A DNA stretch of 64,000 nt from Balanoglossus misakiensis (taxonomy: Eukaryota > Animalia > Hemichordata), in the NCBI GenBank assembly GCA_040954595.2, contig CM082584.2:4468110-4532109 (forward strand). The letters run 5' to 3'. The position numbers and the translations under genes were made by a program. Positions 1 through 64,000 of the stretch are shown one piece after another. The notes beneath the pieces are model-generated. The model saw nothing but the letters and a program-made list of their open reading frames with translations, was not told the origin of the DNA and made no database searches. Every line of letters begins with the position of its first letter. Position 1 is the first letter of the stretch.

Positions 1-3000
1 AATCTCCCATTTCATCAGGACTTTCCTCAAACAATGGAACCAACACAGTCTAAAAGCAAAAACGTTAAAAGAATATGAATACAAATTTAACGTAGGGTTA
101 CATTTCTAAAACCTATAGGTGGGGATTCAGTTTAAAGGCACGTAAGCTGTAACTTTTGGGATTATTTTAATAATTTTTGTTTCACACTCCATGCAGATGA
201 AGGCAGTGAACTATACACAAGCATTATAAACCCTAAATATGAGTGCATATGCAAGTTTTAACCAGATAAATAATAAAGCTTTGCCGCAAGCGATTATGGC
301 CGCCACCGTGGGAAAATGAAAGAAACAATGAAAATGTCGCATTTCCGGTTGTGAAATTTCATAAACAAAACATGATCTCATCCACTTGAGCTCATGGAAG
401 TAAATGTACACCACTGAGACATCAGATTTTCATTTTTCATTGCAATATTGCACTTTTTTAAAAATTTCAGGAATTTTCGTTTTTCTTTAATTTTTGGCCA
501 TTTTGTCATAAATAAGTGTTGAGCTTGATATATTATCATGAAATAGCATCATATATGAGATTATTTAAAACATTGATTTTTTATCCAGTTGCAGCTTACG
601 TGCCTTTAAGGATGTACGTTCAGAAAAATTGAAAGTATTGTCATTTCTTTTAATTGTGGATTTTTGGATTATCCTGTGAATGTATAATGAAAATCCGTAA
701 TAATTAGCATTTTACACCAATGGTTTGTCAATGGGCACAATATTTAACAATATTTATCTCAAAATAGAGTGCGGTGAACCAAAAGAGTTTATTTTACCAA
801 AGAATTTATTTTTACTTGACTGAGCTATGTGTAAAATTTCGTGCAAATGACAATAGTAGAAGTATGTTTTCTAGCAATTATCAATGTAATCCTATGGGAC
901 AGAGACACACACACGCTGTTTACTAGTGTACATTCTGCGTACATACTTAAAGGGACAAAGTCTCTCTCTCTCTCTGCCCTTTTTTCATTAATTATGTTTG
1001 ATACAAGACACCGTTTATGTTATTCTACATGTGGATTTATAGAGAAAGTTGTGTGCAGTTGAACATTGATTTACTATATATCCACATAAACATTTTCATA
1101 AACAGTGTATTGTATCAAACATAATTAAGAGAAAAGGGGCAGTGTGAGAGAGACATTGTCCCTTTAATAGTAGTAACATGTATCAAAATTAACCATAAAT
1201 GTTCAGCAAGTGGGTCACATACCTGTAATGGATTGCCTTGTTTGATGAAGATTAGACAAATGGCAAATTTGACCCGCAAGTCAATCGGTATTTGAGCGGG
1301 AATTGTAATATTTTCAATCGTGGCATCAGCGTCGTCTGAGTAGCGGATTTCAATGCCGCAATGATTACCAATAATGTTTAATGCTTTCCTGTATTCTTTT
1401 TCCGTTATGTACAGCTCTGCTAACATATTTACATCTGCAATGTAGAAAATATATGCAAAGAGCACCTCTGTCAAACTTTCTACAAGTTAGACATCGCTGT
1501 CTTTTCTATGCCTTTAGAAACAAAACCCCTGTTTTTAGGTTCAGATCAAATCAATGTCAATGGAAATATGTGGTCAAATGATTAAAGCCGCAATGGCTGT
1601 CACTTATAGCATATACTGTCTCCTCATCCTAAGTCAAAAAACAACACAATTTTGAATTTGTTGGAGATTCTAATACCCAGGTGTGCACACCACAATAGTT
1701 GTGTATTCTTTTAATGGGAGGCTGTTGTGAATAAATGGGTGTGGTACCCGTTTAATATTTCACATGTTCACATTCAAACGTACAGTACAGCCATACCGAG
1801 CGGTTGATAATAATATGTTTGTGCATATCCATCAGTATGCTCAGTATGGATGATCAGGATCAATCAAACTTTGAAAGTGAAATCTTGGAAATAAATGCAA
1901 AAAGTGGCAGCTATACTCCTTTTTCATAAAGAGGGCACCCTTCCAAGATGATGCAAAAATGAGGCAAGTAGGCGACGGAGTAAAAATTTTATCGTCTTGT
2001 GTATCATGGCTATAGTTGGGAAAGATGTATGACAGCCACATTTTATTGTAAGGTCAATTTACACACAAATTGTATCATACATGTACATGTATAAACAATA
2101 TTAAAATGAGACGAGCTCGAGCAGTACTCTGTATGCGGGTTACTGGCCTCGTTTTGGCATCGTCTGCTTGGAGATGAGGCCAAATTAGGGAAGGGCGCCC
2201 TCTTTAAGAAAATTAAGACATCATAGCACGGTCACTCCGTGGAGTGACTGTGATCATAGCAACTTCACACATGCAAATGACTGGACTGTTAATTCTGGAT
2301 CAGGAAATACAATGGCCTTAATGCTGGTCACACATATATCCCCTACATGTACATCATAAGAGCTGAATGAAATGAAAATCTACCTTCAGAGTTGATACAA
2401 TCAGGATGAACATTCACAGCCTGTTGTAAAGTATCAATGGCTTGGCGGGTCTCACCCAGTTCGTGACAAGTCTAAAGAGTGAAAGAAAATAATATGAAAA
2501 GATTAAAAACAATCTGAAAAGAATCTGTTCCAAAACATACTGTTATGCATAACAAATGGGTTACTACCAGCAAGAGACAATTGTCACTCTTCAACAACTT
2601 CATATAAAATTTGGAGCCTAGCCAAGTACATCACAGGCATCTGTTGGCATCATGCAAGTGACAATATGAAAACAGGAAGAGCAAATCATTCCTGGAGATA
2701 TCTAATTGTACTCCTGACCATGAATTGGAGAAGTATACAATAACAATTCCATCTGTTTCACCAATCACAAAGCAGGATTTGTTGTCTTATGCAAAATCCT
2801 AATAATTATCAGATACATTAACTGTATTCATTACAGTGTGGATCAGCACTGAATTCATGGACTTCCAAATTTATGGAGGATAAAATAAAAAAAAATATCA
2901 TAAATAGCATATTGTGTTTTAGGAGCTCAGAAAGCACACAGATAAACACAGACAGACACTGAGACAGAGCAACCAATATTTACAGAGCCAGAAAACTAGA

Positions 3001-6000
3001 CTCTCAGTATAAACAGATTCTACAAAGAACTTACCACTGATATCTCTCTGGCCAATTCAATGTATCTCTCACCCTCACTTGAAGGCAATTGTCTCAACAC
3101 AGCTTGAAATGATTCCATGGCCCGTCTGTGGTCGTCCATTTTCTTGTACAAGTTTCCTCTTTCATACAACAAACCAACGTTGGTAGAGTCATACTTAAGA
3201 GCTGCAACATTGTGGAGACATTTTTTATTAATAAAACACAGATTTCAGGTGATATACTATTGGTCATTCTCAATACGTGATGCAGTGCGTTCCATATTCA
3301 AGATCAAGTCAGATGAATCACTAAAAGTTGATTTCTTTAATCTACAGTTCATTAGTCCAGGGTGAGATCACAGCCTTCTTGTGTTGTGTTGTGTTGTGTT
3401 GCACAATTTCTGGTTGAAACAAACCCTAGTAACATCCTTCAAAATGGTGTAGTGTAGTAGAAAAAATTAGTCCCTTCAAGCGGGTTTCTATATTCAAGAG
3501 ATTGTATTCAGTACAATACAGGTGTTCAATACTCATTGCAGTTCAGTGCCAAAACAGAGAGTTAACCTGGCATCACAATATGATCAAATACCGAGAGTGA
3601 ATACGTACTTTACAAACATTTCCTTCAGTACAATTTGCTTAAACACTCACCTTTGTTGTAACATAATATTGCTTGCTTGATGTTATTCTGTTCCACAGAC
3701 ATATCAGCTAATTTTACCCATTCTTCAACATCATGGGGACTCAAATGAGCAGCAATCAGACAAAACTTCACAAAGTCAAAACAAAAGGCAAATAACATCA
3801 ATTACTAGACGTATAAAAAATAACAAAATGGCCGCATGGCAGCCATATTGATCATGTCGCAACGCAAATTGGGATGCAAATATACATCACAGAACACTAC
3901 ACTAATATGTACCAAGTTTATGTTTCCTCACTACAGAGAGTCAGTGTCTCAAATTGTCACAGATAGGAAAACTACAGTAAAACCTGTCTATGAAGGACAT
4001 CTCTGGAACCAAAAAATCTGTCCTTAAAGGTATACGGTCACCTCCAATTTAGATACGCCCATATTTGGCTGAAATGGCGTATTTTAGCGTTCTTATTTTT
4101 GCGTGTTTCACCCACGGAAAATCTATGATTGGCTAGATTTCAATTCGCCATAGCTAATTCTCCATAGGTGACCGTATACTTTTAATACAGAGGTGTCCTT
4201 AATAGACAGGTAACATTCTATTCAATTTGTAACTTTTGTCTTGAAAGACCTGTCCTTAATAGAGAGAGAGGTGTCCTGATTAGAGAGGTGTCCATACTGG
4301 CAGGTTTCACTGCACAAGTCATCATGCCAAGCCAACACTCGCAAGTATTTGTACTCTTTTATTGCACACATTCATCTTTTTGCAAAGGCGAGAGCCAGAC
4401 AAATGCAAAACTAAACAGTCACGAATTGCAGCAATGCTTTTAGTGAAATAAGAGAATGTGAAAATTAATGTTAATTGCCGCAAAATAGTCACCTCTGGTG
4501 ATATAGCAAAAAATTCCTGTCACGAAAATGTCCTGTTTTACAGTATGCACTATCAGATGTTTGGTACATGCAGTAACTGCAGAGAAAATTCTACATGTAT
4601 CACACAGTTATAGGCTACAGTCATTAGCTAGATGGTCTCTTGTTATGTGGGTTTAATATATTATTACCACAGCCAATTCTGAACTACTTGTATCGTACTG
4701 ACCTGCAATGACCTCTCCATGTCCCCCTTATCTTCATATATCATTCCCAGAAGTTGAAATGGCTCACAGCTGCTTGGAGCTACAAACAAATGTGAACACA
4801 AATCAAACATGTAGTATCACTCAACGAACAATTTTTGCATTTGTCAAGAAGATTGACTGCTTGCTCTTGATGAGGTGCTATGCTTAATGACTCAAATCTG
4901 TCCTGCTATGAACTATTGCTCTGATATGTTTACTCCCGATAATTCATGAAGTATATTTCACTGAAGAATAGCCCTTTGCATTATAAAAATCACCGTTTTG
5001 GCTCCAAAGCTTACACATGGTATCTAAAAATATTTAGGCAATACATACATAAAACATCGAAAAACAAATATTATTTTAAGCATAGGACTTTATACTGTTC
5101 CTTTCAGCAAAGATAGACAATAAAATCAAGAGCAACCAAACCTCATGTTTAATATATATCTATACGTTTGTGTCAGAAGAAATTGAAATTGTATGTGATA
5201 CACATATAAGATCAGTGGTTTTGTTAAGGGTAGTATACAGGTAAGCGTTGCTAGGGTAACAGTTCCCCAGTCATTTGACCCGAGTTCCCCCTCACCTGGG
5301 TATATCAACACAGTCATATTAATGGGTAGCAGAAATTATTTACCCATGTTGCCCACCCTCAGCAAAAGCAGTGAAGATTTCAATAGAGTGCACTGTACTG
5401 ACCTTGTCTGATAATTTCCATACACATTTTGATTGCATCTTCATGGTCACCTCTTGCAAAGCACAAATTAGCTTCTCCCATTAATCCTCGAAGAGCCTTT
5501 GGTACTCGGTTTCTTTGTCGCTGCACTTTTTTGATCTGTTTTTTATGTTCTCTGTCAAGCTCCATTTCAATTTCAAAAGCGCTAGGTTCTAGTGAAAATA
5601 AAGACATACAACATTTATAACAGATTAGTAATAGGAAATACCTCTCTATAGTGGCCAGTCAAGGACTTTCCTAAACTGGCCTTTATAGACAGGTGACCTT
5701 ACATAGAGGTTAATTAACACACAGATGAATTGCACAGGGACTGTAACAAAGTGGCCACTACTATAGAGAGGTGACCGCTATATAGGGGTGGCCACTAACA
5801 GGGGTTTGACTGTAATGCTAAGTTTTGTTTCGCTGATTTTGAACTAGTTGGTGACCGGTGCATGCTGAGATTGGTTAGCTACGGTCGGTAGACTGCGCAT
5901 TAGGTCAATCAACTTGCTGACCTTATCCACTGAAGCCATATACCGGTAAAGCATCAGCTGTACCTGACCTAACAATCTACCTACACAGAACATGTTGCAG

Positions 6001-7035
6001 TCCTCTTTAATGAGAACATGTGAAAAACTTCATAGGGCAAAAATGATTCCGACTGGTAGCGCATTATCAGTCACATTGGTGGCTTGTTTAGACTGCTTCT
6101 ACTCTTTATGCTTTAGAGACTAGCTATGGACTCCTTTACTACTGAAGATTTCAAGTCAACATCTTCATTTGTAGCACTACCTTCATCACTGCTGTTTTCA
6201 TCGTCATCATCATCACCATCATCATCATCGTCGTCCTCATCATCCCCATCGTCAAGATCATCATCGTCGGCATCATCATCTTTGTCTGTAATTAAATGTG
6301 ATTCATTTTCTGTTCCATGAGCATAGTTATGGTCAATTGTCATCAGAGCTCCTGGTGTAGCATTGTCAACTCTCTCCTCAACATTGGAATCCTAAGAAAA
6401 AAGAACACATCACCATCATCATCAACATCATCATCATCATCATCATCGCCATCACTGTCATTCAACATAGAGCACTCTGCCAAACTGGACCAGCCATCTT
6501 GTGCAAGAAATCTACATAAAAATAAACAATGTACAAAGTACATGAGTGTACATGTCGAACACGACTGTGATGTCGAAGTTCTCAGAACAGATTGGAAAGT
6601 AACTCCACCACCGCCAACCACTGGCCCGGCTGACTTGCATCCACGACTTTCCTTCAGAAGAACTTTCTAGTTTTATTAGCTGCAACTGAACACAGGTCGC
6701 ACCGTAGTTGAGAGCGCTCTCTCTATACTCTAAGCGCTCTCAACTACGGTGCGACCTGTGCAACTAAAGACAAAGTACAACTCAAAGTTATGCCGTAAAC
6801 CCCCCCTCCCCATATGACCTCACGTGAACCATGTGCAGCCAGGACTTGCTTGGCTTGGAATGAGCTATCGGCGTAGACCGTACCCTCATGTGGCAATATT
6901 TCCGCCAAATGTCTCAGTACTTACTGTACTCTCTTTCGGTGATCGCTCAATGGAAGCGCTCCACTCTTCAAATGTAATTTCCTCCTTCAGATACTTCATT
7001 AGTTCGTGTTCATCTCCCCCTTTGAAGGCGGCCAT
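1..7035 (-). CDS. GTF3C3: General transcription factor IIIC subunit 3 (TPR protein), 5' part; the gene continues beyond the left edge
   Basis: Phase-consistent GT-AG exons on the minus strand: 6925-7035 (MAAFKGGDEHELMKYLKEEITFEEW), 6181-6391 (acidic, boundaries least certain), 5403-5588 (LRGLMGEANLCFARGDHEDAIKMCMEIIRQ), 4703-4779 (APSSCEPFQLLGMIYEDKGDMERSLQ), 3651-3765 (FCLIAAHLSPHDVEEWVKLADMSVEQNNIKQAILCYNKA), 3035-3201, 2384-2471, 1223-1434 (DVNMLAELYI...IPIDLRVKFAICLI) and 1-49 (LFEESPDEMGD). These peptides match my recollection of TFIIIC102/Tfc4 TPR motifs. Confidence 0.93.
136..605. mobile_element. Non-autonomous TIR element (MITE) with TTAA target, Kolobok-like AG..CT ends (family 1)
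   Basis: TTAA|AGGCACGTAAGCTGTAAC ... GTTGCAGCTTACGTGCCT|TTAA. Related internal sequence recurs at 7777-8194, ~19091-19175 and ~55735-56050. Confidence 0.8.
610..946. mobile_element. MITE with TTAA target (family 2)
   Basis: TTAA|GGATGTACGTTCAG ... CTGCGTACATAC|TTAA. An inverted, fuller copy lies at 58060-58472. Confidence 0.75.
951..1163. mobile_element. Fold-back MITE with TTAA target (family 3)
   Basis: TTAA|AGGGACAAAGTCTCTCTC ... GAGAGAGACATTGTCCCT|TTAA. A longer copy lies at 14416-14761. Confidence 0.8.
3975..4312. mobile_element. Tc1/mariner-like MITE (TA|CAGT...ACTG) containing a nested TTAA MITE at 4028-4181
   Basis: Outer ends TACAGTAAAACCTGTC / GGCAGGTTTCACTG. Inner element TTAA|AGGTATACGGTCACCT ... 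AGGTGACCGTATACTT|TTAA; the inner family recurs at 46226-46414 and partly at ~12050-12213. Confidence 0.7.
6691..6760. repeat. Perfect 28-bp inverted repeat (hairpin) in GTF3C3 intron 1
   Basis: CACAGGTCGCACCGTAGTTGAGAGCGCT - 14 nt spacer - AGCGCTCTCAACTACGGTGCGACCTGTG. Confidence 0.9.
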
Positions 7036-7369
7036 TTTTCCAGTCCGCTGTATTTCAGCGTTGAGGGCGCACCAGCGTTTATAGTGGATGTGGATTTCGA
7101 GTTCAACTTGGAGAAGTGGTTTTGTGCACGGACTCGCTCGCCAGCAACATTTGGTGCGGGTCGACCAATCACAATCCACTTCGCAAACTTGATAGACATC
7201 GGTTAAGTGCGGTGACTCCTACACACCACACACAATTTAGTGTTCTCGACAATATGGACGCTACTGTTATTTTGACGGACAAAATTCTAATCTCTGACTT
7301 CTGCCAGAGTATTCATCATCACGTCACAGGAATGATCACATGGAACAGAGAAATCGTGTTGTTTTTCGT

Positions 7370-7456
7370 TGTTTGTTTGTTTGTTTGTTGTTGTTGTTGG
7401 TGGTGGTGGTGGTGGTGCTGCTGCTGCTGCTGCTGTTGTTGTTGTTGTTGTTGTTG
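7370..7456. repeat. Compound microsatellite (GTTT)(GTT)(GGT)(GCT)(GTT)
   Basis: Directly visible simple repeats upstream of GTF3C3. Confidence 0.9.
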
Positions 7457-7776
7457 GCATTCCTTGCTGTTGTTTTTCGATGTTGTAAATAACTGCAAAA
7501 GAACATAGAAAAGATAATCTATAGCCTAGATCGTCCAACATATGTCGCCAGGGTCACTCTATTTATATGTATACACAGAAAGAGACATGCGCATTATGTA
7601 TTACAGTTTTAACCACCGATTCCCCCTTTAGACTCGATGTAGACGTTTGACCAAGGACCTTTGGTAAAATATAAACATTTGACCCCAGATTTTGACTCTA
7701 ACATGACGGACTTTTGACCCATCATCTTGATTAAAATGTACATGATGTACAGTTTTTGCATAAGACCCTTCATTAA

Positions 7777-8194
7777 AGCCCCACGAACTGCAACTCGGGA
7801 CATGATTTTAAAATTAAATGATATGGCCTGATAGTATGTCAAGATAATACTTATTGATGACAAAATGGCCACAATAGTTAAATAAATATCAGTACAGTCT
7901 AAAAATTTCCACAATTTAATAAAAACGAAAATGTAATGTCTCAGTGGAGTACCTCCATGTGTTCTAGTGGGAAATGCAAACTTTTCGTTGTATTTTGCAT
8001 TTTGCCACGGTGGCGGCCATATTCCTTTGCGGCAAAGCTTTATTATTTATCTGATTAAAACTTGCATATGCACTCATACTCAGGGTTGATAATACTTGTA
8101 TATACTCCAGTGCATACATCTTTATGAGCTAATGGTAGTACAGTTTGAAAATATATGTCATGGTAGTTTCCCCAAAGTTGCAGCTCACGGGGCT
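7777..8194. mobile_element. MITE related to family 1, TTAA target
   Basis: TTAA|AGCCCCACGAACTGCAAC ... GTTGCAGCTCACGGGGCT|TTAA. The interior is the reverse complement of parts of 136-605. Confidence 0.75.
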
Positions 8195-9637
8195 TTAAAG
8201 CAGAAAATGCTGAGCTTGCCCTTTGCAGTTCACACTGTCCATGGCACACCTAAGTGAACCGATTTTAGATACCAGCCTCCCCAGCCCCTGGTTAGCTGCT
8301 GATTTTATCGGTGATGACCCCATTTCAGGTGTAGCCCTACACGACAACAATATAAGTTTCAAATTTTAACACCGAGCTGAGAAGTCGATCGCCGGCCAAT
8401 AGATTACATAAACAATATGTCTTCCATATCACCAACACATTGACGACAAAAAGTTTAAAAGGTTAAGCGAACCACATCCGTTTTAGGTGATAAAAGGGAA
8501 TATTGAAGACAAGGGGTAATTTTTCTGACACAAACAACTAAAGAGTAACTCGGTAATAAAGCATAACAGGAGTGAAAAAACTATGTCCAGATTTTCGTCC
8601 ACTTGCAGAATCATATTTCCATTTTCAGGATTTTTTCCTCCAAAGTTTGTTTGTTTTCTCATAAGTGTACTGCAGTTCGGCCCGGGGCTGCAGTCTCTTT
8701 CAAGTGAAGTTCACATTTCTGCCAAGGTCAGAACTATGACCTAGCTTAAAGTACCGCTTTTGTGAAATCTTACCTTGAAATTCCAATGATTCAAATCTTA
8801 TCTTGAAATTCCTGTGACTTCCTGCATCAATTGTGGCTTTATAATCATCAAGTGTTTTGTTGTCGTGACCGGCAAAAGCTGTTAAACAAGACGTTATTGT
8901 TGTTGTTTTGAAGTGTAGTATCACATCTGATACTGGGACGGTTATGACCTTGCCTTTAACGTTACTATGGTTACGTGGATGATGACAATTTTTGAAATCC
9001 TAAATTTTCCAGTGGTCGACGTCTTGCGTACGAAAATAGAAATCTTCACGTTTATTTTGGTTTTTCTATTCACCAAAATTATATAAATTTCAACTTCATT
9101 TAATAAGTTCAGTGGGAAATCATGTTAGCCTCAAATTTTACCGGCTTTATTTTAACATATAGATTCAGTATAAGCAGAGACTATAAAACTCGCACTCGAT
9201 TGAATGCTTACATTTCAAAACTGGCACTTTATTGCATGTGATGATTTCAAGCTGGTTCCATTCACGGTGGAGAGCGGGATCACAGATCTATGTCCTGGAA
9301 GATCGAAATCGTTCAGTAACCTTAAATTACAAACTCGAAGTTTGGTGCTAGCTTGTACGGCCAATATGATGGAACGTAGTGACCGGTAACTCAGGTCACA
9401 TCGATGAACTTTAGATTAAGGCGAAGATTGAACATTTTGCGGCTTTGCTCAGACATGTGGTGATCGATTGGGGCATTGTTCCATTGTTGCGTCTTATCGC
9501 TATCTGTAACTTCCGACATGATATCGATATTTGAGTTGTCTGGGTTTCTCAGTCGACGTTTGACCGAGAGAAGATAAAACTGTTTGCGGCTCTGGAGTTT
9601 TGGTCATTTGTGGTTCGGAGCGGCAACAGCATCAGTC

Positions 9638-12600
9638 ATGGCGCGCCTCAGCTGTATCTTCCTTCTTGGCATCGTCGTTGTGGGTAAGTTGGTGGTTCTC
9701 TGGAGTTTGTGCCATCCGCGTCAATTTCACCACGGTGGCTGAACACATGATTATTTGTTATCAGAAAGTTTAATATCATATTTATTGCTAGAATATCTTT
9801 TTCGCTATAGTGTGGTTTTTCTACCTTCTCTGTAGTGAAGAAAACTACACAGACAGTATAAAAAGTTTGATCGATCGCTGCAAATGCATCGACATGTTCT
9901 GTTTCTCCCCGAATTTTAGCTTGCACAATCAAGACTGTCGATGAACTGATAATTGTCTTTATTTTATCATCATGATCTGATAAATTTGAATTTAAACATT
10001 CGTGTAGCAAATTATGACGTTATTCGCGTAAAAATCAATTTCATGGTACTATTTCGTGTCCCTATATCTGGTCCAACTGAAGGGACGACAAGGCAGGACA
10101 GAAAAATTAGATGCATATAGTCCTCGTGTTGTTCGTTCAAACAACCGTGCCCGGGGATAGCTGACATTCTCCGTCGGTCATTCAGATCCGTGCAATCGTA
10201 AAAGAGTCGGGCACGGTTATTGCGCAAGTGGAAAGTTTCGCTTCTGTAGAAAGTACAGTTCAGTATTTTGATTTTTTTTCACGTTAAGTCAATATGTCCT
10301 CATTGTATAAATAAAAAGTTGTGAGTGGCATTATTGCGTTGTTTTCTTACGAAACGACAAATGTTACTAAAATTCGTGTTTTTGAAAAAAGATTGGAACG
10401 ACAAATGTTACTAAATTTTTTTTATTTTGAAAAAAGATTGGAGGATGTTAATTATTCTGAATATGTAATTGGGGGACTGTGGTTTCTACAATTAGAATCC
10501 ACATTTGAGATGTGTCAGCCGATATATTTCAAATTGATATTTGTTTGAAGTTTCAAAAATCAGTTCAATTTACAAGTGAGGTTTTGAATACCTTTTATCA
10601 GTTTCTCATGATACCTCCAAGTAACACACCCGAAAATGTGAATTTTGCGAAAAAGCATTAAAAAGTGCCTTCGGAATAAGGGAGTGTGGACATATACTGC
10701 ATGATGGGAAAACACAAATGAATCATGGGGGAAATGGCTAAATGTATAGTAACGCCTGAATTCCTAAGTGAGAACTTTGATGGGGAGCATGTAGTTTGTA
10801 GAAAACCAATCCAAATTTCGTTCGACGCAATCGACGGGTTAATTATTTCTCAGTACTTAATTCCAGAAGTCCATTTTTTTAAATCGAAGATTATCCGGCG
10901 ATAGTGATGGAAGAATCACTTAAAGCCTAGACAATCGAATGAACCAGTTGACCTGGATTTCCGAAAAATATAAATTCTGAAAAGAGACCTTTATCTCGAC
11001 GAGATAGCCGATCAATTGCCAGTGCAATCCATCTCCACATAAAATACAGATCAGAGTCCGGTAGACACAATTGGTGATAAGATGTGAAATGCTGGAAATT
11101 GGCCAAAACCAATTATGCATGTTAAAGCAAGTCGCTCACAGAGAGGCTGGTCGGGGCAATGTTGATTGGTGCGTGGCGTGATATAGCCTATATGACATTG
11201 TGAAAATCACAGGCCACCTAAAACAATTTGCGCATGCGCAGAGCCTGGCTGGGCACGTCTTTAATAGTACACTCATCAATTCGTACATTGTACAATGTTT
11301 TCGCCAAAATTCACCTGTCGATCCTTCTGATACCAAATATCCGGGCAGAAAAGCATATTCGAACACTCAAACCGCTTAAAAGATGGTCAAGTTTCATAAA
11401 ATTTATTTAAGGGAAGCGAATATTCAAACTATTCAATCCTTCCATTTTCATCCAATTTTCCAAATGTTGGAAAATGAAAAGTCGCCGTTTTTGTGAATAA
11501 CATTAATTATCTCGATAAGGTTCCGTAAACAATAAAGGGCGAATCGTACCTCGAAACCGACGTTAATGTGTCGTGATTTTAATTGACGGACTATTCCCAT
11601 ACAGATATTTTAACCGATCTTATGTAAATGGTACCCCTCTCTCCCTATATCTCTCTGACATATAGGAGTTAACTCCGCAATTTTACCCGGAACATTTGGA
11701 GGAGATGGCGCTGGTGAAAACCCATTAATGAAGTTAATGTTCCTCCGAAAAATGTTCGGCGAAGGCGGAGACGGAATGGGTCCCGAAATGGGTGAAGACA
11801 AACCTTTGCTGAAAATGATGATGCTGAAGAACCTGCTCGGTGGTGGTGGTGGAGATGACGGCGGTTTCGATGGTCCTGGACCCATTGGTCGGGCATTGAT
11901 GGCTCGCAATGTTCCCTCGCCTCTTATGCGTGCCATGATCTTGCGCAAAGTGGTAATCCATTTTATACCTGCGTCTCTGTGTGTCTGTGTCTGTCTGTGT
12001 GTGCGTGCGTGCGTGCGTCTGTGCGTGTCTGTCATCTTCAATATACATATTTTCATATATGGCCGAAACATATAGAGTATCTGAATTTTCTAAAGAACAT
12101 ATGTTGGCGCTCTTTTTTCCGCATGTGCCACCCATTGAAAATCAGTGATTGGCTAGATCTCAATTTGCCATGGCAATGGTAGTTAAGTTTGCAGAGGTGA
12201 CCGAGTACCTTTAAGATCACATTTTTCTTCTTGATTCGTATTCCTCTTCTACTATGACGATGGTGGTGATTATTTGTATTAGTAGTAGTACTTGTAGTAG
12301 TAGTAGTAGTTGTCAAAGGAAGCGGACAGCAAATCTCTTTTGATTAACACCTTCCCTTCAACATCACTTTGTACTTGTCGTTTTCACAGCACCGGGAATA
12401 CCACGATCAGGAGGATTCCAGTGACATGTTCCGCGGACTTCTTCTTCACCGAGTGCTGGGCAAACAAATGGGAGAGAAACTCATCAGTGAAATCCAACGC
12501 CGCAAAGAAGAAGCCAGAGTTTACACCTTCCAGACCACTTTGTTCTGTGATTGTGCTATGGAATACATGTACGTACAGGTTAATTATACCCTATACAAAT

Positions 12601-15600
12601 GAACCTGAATATAATCAATTATTACTAGCTATTCTCATTTCTGAAATATAATAATGACATCTCAACCACCTTCCTTTAAACACGATGAAGTTGGGCCTAC
12701 GATTATCCAGATGTGGACATAGCTTTTCATAAATTGGGTTTATGTACAAGGGTGATTAAATGTCCTAACTGCTGTCTCCGAACTCTGGAAATCGTCAGAG
12801 CTTCACGATTGCTTTCGTTTCCACGGGACATACTTATTTCCTGCATATGCGTTCTGCACAGCTGGGGAATGAACAAACCAGTATTCTACATTCCAAAAAC
12901 TCCTTGATTTTATGACAATAATTACAGTAAATGCTTTTGTTTCTTGTTTAAAGTGACGACAATGGCAAAATGGCCGGATTCTTGATCGATCTGGTCAATG
13001 AAGGTAAATAATATGGTTCAGAATTATATCGAGACTTTACACTATTAGGCACGATGGATGGATGGATGGATGGATGGATGCGGGTGTGTGCGTGTGTAGG
13101 TCATCTCTGTGCCTGAATATACTTCCTTTGTCAGTAAACCGTGTCGTTTAGTTCTTTATATTGTTTCCTTTCAAATTTTGGTGGAGTAATATATTAATGG
13201 AGCGGGTTGGTCAGTGCTATGAATGGCTAAGGCAAAATACAGGGAGTATGGAGCTGGAAGGGAGATAGGAAGACATTTTCGACTGAAGAAGTTTGTAGCA
13301 TACTTTATAAGAGTAAATCACATTAGTTTCGTTTGGACAGAGCCAAATGTACCATTTCTTTCAGTATAAGTGTATCGTAATTTTGTTCTTTCATTTTTTT
13401 TTGTAAAGTTTGTAGCGAGGCCGGTAAACAATGTGAAATTATGTATGACTCCTCCAGCAACTGTTATACCCATCATGCTGGTGAACATTCTAAAATTGGA
13501 CCAGGTGAGTGTACGGCCAGGTAATTACTAGCATATACTGGTTGCCTATGCAAACTACTGTCTACGGCATTCTGGGACCGCTGGAAAGTCCAAAATTTAT
13601 TTGCATAAATATTTGAATGGATTCACACAAAAATGTATGGATCACTTTGTTGGGAGAATGTCCTCCCATTCTCGCTGGGTCTCGTGGATTTCGAAAAATA
13701 ATCTATTGCTTTGATGAGCATACCAAATAATTTCAGCTGACATTTGTTAGCAGCCTAGCCTGGAATTCGAACTGCCTGGTTGGTAATTTCGCCTAAAATA
13801 TACCCTATGTCTTTAGTGATTGACTATTAATATTATGTTACCACAGGTCTGCTGGGAAAAAGTTACGACGCCTGTTTGGGTTGGATGCAAACTGATGAAC
13901 GTGAACACTCCGTTAAGTTCACAAGCGCATTCTGGAATGACGGAAACGAGGCCTACTTCTACGTGAAGGCTGATAACCCAAAGGGATTTGACCCAGAGAA
14001 TATCGAAGGAAAAGTCATCGGTAAGACTAAAGGATTAATGCCAAGTGGCATAAGTTTTAGACAGAAGATAGAATCGTCACGTGCTGGTTTTCGATTTCAT
14101 CTTGAGAAGGCCAGTGCACATATCTCAGAGCCGAATTGTTCACTCTTGACTGCGATTGGTTAATTTCATGTCTGTCAAAATCTTAACGCCGGTGTAATGG
14201 CGCAGAGATGATTTTGCGAACAACGTGGTTCAAAATGAAATCTATTCCAGCTGGACAGCACCATCCACGGCAAATGTAATTCACGAGCATTGACATTTCA
14301 GCTCGACATGCTTAACTTTATGCTATGTTTTCAGAATGTTTGTTTTGTGTGTCTACTGCAGTTTCTTGTTCTAATCCCTGAAAGATGATCAAATGCCCAG
14401 TATCCAGCTTATTAAAGGGACAAAGTCTCTCTCTCTCTGCCCTTATTTCCATTAATTATGTTTGATACAAGACACTGTTTATGTTAATGTACATGTGGAT
14501 ATATAGTGAATCAATGATCAACCACACAAAACTTCCATCCCACTTGTATGATATGAGAGAAAAAACTCGCCCAAAATGAATAAATGGTAAAGAACGATTC
14601 ATTTTGGCGAATTTTTTTCACTCTACTGTCTATAAGAGGGATGGAAGTTGTGTGTGGTTGAACGTTCATTCGCTATATATCCACATGTAGAATAACAAAC
14701 GGTGTCTTGTATCAAATGTAATTAATGGAAAAAAGGGCAGCGAGAGAGAGACTTTGTCCCTTTAATACAACGTATGCGTATATAGTCAGCATTGTTATTG
14801 AGCAAAATTTGTATTCCAGTCCGGACTAGATTCATTTGTCAACAATAACAATGGCTGTTACACATACGCATACAGGCTATGTTGACAAGCGGAGTACTGC
14901 GTATATAAGCATGCTGTTTTGCAGTAGAACAAGAAGTTGCATTTGGTACACAGAATTCCCACACAAAAAACTACAACCAAAAGTGGATGTCGCTATGGGT
15001 TCCATACGGCACAGTTGCTATCATGCAATCTTTTCTAAATTGCAGGATTCGTTGATGGATGGGTGAGCGATAAGAGTTGTCTCCAGAAACATTATGGTCA
15101 TGGTCATGTCGACCAGACAGTCAAACCAGCTTCAGAATACATCGGCGATAGGGACCAATTGTTTGCCTCGTTGGAAGACGAAACGGTAAGCAGCAATAAA
15201 CACAACACACAAAATCAACTGTCAGCTATAAAAATTTAATTTGATTCTTTTGAATATACGGCGAAATCCTCCCAGGTCGGTTACTCATATTGACGATAAA
15301 GAATCATTCAAAATATTAATCTTAATATGCATACTAGGCCTATACACGCAAGTTCAAGAAATACAAATTTTTCTCGTATCTGCTATAACATTGAGAGTAA
15401 ATTTGGGGGTAACCAAATCTGATAAAAATCAGCTGGAAATGACTGTATATGCGGCATCTTTACCATTGCTTGGTCTCTGCAGGTCCTTCTATGTCATAGA
15501 ACGCGAACGCGAACAGCAGAAATCAAGCAATGGTAAATACGCGCCTAACCCTTCAGCCGAGTTAAATCAGATTAGGGGTCACCCTGCAAAATTTTGCTTT

Positions 15601-16592
15601 AGAGAGCAAAACTGTTTCAAATTTGAAATTCAAAATGGAGTCATAGGGCCTGACCCGCCCCAGTGGAGAGTCTACAGTGAAATGTTACAATACTAAGTTC
15701 ATTTGCTTTTACGGGCACTATATTTTTCACACGTATTTGTCTTTGCTCACTGCAGCTGAACCAACGTCTGACATTTTATTTCATTTCAAATTTTCTCTGG
15801 CAGCTTGATGCTATCTTCATCATCGGCGCATATGCACAACAAGCTGATGCACAGGGCTTTACACGCATCGGAGACGTTGTGCGCTGCGGAACAGGTCTCT
15901 ACCATGCTATGACTCGCAAGGACAGCAAACTTCCCGGCTGGTTTGATGAGACTCTCGATCAGATGAAAGAATCGGGCAAATACTATTCAGTGTGCAGTCA
16001 GGCGAAGAAGAATCACGGTAAGAAACAATGCTGTCGTTATAGAATTTTACTATTTACTAGGATTACATTTGTTACTTTATTTACCCTGAGATGAGAAACG
16101 TGTATTTATATAGTATTGAAAAAATGGTCTCCAAACTTCTTGCTGCTTCAGTTGTTGTTCTAGTCTGTAAGATGTTTCTGTCAATCCATTAATGTTTTCA
16201 ACTACCGGAGTAAATCTAAGTAACAAACATTCATGTTCATCCTATCTCAGCGTCAAATCATTCTGCCGTCAATAATAAATCAACCATCTAAGTCGCGCTA
16301 CTTTTGCATTAAAAGTCATGGACTCCATTCCCAGGGTAAACTTATTCTAATCTATAAAATGGCGTGGTCGTCAGTACATATGTGTGTACTATATCTCGAT
16401 CACAGGCAAACAGTTATGTACACTGTATACATGAAATACAGATCCGTGTGATAATTGAATAATTATATCAGATCCCCTTTAAAACGACGCAGACCACCGT
16501 ATTTATATGCAATGCTAATTACATTTGCCGGTACACTTTTTTATTTTGTAGGTGCAAAGGGCGACATCAAGTGTGTCATTCCTGAGATCTAA
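9638..16592 (+). CDS. Secreted protein (~408 aa): signal peptide, Met/Gly-rich repeated region, then a bacterial-type extracellular solute-binding domain (SBP family 3 / PBP type 2-like)
   Basis: Nine GT-AG exons with consistent phases, 1227 nt in total: 9638-9683, 11666-11952, 12390-12568, 12954-13003, 13409-13504, 13847-14020, 15046-15185, 15804-16017, 16552-16592. N-terminus MARLSCIFLLGIVVVGVNSA. Motifs EYIDDNGKMAGFLIDLVNEVC, YDACLGWMQTDEREHSVKFT, ENIEGKVIGFVDG, LFASLEDETLDAIF and FDETLDQMKESGKY parallel the HisJ/ArtJ/GlnH family pattern. AATAAA signals at ~16729-16785. Confidence 0.85.
14416..14761. mobile_element. Fold-back MITE (family 3), TTAA target, in an intron of the SBP-domain gene
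   Basis: TTAA|AGGGACAAAGTCTCTCTC ... GAGAGAGACTTTGTCCCT|TTAA with long imperfect inverted arms. Confidence 0.85.
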
Positions 16593-17850
16593 ACGACAGG
16601 TGCCACAAGCGTTTCGATCCTGTCAACGAAGAATGCCAAAACAAAAACAATTTTGAAATTGTTGAATACTTTGTACAACGTATGTTTTTATACGTACCTT
16701 TTTTTATTGATTGCAGGTATTTAGATGCAATAAAAAATAAAATGTCTTTTTGACACAATATCAAACTTGTATCATTCATAATAAACACGGTTTGATGTTG
16801 TCCGCTCTGACCTTGCGTTGTGATGACCTTCGTGATTGTTGAGTCAGCGATAGGGATACCTGGATGGGTCAAGGATGATACACGTTGAGATACATACCCT
16901 TGACCGAGACCAAGGTCATATGGTTGAGGCTAGCTTGCGGGGTCTTGTTTTTATATGCCAATATTTTTTTATATCATTGCGACCCTCAGGGAATGCGGAC
17001 CAAATAACAGGCAGCAGAGTCTTGGTAACCGTATAAAGTATGCATCTGTGATCATCGCTTTCAAGTTTCAAGTGAGCAATCAAACACAAAGTAAATACAA
17101 AGGTGTGATTGCTTTCAATGGAGAATAATATGTAAGGACACTTGCGGTTCAGCCTTGAGCGCGCTTTACAAATTTTAACTGCTCGTAAATCGTTCATAAT
17201 CAATGTGCTAACGTGCATTGTATTGAAACTTGCAATTTTGGGTGATGCATCAGTTTCACGTTCTTTCCGGAGGAGTTTGCGCCTGCAAGGCGGCATGATG
17301 TACCAGGCAGAAAACGTGTGATTTCGCAGTTAAATCGTCGCGTGAAAAATACGATATTAATGAAAAGAACCACTGACGTTCACAGATTAATCGCACCTGG
17401 TCTCATTCCCACGCGTATTACACACCAACTGATGGTGATGACGTCAAGTTCGAAATCGACATCATACATGTTCACATCTGATTGTATAATGACAAAGGAG
17501 ACGCGATTAAAACTGATATGAAGCCACAAATGGGTCATTCGAAGCCACAAGGTCAAACAGAGTAAGACGAGACGTCGAAGCGATATAAACACAAAAGTCT
17601 CGAATCTGTGCTCCTTTTCTCGACCTTCGACGAAACTGCCGAGGGGTCCTTCCGCCCGGCTCAGCTGGGCAGGGGGTATAGGAAATGTAGTCTCCGGGGC
17701 CTATCTTGACGTATTTGTCGCCAATTGTCAGTGACGCAAATTATCACTTCAAGACGACACAGCACAACACTATAAAGCTAGCTACAAATATTGCGTACAT
17801 ACATAAACTGACCGTGGACCTTCGAGTCTGGAGTCGTAAAACAAGTTACG

Positions 17851-17867
17851 TCGCTAGGAGGCGCTAG
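17851..17867 (+). promoter_or_regulatory. Candidate CTCF-type site between two convergent genes
   Basis: TCGCTAGGAGGCGCTAG resembles the CTCF core consensus (CCAC/GYAGG/AGGGCGC). Motif match only. Confidence 0.35.
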
Positions 17868-18737
17868 ACAGTAAGATATACGTACAGCTAAGCAACTGGT
17901 GACATCACACACCAAATTAAACATATTCAATGTTTACATCAAACTGTGAAAAATAGTTATTTCATTCTATACAAAACAGACGACACTAAAATATGCCATC
18001 TTCTCCTGAATATTTTTATTCCCAGATAGTTGAAAACCCCAAACAGATATGCTAATAAAAGTAGGCATAACAAAAAGTTTTCTAAGACACCATATATATA
18101 AATATACAATATATAATAAATCTTCCAGTTGAAAATAAATCAATAAATATCACAATTTCATCAAATTCTCTGTAATACTGTATTGTATACTTCACGTTTA
18201 CTTTAACCCTATCTGCACCATGGTTTGGTCCAAATCTTGTGTATTCTATGGTAAAGTTAGACCTCTATAAAGAGAACTGGGGGTGAAAGGGCCAATCCCT
18301 GCATCTGATTTTAAAAGTTTGCATCATAGTACCGGTAACGGTAATATTATGACAAGATATAAAGTTGTGTAAACAGTTTCAGCCTATGGTTGCCTGGCAA
18401 CTACACTATCACTAATAAACAATTGCATGTGTAATGCCATGAATAATGAGTTACACGATCACTTCAGTTCTCACATGAAGGCAACAAATGTGGTGGACGG
18501 GGACTGAGATATTGGCATTTGATTGGAATCACTGAATCAGCAGTGGCGGAAGGCCACAATGTCAAACAAAGGCACAATTATTATATTTTTACACTGCCTT
18601 GAATAGAAACTACCCTGAGCCAGTACCAATAACATGTGCTGAGGGGGTACAGTAACTGGTATATTGTATACGTGCGTATGGATGGTTCACTTCAGGATTC
18701 CGCAATAAAGCCCTATTTCAATCCCCGTCCTTCACCG

Positions 18738-21108
18738 TCATATTATCAATGGCCTTCTCTCTTCACTGGTCTGTGACGTGCTCAGAACGTTCTCCTCTGG
18801 CTCACTTCCATCTCCACTATCAGACTTTTCCGGGGTGGGCTCCTCCGTTTTTTCCATCTGCTCTGCCAGGTATTTCTCTTCACAATTTCCGGCATCTGCT
18901 TCTCGAGTGTCCCACCGCTGGCGACAACTGGCCATCCAGCCAGCTCTTGTCAATGTGAAGACTGCTTTGCTCATGAACATACATCCTATGATGAAGAAAT
19001 AGCCACTGTATATCAGGAACTGAAAAACAAAAAGAGATCAATTCAAAGAGTTAAAGGCACATAAGATGCAACTTTTGGGATAATTATCATAATTTTTGTT
19101 TCAAACTGTACTACCATTAGTCTATGCAGATGAAGGCAGAGAACTAAACACAAGCATTATAAACCCTAACTTTTAATAATAGTGCAATTTAGGTTCCAAC
19201 AGTGCCACTACAAGTATAACATCGTTATTTTGTAACTTGTGAACCAAGTACAGATCGACAAACAGTAAAACATTAAAGCTAGTGTATCCTAAGAAATGTC
19301 AAATTTTAACCTGTGTGTTTGCCGGCAGATGTAAGCCGTGCTGATCTACCACAATCACTGTCACAATACTCTGCAGTGCCAAGGCCAGGAAGGTGTTGCA
19401 ACCGAACACCAATGCATAGCGTTCTGTGGTGAGGTGAGATGCTATCTGGAAACTAGAATGATACCAGTTGTGAAACAGTGTGAACTACAGAATGCAATGC
19501 CAAAAATGATGAGGACATAACATCAATCAATTATGCAAATATACTGCTTTATTTAATTGATACCTACCTGGCTATGGTGATTAGAAACTGATAAGATGCC
19601 CTGAAGAGTACGTAGAATCCATATGCAATCCAGATGTACGATGTGAGAGCCATGGTCAGAAGAACACCAGCATCCAGTAACGATACTATACCGAGTGTCA
19701 ACTCACCAAATATTGTCCAATTGAATCTGATAAAAGCCAGGATGAAGGCAGCAAAAGCACCTTGATGGGAAAGGAAGGAGAAAATGTTAACCAAAATATA
19801 TCTGTATGAACAATATAATCTTTAGCACTTTTTGATATCAAGGCAGTCCTGTTTCTCTTTGGCCAATCCCAAGTTATGGCCTAAGCCTCCTCCCTCCTCT
19901 ATTGGCCATGCTCCTTATACACTATGCATTATCCCTCTCGCCAAGACAAACCAAAGACTGTATGATGGAAGTAGTTTGCCCTTACCTGAGAGAGTAGCCA
20001 CAGCCTCCACAGCCCCATTGTAAATAGCAACACTGTCATCATCCGACGGCAGAATCAAGTCCCACAAATTCTGGACGTAATTGCCAACAAGAAAGTTGCC
20101 ACACGTCGCAAAAGCCCACCACAGTGACCACTTCAGCAGATGTGAGGAAGAGTAACACGTTTTGAAGTCCGTCCACAGGAACGAGAAATTCTCCTTGCAG
20201 TCTGTGCAGCATGTGGACCAATGAATGTCCAATGTTTTCTGTTTTTCTTCAGACAGGAGGTCGGTCACTTTGCTGTCTTCAGTGGCATGCCTGTCTGTTC
20301 TCATAGCTCTACTGTTATTACTTGTCTCGGCCACACCCCAGAATTCATCATCTTCATTTTGAACTCGATTTGAATCGTCTTCCACATTCTGATCATCAAC
20401 CCGGTGAACGTCAACTTGAATATTAGACCCTGCTGAAGGACTTGCATCTAACTGAGTCACATTTGTTATTTTATTTCTTTGCTTTTCTAAACTTTCCTCA
20501 TCGCTACTATCCACACATGGTTCAGGATCAGCATCTTTGTTCTTATGGAAGTAAACACTCTCTTTGGCACTTGGTAGAAAAACGCTGACAACAAATGCTA
20601 CTAACACGCTCGACAGGGAAACAATGTTGAGTTGGTAGTAAGTTGCCACTTTGAGAGACACCAGGATCTGCCCGAGAACTCCAGCAATGAAATCACCGGT
20701 CAAAATGGCTGCCCTGGTGTAACTCGTTACTCTGCGATACTGATCTGGGTGGACTACAGCATAGATGTACGAGTAGTAGGCGATTTCTGTTGCTGTTGCC
20801 GCGCCGTAAACGAACTGCATCAGTTGCATGGCTTGGACACCGGAACCAAACAGAAGCAGCAGCCATGTCCCGATGTATGCAACTGCTTCGAGAATGATGA
20901 CTGGCTTATACCTGAGGAAGTCTGTCAGCAGAAAGACAAACACCAATGCTGCTAGATAGGAATACGTCCAAATAGGGTAGATCTCGTTTGTAACTTCCTC
21001 TGCGGTCAGGTTTTTATCTGTGCGTAAATATGGCGTAAGGAAAGGCTCGGATGGCCGCATCTCCTTGAAAAATCCATACAGGCACAGTAGAACTGTAGCA
21101 AGCACCAT
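18738..21108 (-). CDS. SLC19 family thiamine transporter / reduced folate carrier (SLC19A2/A3-like), ~579 aa
   Basis: Exons 19986-21108, 19568-19760, 19311-19452, 18738-19019 (1740 nt, phases consistent). Family motifs [84 protein letters not shown]. Confidence 0.95.
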
Positions 21109-21781
21109 GTTTGTTTACAAACAGATTGGACATTTATGGACTTTATTGCAAATAGTGTTACGTGTTAAAATTTGAAACTATATCTTCAGATCATGTCCCC
21201 GCTTCGGGTTTTGTGAACACGAAATGTGAACGGTGGAAACTAGCAGTCCACATGAAAACTTGTTCCGTCAACGCCCACGTCTGCATGCAGCAGTGTTTGC
21301 TGGAGCGTAGATTCGGGTCGTGACAACTTGCAAAGACCAATCTAATAACTCTTGTGTACTTTCTGGACAGTGTTTTCAACGGACCGTCACATCTGTTGAT
21401 ATAACGCAAAACGCAAACGGCCATAACAAACTGAAATGACATTCACATACATTTGATAGCATTTCTCAAACAGTCTAAACAACACGATCTAACATCTGAA
21501 ACATCTAAAAACAATAGCAAAGAGTTCTTACTTCTTTGGCAAGACTCCACTGTAACTACAGAACAGTAAATCGGCGAACAAAACAGTAAACCAACAGGTT
21601 TCACAGGAACAGCCTCCGTACAGTGTTCACGACGTGTAAACAGAAATCGGTAAAACAGAGTTCGTATGGGGTCATGGGTCATATTTAATTGCTCATTTCC
21701 GGTATGTGAGGGCGGGCTTCCAATAGCTATAAACTGTCCACCCATCATGCATGGTGAACATAGCAATGAATTATGTATGGA

Positions 21782-21960
21782 TGTGTGTGTGTGTGTGTGT
21801 GTGTGCGTGCGCGCGCGCGTGTGTATGTATGTATGTATGTATGTATGTATGTATGTATGTATGTATGTATGTATGTATGTATGTATGTATGTATGTATGT
21901 ATGTATGTATGTATGTATGTATGTATGTATGTATGTATGTATGTATGTATGTATGTATGT
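21782..21960. repeat. (TG)n(CG)n followed by (TATG)n microsatellite
   Basis: Directly visible. Confidence 0.97.
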
Positions 21961-22482
21961 AGTATACTCTCTTGTTTCAAAGAATATTCTCTGCGCCACA
22001 GACCAGGATAGTTGTGCCGTTTCCCACAATTTAATTTAGCGCCCCTTAAACTGACGATCTATGCGACATGGTGCCACCCCATGATTCCGTGAGTAACAGG
22101 CGATGCGTGACTTGCTGAATTGACCAAAGCCCGAAATATTATGGCCTATAACTAAAACACTATAGACGCGATAAAACTGTGACGGAGAGCATTGTCGGCT
22201 GTGGTGTGCTTTGCATGGTTGTTGGTGGGCACCTGGAGAGTGATTTATTCACATTCATATTGTTAACAGGAACGCGTGACATTAAAAGGGGAATTCAATT
22301 ACCTTTTACAAACACTGAACATACTATAATTGTATACGGATGCAATGTTTGACTAACGGCCCCTAACTTACAACTTCATAAATTCAGAAATGGATACATC
22401 AAAACAGTACAGCAAAACCCCCTAGATCGAATGTGGCATTTTCACAAGCGAGCACCGCACCTAATTTACACGCAAACATATA

Positions 22483-23261
22483 CAGGTGACTTGACAGGTG
22501 GTCTAACGCGCAGGTTGGCCGGTTTTCGACTTCCAAATCAAATAGCGTTCAACATACAATGTACATGTATTTATATTGGCCGGCTTCATTGGAAAGATTG
22601 CCACTGGAGTTTGTTTTCAAGACTTTTAACGTTAAAAAGCCATTATCTGTAACTTTTGTATGTATCAACTACAATTTCTTGCTGCCCTCCCTACATAATC
22701 CCCAAAATAAAAGTCGTACACGTGTATGCATGGACCTTTTGGACAAACGCACTAAGTCCTGGCCTGAATAAAGTGTTTGTTTCTCAGGGGTCTGTGGTTT
22801 GAATAACACCAATTATGAGCATATGGAATATAGTGAGAAGACGAATATTAGAAATCTGGTTTCGGGAACCGAAAAGGAAACAATCAGTGGTTGATACAAC
22901 AATTTAAAAAAAAATATATAATACCAAATGCACAGATAGTGGAGATTTAATGCGTATGACCAATGGTATAACACAGTCAAAAATGTGAAGCTGTTGAATT
23001 GTTTTATTCGTGTTCATTTTATTACCAGCGGAGCCTGAAACACGCGTGGCCAAATTTCCACTCCCCTTGATATGGTACTTCACCGGATAAATGTGTAAGC
23101 ACAGAGGATTGATAATTTGAGGAGTCGCTTGGTGTGACCCTGCCGCTCGGTCCCGCAGATATGTTTCTGTGTACACCGAAATAAAGAATGCTGAACGCTA
23201 TTTGTTTTGGAAGTCGAAAAACCGACCAACCTCTGCGTTAGACCACCTGTCAAGTCACCTG
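22483..23261. mobile_element. Non-autonomous DNA transposon with ~75-bp imperfect TIRs
   Basis: CAGGTGACTTGACAGGTGGTCTAACGCGCAGGTTGGCCGGTTTTCGACTTCCAAA... at 22483 and its reverse complement ...TTTGGAAGTCGAAAAACCGACCAACCTCTGCGTTAGACCACCTGTCAAGTCACCTG ending at 23261. No transposase ORF inside. Confidence 0.75.
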
Positions 23262-23614
23262 TTATTTATACAGCGGAATATTTGAGGGTGCGACATATAG
23301 AACAGGCCCTTTCAATAGATTATTCATACCCTGGTGGTTTCGATATATCTGTTTACTCTCTGCCCACCTCACTGGTGTTAAAGGAATTTTGTCCGGGCTA
23401 AAGCTACATCAACTCAAGCATGAAAATCTAAAAGAACACATCAAATGTTGGCTTGCCTTGTTATTAATATTAAAATGTCTTGCTGTTTTTTTTTCATTAA
23501 AACGACTGAATTCTTATAAAAGACACAACTAACAGACGAAAGATTGGTTGGAGAGTCTTTGCAGAGAGTCCGCGTACGTGGTTACGTCTGTGAGATCATT
23601 CCAGAGTCTCGACA

Positions 23615-26600
23615 ATGTTTCAAAGAAAACTGTTCGCAGTAATTTTCTTTTGTGTGCTCTCCTTGTTTGAATTTCCGAAATGTGACGGCCTCTTTCAGCA
23701 GCACCGTAAGTATTTAGACCGAGAAAATATCTTGTCTCTTTTTACATTTTTCAACGCGTCGGCGAATGTGTTACACTTTAAGTCGAACGCAATACTGTCA
23801 CGATTTCTCAATAATCGAATATTAGTATTACCAGCGCGTTTGAACGTGAACCTTCGTTTGTGGGTGGGCGATTTTTAATGAATGCAAAATTATGTTTATC
23901 ATTCTGCACTTTATGCCAACGTTACAGTTTGTGAAGATAAATGGGACCATTACAAAGGCAAGTGTTACTACGTGTTCCCAGGAGAATTTTACCCTTACCG
24001 AGAGGCGAGAACGGTTTGTTCTGGTCTTGGTGGAATGTTGGTTAAGATAAGCAACGATACAGAGCAACTGTATTTGAAAGGTAGGATATGATACAACATT
24101 TTCACTATAGAAATCTTGGGGATTATACTTGCGCGTTCATCAAAATCGCTTTGCCCACTCGTATACATATATGCCGATATACCTCACTACCCTCAAATTA
24201 CGCAATATTTTTGACAATGTCATGCGTGAGCAGTCGATGTTCCCACTGGGATCAGAGACACTATTTACCATTTGAAAACAGAGAGGATAAAACATTTGAT
24301 GAGTCGATCTGTGTCCCCGAACACAAAGTTGAAGCATGGACTTTGGCGCTCGGTCCCACAGAGAGCGTGTTGCTGTAACACAGGCTCAGGTCTGCCAGGT
24401 GGCCAGGAAAACACGCCTCAAATCTGAAACCTTTCGTAACATTTTATGCAAGTATTTGAGCTGGGACATTTCAGAAACAATTCAATGGTTCCTGTGTCCG
24501 ACTTTTCTATGTCGATTTCTATTTTTTCCAGGGTATATGCTGTTGAACAGAGATCTGTGGATTGGAGCAACCGACCTTGAACATGAAGGAAGATGGAAGT
24601 GGGAAGATGGAACTGCTGTAAGTCTTCACATTATTTGAACCAGCTGCATAATTGGGTCGAACATTTGCTCGTATCAAACATACATGTACCCATCATTAAG
24701 AGGTTTAACATACATGTAAATGTTACACAGTCAAGTACTTATTTTCACAGTACCGAAGTAATATATCAGCACTCAGAAGTCAGTCAAGTAATAGCCAAAG
24801 TCAACGGTTTTAGCAACTCAAACCAACGATTTATATCACATTGCATCAGAAACTACATACAGTCTGTCAGTCAGCGCGGTTTCGCGATGCTGATCGACAA
24901 TTGCGCGCCGATTATTGGCCTACACGGGTAGACTCACGCCATCTCTCCGAAATATGAACAAGCAAGCTGCATGCGCTGAAAATGACACAAGCAATGAATC
25001 ATATCCTGGACGAGGTTTTAGTGCAGCCTGGTGCTGGGTTCTCTCGATGCAGCCAGCGTGGTCTTGTCATATTTTCTGTTCACTGGTTTTGATGCGATAT
25101 CCGCCGTGAAAGCAATCGACTGTAAAGTACACGATATAAGAGCCCAAGCACAGGCATTTGGGAAATGTAGTTGATAAATACAAAAGCCATTCCTCCTGGT
25201 GTTGTATATATAGAATTTTTGAAAATTTCAATTGCTATCCGCATTGTGATTGTGACCCAAGGACTTTATGAATAGATAGATATCTCTATATGAAGCATAT
25301 TTATTGTGATTGGCAAATTGTTATAGGCCTATGATAAATATAACTGCTACTAATAATTTGTGTGTTTTGTTTAAATTGAATTTTTGAAATTTTACATAGA
25401 TGGCTTTACACTTTGCATTCTGTACAATAATATTCTGTACATGGGCAATCTCGGTTACCGCCTGCATGTCCTCCGGGACGCAGGATATGATTCTTCTTAA
25501 AGTTTTGGTTAATTTACTGGAGATGCTTTACATAATAGGGAGGGAGGGAGGGAGTCAGAAAACTTCCTTGGTGTGCAATGAACCCATGTATGCCGCATTT
25601 TGAAGAATTGTCACTTCGGGAAAAAAGTGGAGTATTTTACAATGTTGCGACCTAATCGATAACTGACAGTGGAATAGCGTTTAAATGCTAGTCATTATTG
25701 TTATAATTACAAACGCGTCTTTGTTTCCAACAGGTAACAAACTCTCACTGGTATCCTGGGCAACCCAATAATGACAACAAAAATGAACATTGTGCCTATT
25801 TGAACAAAGATAGAGATGCGGAATGGTGTGACAATCGGTGCTCAAATCGTAAGGGATTCGTTTGTGAAAAGGATACATGTAAGTACGTCTTTGATTTAGG
25901 GTTTTCTAAGTCATTCAATGCACGGGTCCAAGTTCACGGGCAGTCACTGCCTGTATAGTAGTCCACATACCGGAAACCTACCCAAAATATGTCTGAAACG
26001 CCAACTCTGACAAATTGGTGGTATGCCTGAATGAATGTCCAGGGAGGAATAATTACTACTCCGATTCCAAAACAGAAGACCAGCTTCATCAAAAAACCTT
26101 GACCGTGTACTTAACATGACCGAAGGCTCCGGCTAATTTTGATGATTAGTGACGGGCTTTGAACAATTACCCGTGTACAATTTCGGGAAGCCGTGAACAT
26201 TTTGAGTAAGGAAGAACGACCCATGCGAGACTCGAACCCACACTGCAAAAGACAATGTTCTCTTGTTTTCTGTGCAGTATGTAAAGTTACCGCCGTCGGT
26301 GTAGAAAGTGGCGCCATTCCTGACTCACAAATGACTGCCAGTAGCTATCACGATGCAAAACACGCACCTTACCAAGGAAGACTACATTTTCAAAAAACCG
26401 GAGTTTACCATGCTTGGTGTCCAAGACTTCACGAAGTCGGACAGTGGTTACAAATAGACCTCGGTCGTACCGAGAAGGTTGTCAAAGTGGCGACGCAGGT
26501 AAGGAATCTTCTCTATCGCCTCTAATTCTTTGCCCTTTTTTTTCGGAGCCCACGTCGAACATTTTTGTGATAGAGAACCAGGATTTATGTATAGCTGAAT

Positions 26601-29600
26601 ATGTACCTTGTTGTATTTGCCATAGGAGTATTTGCCACTTCTCCAAACCTCATATAATTTCGACAAAATATGCTAACGACCACAAATTCTATGATCATAT
26701 TTTACTCAGGGACGTGGTGATTACAATGCTTGGGTCAAATCCTACAAGTTACGATACATCGACGACTCTACTTGGAAATATGTGACTGATTCCATGGGCA
26801 ATGAAAAGGTATTATACATCACATAATTTTTCAACGACACGAAGTATTGACCCATTAATCACGCACTGGCACTATTGAAGTTGTACAGGCCGCATGTATA
26901 CCAACACGCAAATAATGGTGCAACTGACGGCTACAATCTTCCAGCAATGTTCAATTTTGAAATCGCGTCTATATACCTGTGTAGTAGTCCTTTTTAATAT
27001 TGGAAGACAATTTATAGGTAACGACAAAAAAATTAAAGCTGCAAGCAGCATTGTCGGGCCCGAGCGCTGATCTCGGATTATATATGCACATTATGAATGA
27101 GAAGAAACATAATGCTCTATCAGGTGTTTTATCTCATGAGGTAACAAGGACGTATGTATTTTTGGTGCTGATATAGAGAAAAGTAGGTCAAAGGTCACCT
27201 GAGGTCACTCAAAATTTGGGAAATTAATTTTGACCCCATACTGGTCCATGTCCAACAAAAACCAAAACTCTAGCTCTATTGGTTCGCCTGTAATTAGGTA
27301 TGTACATATTTAATAAGGTCAGCAGAGGTCACAGATAATCCAAAAATTTGGCTTTACACTTTGGTCCCATCCTGCCAAATGCTAAGGCTGTATCTGGTCT
27401 GGATGCAGAGATATGCGAAAGTAGGCCAAAGGTCACCTGAGGTCACCCAACATTTGGGCAAAAGATGTTGACCCCATACTGGTCCATGACCAACAAAAAG
27501 CAAAACTCTAGCTCTATTGGTGTGCCTGTAATTAGCTATGTACATAATTAATGAGGTCAGCAGAGGTCAAAGGGGTCATGAAAAGTAGCAAAATATTTTG
27601 ATCACACACTAATCCATATGCATCAAAAACCAAACGTCTAGCCCTATAGGTTAGCCTGGAATTAGATATGCAGAAATAATAACGTGTGAAAAGTAGGTCA
27701 AAGGTCATGTGAAAAATCGCCAAAAAATTTTAACATATTTTAGTCATATGACGATTGATATCCATAAAAAGAATTTGCATGCTATCAATTTTCAGACTAG
27801 AAAAAGGAATTTCAATTTTTCACTGCTTTTTACAAAATCCAATATGGCTGCCATAATCTTCGACCAATCACAATGCTCTTTGCAAACTTGATAAACATCA
27901 GTTTAGTGACCATACTCCCCAAATCTTGTGACTCAGTTATCCCCTGTTCTGGAGAAGAAGATTTTTGGAGTGTTACAATGGTTTTTCGAAAATCCACTAC
28001 AGCCGCCATAATCTTCGACCAATCACAATGATCTTCGCAAACTTGATAGACATCAGTTAGGTGACCACATACCTCAAACCCGTGTCTTAGTTATCACCGG
28101 TTCTGGAGAAGAAGATTTTTGAAATTTAAGCCAGATTTCAGAAGAAAAAAAATTGTAGCAACTTTGACAGCATAATTTCCAATTACAATTAAAGCTGCGA
28201 GCAGCATTGTCGGGCCCAAGCGCTGATCTTGAATTATATATGCACAGTATGAATGAGAAGAAACAGAATTTTCTATCGGATGTATTATCTCATGACATAA
28301 CAAGGATTTGTGTATTTTTGCTGCTGAAATAGGGTGAAGTAAGTCAAAGGTCACCTGAGGTCACCCAACATTTGGGCAATTTTTTTTACCCATACTGGTC
28401 CATGTCCAACAAAAACCAAAACTCTAGCTCTATTGGTTCGCCTGTAATTAGGTATGTGCATATTTAATGAGGTCAGCAGGTGTTACAGGTGACCCAAAAA
28501 TGTGGCTTTACATTTTGGTCCCATCCTACCAAATGCCATGGCTGTATCTGCTCTGGATGCTGAGATATGCGAAAGTAGGTCAAAGGTCACCAGAGGTCAC
28601 CCAACATTTGGGCAAAAAATGGTGATCCCATACTGGTCCATGTCCAACAAAAACCAAACCTCTAGCTCTATCGGTGCGCCTGTAATTAGCTATGCACATA
28701 ATTAATGAGGTCAGCAGAGGTCAAAAGGGTCATGAAAAGTAGCAAAATATTTTGATCACACACTAATCCACATTCATCAAAAACCAAACGTCTAGCCCTA
28801 TAGGTTAGCCTGGAATTAGATATGCAGAAATAATAACGCGTGATAGGTAGGTCAAAGGTCATGTGAAAAATCGCCAAAAAATTGTAACATATTTTAGTCA
28901 CATGACGATTGATATCCATAAAAAGAATTTGTATGCTATCAATTTTTAGACTAGATAAAGGATTTTCAATTTTTCGCTGCTTTTTACAAAATCCAATATG
29001 GCCGCCATAATCTTTGACCAATCACAATGCTCTTTGCAAACATGATAGACATCAGTGTAGTGACCATACTCCCCGAATCTTGCGACTCAGTCATCGCCCG
29101 TTCTGGAGAAGAAGATTTTTGGAGTTTAACTATGGTTTTTCGAAAATCCAATATGGCCGCCATAATCTTCGACCAATCACAATGATCTTCGCAAACTTGA
29201 TAGACATCAGTTAGGTGACCACATACCCTAAACCGCGTGTCTCGGTTATCATCGGTTCTGGAGAAGAAGATTTTTGAAATTTAAGCCAGATTTCAGAAAA
29301 AAAATTGTAGCAAAAAAACTGCAACATTGACAGCAAAATTTCCAATTACAAAAATGATGAGTAGAAGGTAGTCTACCTGCATGCCAAATTTGAAGTCGAT
29401 CTGACTTGTAGTTTCTGAGATCTGAGATTTGCATTTTTTCAGAAAATCTAATATGGCCGCCAAGTCACGTGACTAATTAAGTATTCACAAATCACTGCAC
29501 ATCTACTCATTGACCTTGACCACTGTAGCAAGTTTGAGCAGTGTACCTGCAGTAGTTTCTGAGATTTAGTTGGCCGAAGAATTGACAGGAGAATAAAGAA

Positions 29601-32600
29601 AGAAAGAAAGATTAAAGCTGCAAGCAGCATTGTCGGGCCCAAGCGCTGATCTTGAATTATATATGCACAGTGTGAATGAGAAGAAACAGAATTTTCTATC
29701 GGATGTATTATCTCATGACATAACAAGGATGTGTGTATTTTTGCTGCTGAAATAGGGTGAAGTAGGTCAAAGGTCACCTGAGGTCACCCAACATTTGGGT
29801 AATTTTTTTTTACCCATACTGGTCCATGTCCAACAAAAACCAAAACTCTAGCTCTATTGGTTCGCCTGTAATTAGCTATGCACATAATTAATGAGGTCAG
29901 CAGAGGTCAAAGGGGTCATGAAAAGTAGCAAAATATTTTGATCACACACTAATCCACATTCATCAAAAACCAAACGTCTAGCCCTACAGGTTAGCCTGGA
30001 ATTAGATATGCAGAAATAATAACGCGTGATAAGTAGGTCAAAGGTCATGTGAAAAATCGCCAAAAAATTGTAACACATTTTAGTCACATGACGATTGATA
30101 TCCATAAAAAGAATTTGTATGCTATCAATTTTTAGACTAGAAAAAGGAATTTCAATTTTTCAGTGCTTTTTACAAAATCCAATATGGCCGCCATAATCTT
30201 CGACCAATCACAATGCTCTTTGCAAACTTGATAGACATCAGTGTAGTGACCATACTCCTCGAATCTTGCGACTCAGTCATCGCCCGTTCTGGAGAAGAAG
30301 ATTTTTGCAGTTTAACTATGGTTTTTCGAAAATCCAATATGGCCGCCATAATCTTCGACCAATCACAATGATCTTCGCAAACTTGATAGACATCAGTTAG
30401 GTGACCACATACCCCAAACCCCGTGTCTCGGTTATCACCGGTTATGGAGAAGAAGATTTTTGAAATTTAAGCCAGATTTCAGAAAAAAAATTGTAGCAAA
30501 AAAACTGCAACATTGACAGCAAAATAGCCAATTACAAAAATGATGGGTAGAAGGTAGTCTACCTGCATGCCAAATTTGAAGTCGATCTGACTTGTAGTTT
30601 CTGAGATCTGAGATTTGCATTTTTTCAGAAAATCCAATATGGCCGCCAGGTCACGTGACTAATTAAGTATTCACAAGTCACTGCACATCTACTCATAGAC
30701 CTTGACCACTGTAGCAAGTTTGAGCAGTGTACCTGCAGTAGTTTCTGAGATTTAGTTGGCCGAAGAATTGACACAAGAAAAAAGAAAGAAAGAAAGAATT
30801 AAAGCTGCGAGCAGCATTGTCGGGCCCAAGCGCTGATCTTGAATTATATATGCACAGTATGAATGAGAAGAAACAGAATTTTCTATCAGATGTATTATCT
30901 CATGACATAACAAGGATGTGTGTATTTTTGCTGCTGAAATAGGGTGAAGTAGGTCAAAGGTCACCTGAGGTCACCCAACATTTGGGCAAAAATTTTTGAA
31001 CCCATACTGGTCTATGTCCAACAAAAACCAAAACTCTAGCTCTATTGGTTCGCGTGTAATTAGGTATGTGCATATTTAATGAGGTCAGCAGGTGTCACAG
31101 GTGACCCAAAAATGTGGCTTTACATTTTGGTCCCATCCTATCAAATGCCATGGCTGTATCTGCTCTGGATGCTGAGATATGCAAAAGTAGGTCAAAGGTC
31201 ACCAGAGGTCACCCAACATTTGGGCAAAAAATTTTGATCCCATACTTGTCCATGTCCAACAAAAACCAAACCTCTAGCTCTATTGGTTCACCTGTAATTA
31301 GCTATGCACATAATTAATGAGGTCAGCAGAGGTCAAAGGGGTCATGAAAAGTAGCAAAATATTTTGATCACACACTAATCCACAAGCATCAAAAACCAAA
31401 CGTCTAGCCCTATAGGTTAGCCTGGAATTAGATATGCAGAAATAATAACGCGTGATAAGTAGGTCAAAGGTCATGTGAAAAATCGCCAAAAAATTGTAAC
31501 ATATTTTAGTCACATGACGATTGATATCCATAAAAAGAATTTGTATGCTATCAATTTTTGGACTAGAAAACGGAATTTCAATTTTTCACTGCTTTTTACA
31601 AAATCCAATATGGCCACCATAATCTTCAACCAATCACAATGCTCTTTGCAAACTTGATAGACATCAGTGTAGTGACCATACTCCCCGAATCTTGCGACTC
31701 AGTCATCGCCCGTTCTGGAGAAGAAGATTTTTGGAGTTTAACTATGGTTTTTCGAAAATCCAATATGGCCGCCATAATCTTCGACCAATCACGATGATCT
31801 TCGCAAACTTGATAGACATCACTTAGGTGACCACATACCCCAAACCCCGTGTCTCGGTTATCACTGGTTCTGGAGAAGAAGATTTTTGAAATTTAAGCCA
31901 GATTTCAGAAAAAAAATTGTAGCAAAAAAACTGCAACATTGACAGCAAAATTTCCAATTACAAAAATGATGGGCAGAAGGTAGTCTACCTGCATGCCAAA
32001 TTTGAAGTCGATCTGACTTGTAGTTTCTGAGATCTGAGATTTGAATTTTTTCAGAAAATCCAATATGGCCGCCAGGTCACGTGACTAATTAAGTATTCAC
32101 AAGTCACTGCACATCTACTCATAGACCTTGACCACTGTAGCAAGTTTGAGCAGTGTACCTGCAGTAGTTTCTGAGATTTAGTTGGCCGAAGAATTGACAC
32201 AAGAATAAAGAAAGAAAGAAAGAAAGCAAGCAAGAAAGAAAAATTCCAACGAAACCAATAGGGCCCAAGCGCTTGCGTGCGCTTGGGCCCTAAAGAAAGA
32301 ATTAAAGCTGCAAGCAGCATTGTCCGGGCCCAAGCTCTATTATCTGATCAGATTATTAGATATGCACATCATTAATGAGTAGAACCATAATGCTGTGTTT
32401 TATCCCATGAAATATCAAGGTTATATCAATGTTTGGTGTTGATATAGTGTTAAGTAGGTCAAAGGTCACCCAGAGGTCACCCACAATTTGGGCAGAAAAT
32501 TTTGACCCATAGTGGTCCATGTCCAACAAAAACCAGACCTCTAGCCCTTTTGGTTAGCTCGGAATTAGGTATGCACATAAATAATGAGTTATGCAGGCGT

Positions 32601-35600
32601 CACAGGTGACCCAAAACTTTGGCTTTTCATTATGGCCCCATACCTTCAAACGTCAAGGCTGTATCTGTTGTGGATGTCGATATATGCAAAAGTAGGTCAA
32701 AGGTCACACGAGGTCACCCAACATTTGGGCAAAATATTTTGTCCCCATACTGGTCCATGTATAACAAAAACAAAACCTCTAGGTCTATTAGTTCATCATC
32801 AATTAGGTATGCGCATATTTAATGAGGTCACCAGAGGTCATGAAAAGTAGCAAAATTTTTTTATCACATACAAATCCACATACATCAAAAACCAAACTTA
32901 TAGCCCTATTGGTTAGCCTGGAATTAGATATGCAGAAAAATGATGCGTCAAAAGTAGGTCAAAGGTCATTGCCAAAATTACCAAAATATTTATAGCTTAT
33001 TCTTGTCATATGATGATTCATATCCATAAAAAGAATTTCTGTGCTATCAATTTTAAGGCTAGAAAAGGAATTTTTACTTTTTAATCGTTTTTCACAAAAT
33101 CCAATATGGCCGCCATAATCTTCAACCAATCACATTCCCCTTCGCAAACTTGATGGACATCTGTTTAATGACCACACACACCAAATCTTGTGACTCGGTT
33201 ATCGCCCGTTCTTGAGAAGAAGATTGTTGAAATTTTACAATGGTTTTTAGAAAATCCAATATGGCCGCCATAATCTTTGACCAATCACAATGATCTTCGC
33301 AAACTTGATAGACATCAGTTAGGTGACCACATACCCCAAACCGCGTGACTCGGTTATCACCGGTTCTGGAGAAGAAGATTTTTGAAATTTAAGCCAGATT
33401 TCAGAAAAAAAATTGTAGCAAAAAAAATGCAACATTTACAGCAAAATATCCAATTACAAAAATGATGGGTAGAAGGTAGACTACCTGCACGCCAAATTTG
33501 AAGTCGATCTGACTTGTAGTTTCTGAGATCTGAGATTTGCATTTTTTCAGAAAATCCAATATGGCCGCCAGGTCACGTGACTAATTAAAAATTCAAGGGT
33601 TCAATGCACGACTACTCATTGACCTTGACCACTGTAGCAAGTTTCAGAAGTGTACCTGCAGTGGTGTCTGAGATCTAGAGCGACAAAGAATTGACACAAG
33701 AATAAAGAAAGAAAGAAAGAAGAAAGAATTAAAGCTGCAAGCAGCATTGTCCGGGCCCAAGCTCTATTATCTGATCTGATTATTAGATATGCACATAATT
33801 AATGAGTTGAAACATAATGCTGTGTTTTATCCCCATGAAATATCAAGGTTATATGTATGTTTGTTGTTGATATAGTGTTAAGTAGGTCAAAGGTCACCCA
33901 GAGGTCACCCACAATTTGGGCAGAAAATTTTGACCAACAGTGGTCCATGTCCAACAAAAACCAGACCTCTAGCCCTTTTGGTTAGCCCGGAATTAGGTAT
34001 GCACATAAATAATGCGTAAAGCAGGTGTCACAGGTGACCCAAAACTTTGGCTTTTCATTATGGTCCCATACCTCCAAATGTCAAGGCTGTACCTGCTTTG
34101 GATGCCGATATATGCAAAAGTAGGTCAAAGGTCATCTGAGGTCATCCAAAATTTGGGCAGAAAATTTTGACCCATAGTGGTCCATGTCAAACAAAAACCG
34201 GACATCTAGCCCTTTTGGTTAGCCCGGAATTAGGTATGCACATAAATAATGAGTAAAGCAGGTGTCACAGGTGACTCAAAACTTTGGCTTTTCATTATGG
34301 CCCCATACCTCCAAACGCCAAGGCTGTATCTGGTGTGGATGTCGAGATATGCAAAAGTAGGTCAAAGGTCACCCGAGGTCACCCAACATTTGGGCAAAAT
34401 ATTTTGACCCCATACTGGTCCATGTATAACAAAAACAAAACCTCTAGGTCTATTGGTTCATCATTAATTAGGTATGCGCATATTTAATGAGGTCACCAGA
34501 GGTCAAAGGGGTCATGAAAAGTAGCAAAATTTTTTGATCACATACAAATCCACATACATCAAAAACCAAACTTATAGCCCCATTGGTTAGCCAGGAATTA
34601 GATATGCAGAAAAAATGATTCGTCAAAAGTAGGTCAAAGGTCATTGCCAAAATTACCAAAATATTTATAGCTTATTCTTGTCATATGATGATTCATATCC
34701 ATAAAAAGAATTTCTGTGCTATCAATGTTTAGGCTAGAAAAGGAATTTTTACTTTTTAATCGTTTTTCACAAAATCCAATATGGCCGCCATAATCTTCGA
34801 CCAATCACATTCCCCTTCGCAAACTTGATAGACATCTGTTTAATGACCACACACACCAAATCTTGTGACTCGGTTATCGCCCGTTCTGGAGAAGAAGATT
34901 TATGAAGTTTTACTATGGTTTTTCGAAAATCCAATATGGCCGCCATAATCTTCGACCAATCACAATGATCTTCGCAAACTTGATAGACATCAGTTAGGTG
35001 ACCACATACCCCAAACGGCGTGACTCGGTTATCGCCGGTTCTGGAGAAGAAGATTTTTGAAATTTTGACCAGATTTCAGAAAAACAACTGTAGCAAAAAA
35101 ACTGCAACATTGACAGCAAAATATCCAATTACAAAAATGATGGGCAGAGGGTATACTACCAGCACACCAAATCTGAAGTCGATCTGACTTGTAGTTTCTG
35201 AGATCTGAGATTTGCATTTTTTCAGAAAATCCAATATGGCCGCCATGTCACGTGACTAATTAAGTATTCACAAGTCACTGCACATCTACTCATTGACGTT
35301 GACCACTGTAGCAAGTTTGAGAACTGTACCTGCAGCAGTGTCTGAGATCTAGAGCGCGAAAGAAATGAACCAAGAATAAAGAAAGAAAGAAAGAAAAACC
35401 CCAACGAAACCAATACGGGCCCAAGCCTGGCTTGGCTTGGGCCCGTAAAAACCCCAACGAAACCAATAGGGCCCAAGCGCTGGCTTGCGCTTGGGCCCTA
35501 AAAACCCCAACGAAACCAATAGGGCCCAAGCGCAAGCAAGCGCTTGGGCCCTAAAAAATTCCAACGAAACCAATAGGGCCCAAGCGCTTGCTTGCGCTTG

Positions 35601-36365
35601 GGCCCTAAAAATGATGGGCAGAAGGTAGACTACCTGCATGCCAAATTTGAAGTCGATCTGACTTGTAGTTTCTGATATCTGAGATTTGCATTTTTTCAGA
35701 AAATCCAATATGGCCGCCAGGTCATGTGACTAATTAAAAATTCAAGGGTTCAATGCACGACTACTCATTGACCTTGACCACTGTAGCAAGTTTGAGAAGT
35801 GTACCTGCAGCTGTGTCTGAGATCTAGATCGACAAAAAATAAAGTAAGACAGAAAAACTCCAACGAAACCAATATGGCCCAAGCGCACACAAGCACAAAT
35901 CGTTGTTTCCTCGACGCATTTTCAAAAACAAAACAACCATTTAATATACTACTTTTCTATCTGGTATAGTGTCATGACTACTGAGAGAATATGAGCAATT
36001 GCCAACAGGCCTACTAGCCCCCCCCCCCCCCCATATATTAAAGTATATTGTTCACCCATGAAGCAGATATCTGTTCACAATAGAGTGTGATGTTAACACG
36101 ATGATGTGTCAAATTTACAACAATTCCAGTTTCGGCTGAAAGGAAATATCCAAAAAGTATTTATTTCCTGAACATTTTGAAGCCATTTACTCATAAATCA
36201 AAATCTTATTCTTCATTGCAGTTGTTTTCCGGGAACTACGACAGGAACACAATTGTCTACCACGATTTATTGAGCAGCGCCTTCATCGCTCAATACGTTA
36301 GATTTTACATGATGACGTGGCACACTTATATATGCATGCGAGCTGAAGTCTACGCATGTGAATAG
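23615..36365 (+). CDS. Secreted C-type lectin + F5/8 type C (discoidin) domain protein, ~312 aa
   Basis: Exons 23615-23705 (signal peptide), 23928-24080 (CEDKWDHYKGKCYY..EARTVC), 24532-24617 (LWIGATDLEHEGRWKWEDG), 25734-25878 (WYPGQPNN..EHCA..WCDNRC..FVCEK), 26278-26498 (GVESGAIPDSQMTASS..AWCP..QWLQIDLG..VATQ), 26710-26808 (GRGDYNAWVKSYKL), 36222-36365 (FSGNYDRNTIV..YVRFY..CMRAEVYAC*). 939 nt, phases consistent. Confidence 0.92.
26100..26245 (-). mobile_element. Possible tRNA-derived SINE fragment
   Basis: Minus strand reads GTGTGGGTTCGAGTCTCGCATGGGTCG (Pol III B-box-like). The A-box was not clearly seen. Confidence 0.35.
27032..35886 (+). mobile_element. Cluster of six nested non-autonomous Helentron/HINE (DINE-1-like) elements, ~1.2-1.7 kb each, in intron 6 of the lectin gene
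   Basis: Identical heads ATTAAAGCTGC(A/G)AGCAGCATTGTC(C)GGGCCC(A/G)AGC at 27032, 28188, 29611, 30798, 32301 and 33728. Internal ~240-bp and ~155-bp sub-repeats, a (GAAA)n tract, and terminal 14-bp-stem hairpins at 32259, 35414, 35467, 35520 and 35574. Insertions fall in A-runs with no TSD and there is no coding capacity. The superfamily label is inferred from architecture. Confidence 0.8.
35394..35607. repeat. Four stacked 53-54 nt terminal-hairpin units
   Basis: AAAAA(CC/TT)CCAACGAAACCAA followed by TAGGGCCCAAGCGC-N6-GCGCTTGGGCCCTA (first copy TACGGGCCCAAGCC-N6-GGCTTGGGCCCGTA). Loops: TGGCTT, TGGCTT, AAGCAA, TTGCTT. Confidence 0.95.
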
Positions 36366-36488
36366 TGTACAATCGATATAGAATGTGGCGGCTTGTTACC
36401 GTTTGGTGATTGCGAAAATTCTGTTGTTAAAAACAATTTCAGTTAATAGCAATAAAATATGATCTTGCATCAAAAATTTTAGTCAACC

Positions 36489-36630
36489 ATGTATGTATGT
36501 ATGTATGTATGTGTGTATGTAGTATGTGTGTATGTATGTATGTATGTATGTATGTATGTATGTATGTATGTATGTATGTATGTATGTATGTATGCATGTA
36601 TGTATGTATGTATGTATGTATGCATGCATG
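36489..36630. repeat. (TATG)n microsatellite
   Basis: Directly visible, just downstream of the lectin gene's polyA signal (AATAAA ~36451). Confidence 0.95.
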
Positions 36631-37205
36631 CAGGTAGGTGCATGTGTTGAGACCGTTGGTCAAAAATTCGCCTGGGAGAAACGAGGAAGGCGTTTAGAAA
36701 TTTAGAACGGTGTACATGTATAGACCCCGCTGATTATGGTTGCTAGAAAAGACCAGTCAAATAAAGGGGTTGATCATGTGACATCCGAGAAGCCAAGAAT
36801 TGCTGTGATGCATTCACCAACTCCACCTGCATGGCATGTACGCAGCTAGGACACATGAAATCGTGTAATCAACACAAAAAAGCAAAGGTAAACATCAGTA
36901 AGATTAACAAACTACACTGTATATTCAAATATCAATATACAGATTCTCAATCAGAGGTTTATTGCCTTTAAATGTAAACTTTGGCAAAATAAGACAAGAC
37001 AAGACAAGTACATGTAAATAGGCAATCTGCTTCAAAGAGACACGTTTCTTGGATCAACTCCCTAAAATGTCGCTGGTGGTTTATTGACACGCTCTTACGA
37101 AAGATCGGTGGGATTTCTGTTAAAAGCAACATTTAATTTCAAGGCGAGCAGTGACGATGTAATCGCTATCTTCATGCATTATGCTGCTATTGTAATCCTG
37201 CAAAG

Positions 37206-37430
37206 TCAGGGATGGAAACATGTGATGACATCAGAGAGTTCGCTGTCCGCTGCCATGTTTGTTTGATGTTGTCGATGACGAAACCAGCTCCGCAACCTGT
37301 TCTGTTCTTCCAGAAAAATCGATAAAGTGTAAGCGACGCGAGGTCATGTGTATTCCGTGTCCAATTACTTCATAGCAATTGTTTTCCGAAACGCGATTAT
37401 TCCTTTTTCTCCTCTGATATTGAAAGAAGC
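37206..37430 (-). pseudogene. Degenerate duplicate of the 5' region and start codon of the Tctex1-domain gene
   Basis: 37245-37425 aligns by eye with 38315-38510 (GCCATGTTTGT..TTGTCGATGAC..ACCTGTTC..AAAAATCGATAA..TGTCCAAT..GAAACGCG..TTTCTCCTCTGA). The ATG at 37256 gives only MAADSELSDVITCFHP*. Confidence 0.55.
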
Positions 37431-37898
37431 TTCAGGAGAGTCACTGTCAGCAATAGTAAGCACAAATCATCTTGCGGTAACCATGGCACCGTGCGCGCAG
37501 TATAACTGACTTCTGGCGCAAGGGATCGTTCTTGCTTGTCACCTGGTTACCATAGTTACCACAGGTGAGCTCCCCGAGTTCAACTCTTTTGGTCAAGGCA
37601 ACAATACCACCGTTAGGTAACCAGCTGATATACATGTACGTCACCGACAGAAACGCTTTAATCTCTGTTGTGCGTCAAATGCGTTCGGTTGATGATTGCT
37701 AATCCTTCCACGGTCTCTCCACTGTCATCACAACTATAGCAACGTCTGAATTAAAGTCAACAATGCAAACGCAAGCTCTTGACTTAATGATAAAACAAAC
37801 TATATAATGCAAACGATCGAAAAGGACTACAGTTAATTAAAGAGCTATTAGGACTGACTGTTAATGAAGAAAATCAAACTGGAACTGGCAGCGCAGTA

Positions 37899-38324
37899 TT
37901 ATTCACTGTATAGGCCATATACAACGGCGACGCCGAACAACGAATCATTCTTGTAGGCTCCTTCAGCCGATGTATCATATTTATCGTTCCATATACACTG
38001 ACTGACACAAGCTAATGCTCCATTGTCCATCGATCCAATGTAGACATAGCACACAATCTTGTAACGTTGGACGTTCAGCTCTTTCACTCTGTCTTTGATC
38101 ATGTCTGCAAGCTGCTTCGTCAGACCGAGACATTTTGTCGGCTCGTACTTTTCGTTCTCCAGCATGGCTTGAAGTACGTCATTGATGATTTTCTTGACAC
38201 CAGGCTGGGGAAACCGGTTGTCCGGTTCCATCTTGTAAGTGTTGTCATATCGGAGCGGGGGTCTTGCCACAGCTTGGCTTCTCTGTGTCGAAGCTGAAAA
38301 CTTGGAGCCAGCAACTGCCGCCAT
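37899..38324 (-). CDS. Dynein light chain Tctex-type (TCTEX1D1/DYNLT5-like), single coding exon, 141 aa
   Basis: YDNTYKMEP..F....VKKII..L...Y....C....K.LAD.IK.RVK.LNV.RYKIVC.V.IG......SQCIWND..D..A...YKNDSLF.VAVVYGLYSE* is the Tctex-1 pattern. ATG in AAAC-ATG-G context at 38324. Confidence 0.93.
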   Translation of the reverse strand: MAAVAGSKFSASTQRSQAVARPPLRYDNTYKMEPDNRFPQPGVKKIINDVLQAMLENEKYEPTKCLGLTKQLADMIKDRVKELNVQRYKIVCYVYIGSMDNGALACVSQCIWNDKYDTSAEGAYKNDSLFGVAVVYGLYSE

Positions 38325-39299
38325 GTTTGTCTTGTCGATGACTACGCTTATACTACGCTTATACCTGTTCTTGATGGGGACTTGAGCAAAAAATCGATAA
38401 TGGGTTTGCAATACAAGATTTACTCCATGTCCAATGACTACACAAGACTCCAACAATTGTTGTTTTGAAACGCGGTGGTCATTTGTATAATCCTTTCTCC
38501 TCTGACATCAATGCAAAACAAAAGAGCAGGTATCGACGTTTGCCTTTGCCGACTGACTAAAAGCTCACCAACGGCTTATCTGGCCTTACTGTTTGGTCCA
38601 TGTCGTGCTTTGTTGCCAATGATGATAAACACAGTGGCAGTTTTGACATTTTGAGGCTCATTTGCACATTATAATGCTGTCACTTTAAAAATGTGTTGCT
38701 TGTATTAAAGCGATAACTTTCTCAAGTTTTTTTCTGCATTCAACCAACACGCACGCACCTCATGCACACGTGTGCTCACACATGCGCACGCACACACAAT
38801 ATCTAATCAACTAAAATACAACGTCAAATATTGACTAAAATATGCAAGAAATAATATATAACACTCTTATTACTGTTCTCACAGTCCCTCAAGAAAGAGA
38901 TGTTCTGTAGTATAAAAAAAAGGTCGTCAGGGTTAATCCAATTTCACCACAAAAAACGAAACTCTCTTTGTCCCAATCTCGAATTACAGAACGCAAGTTG
39001 TTGAATTTTTCCTGCCCGGGTTCTTCACCCGTTCGGACACACAGAGGTTGAAACATTTGGCAAAAAGAACCATAATGTTTACAAAAAGGGCTATTCTAAA
39101 CAAAAGTCCCGCCCATTGTCAAATTGAAAAGTCCACTTTTTCGCTCGGCCACCCAATAAAAACCTGAGATTGGCTAAATTTGCATAGTTAATACCTTTTA
39201 ACACACAAAATTGTGTTTTATGACACAGGACTTGGAATGGTTCCTGCTGGTTGCCTTGACATTCAACTTGATTTGCATCCTAAAATTTGGATTTATTTA

Positions 39300-40375
39300 G
39301 GGAGCATTCGTTTTTTACAGGGAGGGGGGGGGGGGCCGGTGGAATTTGAGTCGCCGACTAAATGTAAAAGGCAACCCCCCCTGGAAATTACTTTTCTAAA
39401 ATGTGACCCCCCCCCCCCCAAAAAAAGAAGAAGTTTATCCACCGGATTAAACTTATCAAACTTTGTCAGATATTGGTGTATGTTCGACATACCACATAAT
39501 CAACCATGAAACCTAGTTCCTTGATTTCCAAGTAGTGCATTGTCTGCCTGATCTTGTTACGTGAAAGAGTTCATTTTCAATGTCGCCGCTATCACTTTCT
39601 GAGTCACTTTCCGCTGAATCACCTAGTTCACCTATCACTACATGTTCATCTTCTGGTTCACTGTCCTCGTCCAAGTCATCCTCTTCATCCTCCTGCTCAT
39701 CCTCCTCTTTGTCCCTCTCATGGTTTACTCTGAGACTTTCCAGAGTTGTTTGACACAGTTTCCGGCCAATGTGCGCTTCAACTATTTTCAGTTTGTCTTT
39801 TTTCAGCATCTTTTTCTCTGTTGTCAATTTATGTCTGTTCATTTACATGTCTACTGAACATTGTTTTTATTTTTTAAGTATTTGTATTCTGTGTTGGGAG
39901 ACATTGTAAACCGAGAATTGAAGGGGGTGGGTTTGGGAGGGGGTGTCCCCCTCCCACGTAAGAAAATTTTATAAAATACAGAGCTCAAAGCTGCATTTTA
40001 ATGAACCCAGCAAAAGCAAATTAACGTCGCCGCTCAAAGTTATCATGGGGTGGGGGCAAGTCCCCTGACCTGGGACACTAGATAAACCAGTCAATGATTG
40101 AAAGGTGTTGATGAATGGAGGGGGTGGGTGTGGGAGGGGGTGTCCCCCTCCCACATTAGAAAATTTTGTAAAATAAAGGACGCGAAACTGCATTTTTGTG
40201 GACTCAAAATAAATATTTAGCCGTCAAAGTTTTCAAGTCCCCCCTTTCAGTCCCTATATAATTATCCCTTGATTATAAAATTTGTCCCCCCCTAAAAACT
40301 GCTTTGTAAAAGTAAACCCCCCCCCTGATTTCCACCGGCCCCCCCCCCCCCTCCCTGTAAAAAACGAATGCTCCC
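39300..40375. mobile_element. Non-autonomous PIF/Harbinger-like element with ~46-bp TIRs and TTA target duplication
   Basis: TTA|GGGAGCATTCGTTTTTTACAGGGAGGGGGGGGGGGGCCGGTGGAA ... TTCCACCGGCCCCCCCCCCCCTCCCTGTAAAAAACGAATGCTCCC|TTA. GGG termini with a 3-bp TWA TSD are typical of Harbinger. Confidence 0.85.
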
Positions 40376-43300
40376 TTACAACTGATTCCGATTTCCTGCA
40401 CTTTTGGCTTTGGTGACATATATATAAAATCAGAAAAATTACGATATTCTTAATTTTGAGTATTCCATTAGTGAATCACAATATGCAAACATCGTTCATC
40501 AGTATAAGCACTTCCCCAAGTTCTAAATGAATGGGTTAGGCTCTTGGCGTTGAATACGTATGTGTAGCGCCCTCACCATTCGTGGCACGATACTTTTCTT
40601 CTTTCGGAACCGTCGCCGATGTCGGGTCAATAACTTGAAAGTTACACGTACCAAAATCTAGCCATTTCAGAACTGCATTTATAACACCCCTCATCCGTAA
40701 TCTGTGCTGTGATTGGCCTATATGGAGTCACATGGGGTGTGTCACCTGGCGCTGTTGCCAGACAGTGACAGTTTAGAAAACTTTGAGTTGTTCAGGAGAC
40801 TTTCGAGTTGACAGAGTTTTCGAGTTGATGGATTTTTGGTCGATATTTGGGAGTAAGTGCAGAGTGAGTGAATATAACATTCTATTACCAATCAGACACA
40901 CACATACCACAGGACATAAGGGTAATTTATTTCATATTGGGGGGGGGGATGGAAATTTCACATTTTTTACTATAGTAGTTTTCCGATTGTTACTTGACAC
41001 AATTGTTTGTATGGTTGATGCAGAGCAATTTATTTTTTTAGTTTTGTCACTTATCAACATGGATTAAAAATAAACAGGCAGACCAAATGTCTGCAACATC
41101 CAACATAACATGAATGTCTCACTCAAAAAATGACACAAAAATAATCTGTTTCTTGAATTACATGACCCTATTTACTTCCAATTAATACACACACATACAA
41201 ACTGGAAAAATTCTGCTGGGCATTTTTTAAAAATCATTATCATTGGCCAAAAGTGTTGTTTTTTTTTGTCACACAGTGATTTTTACCTTGTCTTGATGTT
41301 GTCAATATGTCAAAGTCAATTTGCGTTTTAGGTTTTCAAGAAACACTTCAGTGATTACTTGCCTCCTCAAATACCAGAGTATTTTAAATACAGAGAATAC
41401 ATGTGGAGTATACAATTAATCAATAAAAAGAAAAAGTTTCAACACAGCTGAACATCAACATCCAACCTCACTGAATGCAGTAGGTTATTTGATCCTATCA
41501 GGTCATACCTGTGAAAATGGCATATACTAGTATGATATCATTGGTCTTTTATACTGTTGTCAACTTCTTGGTTTGTGTCCAAACTTTTGTTTTGAGGTCT
41601 TAACTACAGTTTTTTGGTTCTAAACTGCTATTTCCATGTCAGATAACTGCTCTGAACTACTGAAAAAGGATGCATGCATGGCTGTAGTTTCCCAGGTCTA
41701 TTCATTCCCTTGATTCAACTACACACAAGTGTAGGCACAAATTGAATCTATTCCCAGTAACCTAGACTGGTTCTTACTTAAATTTTGTGAAAATGCAAAC
41801 GACAATGTGACCAAATGTTACCATGCTTCTCGTACATGTAACTAAAACAATGAACTCTCGTAAAATACTGTAAAATGGGTTATTTTCACAAAAAGCCAAA
41901 AAATGTGAAAATAAAAAGTCGCGTCAAATGTTTTTCAAGATAGCGATGCAGTAAAAGAAATAAGAGAACGCGAAAATTAATCCTCCCGTAACAGCTGTCT
42001 CTTTTGATATCGCTTAAATTTCCTGTTGCGAAAATTTCCCGTTTGACAGTATAGAGCAGTGTTCCTGCCGAGGTTCATTTGCCCAGTGTCAAACTCTGCT
42101 CTTGCCATGAAAATTTCATGTTTTGCATGGTTATTATCTTCATCAGTATTTAGATGTTGACAAAATGAAATCTAAAATGAAGACCAGAGCCACAATCGCT
42201 GATTTTACTTCATTTTACTTTGATTTAACGTCAAGACATGCTGGAGAAATATGCCCGATTTGAACTGAATTCCAAACGGATTTGTTGTCTCACTTCTGGC
42301 AAGAAGGGAGGGATTAAAAGAGATCTCTAGAGATGGATGTTGACCCATCCAAAGAAAGTAAGGAAACCTGCAACCCAACATTGAGCAAATCCTGCCTCCC
42401 CTCCTCCCCCCCCCCCCCCCACAACAAGGAGTGAATGAGAACATCTCATGTCTGATCTGCAAACTAGTTTTGTGTGTGGACTCCTTGCTTCATTGAAGCT
42501 CAAATCATGTAAACTTTTTAAAGTCCATCTGATGGTATTCATCATCTAAGTACATCAAATGTGCATAAATGCATCAAACTTGGTCAAACTATCTCTGATG
42601 GAATGTATTCTGAAAAAATTCTGTATCATTGACACAGCTCAATTAGGAATCATCCTCTATAAGAGAAACAGTATACCAACACTCTCTTTGCAATGTACAA
42701 GGGTTGGACATATTTCTACTACTTTCACATGTGTTTTCTATCAGACAACCAAATTGAAAAGTCTTGAATCTCTCTTCCGAAAAGGCTTTGAACAAAATCA
42801 ACATGCAGCAATCTATTTTAACATTTTCATATTTCAACCTATTTATTGGGGCAGTTTTCACAATTGACAAAAAATAAGGTGTTGGTAAAAAGTTTAACGG
42901 AGGATAAATATTCAGATTGCCAGATTAGGATTAAAACTCAAACCTGCTGAGAAGTATACTGGCTGTTAAACTTATATTTATGAATGTTGTATTCTACCAT
43001 AACACATTATTTGTTCATTATCAATTCACTTCATTGTTCGCTATTCAATTCACTGATGTTTACTACAAGTCCATCATCAACGCTACAAAAATATTGTGAT
43101 ATTCTATGCTATAAGATGAACAACTGGCTTATCGGTCCGGCTAAAATATTGTCTAGCTAGTTTATGCTAATTTACATGTATATAAAATATGATGTAATCA
43201 ACAGAAAAGATAATTGTCAAAACGATTATTTTTTTACAAATTTAAAAAAACCACTAGAATCATAGCGACTCAGTCTTTCTAAGTACAGGTGACAATAAAA

Positions 43301-43929
43301 TATGTGGCTAATGATTCCAGTTCTTTCCCTCCTGGGTTGAACCTAACATTTTGGGAACAGCATCAACTTTCACACATTCAAGGGCTTTCTTTGCCCAAAT
43401 AAACGACACTATTACAAGAAATTTTGGCACTGGGAGAAGAATTAACCATAACATGAAAGTCATACTTGAGGAAAATAAAAGACCCTTGGTATTTTAGGAT
43501 TGCAACTGACGCTTGTCGCAATGTGACTGCAACACACTGTAGAAATGCATCACAGCACTCCCCCCGAAAAGATGCTAAATCTTTTCTGCAAAACATGCAA
43601 ACTACATGAAACGTGGATGAAATTGAACAAGTTTGCATCAATTTCTATTCAACCAGTCTGGCAAGATTTCTGCCAAACTGGTCCACCAATCAATGAATTA
43701 ATTCGCCATTTTGTCTTCTGGATAGCAACAGCACAAAGAAAACAATCTTGACCAAAGGGTGTAGCTACTTGATCAGCCAGATAAATATTTCCCACGAAAA
43801 GAAAGCATCGACCTGTGAGATGAGACCTTCAGACACTTTACATCGACCAAAAGGACTTGAGCCACATAAACAGTCAATATCAACAGGACATAATGCGAGA
43901 CTCGCGGATCTACAAGACTGGGCCTTTAA

Positions 43930-44015
43930 CCCTTTCACCACCATGGTTCAGTCCAAACCCATTGTTTTCTTTGGTAAAGTTGGACCTTTCAAAATGAGAA
44001 CTGGGAGTGAAAGGG
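43930..44015. mobile_element. Tiny piggyBac-like MITE
   Basis: TTAA|CCCTTTCAC ... GTGAAAGGG|TTAA. Related copies at ~18203-18291 and ~61420-61475. Confidence 0.7.
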
Positions 44016-45340
44016 TTAAATTCAATGACACTTTTCAGGATACTCTCTTATTATGCAAATCTCACTAGAGCATCATGTGACTGCCATGTGACTGTTAGGG
44101 TAGGGACTGGATATTCTAATACTGCCTGGAATTGGTAAGGTATGGGATCTCAATTCAAACGTCATCATAATTCTTTGTTCAGAATTTATGCTCTCCCGAT
44201 GTGGATGTTTTGTTTGTACATATCCTTAAATAATTGGATTGATATCTGCTCATAGTTGCAAATATCAAGAAAAAAATAATGAGCAAAGCTTGAGCCATAC
44301 AAAAATTATTACTCATTAAACATCACGTTCATTTAAATCATACAAATATACACATACATGGTCTCTGGTTTACAATGCAAAAATTGGTCACTATTTCTAA
44401 AATGTCTGTCAAAATGACAACAGGCAATATATGGTGTTGGTGATCAACTGAAAATAATATGTACCACGCTTTAAACTCATCTGATCATTTTCCATGTGGT
44501 TGACTTTCAGTTCTTCATGTTATTTATAGATTCATCCAAGTGTCTTTATCATCTATGCGTTCACGCAGTGTAAAATGTGATGAGTGCGAGACACGCTAGC
44601 ATTGACGGTATATCTGAGTTGTATAGTATTACTGATACAGATGGGGAGGTATCTGTGACATGTACATGTATTATTGCTTGGATCAACGGTCAAATTACAC
44701 ATGTACATATGGCTACTTTTGATTGAATTCGCACATATCTATATGAGAGTTCTGATGAAACTTGTATCAATACATTCTTTGCTTTAAAAGAAACGAAATC
44801 TTCGTATCAGCATGCCTCTAAATGCATTCAGAAATCAACCATCTCAAACTGACACATCTTGAACTCCAAATGGCTACCCTACTTAAAATGAAACATCTGT
44901 TTAAAACTGTTGATTCATTAAATAGATACGAACAAAACCTTTGCTTTCATTTAGTCCTCAAAATAAGACTCGAAACATATTAACATAAATGTATTATGTA
45001 TAAAAGAGCTGTCAGATTTGTTAATTGGCCTTCCTGTCGTGCAAATCAGTCTGAAAATGTACGCATTACAGCATAATATAACAACCAATACATCTACACA
45101 AGACAAACACAAAATAGCATTGTTATACATGACACAGACCGTGTAAATCATTACTGAAACAACCTGATATTACAAATGATAAAAAAATCATTGAACTCTA
45201 AAATCGAATAATTAGAGGGCAACTCTTTGTGTATGACACACACACACATATAGATATATATGAATTTCTGTTTAAAATGTCCATATCAAATTTAAGAAAA
45301 ACTACCACTGATTACTTTTGAATAAAAGCATAAGATTGTG

Positions 45341-48300
45341 TTATATCCGTCCAGCCTTGGCATCTGTGATGGCTCCCCATACGTCAAAGACAAATTCATC
45401 CGGAAAGGCAAAATCGGCCAGATTCTGATCCATAGCTGCAGCAAATTCATTAGGATTGCCTTTGTTTTTGCCAAATTCCACCATTGTAGCAGCTGAAATG
45501 GAAACATAGTAACACAATCACATTATATATTATTATTATACTATTATGTCAGTAAATTTAGTACTTTTAAGATTTATTTGATTTTAAAAAAAAATTAACA
45601 GCTTTCTTTAATAAGTGCCCCCTCACTATCTGTAAGTGTAATATGATCCCTCTCTTCTCATGGAATACTATATCAATATTTAATATCTTTTTTTTTCAAT
45701 ATTTCAATTTTTTCACTAAAATACTAATCAATTTTAACCCCAAACCACAGAGAAACACCTTGACCCCAAGGTGACCTCTAATTGTCTAGGTCACATGATT
45801 CTTGAGATTAATCTGTGCAAGGATTTGATGTTGCGTTTCTCAAAATAAGCAGAGTGGCAGATGTGCATCTCATCCTCAGAGCATTATTATAAAATATGTA
45901 GATGAGCACAGTGACAGACTGTCTTGTCTGGTACATGTCTGAAGAAAATCTTTTCAGGCTGTCTGACTGACAACTGCCATACACTACATGCAGCTTCAAG
46001 GCAGTGTTCCTGTCGTACTAAGGCTTATTTGTACAGTTTCCCTCTCTGCTCTTGCAAAGAAATATCAAACTTTATTTCAAGTCATTTCACTTGAAATAAG
46101 GAGATTGTGATACAAATAAAATGTGTCCTAAACATGGACGACAGTCGAAAGACCGACTTCAAATACTATTTTGGACAAAGTGCTATAAAGGAGAAAACAT
46201 ACATGTAGTATCAGTGTGCCTTTAAAGGTATACGGTCACCTATGCAGATTTAGCTCCAGTTACCATGGTAAATTGAGATCTAGCCAATCACAAATTTTTT
46301 GGTGGGTGGCACATGCGGAAAAAAAGCACCATCATATGTTCTGTAGAACACTCGAATACGCCATTTCAGCCATATATGGGTGTGTGTATTAAAATTGGAG
46401 ATGACCATGAACCTTTAATATGGGCTGATGGATTGAAGGCTACCAGTCATTATGTTTGGGCGACCAACTCCAGAAAATGATAGCCCAAGTGGGCTCCCAG
46501 GGGAAAAAACATTAATTTTGAGCCCTGGCAATGCAGTTCTGCATCGATTTGAAGATACGACACAACATGCACCAAACCCCAAATCTCTCACCTTCTCAAA
46601 ACCTTAAGCGGGAAACAGAGCAAGACAAAATCTCATTGCATTTTTTTACAGGTAGTTTTGATGTTATGGTGATGGCTAAATTTTGACATAAATTTTGTTT
46701 CAATAAAAACACCTACTTCATCCAGGAAAACATAGCCACTGCAAACTAAAGTGTTTCTAAGCATCTCTCTGAAAGTGATTTCACCTACCGAGTTCTTCAT
46801 CCCGGATGCCCATGTAACTTTCAAGTAAATCATCAACTTTCTTGATTGCTCGCTCTTCAAACGCTGATGGCTATAAAAAAAAGAGACATGATTAATATAT
46901 AAAATGTGAACATGTAGTTTGCAGACAGCAATGGTTTGTACACATTGCATTCTATTAAACATGTCTCATAAAACGAAACCATTTAATTGTGCCTGAAGTA
47001 TTAAAGATATAAGACTGGTGGAGTGTCTAGCTTTACGCATTCTTCACAGGGGACAATTCAATGGTAATTTCAGATTGAGATTCAGAGGATGTAGTTCTGA
47101 ATATCCAAAACATAGGGCCGATGACACTGCAGCTACTATAGACTTTGATGGATGTCAAAACACACACTGCAAAATAAAAGATGGCAGGGGCCAGGTACTG
47201 TTGACAAGTTCATATTACAGCAAAATAATTGTTTAATGTATTGCCAGCACTTACAAATACTGGGGTGATTGGAAAAACAATAGGTGGTATATGGTGATCA
47301 GTCTAATCTCTACAACATTGTTTTGTGAGCTACTGGACTCACTCATCAGGAGACTAAACTTACACACACACACGCTTCTGCATTCAATTTCACTGTGCTG
47401 TGCCGAATTGCTGTGTGTAAGTCGTTGCAACTGGCCATTCAGATGTGATATTTAACTTAGGCCAGGAAGAAAAAATAAATTGTTCATCGGAATCGCCGCT
47501 TCTACTTTGGCTGATTTGGAATTTTTTTTTTTTTTGGATCTCAGCAAATTCTACTTCCGCGTTACAAAATTCTTCGTACTGCCACTGGTGGCCAGAATAT
47601 GTTGTGCAAACACCAACTGTAAATGTAATGGCCTATGTTATTGTTGGGAAATATAGCATTGAATTCAGTTACAAGTACATGTATCAATGTTTTTGTCTGA
47701 GATATTTCTGGTAAAAAGGGAAACAATGTCGCCTTTGTCTGCATCTGTGCAAAATTGCCAGAGAACCACATTTACAAAATTGTACCTTCAGCCTAAAAAA
47801 ATGAAATTTTTTTTTTCGCTCGCCGCTCCTGGAACTAGGTCCAAAAAATCCGATGAACAAGATTTTTTTTCTCTCTGGCCTTATGAGTTTTTGGAATATG
47901 GATCATGGGTATATGATAGAAACTATTTTGCATATGATTACTTACAATTGCTTCTATTGTTGCCGGCCCTTTAGACCGTAATCTCAGCGTTTCTTTTCCA
48001 GATTTGACTTGAGTTTCTGCCGGTGCTGCTGGTGTGGCCTGTGCTGGTGCAGTTTTACTTTGCCTTGGTCCAATCTCAGCTGAAATGATAATACATAAAA
48101 TACAGATAAAATCACTTATCTGATTGCACTCAATACTTGGGCAAAAAAAAGCCCATGAAAATCTGGATAAGAATTACATTTGTAAGACATGTCTTAGTAA
48201 TTGATCTGAAGATAGCAAAACACATAATGGTCTTCAACTGTTCTGCCTTGGATAAGATGGTGGAAGATGACCACCTATGTTTGATGGCCCTGATACCAGA

Positions 48301-50997
48301 TTTGCGAACCAAGGTTGTACGGTTGAAGTTCCGGATCTTTGGGAAGGTGTGAACACCTTACATGTACAACCAAGGTATGCACATTACATATCACGGTTAT
48401 AAGGATTTTTATCATACACATTATGCTTGCCATAAATATCAGTAAAATGATGATTTTTGATATTTTTCACGAGAATTAAGCAGGACACAGTCAATCCATT
48501 GCCCCGTAGAGTTACACAGGCATGCAAATCAAGGTATAAGTACATGTACATGCTCTAGCATTCAGATGCCAACCAAAAGCTAAAGTGACCAACCACCTTT
48601 TACAATGCCAACCAGTGACTTGCAAAGAAATCTTCTTAGCAGTGCAAGCAGTTTACCGGACAGACACCGACCCACACATACATGTACACACATACACAGA
48701 CCGACAACGCATAAACAATCATATTAACATCAAAAAGAGAATGTATGATGAGAGATGTTGTATGTGAGTGAGTCTGTTTGTGAGAGCCAAACACATCTCC
48801 ACTTACCAAACGCCTTCCGTGGTTCAATTAAAGTCATCGTAAATCTCGCCCCCTGGGGCAATTCCTTCAGAGTTCTTGCAACTTCAAAATGTCGACATCC
48901 CACCATACTTTTCCCGTTGATAGCTTCCACGTGATCGCCAACACTCACATCACTCTGGCGATCCATTATACTGTTTTCTTTAATTCGTTTAATAAATGCA
49001 AAGCCCGCACCATTATCAGTGATTGTAAGTCCCAGAGCCGGTTCACTTTTGAGAACTTCAACTTCTTTCGAATAACCTTTTATATGCGCAAAGATGAAGT
49101 CTTCCAATCCTATCTGTCCCCCTAGAAGTCGTTGCATGTCGATTCGATGTGTGTTTAGTGTGCAAAATATAATCTGCCAAAAAAGAGAAACAGAAAAAAA
49201 AGATGACTGTGTTAAAAAGTTATTGCAAAATTTCTGGTGAGATATTCTCAGTAGAAAGTCGTTGCAAAGGTTGTGTAGTGTGTGTGGAAATTTCTAAAAA
49301 TCATATCACTAATGATATTGGGTGATCAACTGCTGAAAAAGAATCATTGTTTATAATCACTATAATCAAGCTATAATCAGGCAAGTGATATACAATCCTA
49401 TTTTCTTTAATAAGAAAAATATCTGGGAAATCACGCTAATTATCGAAACCAACAATGCGGGAACTGAATGACACAAAGGAAAATTCCAGAAAATGCATCG
49501 TGTTTTGTTATTTTTTTATTTGCGCAAGAAAAGCTAACAAATCTGAAGCTGTATGGAAACACAAATTTTAAATTATATGAATTTTTTTCTGTGAGATGTT
49601 TCATAAGGGAACTTCAACACAAATTTTACATTATATAATTGTTTTCCCCTGTAAGATGTTTTAATGTACATCTTTATCAAATTCTAGTCAAGACAACAGA
49701 AACCGTTGTTGGCTTTATGCGTATGTATGTTGACTGATTGACCAGTAGTAATTTCAAAATGCACTTGGAGGTGTTATCGGAATGTCCTTATTGATTGCGA
49801 GACAAATTTCAACAGCTAAGGTTTATTCCTGACAAAAACAGGAACACAGGCTCATTTCTTATCAGTAATACATCAGATAATTAAATTTGTATTCATATTT
49901 TAAAAAATTGTATGGGGCAATGATTAACTGGGTAGAGTATGGACAAATAACAGCAGCATTCAGTACCCAAAACCACAAATCCATTTTCACTGAAATTATA
50001 ATGTGTGTGGACATCAACGTTTCAAATAATAGAGCCAGCTGGTTTGCCAGTAGAGATTCTTGACACTGTCCACAAATGAACATGCAGACTCAGTCGTCAA
50101 ACACAATATACCGATAAACATGATAATATCTAGCAAGGTACCTATGACACCTCCACTGAAAATAGAATAACCCCTCTTGGCATCTTATTAGAATAAAGTC
50201 TTATGAAACAGATGGTGGCCACATGATGTAAACAAACTCAGACATATGATACTGAGCACGTCAGCATCTGAAATCACCAGAAAATCTTTGTGGGCTTGCA
50301 TGACAGGTAATGAGAAAGGTGTCAAGTGTCACTCATATGTATAATTGTGAAAATATCACAAAGCACACGTATGCACTCTGATATCAGCACTGCTGATCAA
50401 CTTCCGTCTGTCAGTGTGTCAGTAGCCGGTCGAATTGGGGAGAAAAAAAATTAAATAGTTACAAGCTGGGCAAAAATATCACGGGGAACACAATTAAACC
50501 CCCCCCCCCCCAAAAAAAAAAAGAAGAAGAAAGAAATCAAGGTGATACCCGCAACGGTTTTCAAGTTGGAGAGACATACATACATACGGACGCAACTGAT
50601 TCCATACGGTCACCGTGGTATATATATATACCAAACAGGACCTTAAATTCAGTGTTGGAATATTTAGAGTAAATAGGGTACTCTGTTGTATATCTTTATG
50701 CACGCTTCTGGCATATCTGTAATGACCTTAGTATTTGTCTGCAGCTATATAACAAAGAAATGCCAATTATGCTGCATGTATACAGGTAAGCAGACTCATG
50801 AACTTCACAACAAGATTTTTCCTTCACAAAAAAAAGGGCTTTGGCTTAGGAAGGGTCAATCAAAACATGGCTAGACAGAAGAAAGAATGGCTTCTGGAGA
50901 TGCAAGTCCACCCAGACCATCTGCTACTGAGTATTGTACTGTATCACCATTAGCATGAGGATGATGATGATGATGGTGATGGTGATGGTGGTGATGG

Positions 50998-51028
<31 letters not shown>

Positions 51029-52879
51029 GATGATAATGATGATGATGATGAATTTTTTGGTTATTGTTATTATAAGAGTTTAAAGAATTATACAGTACAG
51101 TAAGGTGTGTGTAAACTACTTGGCTTGAATAAAGGTTTCTTTTCCCATGGGCATTGACAAAGGTCAAGAGATTTTATACCTGTATCTCTCTACAGAGCCA
51201 AGTTACATAAGACCATTTCAGTGAAAATTATATGTGTTACATATACTAACTTTGTGCCCTAAATGTGTGTGAATATTAACAACCATTTGAAATAACCATG
51301 ACCGATTTAACATTTCAAGTTTGTTGCCTTTCTGTGCCGGTCTAATTTTGTGTGACAATCACAGACCTGTCACAATCTAGTGTACATTAACTTTGTCAAT
51401 GTAAGATAGCTACCATGTTATGATGGCTGCAGAGGGTCAGGAGGTTTAGTCTCCATTATCTGGAATGTTACACAAATTTTATATTTTTTTTAAGTGGTGA
51501 AAAAGCTGATTATTAAAAAACTCAAATTTTAAATGCTTTTGGTAGGTGTATTTTGGATAAAAAAACTCAACAGGTGTTCTGTATTTAGTGAGCAATCCCC
51601 CAAGGAGAAAATCATTGCAATCTAACCTATTATTATTCTATGATCACGACTGATGATACAGTCGTATAATGATAATATTGTAATGATGCAGATGATGGTG
51701 ATAATCTTCATCTTGAAGAAAGGTTATTCACAAAATACCAGGTTTTATATCCGAGTACAGTGTATAACAAAGGTCATTTGTCTGAGACATGCAGCGTCCA
51801 GGACAATACTCATTTCAATTAGATTATTATTATCGTTGAGGTTTCATACCTACATAAATACCAGGTCATTTATATAAACATCACAGTATTAAATCACTGA
51901 AATATTATTACCGTGGTCACTCCATAAGTACAATATCATATGTCGCTTCATTGTCTGTATATTAATTCTATTATGTATTTAGTGTATGTTTATTTATTAA
52001 ATGCATGAAAACATTCTACAGTTCAAAGCTTTCTCCCAAAGGAGAGTAGTTGTTTTGTGTGAAAGATGGGTAGGGCTCTAGGAAGAGTGTATGTACAAAT
52101 GTGTGGCTTTGGGAAGACTGTGTTTTCATTCACTATTGGGCTCCACCCAAGAGTATATTCTTTGTACAGTCATCATCTTATGCATCTCGAACTTCGCACA
52201 CACCGACCGCTTACGTGTGCGGCCGCGTTATCAGCTCCGGTTCAGTACAGTATTAACTTTTAACCAGAATAATCTGACCCTGTTCAAATATAAAATGACA
52301 TGAAAACTGTACCATGCCCAATTCGAGCAAGAGATCTACCTGTTCAAACAATATGGTGATTTATTATTGGGCAGATAATTTTGCCGACAGCGTGACACAC
52401 CCCTCGTATGTAACACATACGGTATGAAGCACACAATTAAATATATAAATATAAACTATTTATCCGTCTCGATATATTACAATGATCACTGTTTAAATTA
52501 TTATTACCTGATCCGAGGGCATAGCAAAGGCATCGCCAACGCATTTGTACAACTCTTCCACATTTGTGAAGCCTTCAATTTTCCCCGTTGGACTGCCATG
52601 CGCAAGCTGACAATGAAAGACTAACCGCGGTCGCCTGTCTTTGCCGTACTGGGGTCCCTTGGGTGGTACTGCTGTGCCGTACACACCCCCGGGATTGGTG
52701 GGGGCAGGGGCTGATGATGTGTTTGACATCGGTGCTTGTCTCTCTGTTGTGCCGCTGGCCCCGTTATAGTCCACAGCGTTTCGCTGATCGGCGGGCGAAT
52801 CCACAGTGTCAGTCACGTTCTCCGTCAACTGCTCCGTTTTCGCCTTCTTGTCTTTTTTCCTACTGGGAAAAAGTGGCAT
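45341..52879 (-). CDS. GIPC1: GIPC PDZ domain-containing protein, ~368 aa
   Basis: Exons 52508-52879 ([29 protein letters not shown]), 48807-49173 ([51 protein letters not shown]), 47946-48079 ([14 protein letters not shown]), 46789-46870 ([17 protein letters not shown]), 45341-45492 ([20 protein letters not shown]). 1107 nt. Probably the single invertebrate ortholog of GIPC1/2/3. Confidence 0.96.
46226..46414. mobile_element. TTAA-target MITE (same family as 4028-4181)
   Basis: TTAA|AGGTATACGGTCACCT ... AGATGACCATGAACCT|TTAA. Confidence 0.7.
47460..47880. mobile_element. Harbinger/Tourist-like MITE, TTA TSD
   Basis: TTA|GGCCAGGAAGAAAAAATAAATTGTTCATCGGA ... TCCGATGAACAAGATTTTTTTTCTCTCTGGCC|TTA. 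Confidence 0.75.
50959..51050. repeat. (GAT/GGT)n trinucleotide microsatellite in GIPC intron 1
   Basis: Directly visible; it produces the spurious poly-His ORF. Confidence 0.95.
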
Positions 52880-54925
52880 CTTTATGTACTTATATGTGCA
52901 CAGCAGGTACTATTTTTGTCCACGAATACGTCACAAGGCCTTTAGCGGGAGAAAGCGATTGGTTTGCTCGCCGAAGATTACACCCTATCAAGCGTACGTT
53001 TTGTCAATCGCTCCTCAAGGATGGAAAGGCGCATACCGGAAACAGGAAGTATTGATCACGTGTACAATGTAACGCCGCTTCTTATTGGCTCTCATGTCCA
53101 CTCACCCACCTGTTGAGTCCGATGTCTGCTGCCAAGGCAAAACAGAAACAAATCGGCCATGAAAAATAAGGATTGAACTCTTGACAGATATACTGGTAGA
53201 TTTCAAATGTATAAACGTATTTTAAAAAATTGGACAGGAATAACATGCTTAAAATTAAATGGAATGGAACATAAAATTAACTTTTATTTATACATGTAAT
53301 TATGATCACTTGCTTTTTCTTAGCAAAGGGGTAATTAATTTCTCACTATTTTGCAGGTTTAATATGCACTGACATTATATTGCACATCGAGCGGTGTTAT
53401 GCATGTACTAGTATTTCCTGTATTCTTGATATCAGCTGAAAGGTCAAAAACAGCCGGGGGACTTTGTCCTTAAAGGCGTACCGTACCGTTCATCTGACGT
53501 AAATGGTACTAGTCTTTTCTACGTTAATATTGAAATAAAAGTGATACAGACACATATTTAAATCTAACATTGAGTATCAATATCAATATCAACTATTGCA
53601 ATGTAATAATTTGCTATGAGAATGCGCAACAAATTAACTCATTTGAAGAAATCTGGAATTATTTGATGCAGTTATAAAGTAGATGTCGTCCAAGCCTAAA
53701 TCAATAAACAGATATACGTGTTGAGGCAAAAACTGGATAAAGGAAATGAAGTACATTTGGTGGAAATTAGAAATTATGGGCATAAAAATAAGAATTTATT
53801 GTGCATTCAAGACAAATGTCATGCACTGAGCACCTGGCCATTCTGTATGATCGTGTCATTTTCTTGTTGAAGATCTGCAATAACATTTTTTTTCAGTTTT
53901 GATTGTTTTTCCATCCTGCAAATGATTGAACTATAATACATATATCCACTAAATGTGTCAATTTAATGTCAAAAGTGATAATTTACATTATCACAGGGAA
54001 AATGTGTATGTCATACACACTCACGAAAGAATTCAATGTGGCTTGATGATAAACAAAACATGAAACATGAATTTTGAAAACATTACTGAAGAACGGTAGC
54101 TTATGGCTGTTTAACAACTAATCTCAGTTTCAGTGTTGCCACATCAGTGATCATGATTTCCTCTCAATGGTATTTGACACCTGCTTTGTTATTTTCCATA
54201 TTTAATGAGTTATGAGTGCTAGTGAGAGTGACTATATATTAACATATAGTATTTAATACCTTTGCGCCTCATTACACTAATCGCAAATGTATAAGAATGA
54301 GTCATCTGACTTGACCAATGAATTCTGCTTATGATGTCACAGTAGTATAGGTCGTTTTCGGTACAAGCTGTGATAGCACAAACAATCAAATCCTCACAAA
54401 ATTTCAGTCTGAGAATTTGCCCAAATATTTCACTAACCAAATAATGATACTGTACCAAGTTACTGTACCATGTAATTGTAATAAATGTTTTGAAAGTATC
54501 CAAATTCCACGAAAAAAATTGTTTAGACGTTTCCGTTCGCAAATATGCTATATCCACCTTCCTCTCGAGGCTCTGGTCCTACATTCTGATTTATAAAGAA
54601 TGTCCGGCATCAGACATCTAGATCAATCTGATAAAAGAATCAGATGTAGAGTGCGGCATTCTTTTTATGCTGCCCCGGCCGGGGTCTCTCGCTGGGGTCT
54701 CTTGTACCCGGCCGTAACAGCGCAGCCAGCGGCAGTTCTCTGGAGCAACGCTAGACACGAGCTTTTGCGAGATTGTGCGAGAGGAAAACAATATTCACGC
54801 AGTTGGCATGCGCACAAAGATGACATACCGGTTGCAGAGCTGATTTGAGGTTGTAGTGATTAGTAGTGGTAGACGAAGGACGAAGATAAACGTTAATCAG
54901 GAAGAGTTCGTGCACATCGCAAATC

Positions 54926-57595
54926 ATGTTTGACGTGGCATTGTCGGACGCTGGGGCGAAAGTTGTACTAGCGACTTCAAGTGATGAACAACACCCACCA
55001 GAAAATATGATTGACGGGCAAGTCTTTCGTTACGACTTGTAATATTGTTGTTGCTTGGCCATGATCATCATGGCATGATTTGCCACATGACATTTCATGA
55101 TGCCAACTGCTCTATTTTGCCAGCTGGCGTTTGACGTTTTGGACATTGGAATTCGGCGAAATGGCCAAAAACATACGGTATATTACGGTATACTAAGTAT
55201 AATACACCAGATCCTGTTCTTCGATATGTGTAAGCACAGGTTACCATGGCAACTTTAAGGAGGCAAGAGAGGCATAGTTTAGACTGAAAACTTGTAAAGA
55301 CCATTCGCTTCTCAGCGGTTCAAATAACACATGAATTGAACCCACCAGCCTGTACAGTATTTATACAAAGGTGTACTTGTACACTAGCTGAAATGATTGT
55401 AGCAGGTGCTGCCAGATTGGTGATGTGTTCGCAGCCCAACTGTACACCAATGTCTTTAACTTTCGAATTTCATTACATTACAGGAAGTCAGAAACATTCT
55501 GGGCAACAACAGGTTTATTTCCACAAGAATTTATTATTAGTTTCTCAGGATTGATGAATATGAATTCTATCAAATTGGAGACATATCAAAGTAAGTAGCT
55601 GTATAGGTGTGCTAAAAAGTCTACTGTCATTATGTAATTTTTTTTTACAAGTAAGTAATAATGAGATTTAACTCATACATTTATTTCCTTGATAAAAAAA
55701 TTCAATGGAGAACGAAAAGATTGACAACCTGTTAAAGCCCCATGAGCTACAACTCAACAAAAGATTTTAAGCTATAAATAATAAATAATCTTGCATATAT
55801 ATGTTTTGATTCTGTCTACATGTATTAAGTTATATTGCCTCATAATATATCAAGAAAACACTTATTTATGACAAATTGGCCAAAAAATAAAAGAGATATC
55901 AGTACAGTCAAAAATGCCTGCAATTAAAAAAAGTGCAATATTGCAATGAAAAATAAAAAATGTAATGTCTCAGTGGAGTACATTTATTTCCATGTGTTTC
56001 CGTGGATGCGATTATGCTTTGTTTATGAAGTTTCATAGTGGGAAATGCACTTGTATAAATGTGAAAACCAGGAATTGAGAAGAAAGGCCATAGTAGAGAG
56101 ATCTATTTACTATGTTTTCACTTCAAAATAACTTCTTCTTTGATATTTTGGGGGTTGCCTCTACCACGGATGTACCACATTCATGCCTCTACTTTAGCCA
56201 TTATGGGGCATATCATGGATAAGCGCAATTTTCATGGCATTTCTTCTTGTCCAGTCAGTGTGACACCGGCTATACTTCATTTTTGACGCCTGTAACAAAA
56301 TTTTTCTACATCCCGGTCATCGTGTCACTTTCAAAATCACATGACAACGAGAATTTTATTGTATCAATCATATCCATACTCACATTGCTGCATGGATCAG
56401 TAATAACTCATCAGATGGCACAAATAATTTTCGTTTCCTGACATTTACTGTCTGTCTGCACTTGATATTTGCAGTTCACAAAATGAGTGTTGAAAGGAGT
56501 GTCAAAGCTGATCCCGAAGATTTTGAAATCTTGGCAGAAAAAGAATTCACTCCTACAGATGCAGCCTTACAAATTGAAGAATTTCTAGTAAGTAAAAAAG
56601 TTGCAGGATGCATAAAATTCCTGAATGTAAATTCCCTGACTCATTACAGACCAGGGATAGAATTCAAATTCATTTCATGTGACAAACATTTGCCTCTGAA
56701 AATTGCAAATTTATGATTGCAGATTAAGCATGTACATTATATATCAGCGGTTCAAGAGTGGGCTGGTCCGAGATCTGACACTTCATGATTTCTGATGTGG
56801 ATTAGAGCAAAAGTAACCATAGTCTGCAGACCAAACACTGATTGTTTTGTTGTATATTATACCAGTTGTTAAAGTTGCTTGGGCTAAAAAATTTGGACAT
56901 CAAAGAGTTACTGGTCAAATTGATTTAAAAGTTGTTTGAAGGTACTTTAGGTACAGCTTTACTGCTTATGTAGATTTGGGAATTTTCTAATTTACCTTTC
57001 TTCACTTTTTGATAAAAATCACTGTTTTATGTTCAAACTGCTAATTTCCATTGAAAATCATACTTACAAATGTACTACTGAAAGTCATACTATGTTGTTA
57101 CATGTAGCTATACAAATTACCCTGGTACCAAAAAGTGTTAACTGTTTCATATAGACTGGGGGGGGGGGGGGGGGGGGGGTTCACCCCCGATGACATGTTG
57201 GCACCCTCTAGCAGTTTGCCAAGGGGGACCAGTGCCCCTAAAAATGATGTCATTCATTCACATGTTGGAGATTTTACAGTCTCCATTGCCAGAGTGGAAT
57301 CCCCCCCCCCCCTAAAAAAAAAAAAAAAAAAAAAATTCTGGCCAAGGGGGATATACCCCCACCCCTCTCTTGATGGCATCCTGAATGAAACACTGGGTAC
57401 ATGTATCAGTACTGAAGATTAACATTTGTATTCACATATGGGCGATGAAAATTTCACTTTGATCATCTTGATTATGCTTTCTTTCAGTTTGATGCCGCAA
57501 CGTCTGCTACACACGTGAGACTCGTAATCAAATCTGGATATGACCATTTTGTATCAGTCCATAAAGTGTATGTGGATGGAACTGCTGTCAGATAG
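54926..57595 (+). CDS. IFT25: Intraflagellar transport protein 25 (HSPB11), 139 aa
   Basis: Exons 54926-55017 (MFDVALSDAGAKVVLATSSDEQHPPENMIDG), 55484-55590 (ETFWATTGLFPQEFIISF), 56475-56587 (LQIEEF), 57488-57595 (ATHVRLVIKSGYDHFVSVHKVYVDG). 420 nt. Intron 1 needs a GC donor. AATAAA at 57831. Confidence 0.93.
55240..55253. promoter_or_regulatory. RFX X-box in IFT25 intron 1
   Basis: GTTACCATGGCAAC, a near-perfect palindromic X-box ~310 bp from the ATG of a ciliary gene. Confidence 0.65.
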
Positions 57596-58059
57596 AAGAT
57601 CAAAACACAAAGAAACTACACTATAAAATACATGTTGATGTTGATATTTTGTATATTTCAATGATAGAGAATTTTTGCAATATGGCACATGTATCTGCAA
57701 CACTGACCATGTAAGATGCTCAAACCAATGTTTTACATAATTTTAAAGTCTTTATTGAGTCAAATTGAACACAAGAAAAATTGTAGAAAAAGTTTCTTTA
57801 TTTTGTAAATATAGTTTGTTTGCTTTATGGAATAAAACATTCACTATTTATGGCATTGTCGTCTGTTGCATGGTGTACTTATTAATCAATCAACTTTAGA
57901 GTTCTTTTCCTGCTGGTTGATATGACATTTGAAAGGGTCAATACTTTCGTAGTATTTTTATGTCATTTTGTTCCAAGTTTAACAAAGCGAACAGGGTCTA
58001 TCTGGTATGTGAGACTCTGTGATCAAGTGAGATAGGGTGTATGATTTTGTATGTATTAA

Positions 58060-58472
58060 GGATGTACGCGCAGAACATAAACCGGAAACAGTGCGCGCCC
58101 GGTCTTTTTCCCATAGGATTACATTGATAATCGCCAGAAAACAAACTTCTAATATTGTCATTTTCACGAAATTTTACACATAGCTAAGTCCAGCAAATAT
58201 AAATTCATTGGTAAAACAAAATATAGGGGTCACCGCGCTCTATTTTGAGATAAATTGCGTTAAAAATGTTGCCTATAGACAAACCATTGGTGAAAAATGC
58301 TGAGTCAGCAGATTTCTTCTATTATCGACCAAATTCATAGCTCTGTATTTCAAAAGCAAGCGCGGTGACCCCTATATTTTATTACGAATTTTCATTATAC
58401 ATACAAAGGAGAATCCAAAAATCCACAATTTAAAAAAATGACAATACTTTCAATTTTACTGAACGTACATCC
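58060..58472. mobile_element. TTAA-target MITE (family 2)
   Basis: TTAA|GGATGTACGCGCAG ... CTGAACGTACATCC|TTAA. The interior is the reverse complement of 610-946. Confidence 0.85.
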
Positions 58473-58909
58473 TTAAAAGTTCTGCACAACAAATCAAAAG
58501 GGACAAGCAGAAATGCTAACCAGTCAGACCACACTTGTATACCGGTTGCTCCTTTACACAGATCACATGATTTTCCAGAGAGACTTATTTTGTGCCCACA
58601 AACCACTGTTCCTGTCATCTTGATTTTAGTTAATTTATTTCAAAATAAAAATAATTATAATTGGACCAGACACTATGAGTAGACACATTGTACAAAATGA
58701 AACTGCCTTTAAGAACAGGGAGGTTTTATTGTTATGGTAATAAAAATTGAATTTGCACACCACCTGTTTCCTAGACAGATTTTCTTAATGTGCTTTTGGG
58801 AGATTTTTTTTCTTATGCACTGTTAACAGTCACTGGTTGAGGGTGTTCGACCATAGGCCCTGGAGCTCCAGGATCTATGGTTAGACAAGGGAGCAGTTTT
58901 GGTAAAAGG

Positions 58910-59080
58910 CAATCTGACTAAAATCAGATGTAGGGTACGGTGACATCTTTTACTTACATGGTAAGGTATTCTTATGCTGTCGCCTCGCACTATACAATTG
59001 TGTGAGGCGATAGCATAAGAATACCGTAATGCGTAAGTAAAAGACGTTGTCGTACCCTACATCTGATTTAAATCAGATTG
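58910..59080. repeat. Long imperfect palindrome / fold-back element (~80-bp arms)
   Basis: CAATCTGA..AAATCAGATGTAGGGTACG..TCTTTTACTTAC..GGTATTCTTATGCTGTCGCCTCGCAC / GTGTGAGGCGATAGCATAAGAATACC..GTAAGTAAAAGA..CGTACCCTACATCTGATTT..TCAGATTG. Confidence 0.85.
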
Positions 59081-60430
59081 GGTAAAAGGTAGTCATAGCA
59101 TCCTTAAAGTCAATTGGAAGATTTTTGATATTTTAATAGGGAATGAAGAGGATGTAGGGTGCAATTAGTCGAGGTCAAGTATCATTCAAAGGTGAAGAAA
59201 GCGAATAATCACACAGATACACACACTGAGCATCACTGATTGTCATGGTCAAGTATTGTTGATGCAACTGATGCAAAAGCACAAACAGTTATAGTTTATG
59301 CAAATACATGAATATGAGACTGAGGTAACACTGACGGCTGGAAACATCAAGTAAGGCGCTTTTTCTCCCACGATTGAAAAAAAAACAAAAACAAAACGAA
59401 GTCCTAAAATGCAACTTGTGCCACTATTTTTGTCTGCTTTTGTGGAAAATCGTGCAAGTTATACTTTGCAAAATTGACTTTTTGAACGCAGAGCCAGCAC
59501 AGTAGTCAGACTGAACTTCCCCTTTAATCAGTTTTCAAAATTTATAACAATTATTGATTTCCAATTTTCATGACCCCTACTCTCCACTTGACATTTACAT
59601 CTTAGTATTTCCAGTGTTAATTTTGTAGTCTGAATTTTGTGCAAGATACATGTAGAGTTTTGCCTGAAAACTGAGTTACAGTCGCATATATATTAAACAA
59701 TGGTTTGATTGAAATTCATTTTCGGGATGGGATGAGCTGAAGATCAATGACCCCCTAACTCAGTGATAGTAAAAAATCGACCGAAACACCTTCATCAAGA
59801 GGAAGAAGACTTGCCTGGCTGTGAGAGGCTGTGAGGGGCCGGGGGTATGTTTTCATAGAAGCACTTCACTTACACACAGATCGATCGATCCGCTGGTCAA
59901 GTCCAAAGTACACACATTCGTCATCCGCGGGACTCATATACTTGAACGCATAATCGAACCTGTAGATTGCAAATGTAGTGTTGAAAGAAGATGTATCATA
60001 GCAACGCTCCCCCCAACCAGGGCCCCGCCACTCAATTCGTAACCGCGTCTACATAATTTTCCTTCGCGTAGGATGTATTCGCATTCCCGGACAGCAGAAG
60101 TGGCTGTGTAGCGGCAATTGACACCGTTCAAGTACATCGTCATTCAATGTTGCGGGCCGGACGTAATCAGCGCGAAACTGTCGGATAAAAAGCGCTTTTT
60201 TTGTCCGCCACTTGTCTTCGGGTGGACGCATCAGTGTTATGATAACAGCAGCCAATGGAATGCGCGTTGAAGGGAGCCGCCAAATTTGTATGAACTCGAG
60301 TGTATATGTCTGTGACCAGCTGTGATACGCGTACATCGTTTTTTATCATCGAATGTCCATTATTTATAACCCGATCGAAGGAAAGAAATCCTAGCAGCTG
60401 CAATTAAGTTGCACGGAAACTGATCGGTTC

Positions 60431-60582
60431 ATGACACCTTCTGTTGAGGATTGTTCGATGTCCTCAAAACATGCAATGGACGAAACGATGAACAAGTATG
60501 TTGGATTATCGAAACCCACTACACTGAAGATTGGGCCGAAAATTGAGGTGACAAGCCAAGACTTGGATTCAGAAGACGTACG
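60431..60582 (+). CDS. Possible first coding exon of an unidentified gene that continues beyond the window
   Basis: CpG-rich region ~59800-60670. Open frame MTPSVEDCSMSSKHAMDETMNKYVGLSKPTTLKIGPKIEVTSQDLDSEDV ends at a CG|GTGAGA donor. No family recognised and no downstream exon found. Confidence 0.3.
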
Positions 60583-61264
60583 GTGAGATAAATTGCACCG
60601 TCGGTCTTTTTATAGTTGTGCGTACAGGTCTGTGTAAACGCCCGAACACACATACCTGTACGCAGGGCTAGGTCTTTACACAATGGGCTCTGTTTAATAT
60701 ACAGTACAGGTTGATAATGGCATTTCTTGGAAATTTATAACTTAAACCATTTGCCTCGGGTTGGTGGCAGGGCTGATCAATTTGCTTTGGAACATGGCAA
60801 AAAGTTGCCGACCCCTCGAAAAAAGCAGGGTGACAGACAGATCAAGTGAAAACAGGATTATGTCCCCAGCTGAGCTCAGTATTTTAATCTGAAACTGATT
60901 AACATATATTTACATTGTAATGGAAATTGTGCCATTGTATTAGAAATTCCAAAGGAGAACAAGTGCATCACTGCACTACACTATAGAACAAGAGTAGAAA
61001 ATGTGCATTTTATCCACTGGTCAATAACAGAAAGTCACTGGTAGTCCAATGTATTAGACATTTAAAAAAAATATTATTTTCAATCAAAATTAATTACATA
61101 AATGATATAAACTTTAATTTAATGGTTATGTATGACATGTGAATGTTTCATCTATACTTATAACAACAGACAACAGCTCACATGTGCAACTGTGCAACCA
61201 TACAACCGTAATCAGCCCAACAGAGCTCAACACACAAATTACAATCTCTGTCCTACCAGGCACA

Positions 61265-61411
61265 CTCATAACTTCTCTGTGGTTAGAAGCAATGAGAAGT
61301 AAAGTGCCTTATATGCCAAAGGACACAACACCACAGCCGTGTCGGGGCCCGAACCCACAATTCTCTGATCATGAGTCCACTAGCTGCTCTAGCCACTGGC
61401 CTATGATGCCC
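61265..61411 (-). mobile_element. tRNA-derived SINE (degenerate)
   Basis: Minus strand: GGCATCATAGGCCAGTGGCTAGAGC (A-box-like) ... GTGGGTTCGGGCCCC (B-box-like) ... GTTGTGTCCTTTGGCATATAAGGCACTTTAC, a body motif common in aquatic-animal SINEs. Confidence 0.6.
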
Positions 61412-64000
61412 TCTTGAGGTCTAACCTGACCAGTGGGTTTGGACTGAATCATGGTCATGTGGTGAAAGGGTTAAGCCAGACCTCAGAAGATAAGCCTTCC
61501 TCCATGCCTAGACCAAACTAGTCTGGTTCTGGTCCAAAGTGAAAATTCTAAATGTCTATATTGGTTGTTTTGAGCTGATGCATGATGGCCGGGTAATGCC
61601 AACATATATAATGTCTGATGTGAACCCTGCATAAGTCTACACAGGAATGTGGTATTTGGTTTAAAAAATCAATAATCTCATAAATCCCTAAAGGCTTTGT
61701 ACATGTATTTGGGGGACTTTGATGTTCACACCTGCACACATGACCTTCCCCAAGTGCTTGTTTTTTTTAGAATGTGACCTTTTCCCCAAGTGGCCCTATT
61801 TTGGAAAGCAGACCTAAAGTGACTTTTTCTTTAGCTGAACAGTCCACTTTTACACCAAAATTTGTAAATTTCGGCCCAATGCTTACCCAACAGACATGTA
61901 CAGCGTGGTACCAATCCCTGAGCACCATTAAGTATAAATTTTTCCATGATTGTGCCGTAATATTACATTTTATCAAAACAATAATGTTTGCATATTGAAC
62001 AAAGATGCACACATACATGATGACCAGATTTAATTTGATAAATCCCATAGCGCTTTCAAGTCTGCTATGATTTTCTTCATTTACTATGATCCAGCCGTAT
62101 ATGAAAAAATCATGGTCTGTACAATATAAAACAGAAGAATAATACTGATACAAATCAACGATAGTTTTGAGTTGAGGCACCACCTGGTGGTGAACCAACT
62201 CTTTGCTTTTGTTTACAATTATACACATGCCTGAAGGGCTTACAAGGCCAGTGGAAATATTTTTAACAATATTTTCTTGTTCTCCTTTCGATATTATCGC
62301 CAAATGGCCACTTTGTCAGTGTCATGTGACTATGTTGAGAATATAAATACTTGGTTGAAGGGAGCTAAATAATGAATATAACGGACAAAATTGGCCCTTT
62401 AACATGGCTTGTGCTCTGAATGGATGTCATTTGTGATTTTTAGTCCCCACAGACAAAGTCAGGGGAAGGGCTAATGAATTGAGGTTTGTCCATCCAGAAT
62501 CCCAAGCCATTACTCAGACATGCTACAAGTTTTATTTGATTCAAACTTGGTTCACAGACATCTTTGATTTTTAAAATCCAGAATTACGCGGAAACTATGA
62601 TGAACTTGTGCTAGAAAATCTCAATGGTGTGGCTTGTTTGAAAGAATTTTCTTAGAGATTTTGAAAATGTATGACGAAACCACAAATTTACTATCTCAGA
62701 CACATGTATTATCAAGTTTTTGTCTATTCATTTTTGTGGTACTACTACTAGTCCAGAAGTATTAAGTAAGAATTCAGTAACTTAGTCTCGTGTGGGAAGC
62801 CATTGAGCTCTATCATTGTGATGCCTTAGATGCAGTTACAAACAAATTCTCGGCAATTTCTTAGTATCAATATATGTTAAATACCTGAGTTCCTACATGT
62901 AAAACATTTCTCTTCCACACTTAGGCCTGGACGAAATAACATAAGTGGGATGGCTGATGCAAAATGGCGGTCACTATTTTTCATGCAATGTGAAATATTT
63001 TAATTATTTTACAACATAACCCAAATCAATAAAACCAATCTTTCAACCGTATAGAATTCACTAGTTTCCTACTTCAGGGTATGTGCCAATGTGCCAGTCA
63101 GTTGATCTTTGACTTTTTGATATTTTGCAAATGATTTAGTAGAATCGGAGAATTTTATACTTCTTGTCAAAAAACAGGAAAAGAGAATGACATTATGTAT
63201 TAGAAAAGGAAGTTACTTTTAATATAATCAATATCATCAAAAATGCAAAGTGCAAATTTTCTAAGCTTGGTGTACTTTATAAGCATTGTTGAGGTTGGTT
63301 TTAAGGAACAAAAATTAATTGTGTGGTTCTAATAACCCGACCTACCCAAATTTTTACCTGATGACCAAAAAATCTTACACATGTACCTACATGTACCCAG
63401 TCCCACCCTATTTTTGAAAAACATGTTATTGGAACTAAAAATTTATTTTTCTTGGCCTAATATATAATGCTAGATGGAGTTGTGCTGTCACACTGACTAC
63501 TTGGATTTCCATCAAGGCAAAAACTGCCACAAAATTATGCTTAAAAAATCATGTTTTTGCCATTTTCTGCATTAACATGTGTACAAATGGGTAGAAATAA
63601 ATTCCATGGCTGTAAAAAACAGCAACTCTTTTTGCTCTAAAATTCAAGAAGAGGTATTTTGGGTCAACCTGAAAACTCTTCTGACAACAAGCAGCCATGG
63701 CTTTAATAACCGCAATGCAAGTTTTGGTGAGGCCTGATGTGACATATAATACTTACCAATTTGGCTGATTTGAAAACAAGCTTTTCCTCTGATTTGCTGA
63801 AAATAACTGATATGTTAAACCGACTGTATTTCAATTGTTTTTTTTAGTGTTTTGCTTCTCTGTCAAAATTGTAAATTTAGCCATTAGAATAGATTGATCA
63901 GTTCTCAGATGCTAACTGGTACGCTTAAAACATCATTTGCTTTCCCTCACAATGACCCCCATCACCCAGCCCCCACCCCTACCAGAGTCAACCAGCCCAA

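Follow-up and report, generated by a model that had tools for sequence, protein, structure and literature searches.

Six nested copies of a HINE-like element in Balanoglossus misakiensis: a last-in-first-out nest with stacked 5' termini

Introduction

HINE/DINE-1 elements are non-autonomous Helentrons (Thomas, Vadnagara & Pritham 2014, PMC4067079), and their anatomy and T|T insertion rule are described in the accessible text of PMC4067079, PMC7492417 and PMC11417382. According to the same part of PMC4067079, target choice by HLE2/Helentron elements is biochemically untested. In the FoHeli elements (Helitron2) of Fusarium oxysporum, multiple 5' termini and joined ends were seen, and self-insertion was proposed as the source of the multiple termini (Chellapan et al. 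2016, PMC5148889, accessible sections). Two different left termini are carried by HelenXT233 of Xenopus (HELIANO, PMC11417382), and the multiple termini of maize Helitrons come from nesting (PMC3288121), as far as the available text of both papers goes. Multiple 5' termini have so far been explained only by the self-insertion model. Tandems of transposable elements could also be produced by double insertion at one target (McGurk & Barbash 2018, PMC5932611, accessible part).

The window analysed here is a 64-kb stretch of the Balanoglossus misakiensis genome (contig CM082584.2, positions 4,468,110 to 4,532,109). It keeps a self-insertion intermediate five levels deep, in which each step is readable to the base; since the intermediate is preserved base by base, it fixes the ends of the element, the cut position and the order of events. 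A search of the openly accessible literature turned up no paper about this family and none about a balanced, last-in-first-out nest of HINEs.

Structure of the nest

Units were delimited by the element bounds TTAAAG…CCCTAA (plus strand). Six heads (27033, 28189, 29612, 30799, 32302 and 33729) and five complete hairpins (stems at 32259, 35414, 35467, 35520 and 35574) are present in the window, and a search of both strands of the 64 kb revealed no further head or tail cores. The first-pass annotation had listed the same six heads with numbers one lower, the preceding A being counted, and the same five hairpins with the same loops. U1 to U6 all lie on the minus strand:

27033..28188, minus: U1 left piece, outermost copy, 3' end in HINE orientation; inserted in an A-rich site
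28189..29611, minus: U2 body, A-type; inserted in an internal A5 run of U1
29612..30798, minus: U3 body, A-type, one 237-bp repeat fewer; in the A5 run of U2 (A1|A4)
30799..32293, minus: U4, complete A-type copy of 1,495 bp; inside the (GAAA)n tract of U3; stem 32259-32292
32294..32301, minus: remainder (8 bp) of the (GAAA)n tract of U3, between U4 and U5
32302..33728, minus: U5 body, B-type, mosaic; in the A5 run of U3 (A2|A3)
33729..35448, minus: U6, complete B-type copy of 1,720 bp, innermost, extra 237-bp repeat; in the A5 run of U5; variant stem 35414-35447
35395..35608, minus: stack of four 53-54-bp 5' termini (U6, U5, U3, U2), spacing 53, 53, 54
35449..35501, minus: displaced 5' terminus of U5; stem 35467-35500
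35502..35554, minus: displaced 5' terminus of U3; stem 35520-35553, loop reversed relative to that of U2
35555..35608, minus: displaced 5' terminus of U2; stem 35574-35607
35609..35893 (end approximate), minus: U1 right piece, microsatellite eroded, terminal hairpin broken

Read as a last-in-first-out stack, these parts give U1[U2[U3[U4,U5[U6]]]]: U4, U6, U5, U3 and U2 are paired with the tail ends 32293, 35448, 35501, 35554 and 35608, respectively, and U1 stays open. The left part of U1 aligns to positions 1-1166 of U4 and the right part to 1165-1475. Each of the five excisions restores an intact target base-exactly and free of duplication (an A5 run in four, the GAAA register in one), and in all five the target is A|A on the plus strand, that is, T|T on the element strand. 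The third stack junction carries an extra A, as predicted by the site of U3, which is shifted by 1 nt. The parse and the insertion without target duplication had both been proposed in the first-pass annotation and withstand this treatment, and its "six nested insertions" are actually six elements, five insertions and five levels. The nesting of copies is real and exact.

The units diverge by 3-15% and represent different subfamilies, and therefore are not one concatemer; among the stacked tails, 3 to 16 positions out of 50 are different, and they are therefore no fresh duplication. These observations bear on another possible origin, a tandem array of 5'-truncated units produced by unequal crossing-over or rolling-circle read-through, in which the 53-bp terminus was duplicated separately and the five-to-five count is a coincidence. 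Arrays of truncated Helitrons in plants, with ends in unequal numbers, have been reviewed (PMC12628747), direct tail-to-head joins are common in the family, and the tails follow the subfamily of the bodies only in part. Such an array is nevertheless very unlikely: the A-runs flanking paired junctions sum to the intact value in four cases of four and the GAAA register is regained in the fifth, the units come from different subfamilies, the stacked tails are not mutual closest matches (the tail of U2 differs from that of U4 at 1/50 positions and from its stack neighbour at 6/50), and no direct tail-to-head junction occurs within the window. A classical satellite array does not fit either, since four of the six units have no adjacent terminus and the order of the stacked termini is reversed. 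For this locus, integration of a circle by homologous recombination was rejected by reasoning: it leaves a direct tail-head junction, and the window has none.

It had also been claimed that the hairpin variant tracks the body subfamily, which is only partly borne out. The tails of U5 and U6 have a common loop, yet differ at 12/50 positions, and the U5 tail has an A-type stem. The tail assigned to U3 has the CCCC box of B-type tails and a reversed loop, though the U3 body is A-type. U5 itself is a mosaic, U1-like near its 3' (plus strand) end. Reversal of the loop is found in two of the six tails, and no description of it in such elements was found in the literature searched. U2, U3 and U4 have 21, 18 and 17 private differences in 1,239 columns, counts that do not separate them in age.

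Anatomy and class of the element

All five complete tails form a perfect 14-bp stem with a 6-nt loop (z from -4.9 to -6.4, fold against shuffles), whereas the tail of U1 (35853-35910) has no such fold (z -0.84). A second haplotype appears to keep the terminal hairpin of U1. In the five complete tails the stem begins at base 2 of the minus-strand element, as in a 5' subTIR. A 3' subTIR is represented by a 10-13-bp match to the 5' one, located 23-24 nt from the head in all six heads, with one mismatch in U1. A small 3' palindrome (5-bp/2-nt, 5 nt from the end) folds into a 4-bp stem, and the folds of the 52-nt ends are no more stable than those of shuffled sequences (z +1.0 and +1.4). A (CTTT)n microsatellite lies about 55 nt from the 5' end, and the centre holds two 155-bp repeats and 237-bp repeats, the two kinds having no significant similarity. 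Coding capacity is lacking, as only one stop-to-stop frame of at least 120 aa overlaps the nest, and it crosses the hairpin stack. No Rfam match to the element was obtained.

Public contigs come from three runs (X1, X2 and X3; shares 0.61, 0.60 and 0.11) of one sample; they may come from the window's own source and are not independent support. The copy number is high: 8,388 X1 contigs align on U4, and the family has thousands of copies in the contigs of this one sample. A tail is directly joined to a head in seven X1 and two X2 contigs, which could represent circles or chromosomal tandems. A search by terminal pattern gave 0 relatives in metagenome contigs, 0 in prokaryote genomes and 0 in viral contigs; two hairpin-only matches share the hairpin alone and are unrelated loci. 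An autonomous RepHel partner with the same ends was thus not seen in these collections.

Judged from its sequence, the element has HINE/HLE2 (non-autonomous Helentron-type) anatomy on the minus strand with T|T insertion, in agreement with the kinship to HINE/DINE-1 suggested earlier, and the stacked hairpins are its 5' ends. A canonical Helitron (HLE1: 5' TC, 3' CTRR, A|T target) does not correspond to the element-strand ends TTAG.. / ..TTAA and the T|T target. A cut-and-paste MITE is not consistent with inverted repeats that are asymmetric and subterminal and with the lack of duplication in 5/5 cases.

Like HINE/DINE-1 and the oyster Cg_HINE elements (Vojvoda Zeljko et al. 2020, PMC7492417), as presented in their accessible descriptions, the element has a 5' subTIR with an adjacent inverted repeat, a 4-nt microsatellite, central tandem repeats, a 3' subTIR with a small candidate palindrome, T|T insertion without target duplication and no coding sequence. 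Two kinds of central repeats occur here as in Cg_HINE_10_13 and Cg_HINE_11_12, and by eye, without alignment, a short motif of the 155-bp repeat recurs in the oyster CL1 monomers (PMC7492417, same part). The microsatellite is (CTTT)n here and of the GTCY type in the accessible HINE/Cg_HINE descriptions, and by eye there is no match to the termini among the 11 Cg_HINE subTIRs that Table S2 of PMC7492417 gives. A last-in-first-out nest with stacked 5' ends is not described for HINE/Cg_HINE in the available text of PMC4067079 and PMC7492417.

Other systems resemble the nest in part, judging from the accessible sections of the papers cited. Tandem short 5' termini measure 31-85 nt in FoHeli and 53-54 nt here; FoHeli carries multiple 5' ends on one 3' end and its nested intermediate is mostly a model (PMC5148889), whereas here six bodies and their 3' ends are kept, the counts are balanced and each step can be restored to the base. 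HelenXT233 likewise has two left termini that differ in sequence, are directly repeated and each mark a subfamily, and Helitrons are reported to insert near or inside other Helitrons; these cases are end products or HLE1, and those sections describe no deep nest in which the internal target site is fixed (PMC11417382, PMC3288121). As in the model of McGurk & Barbash, site preference gives tandem-looking clusters, but that model needs target duplications and yields head-to-tail dimers, while the insertions here duplicate nothing and have their target inside the previous copy (PMC5932611).

Landing site

The first-pass annotation placed heads 3-6 inside (GAAA)n and regarded this tract as a landing pad carried by the element. 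Head 4 alone lies inside the tract; heads 3, 5 and 6 lie in the A5 run that closes it. The notion of a carried pad is supported by four of the five insertions falling in a 44-bp zone with 20 of the 321 AA/TT sites per unit (p ~7e-5, zone picked post hoc), with the A5 run rather than the microsatellite as the main pad: three of the five insertions fall in one of 22 A5/T5 runs per unit (p ~9e-4). The cut is mostly located after the third T of the T-run. The single orientation of the units is accounted for by the pad, which has T-runs on the element's own strand only.

The earlier reading went further: every copy would seed the next at a (GAAA)n pad, and serial nesting would build satellite-like arrays genome-wide. 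The four insertions in the tract or at its end agree with it, and three of these four are in the A5 run, not in the repeat. A lepidopteran Helitron-like family is said, in the title of Coates et al. 2010, to disrupt (GAAA)n microsatellites; insertion into (GAAA)n would thus be common to that family, by its title, and to the element here.

Support for the assembly

Misassembly of dispersed copies into one block is extremely unlikely, though the nest is spanned by no public contig. An assembler would not yield complementary A-run counts together with last-in-first-out order, and one junction of the stack and that between U1 and its flank occur in public contigs at single-copy depth. The former, the U5|U3 tail junction, occurs in X2 contigs at depth 37 (one haplotype ~21-25), or ~1.6 haploid equivalents; in the latter, the right piece of U1 is bridged to unique flank by a 306-bp contig with two differences. 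Copies intact across the split site of U1 are common (25 X1 contigs with the upstream continuation as a loose end at 35607).

The same depths bear on whether U2[U3[U4,U5[U6]]] could have been built by T|T insertions during mobilisation (for example, by circles integrating into other circles or into a donor that was open at its 5' hairpin) and have entered U1 as a 7.4-kb composite. U2-U4 seem about equal in age, and the depth of 311 of the U1|U2-type junction in one X2 contig, compared with 21-25 for a haplotype, could mean several copies. However, mean contig depth is inflated where a contig runs into high-copy sequence, the U5|U3 tail junction at ~1.6 haploid equivalents in X2 indicates that a composite was not amplified, and heads and tails balance, with no double-headed chimera in the nest. 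Composite entry is therefore unlikely, being still the strongest competitor of stepwise insertion into the locus.

Abundance of stacked termini

The junction survey covered two sub-stretches of the nest; records were filtered, (GAAA)n was skipped, and summed depths do not equal copy numbers. Of 12 junction rows, 9 were counted as tail-to-tail (X1 4/6, X2 5/6), two 35811-to-35568 rows and one 35658-to-35722 row being dropped as internal rearrangements. Hairpin-on-hairpin junctions account for 476 of 689,544 (0.07%) of tail depth in X1 and 373 of 230,515 (0.16%) in X2, while direct tail-to-head joins, at 3-4% of depth, are 16-47 times commoner. Under a T-run null, in which all T-runs are used uniformly and the genome is taken as 0.9-1.2 Gb, 0.3-11 stacks are expected for 3,000-15,000 copies, against ~16 haploid equivalents observed in X2. 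At a per-copy rate of 0.1-2%, 1e-8 to 1e-3 four-step chains are expected.

Stacks thus look rare elsewhere in the genome, in the contigs examined. Since the records were filtered, (GAAA)n was skipped and the U6|U5 tail junction of the nest locus itself is absent from the junction listing, stacks may be undercounted. At least six tail-to-tail junction types in the contigs are foreign to the nest locus, one with a GAAAG spacer, which speaks for seeding at (GAAA)n pads. That reading is nevertheless quite improbable: stacked tails lie within about an order of magnitude of the T-run null and are far outnumbered by tail-to-head joins, and therefore family-wide self-targeting that builds satellite-like arrays is not supported.

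Proposed origin of the nest

On balance we favour an origin from six copies of one non-coding family through five T|T insertions without duplication, likely with transposase acting in trans and likely with a repeated draw to the T5 run next to a stack of 5' hairpins that kept growing. The transposase would be of the rolling-circle (Helentron/HLE2) type, likely supplied from elsewhere, with putative RepHel/endonuclease mobilisation. U1 would have entered an A/T run within an intron, and U2 would have entered an internal T5 run of U1. U3, U5 and U6 would each have gone into the T5 run that lies ~54 nt in from the 5' end of the copy before, while U4 would have landed in the (CTTT)n tract next to this run. 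At every step from U3 to U6, the 53-54-bp 5' terminus of the host copy would have been pushed onto the stack.

Because the genome-wide rate is far too low for a four-step chain by independent events, we infer from this one locus a local feedback, in which hairpins already in place make a further insertion next to them more likely. The spot likely became a runaway landing site, a local hot spot that is likely self-reinforcing, as opposed to self-targeting by the whole family. Genome-wide rarity set against local depth gives a sharp, testable prediction on nest-depth statistics, and what looks like a 1.4-kb satellite in an invertebrate assembly can be a nest.

A more general suggestion is offered tentatively and is doubtful at present, namely that HLE2 nests grow by runaway feedback. 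The first hairpin-side insertion would be rare (~0.1% of copies), and each insertion would add a putative transposase-binding hairpin and a regenerated T5, so that such sites become sinks. If so, runaway feedback could be a common source of multiple 5' termini in fungi and frogs, the frequent tail-to-head joins could come from hairpin-adjacent insertion of this kind at the outer side, and the reversed loops could record a hairpin-resolution step, which the papers searched do not describe for such elements.

Host gene

The nest lies in an intron of a gene with an F5/8 type C (discoidin) domain, of which three exons flank it:

26274..26498 (start approximate), plus: host exon, F5/8 type C (discoidin) domain positions 1-53
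26710..26808, plus: host exon, F5/8 type C positions ~60-86; donor of the nest-bearing intron
36222..36365, plus: host exon, F5/8 type C positions 86-127; joined to the preceding exon in X3 contigs

The third exon was missed by the motif scan, found from an X3 loose end and confirmed by Pfam. The nest widens the intron from ~0.55 to 9.4 kb, a 17-fold expansion in a gene that appears still spliced.

Structure and Order of the Nest

The six units of the family (U1–U6) were parsed with TTAAAG...CCCTAA (plus strand) as element boundaries, heads (TTAAAG) being pushed and hairpin tails (CCCTAA) popped. Heads start at 27033, 28189, 29612, 30799, 32302 and 33729; five hairpin tails are complete and a sixth, at 35860, is broken. 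Scanning of both strands revealed no additional heads or tails in the rest of the 64-kb window. Pairing yields U1[U2[U3[U4,U5[U6]]]], which reproduces the heads, complete hairpins and bracketed order of the first-pass annotation; its "six nested insertions" are in fact five. Compared with the complete copy U4, the left piece of U1 corresponds to U4 1–1166 and the piece from 35607 to U4 1165–1475.

Every excision (5/5) regains the intact state. The A-run halves at the junctions (U6, U5 and U2, 2+3 each; U3, 1+4) restore the five A of an intact copy, and excision of U4 regains the GAAA register. The hairpin stack is spaced by 53, 53 and 54, the additional base lying at the place predicted by the shifted site of U3. 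Spacer-free tail-to-head joins in public contigs are consistent with the chosen ends. Target duplication is absent at all five insertions. The units thus lie in nested order and in a single orientation, with defined ends and a T|T target, and each incoming copy regenerates the pad. Nesting as such is regarded as very likely, tandem amplification as highly improbable and misassembly as more improbable still.

Landing within the (GAAA)n tract, proposed earlier, holds for one insertion, 8 nt upstream of the A5 run (T5 on the minus strand); three others lie in this A5 run, which separates the tract from the terminal module, and the remaining one in a different A5 run ~290 bp off. The p value is ~7e-5 over AA/TT sites for four of the five falling in the 44-bp tract-plus-A5 zone of one unit, and ~9e-4 for three falling in a single run among the unit's 22 A5/T5 runs; both zones were picked post hoc.

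Class of the Element

On the minus strand, the element starts with a perfect 14-bp hairpin (5/5; fold z −4.9 to −6.4), followed by a 20-bp spacer, the T5 run, (CTTT)n and internal repeats of 155 bp and 237 bp. A stretch of 10–13 bp near the far end repeats the hairpin arm, and a small palindrome lies there too. PMC4067079 and PMC7492417 describe the same layout for HINEs, and the T|T target without duplication matches HLE2 as described in PMC11417382. The HINE kinship suggested earlier (hairpin, microsatellite, internal repeats, target) therefore stands; since the layout is obtained by minus-strand reading, the "tails" are 5' termini and not 3' stem-loops. Neither a coding frame of note nor an Rfam match was found in the element. 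No partner transposase was found either, patterns of the termini having yielded no relative in metagenome, prokaryote-genome or viral collections. The family is classified as a new HINE-type member, preserved as an unusually clean nest.

The 155-bp repeat (28981–29284 and equivalents) has, by eye, a short motif common to oyster Cg_HINE CL1 monomers (PMC7492417 supplement), and deep kinship of the central repeats is possible. A lone 49-bp match (86%) to this repeat lies outside the nest at 7161–7209.

Relationships of Units and Hairpins

U2, U3 and U4 (A-type) are 96.7–96.8% identical, and U5 and U6 (B-type) 94.3%; identity between the groups is 85–87%. U1 is ~91% identical to the first group. 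U5 is a mosaic, agreeing with U1 at 8/9 informative sites of one 150-bp bin. The proposal that hairpin type follows body subfamily holds in part: U5 and U6 have a common loop and the U2 tail differs from that of U4 at 1/50 positions, as expected, but the U5 and U6 tails differ at 12/50, and the U3 tail (6/50 from U4) bears a box typical of B-type tails.

Loops occur in both orientations, reversed in two of six tails. Relative to that of U2, the U3 loop is exactly reverse-complemented (35502–35608), and so, save one CpG-type change, is the U1 remnant loop (35860–35893) relative to that of U4. The ordinary reading is loop inversion via template switching. Parvoviral hairpins undergo a resolution step, and a bolder reading, by analogy, is that a similar step could have reversed these loops.

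Copy Number and Junctions in Public Contigs

Three public sequencing runs of one sample (X1–X3), as contigs only, contain the stretch. Contigs aligned to U4 number 8,388 (X1) and 4,062 (X2). In X2 the right flank has two haplotypes at depth 21–25 apiece and tail bins reach 230,000–310,000, read as thousands of family copies, since summed contig depth overcounts.

Tail-to-tail joints, counted from nine of 12 junction rows (X1 and X2), have summed depths of 476 (X1) and 373 (X2), or 0.07% and 0.16% of tail depth, the latter ~16 haploid equivalents. The nest's own U5|U3 junction is found at depth 66 (X1) and 37 (X2), and a further row is probably U3|U2. The U6|U5 junction is missing from the X1/X2 rows, which shows that not every junction was detected. 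Hairpin stacks elsewhere in the genome are indicated by at least six other junction types. Direct tail-to-head joins, lacking a spacer (cf. 32292–32301), make up 3.7% of depth in X1 (seven contigs) and 2.9% in X2 (two contigs); they could be circles, concatemers or re-insertions at a copy's outer edge.

On a second haplotype, seen at the right flank of U1, an apparently complete tail joins 35894, so the break in the U1 hairpin probably reflects a deletion on the haplotype of the window. By the same contigs, the empty U1 site was an A-run of ~10. At 35894–36200 this haplotype has several substitutions, a 4-bp deletion and 195 bp replaced by 60 bp, the complete U1 hairpin apparently being kept.

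Local or Family-Wide Nesting

Under a genome-wide null with all A5/T5 runs equally good (5.8 per kb, from the rest of the window; assumed diploid genome 1.8–2.4 Gb, the lower figure from PMC11175523), 0.3–11 stacks are expected at 3,000–15,000 copies, and the observed number is close. The family overall shows little beyond T-run preference at the hairpin-adjacent site. The first-pass annotation had the family seed its own insertions genome-wide, building satellite-like arrays; with tail-to-tail shares near the T-run null this is improbable. Its observation is confirmed and its interpretation supported in part.

At per-copy rates of 0.1–2%, a genome would be expected to contain between 1e-8 and 1e-3 chains like U2<U3<(U4,U5)<U6. 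The surrounding 55 kb has no copies, and at the nest four insertions lie beside the family's own hairpins; together with the near-null family rate, this points to a local factor that raised the rate and is evidence for local rather than family-wide nesting.

Helentron RepHel proteins mobilise HINEs, and T-run preference has been ascribed, as a hypothesis, to their endonuclease (PMC4067079). Existing hairpins could recruit the transposase, the adjoining T5 run would be reused, and one hairpin would be gained per insertion. Nesting in place with such a local bias from hairpins already there is the favoured, though far from certain, reading; its main rival, a composite assembled during mobilisation, is unlikely.

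Self-insertion is already known or proposed. In PMC5148889 (Chellapan et al.), it is the proposed source of repeated 5' termini (31–85 nt) in FoHelis, and three tandem Metarhizium copies may reflect two insertions into a 5' end. PMC11417382 (HELIANO) and PMC3288121 describe two unlike left termini in Xenopus HLE2 and multiple maize Helitron termini traced to nesting; oyster loci have Helitron parts inserted within one another (review PMC12628747). Neither a balanced, base-exact nest nor a comparison of nesting rates was found in the literature searched.

Host Gene and Other Features

The nest lies in a ~9.4-kb intron (26809–36221; ~0.55 kb with the nest subtracted) of a three-exon F5/8 type C (discoidin) gene at 26274–36365. 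The exons around it match successive stretches of the domain (profile 1–53, 60–86 and 86–127). Exons two and three are joined in two X3 contigs, one of them free of differences across 36220–36469; this indicates either that the nest is spliced out or that the contigs derive from a processed copy, X3's DNA label being a guess. The last exon has 6–8-fold single-copy depth and diverged contigs, hence a multigene family.

Host coding exons and frames (frames and SLC19 match), listed jointly for SLC19 thiamine transporter, Tctex1-like, GIPC-like and Gly/Met/Pro-rich frames
19915–21114, minus strand, host coding exon or frame
37899–38507, minus strand, host coding exon or frame
48730–52909, minus strand, host coding exon or frame
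11659–12075, plus strand, host coding exon or frame

The SLC19 exon best matches Ptychodera (63% identity), Glandiceps (63%) and Saccoglossus (59%), which makes an enteropneust hemichordate the likely host. Two frames presumably resemble Tctex1 dynein light chain and GIPC PDZ protein; another is Gly/Met/Pro-rich.

A small element, MITE-like in its long terminal inverted repeats, has two copies (947–1169 and 14410–14767; 80–91% alike). Near the window start other dispersed repeats form a patchwork, and they recur at further places in the window (132–950, 7813–8198, 19051–19169, 55824–56048 and 58056–58477). A palindrome at 58910–59080 has 84-bp arms (83% complementary) and a 3-bp spacer.
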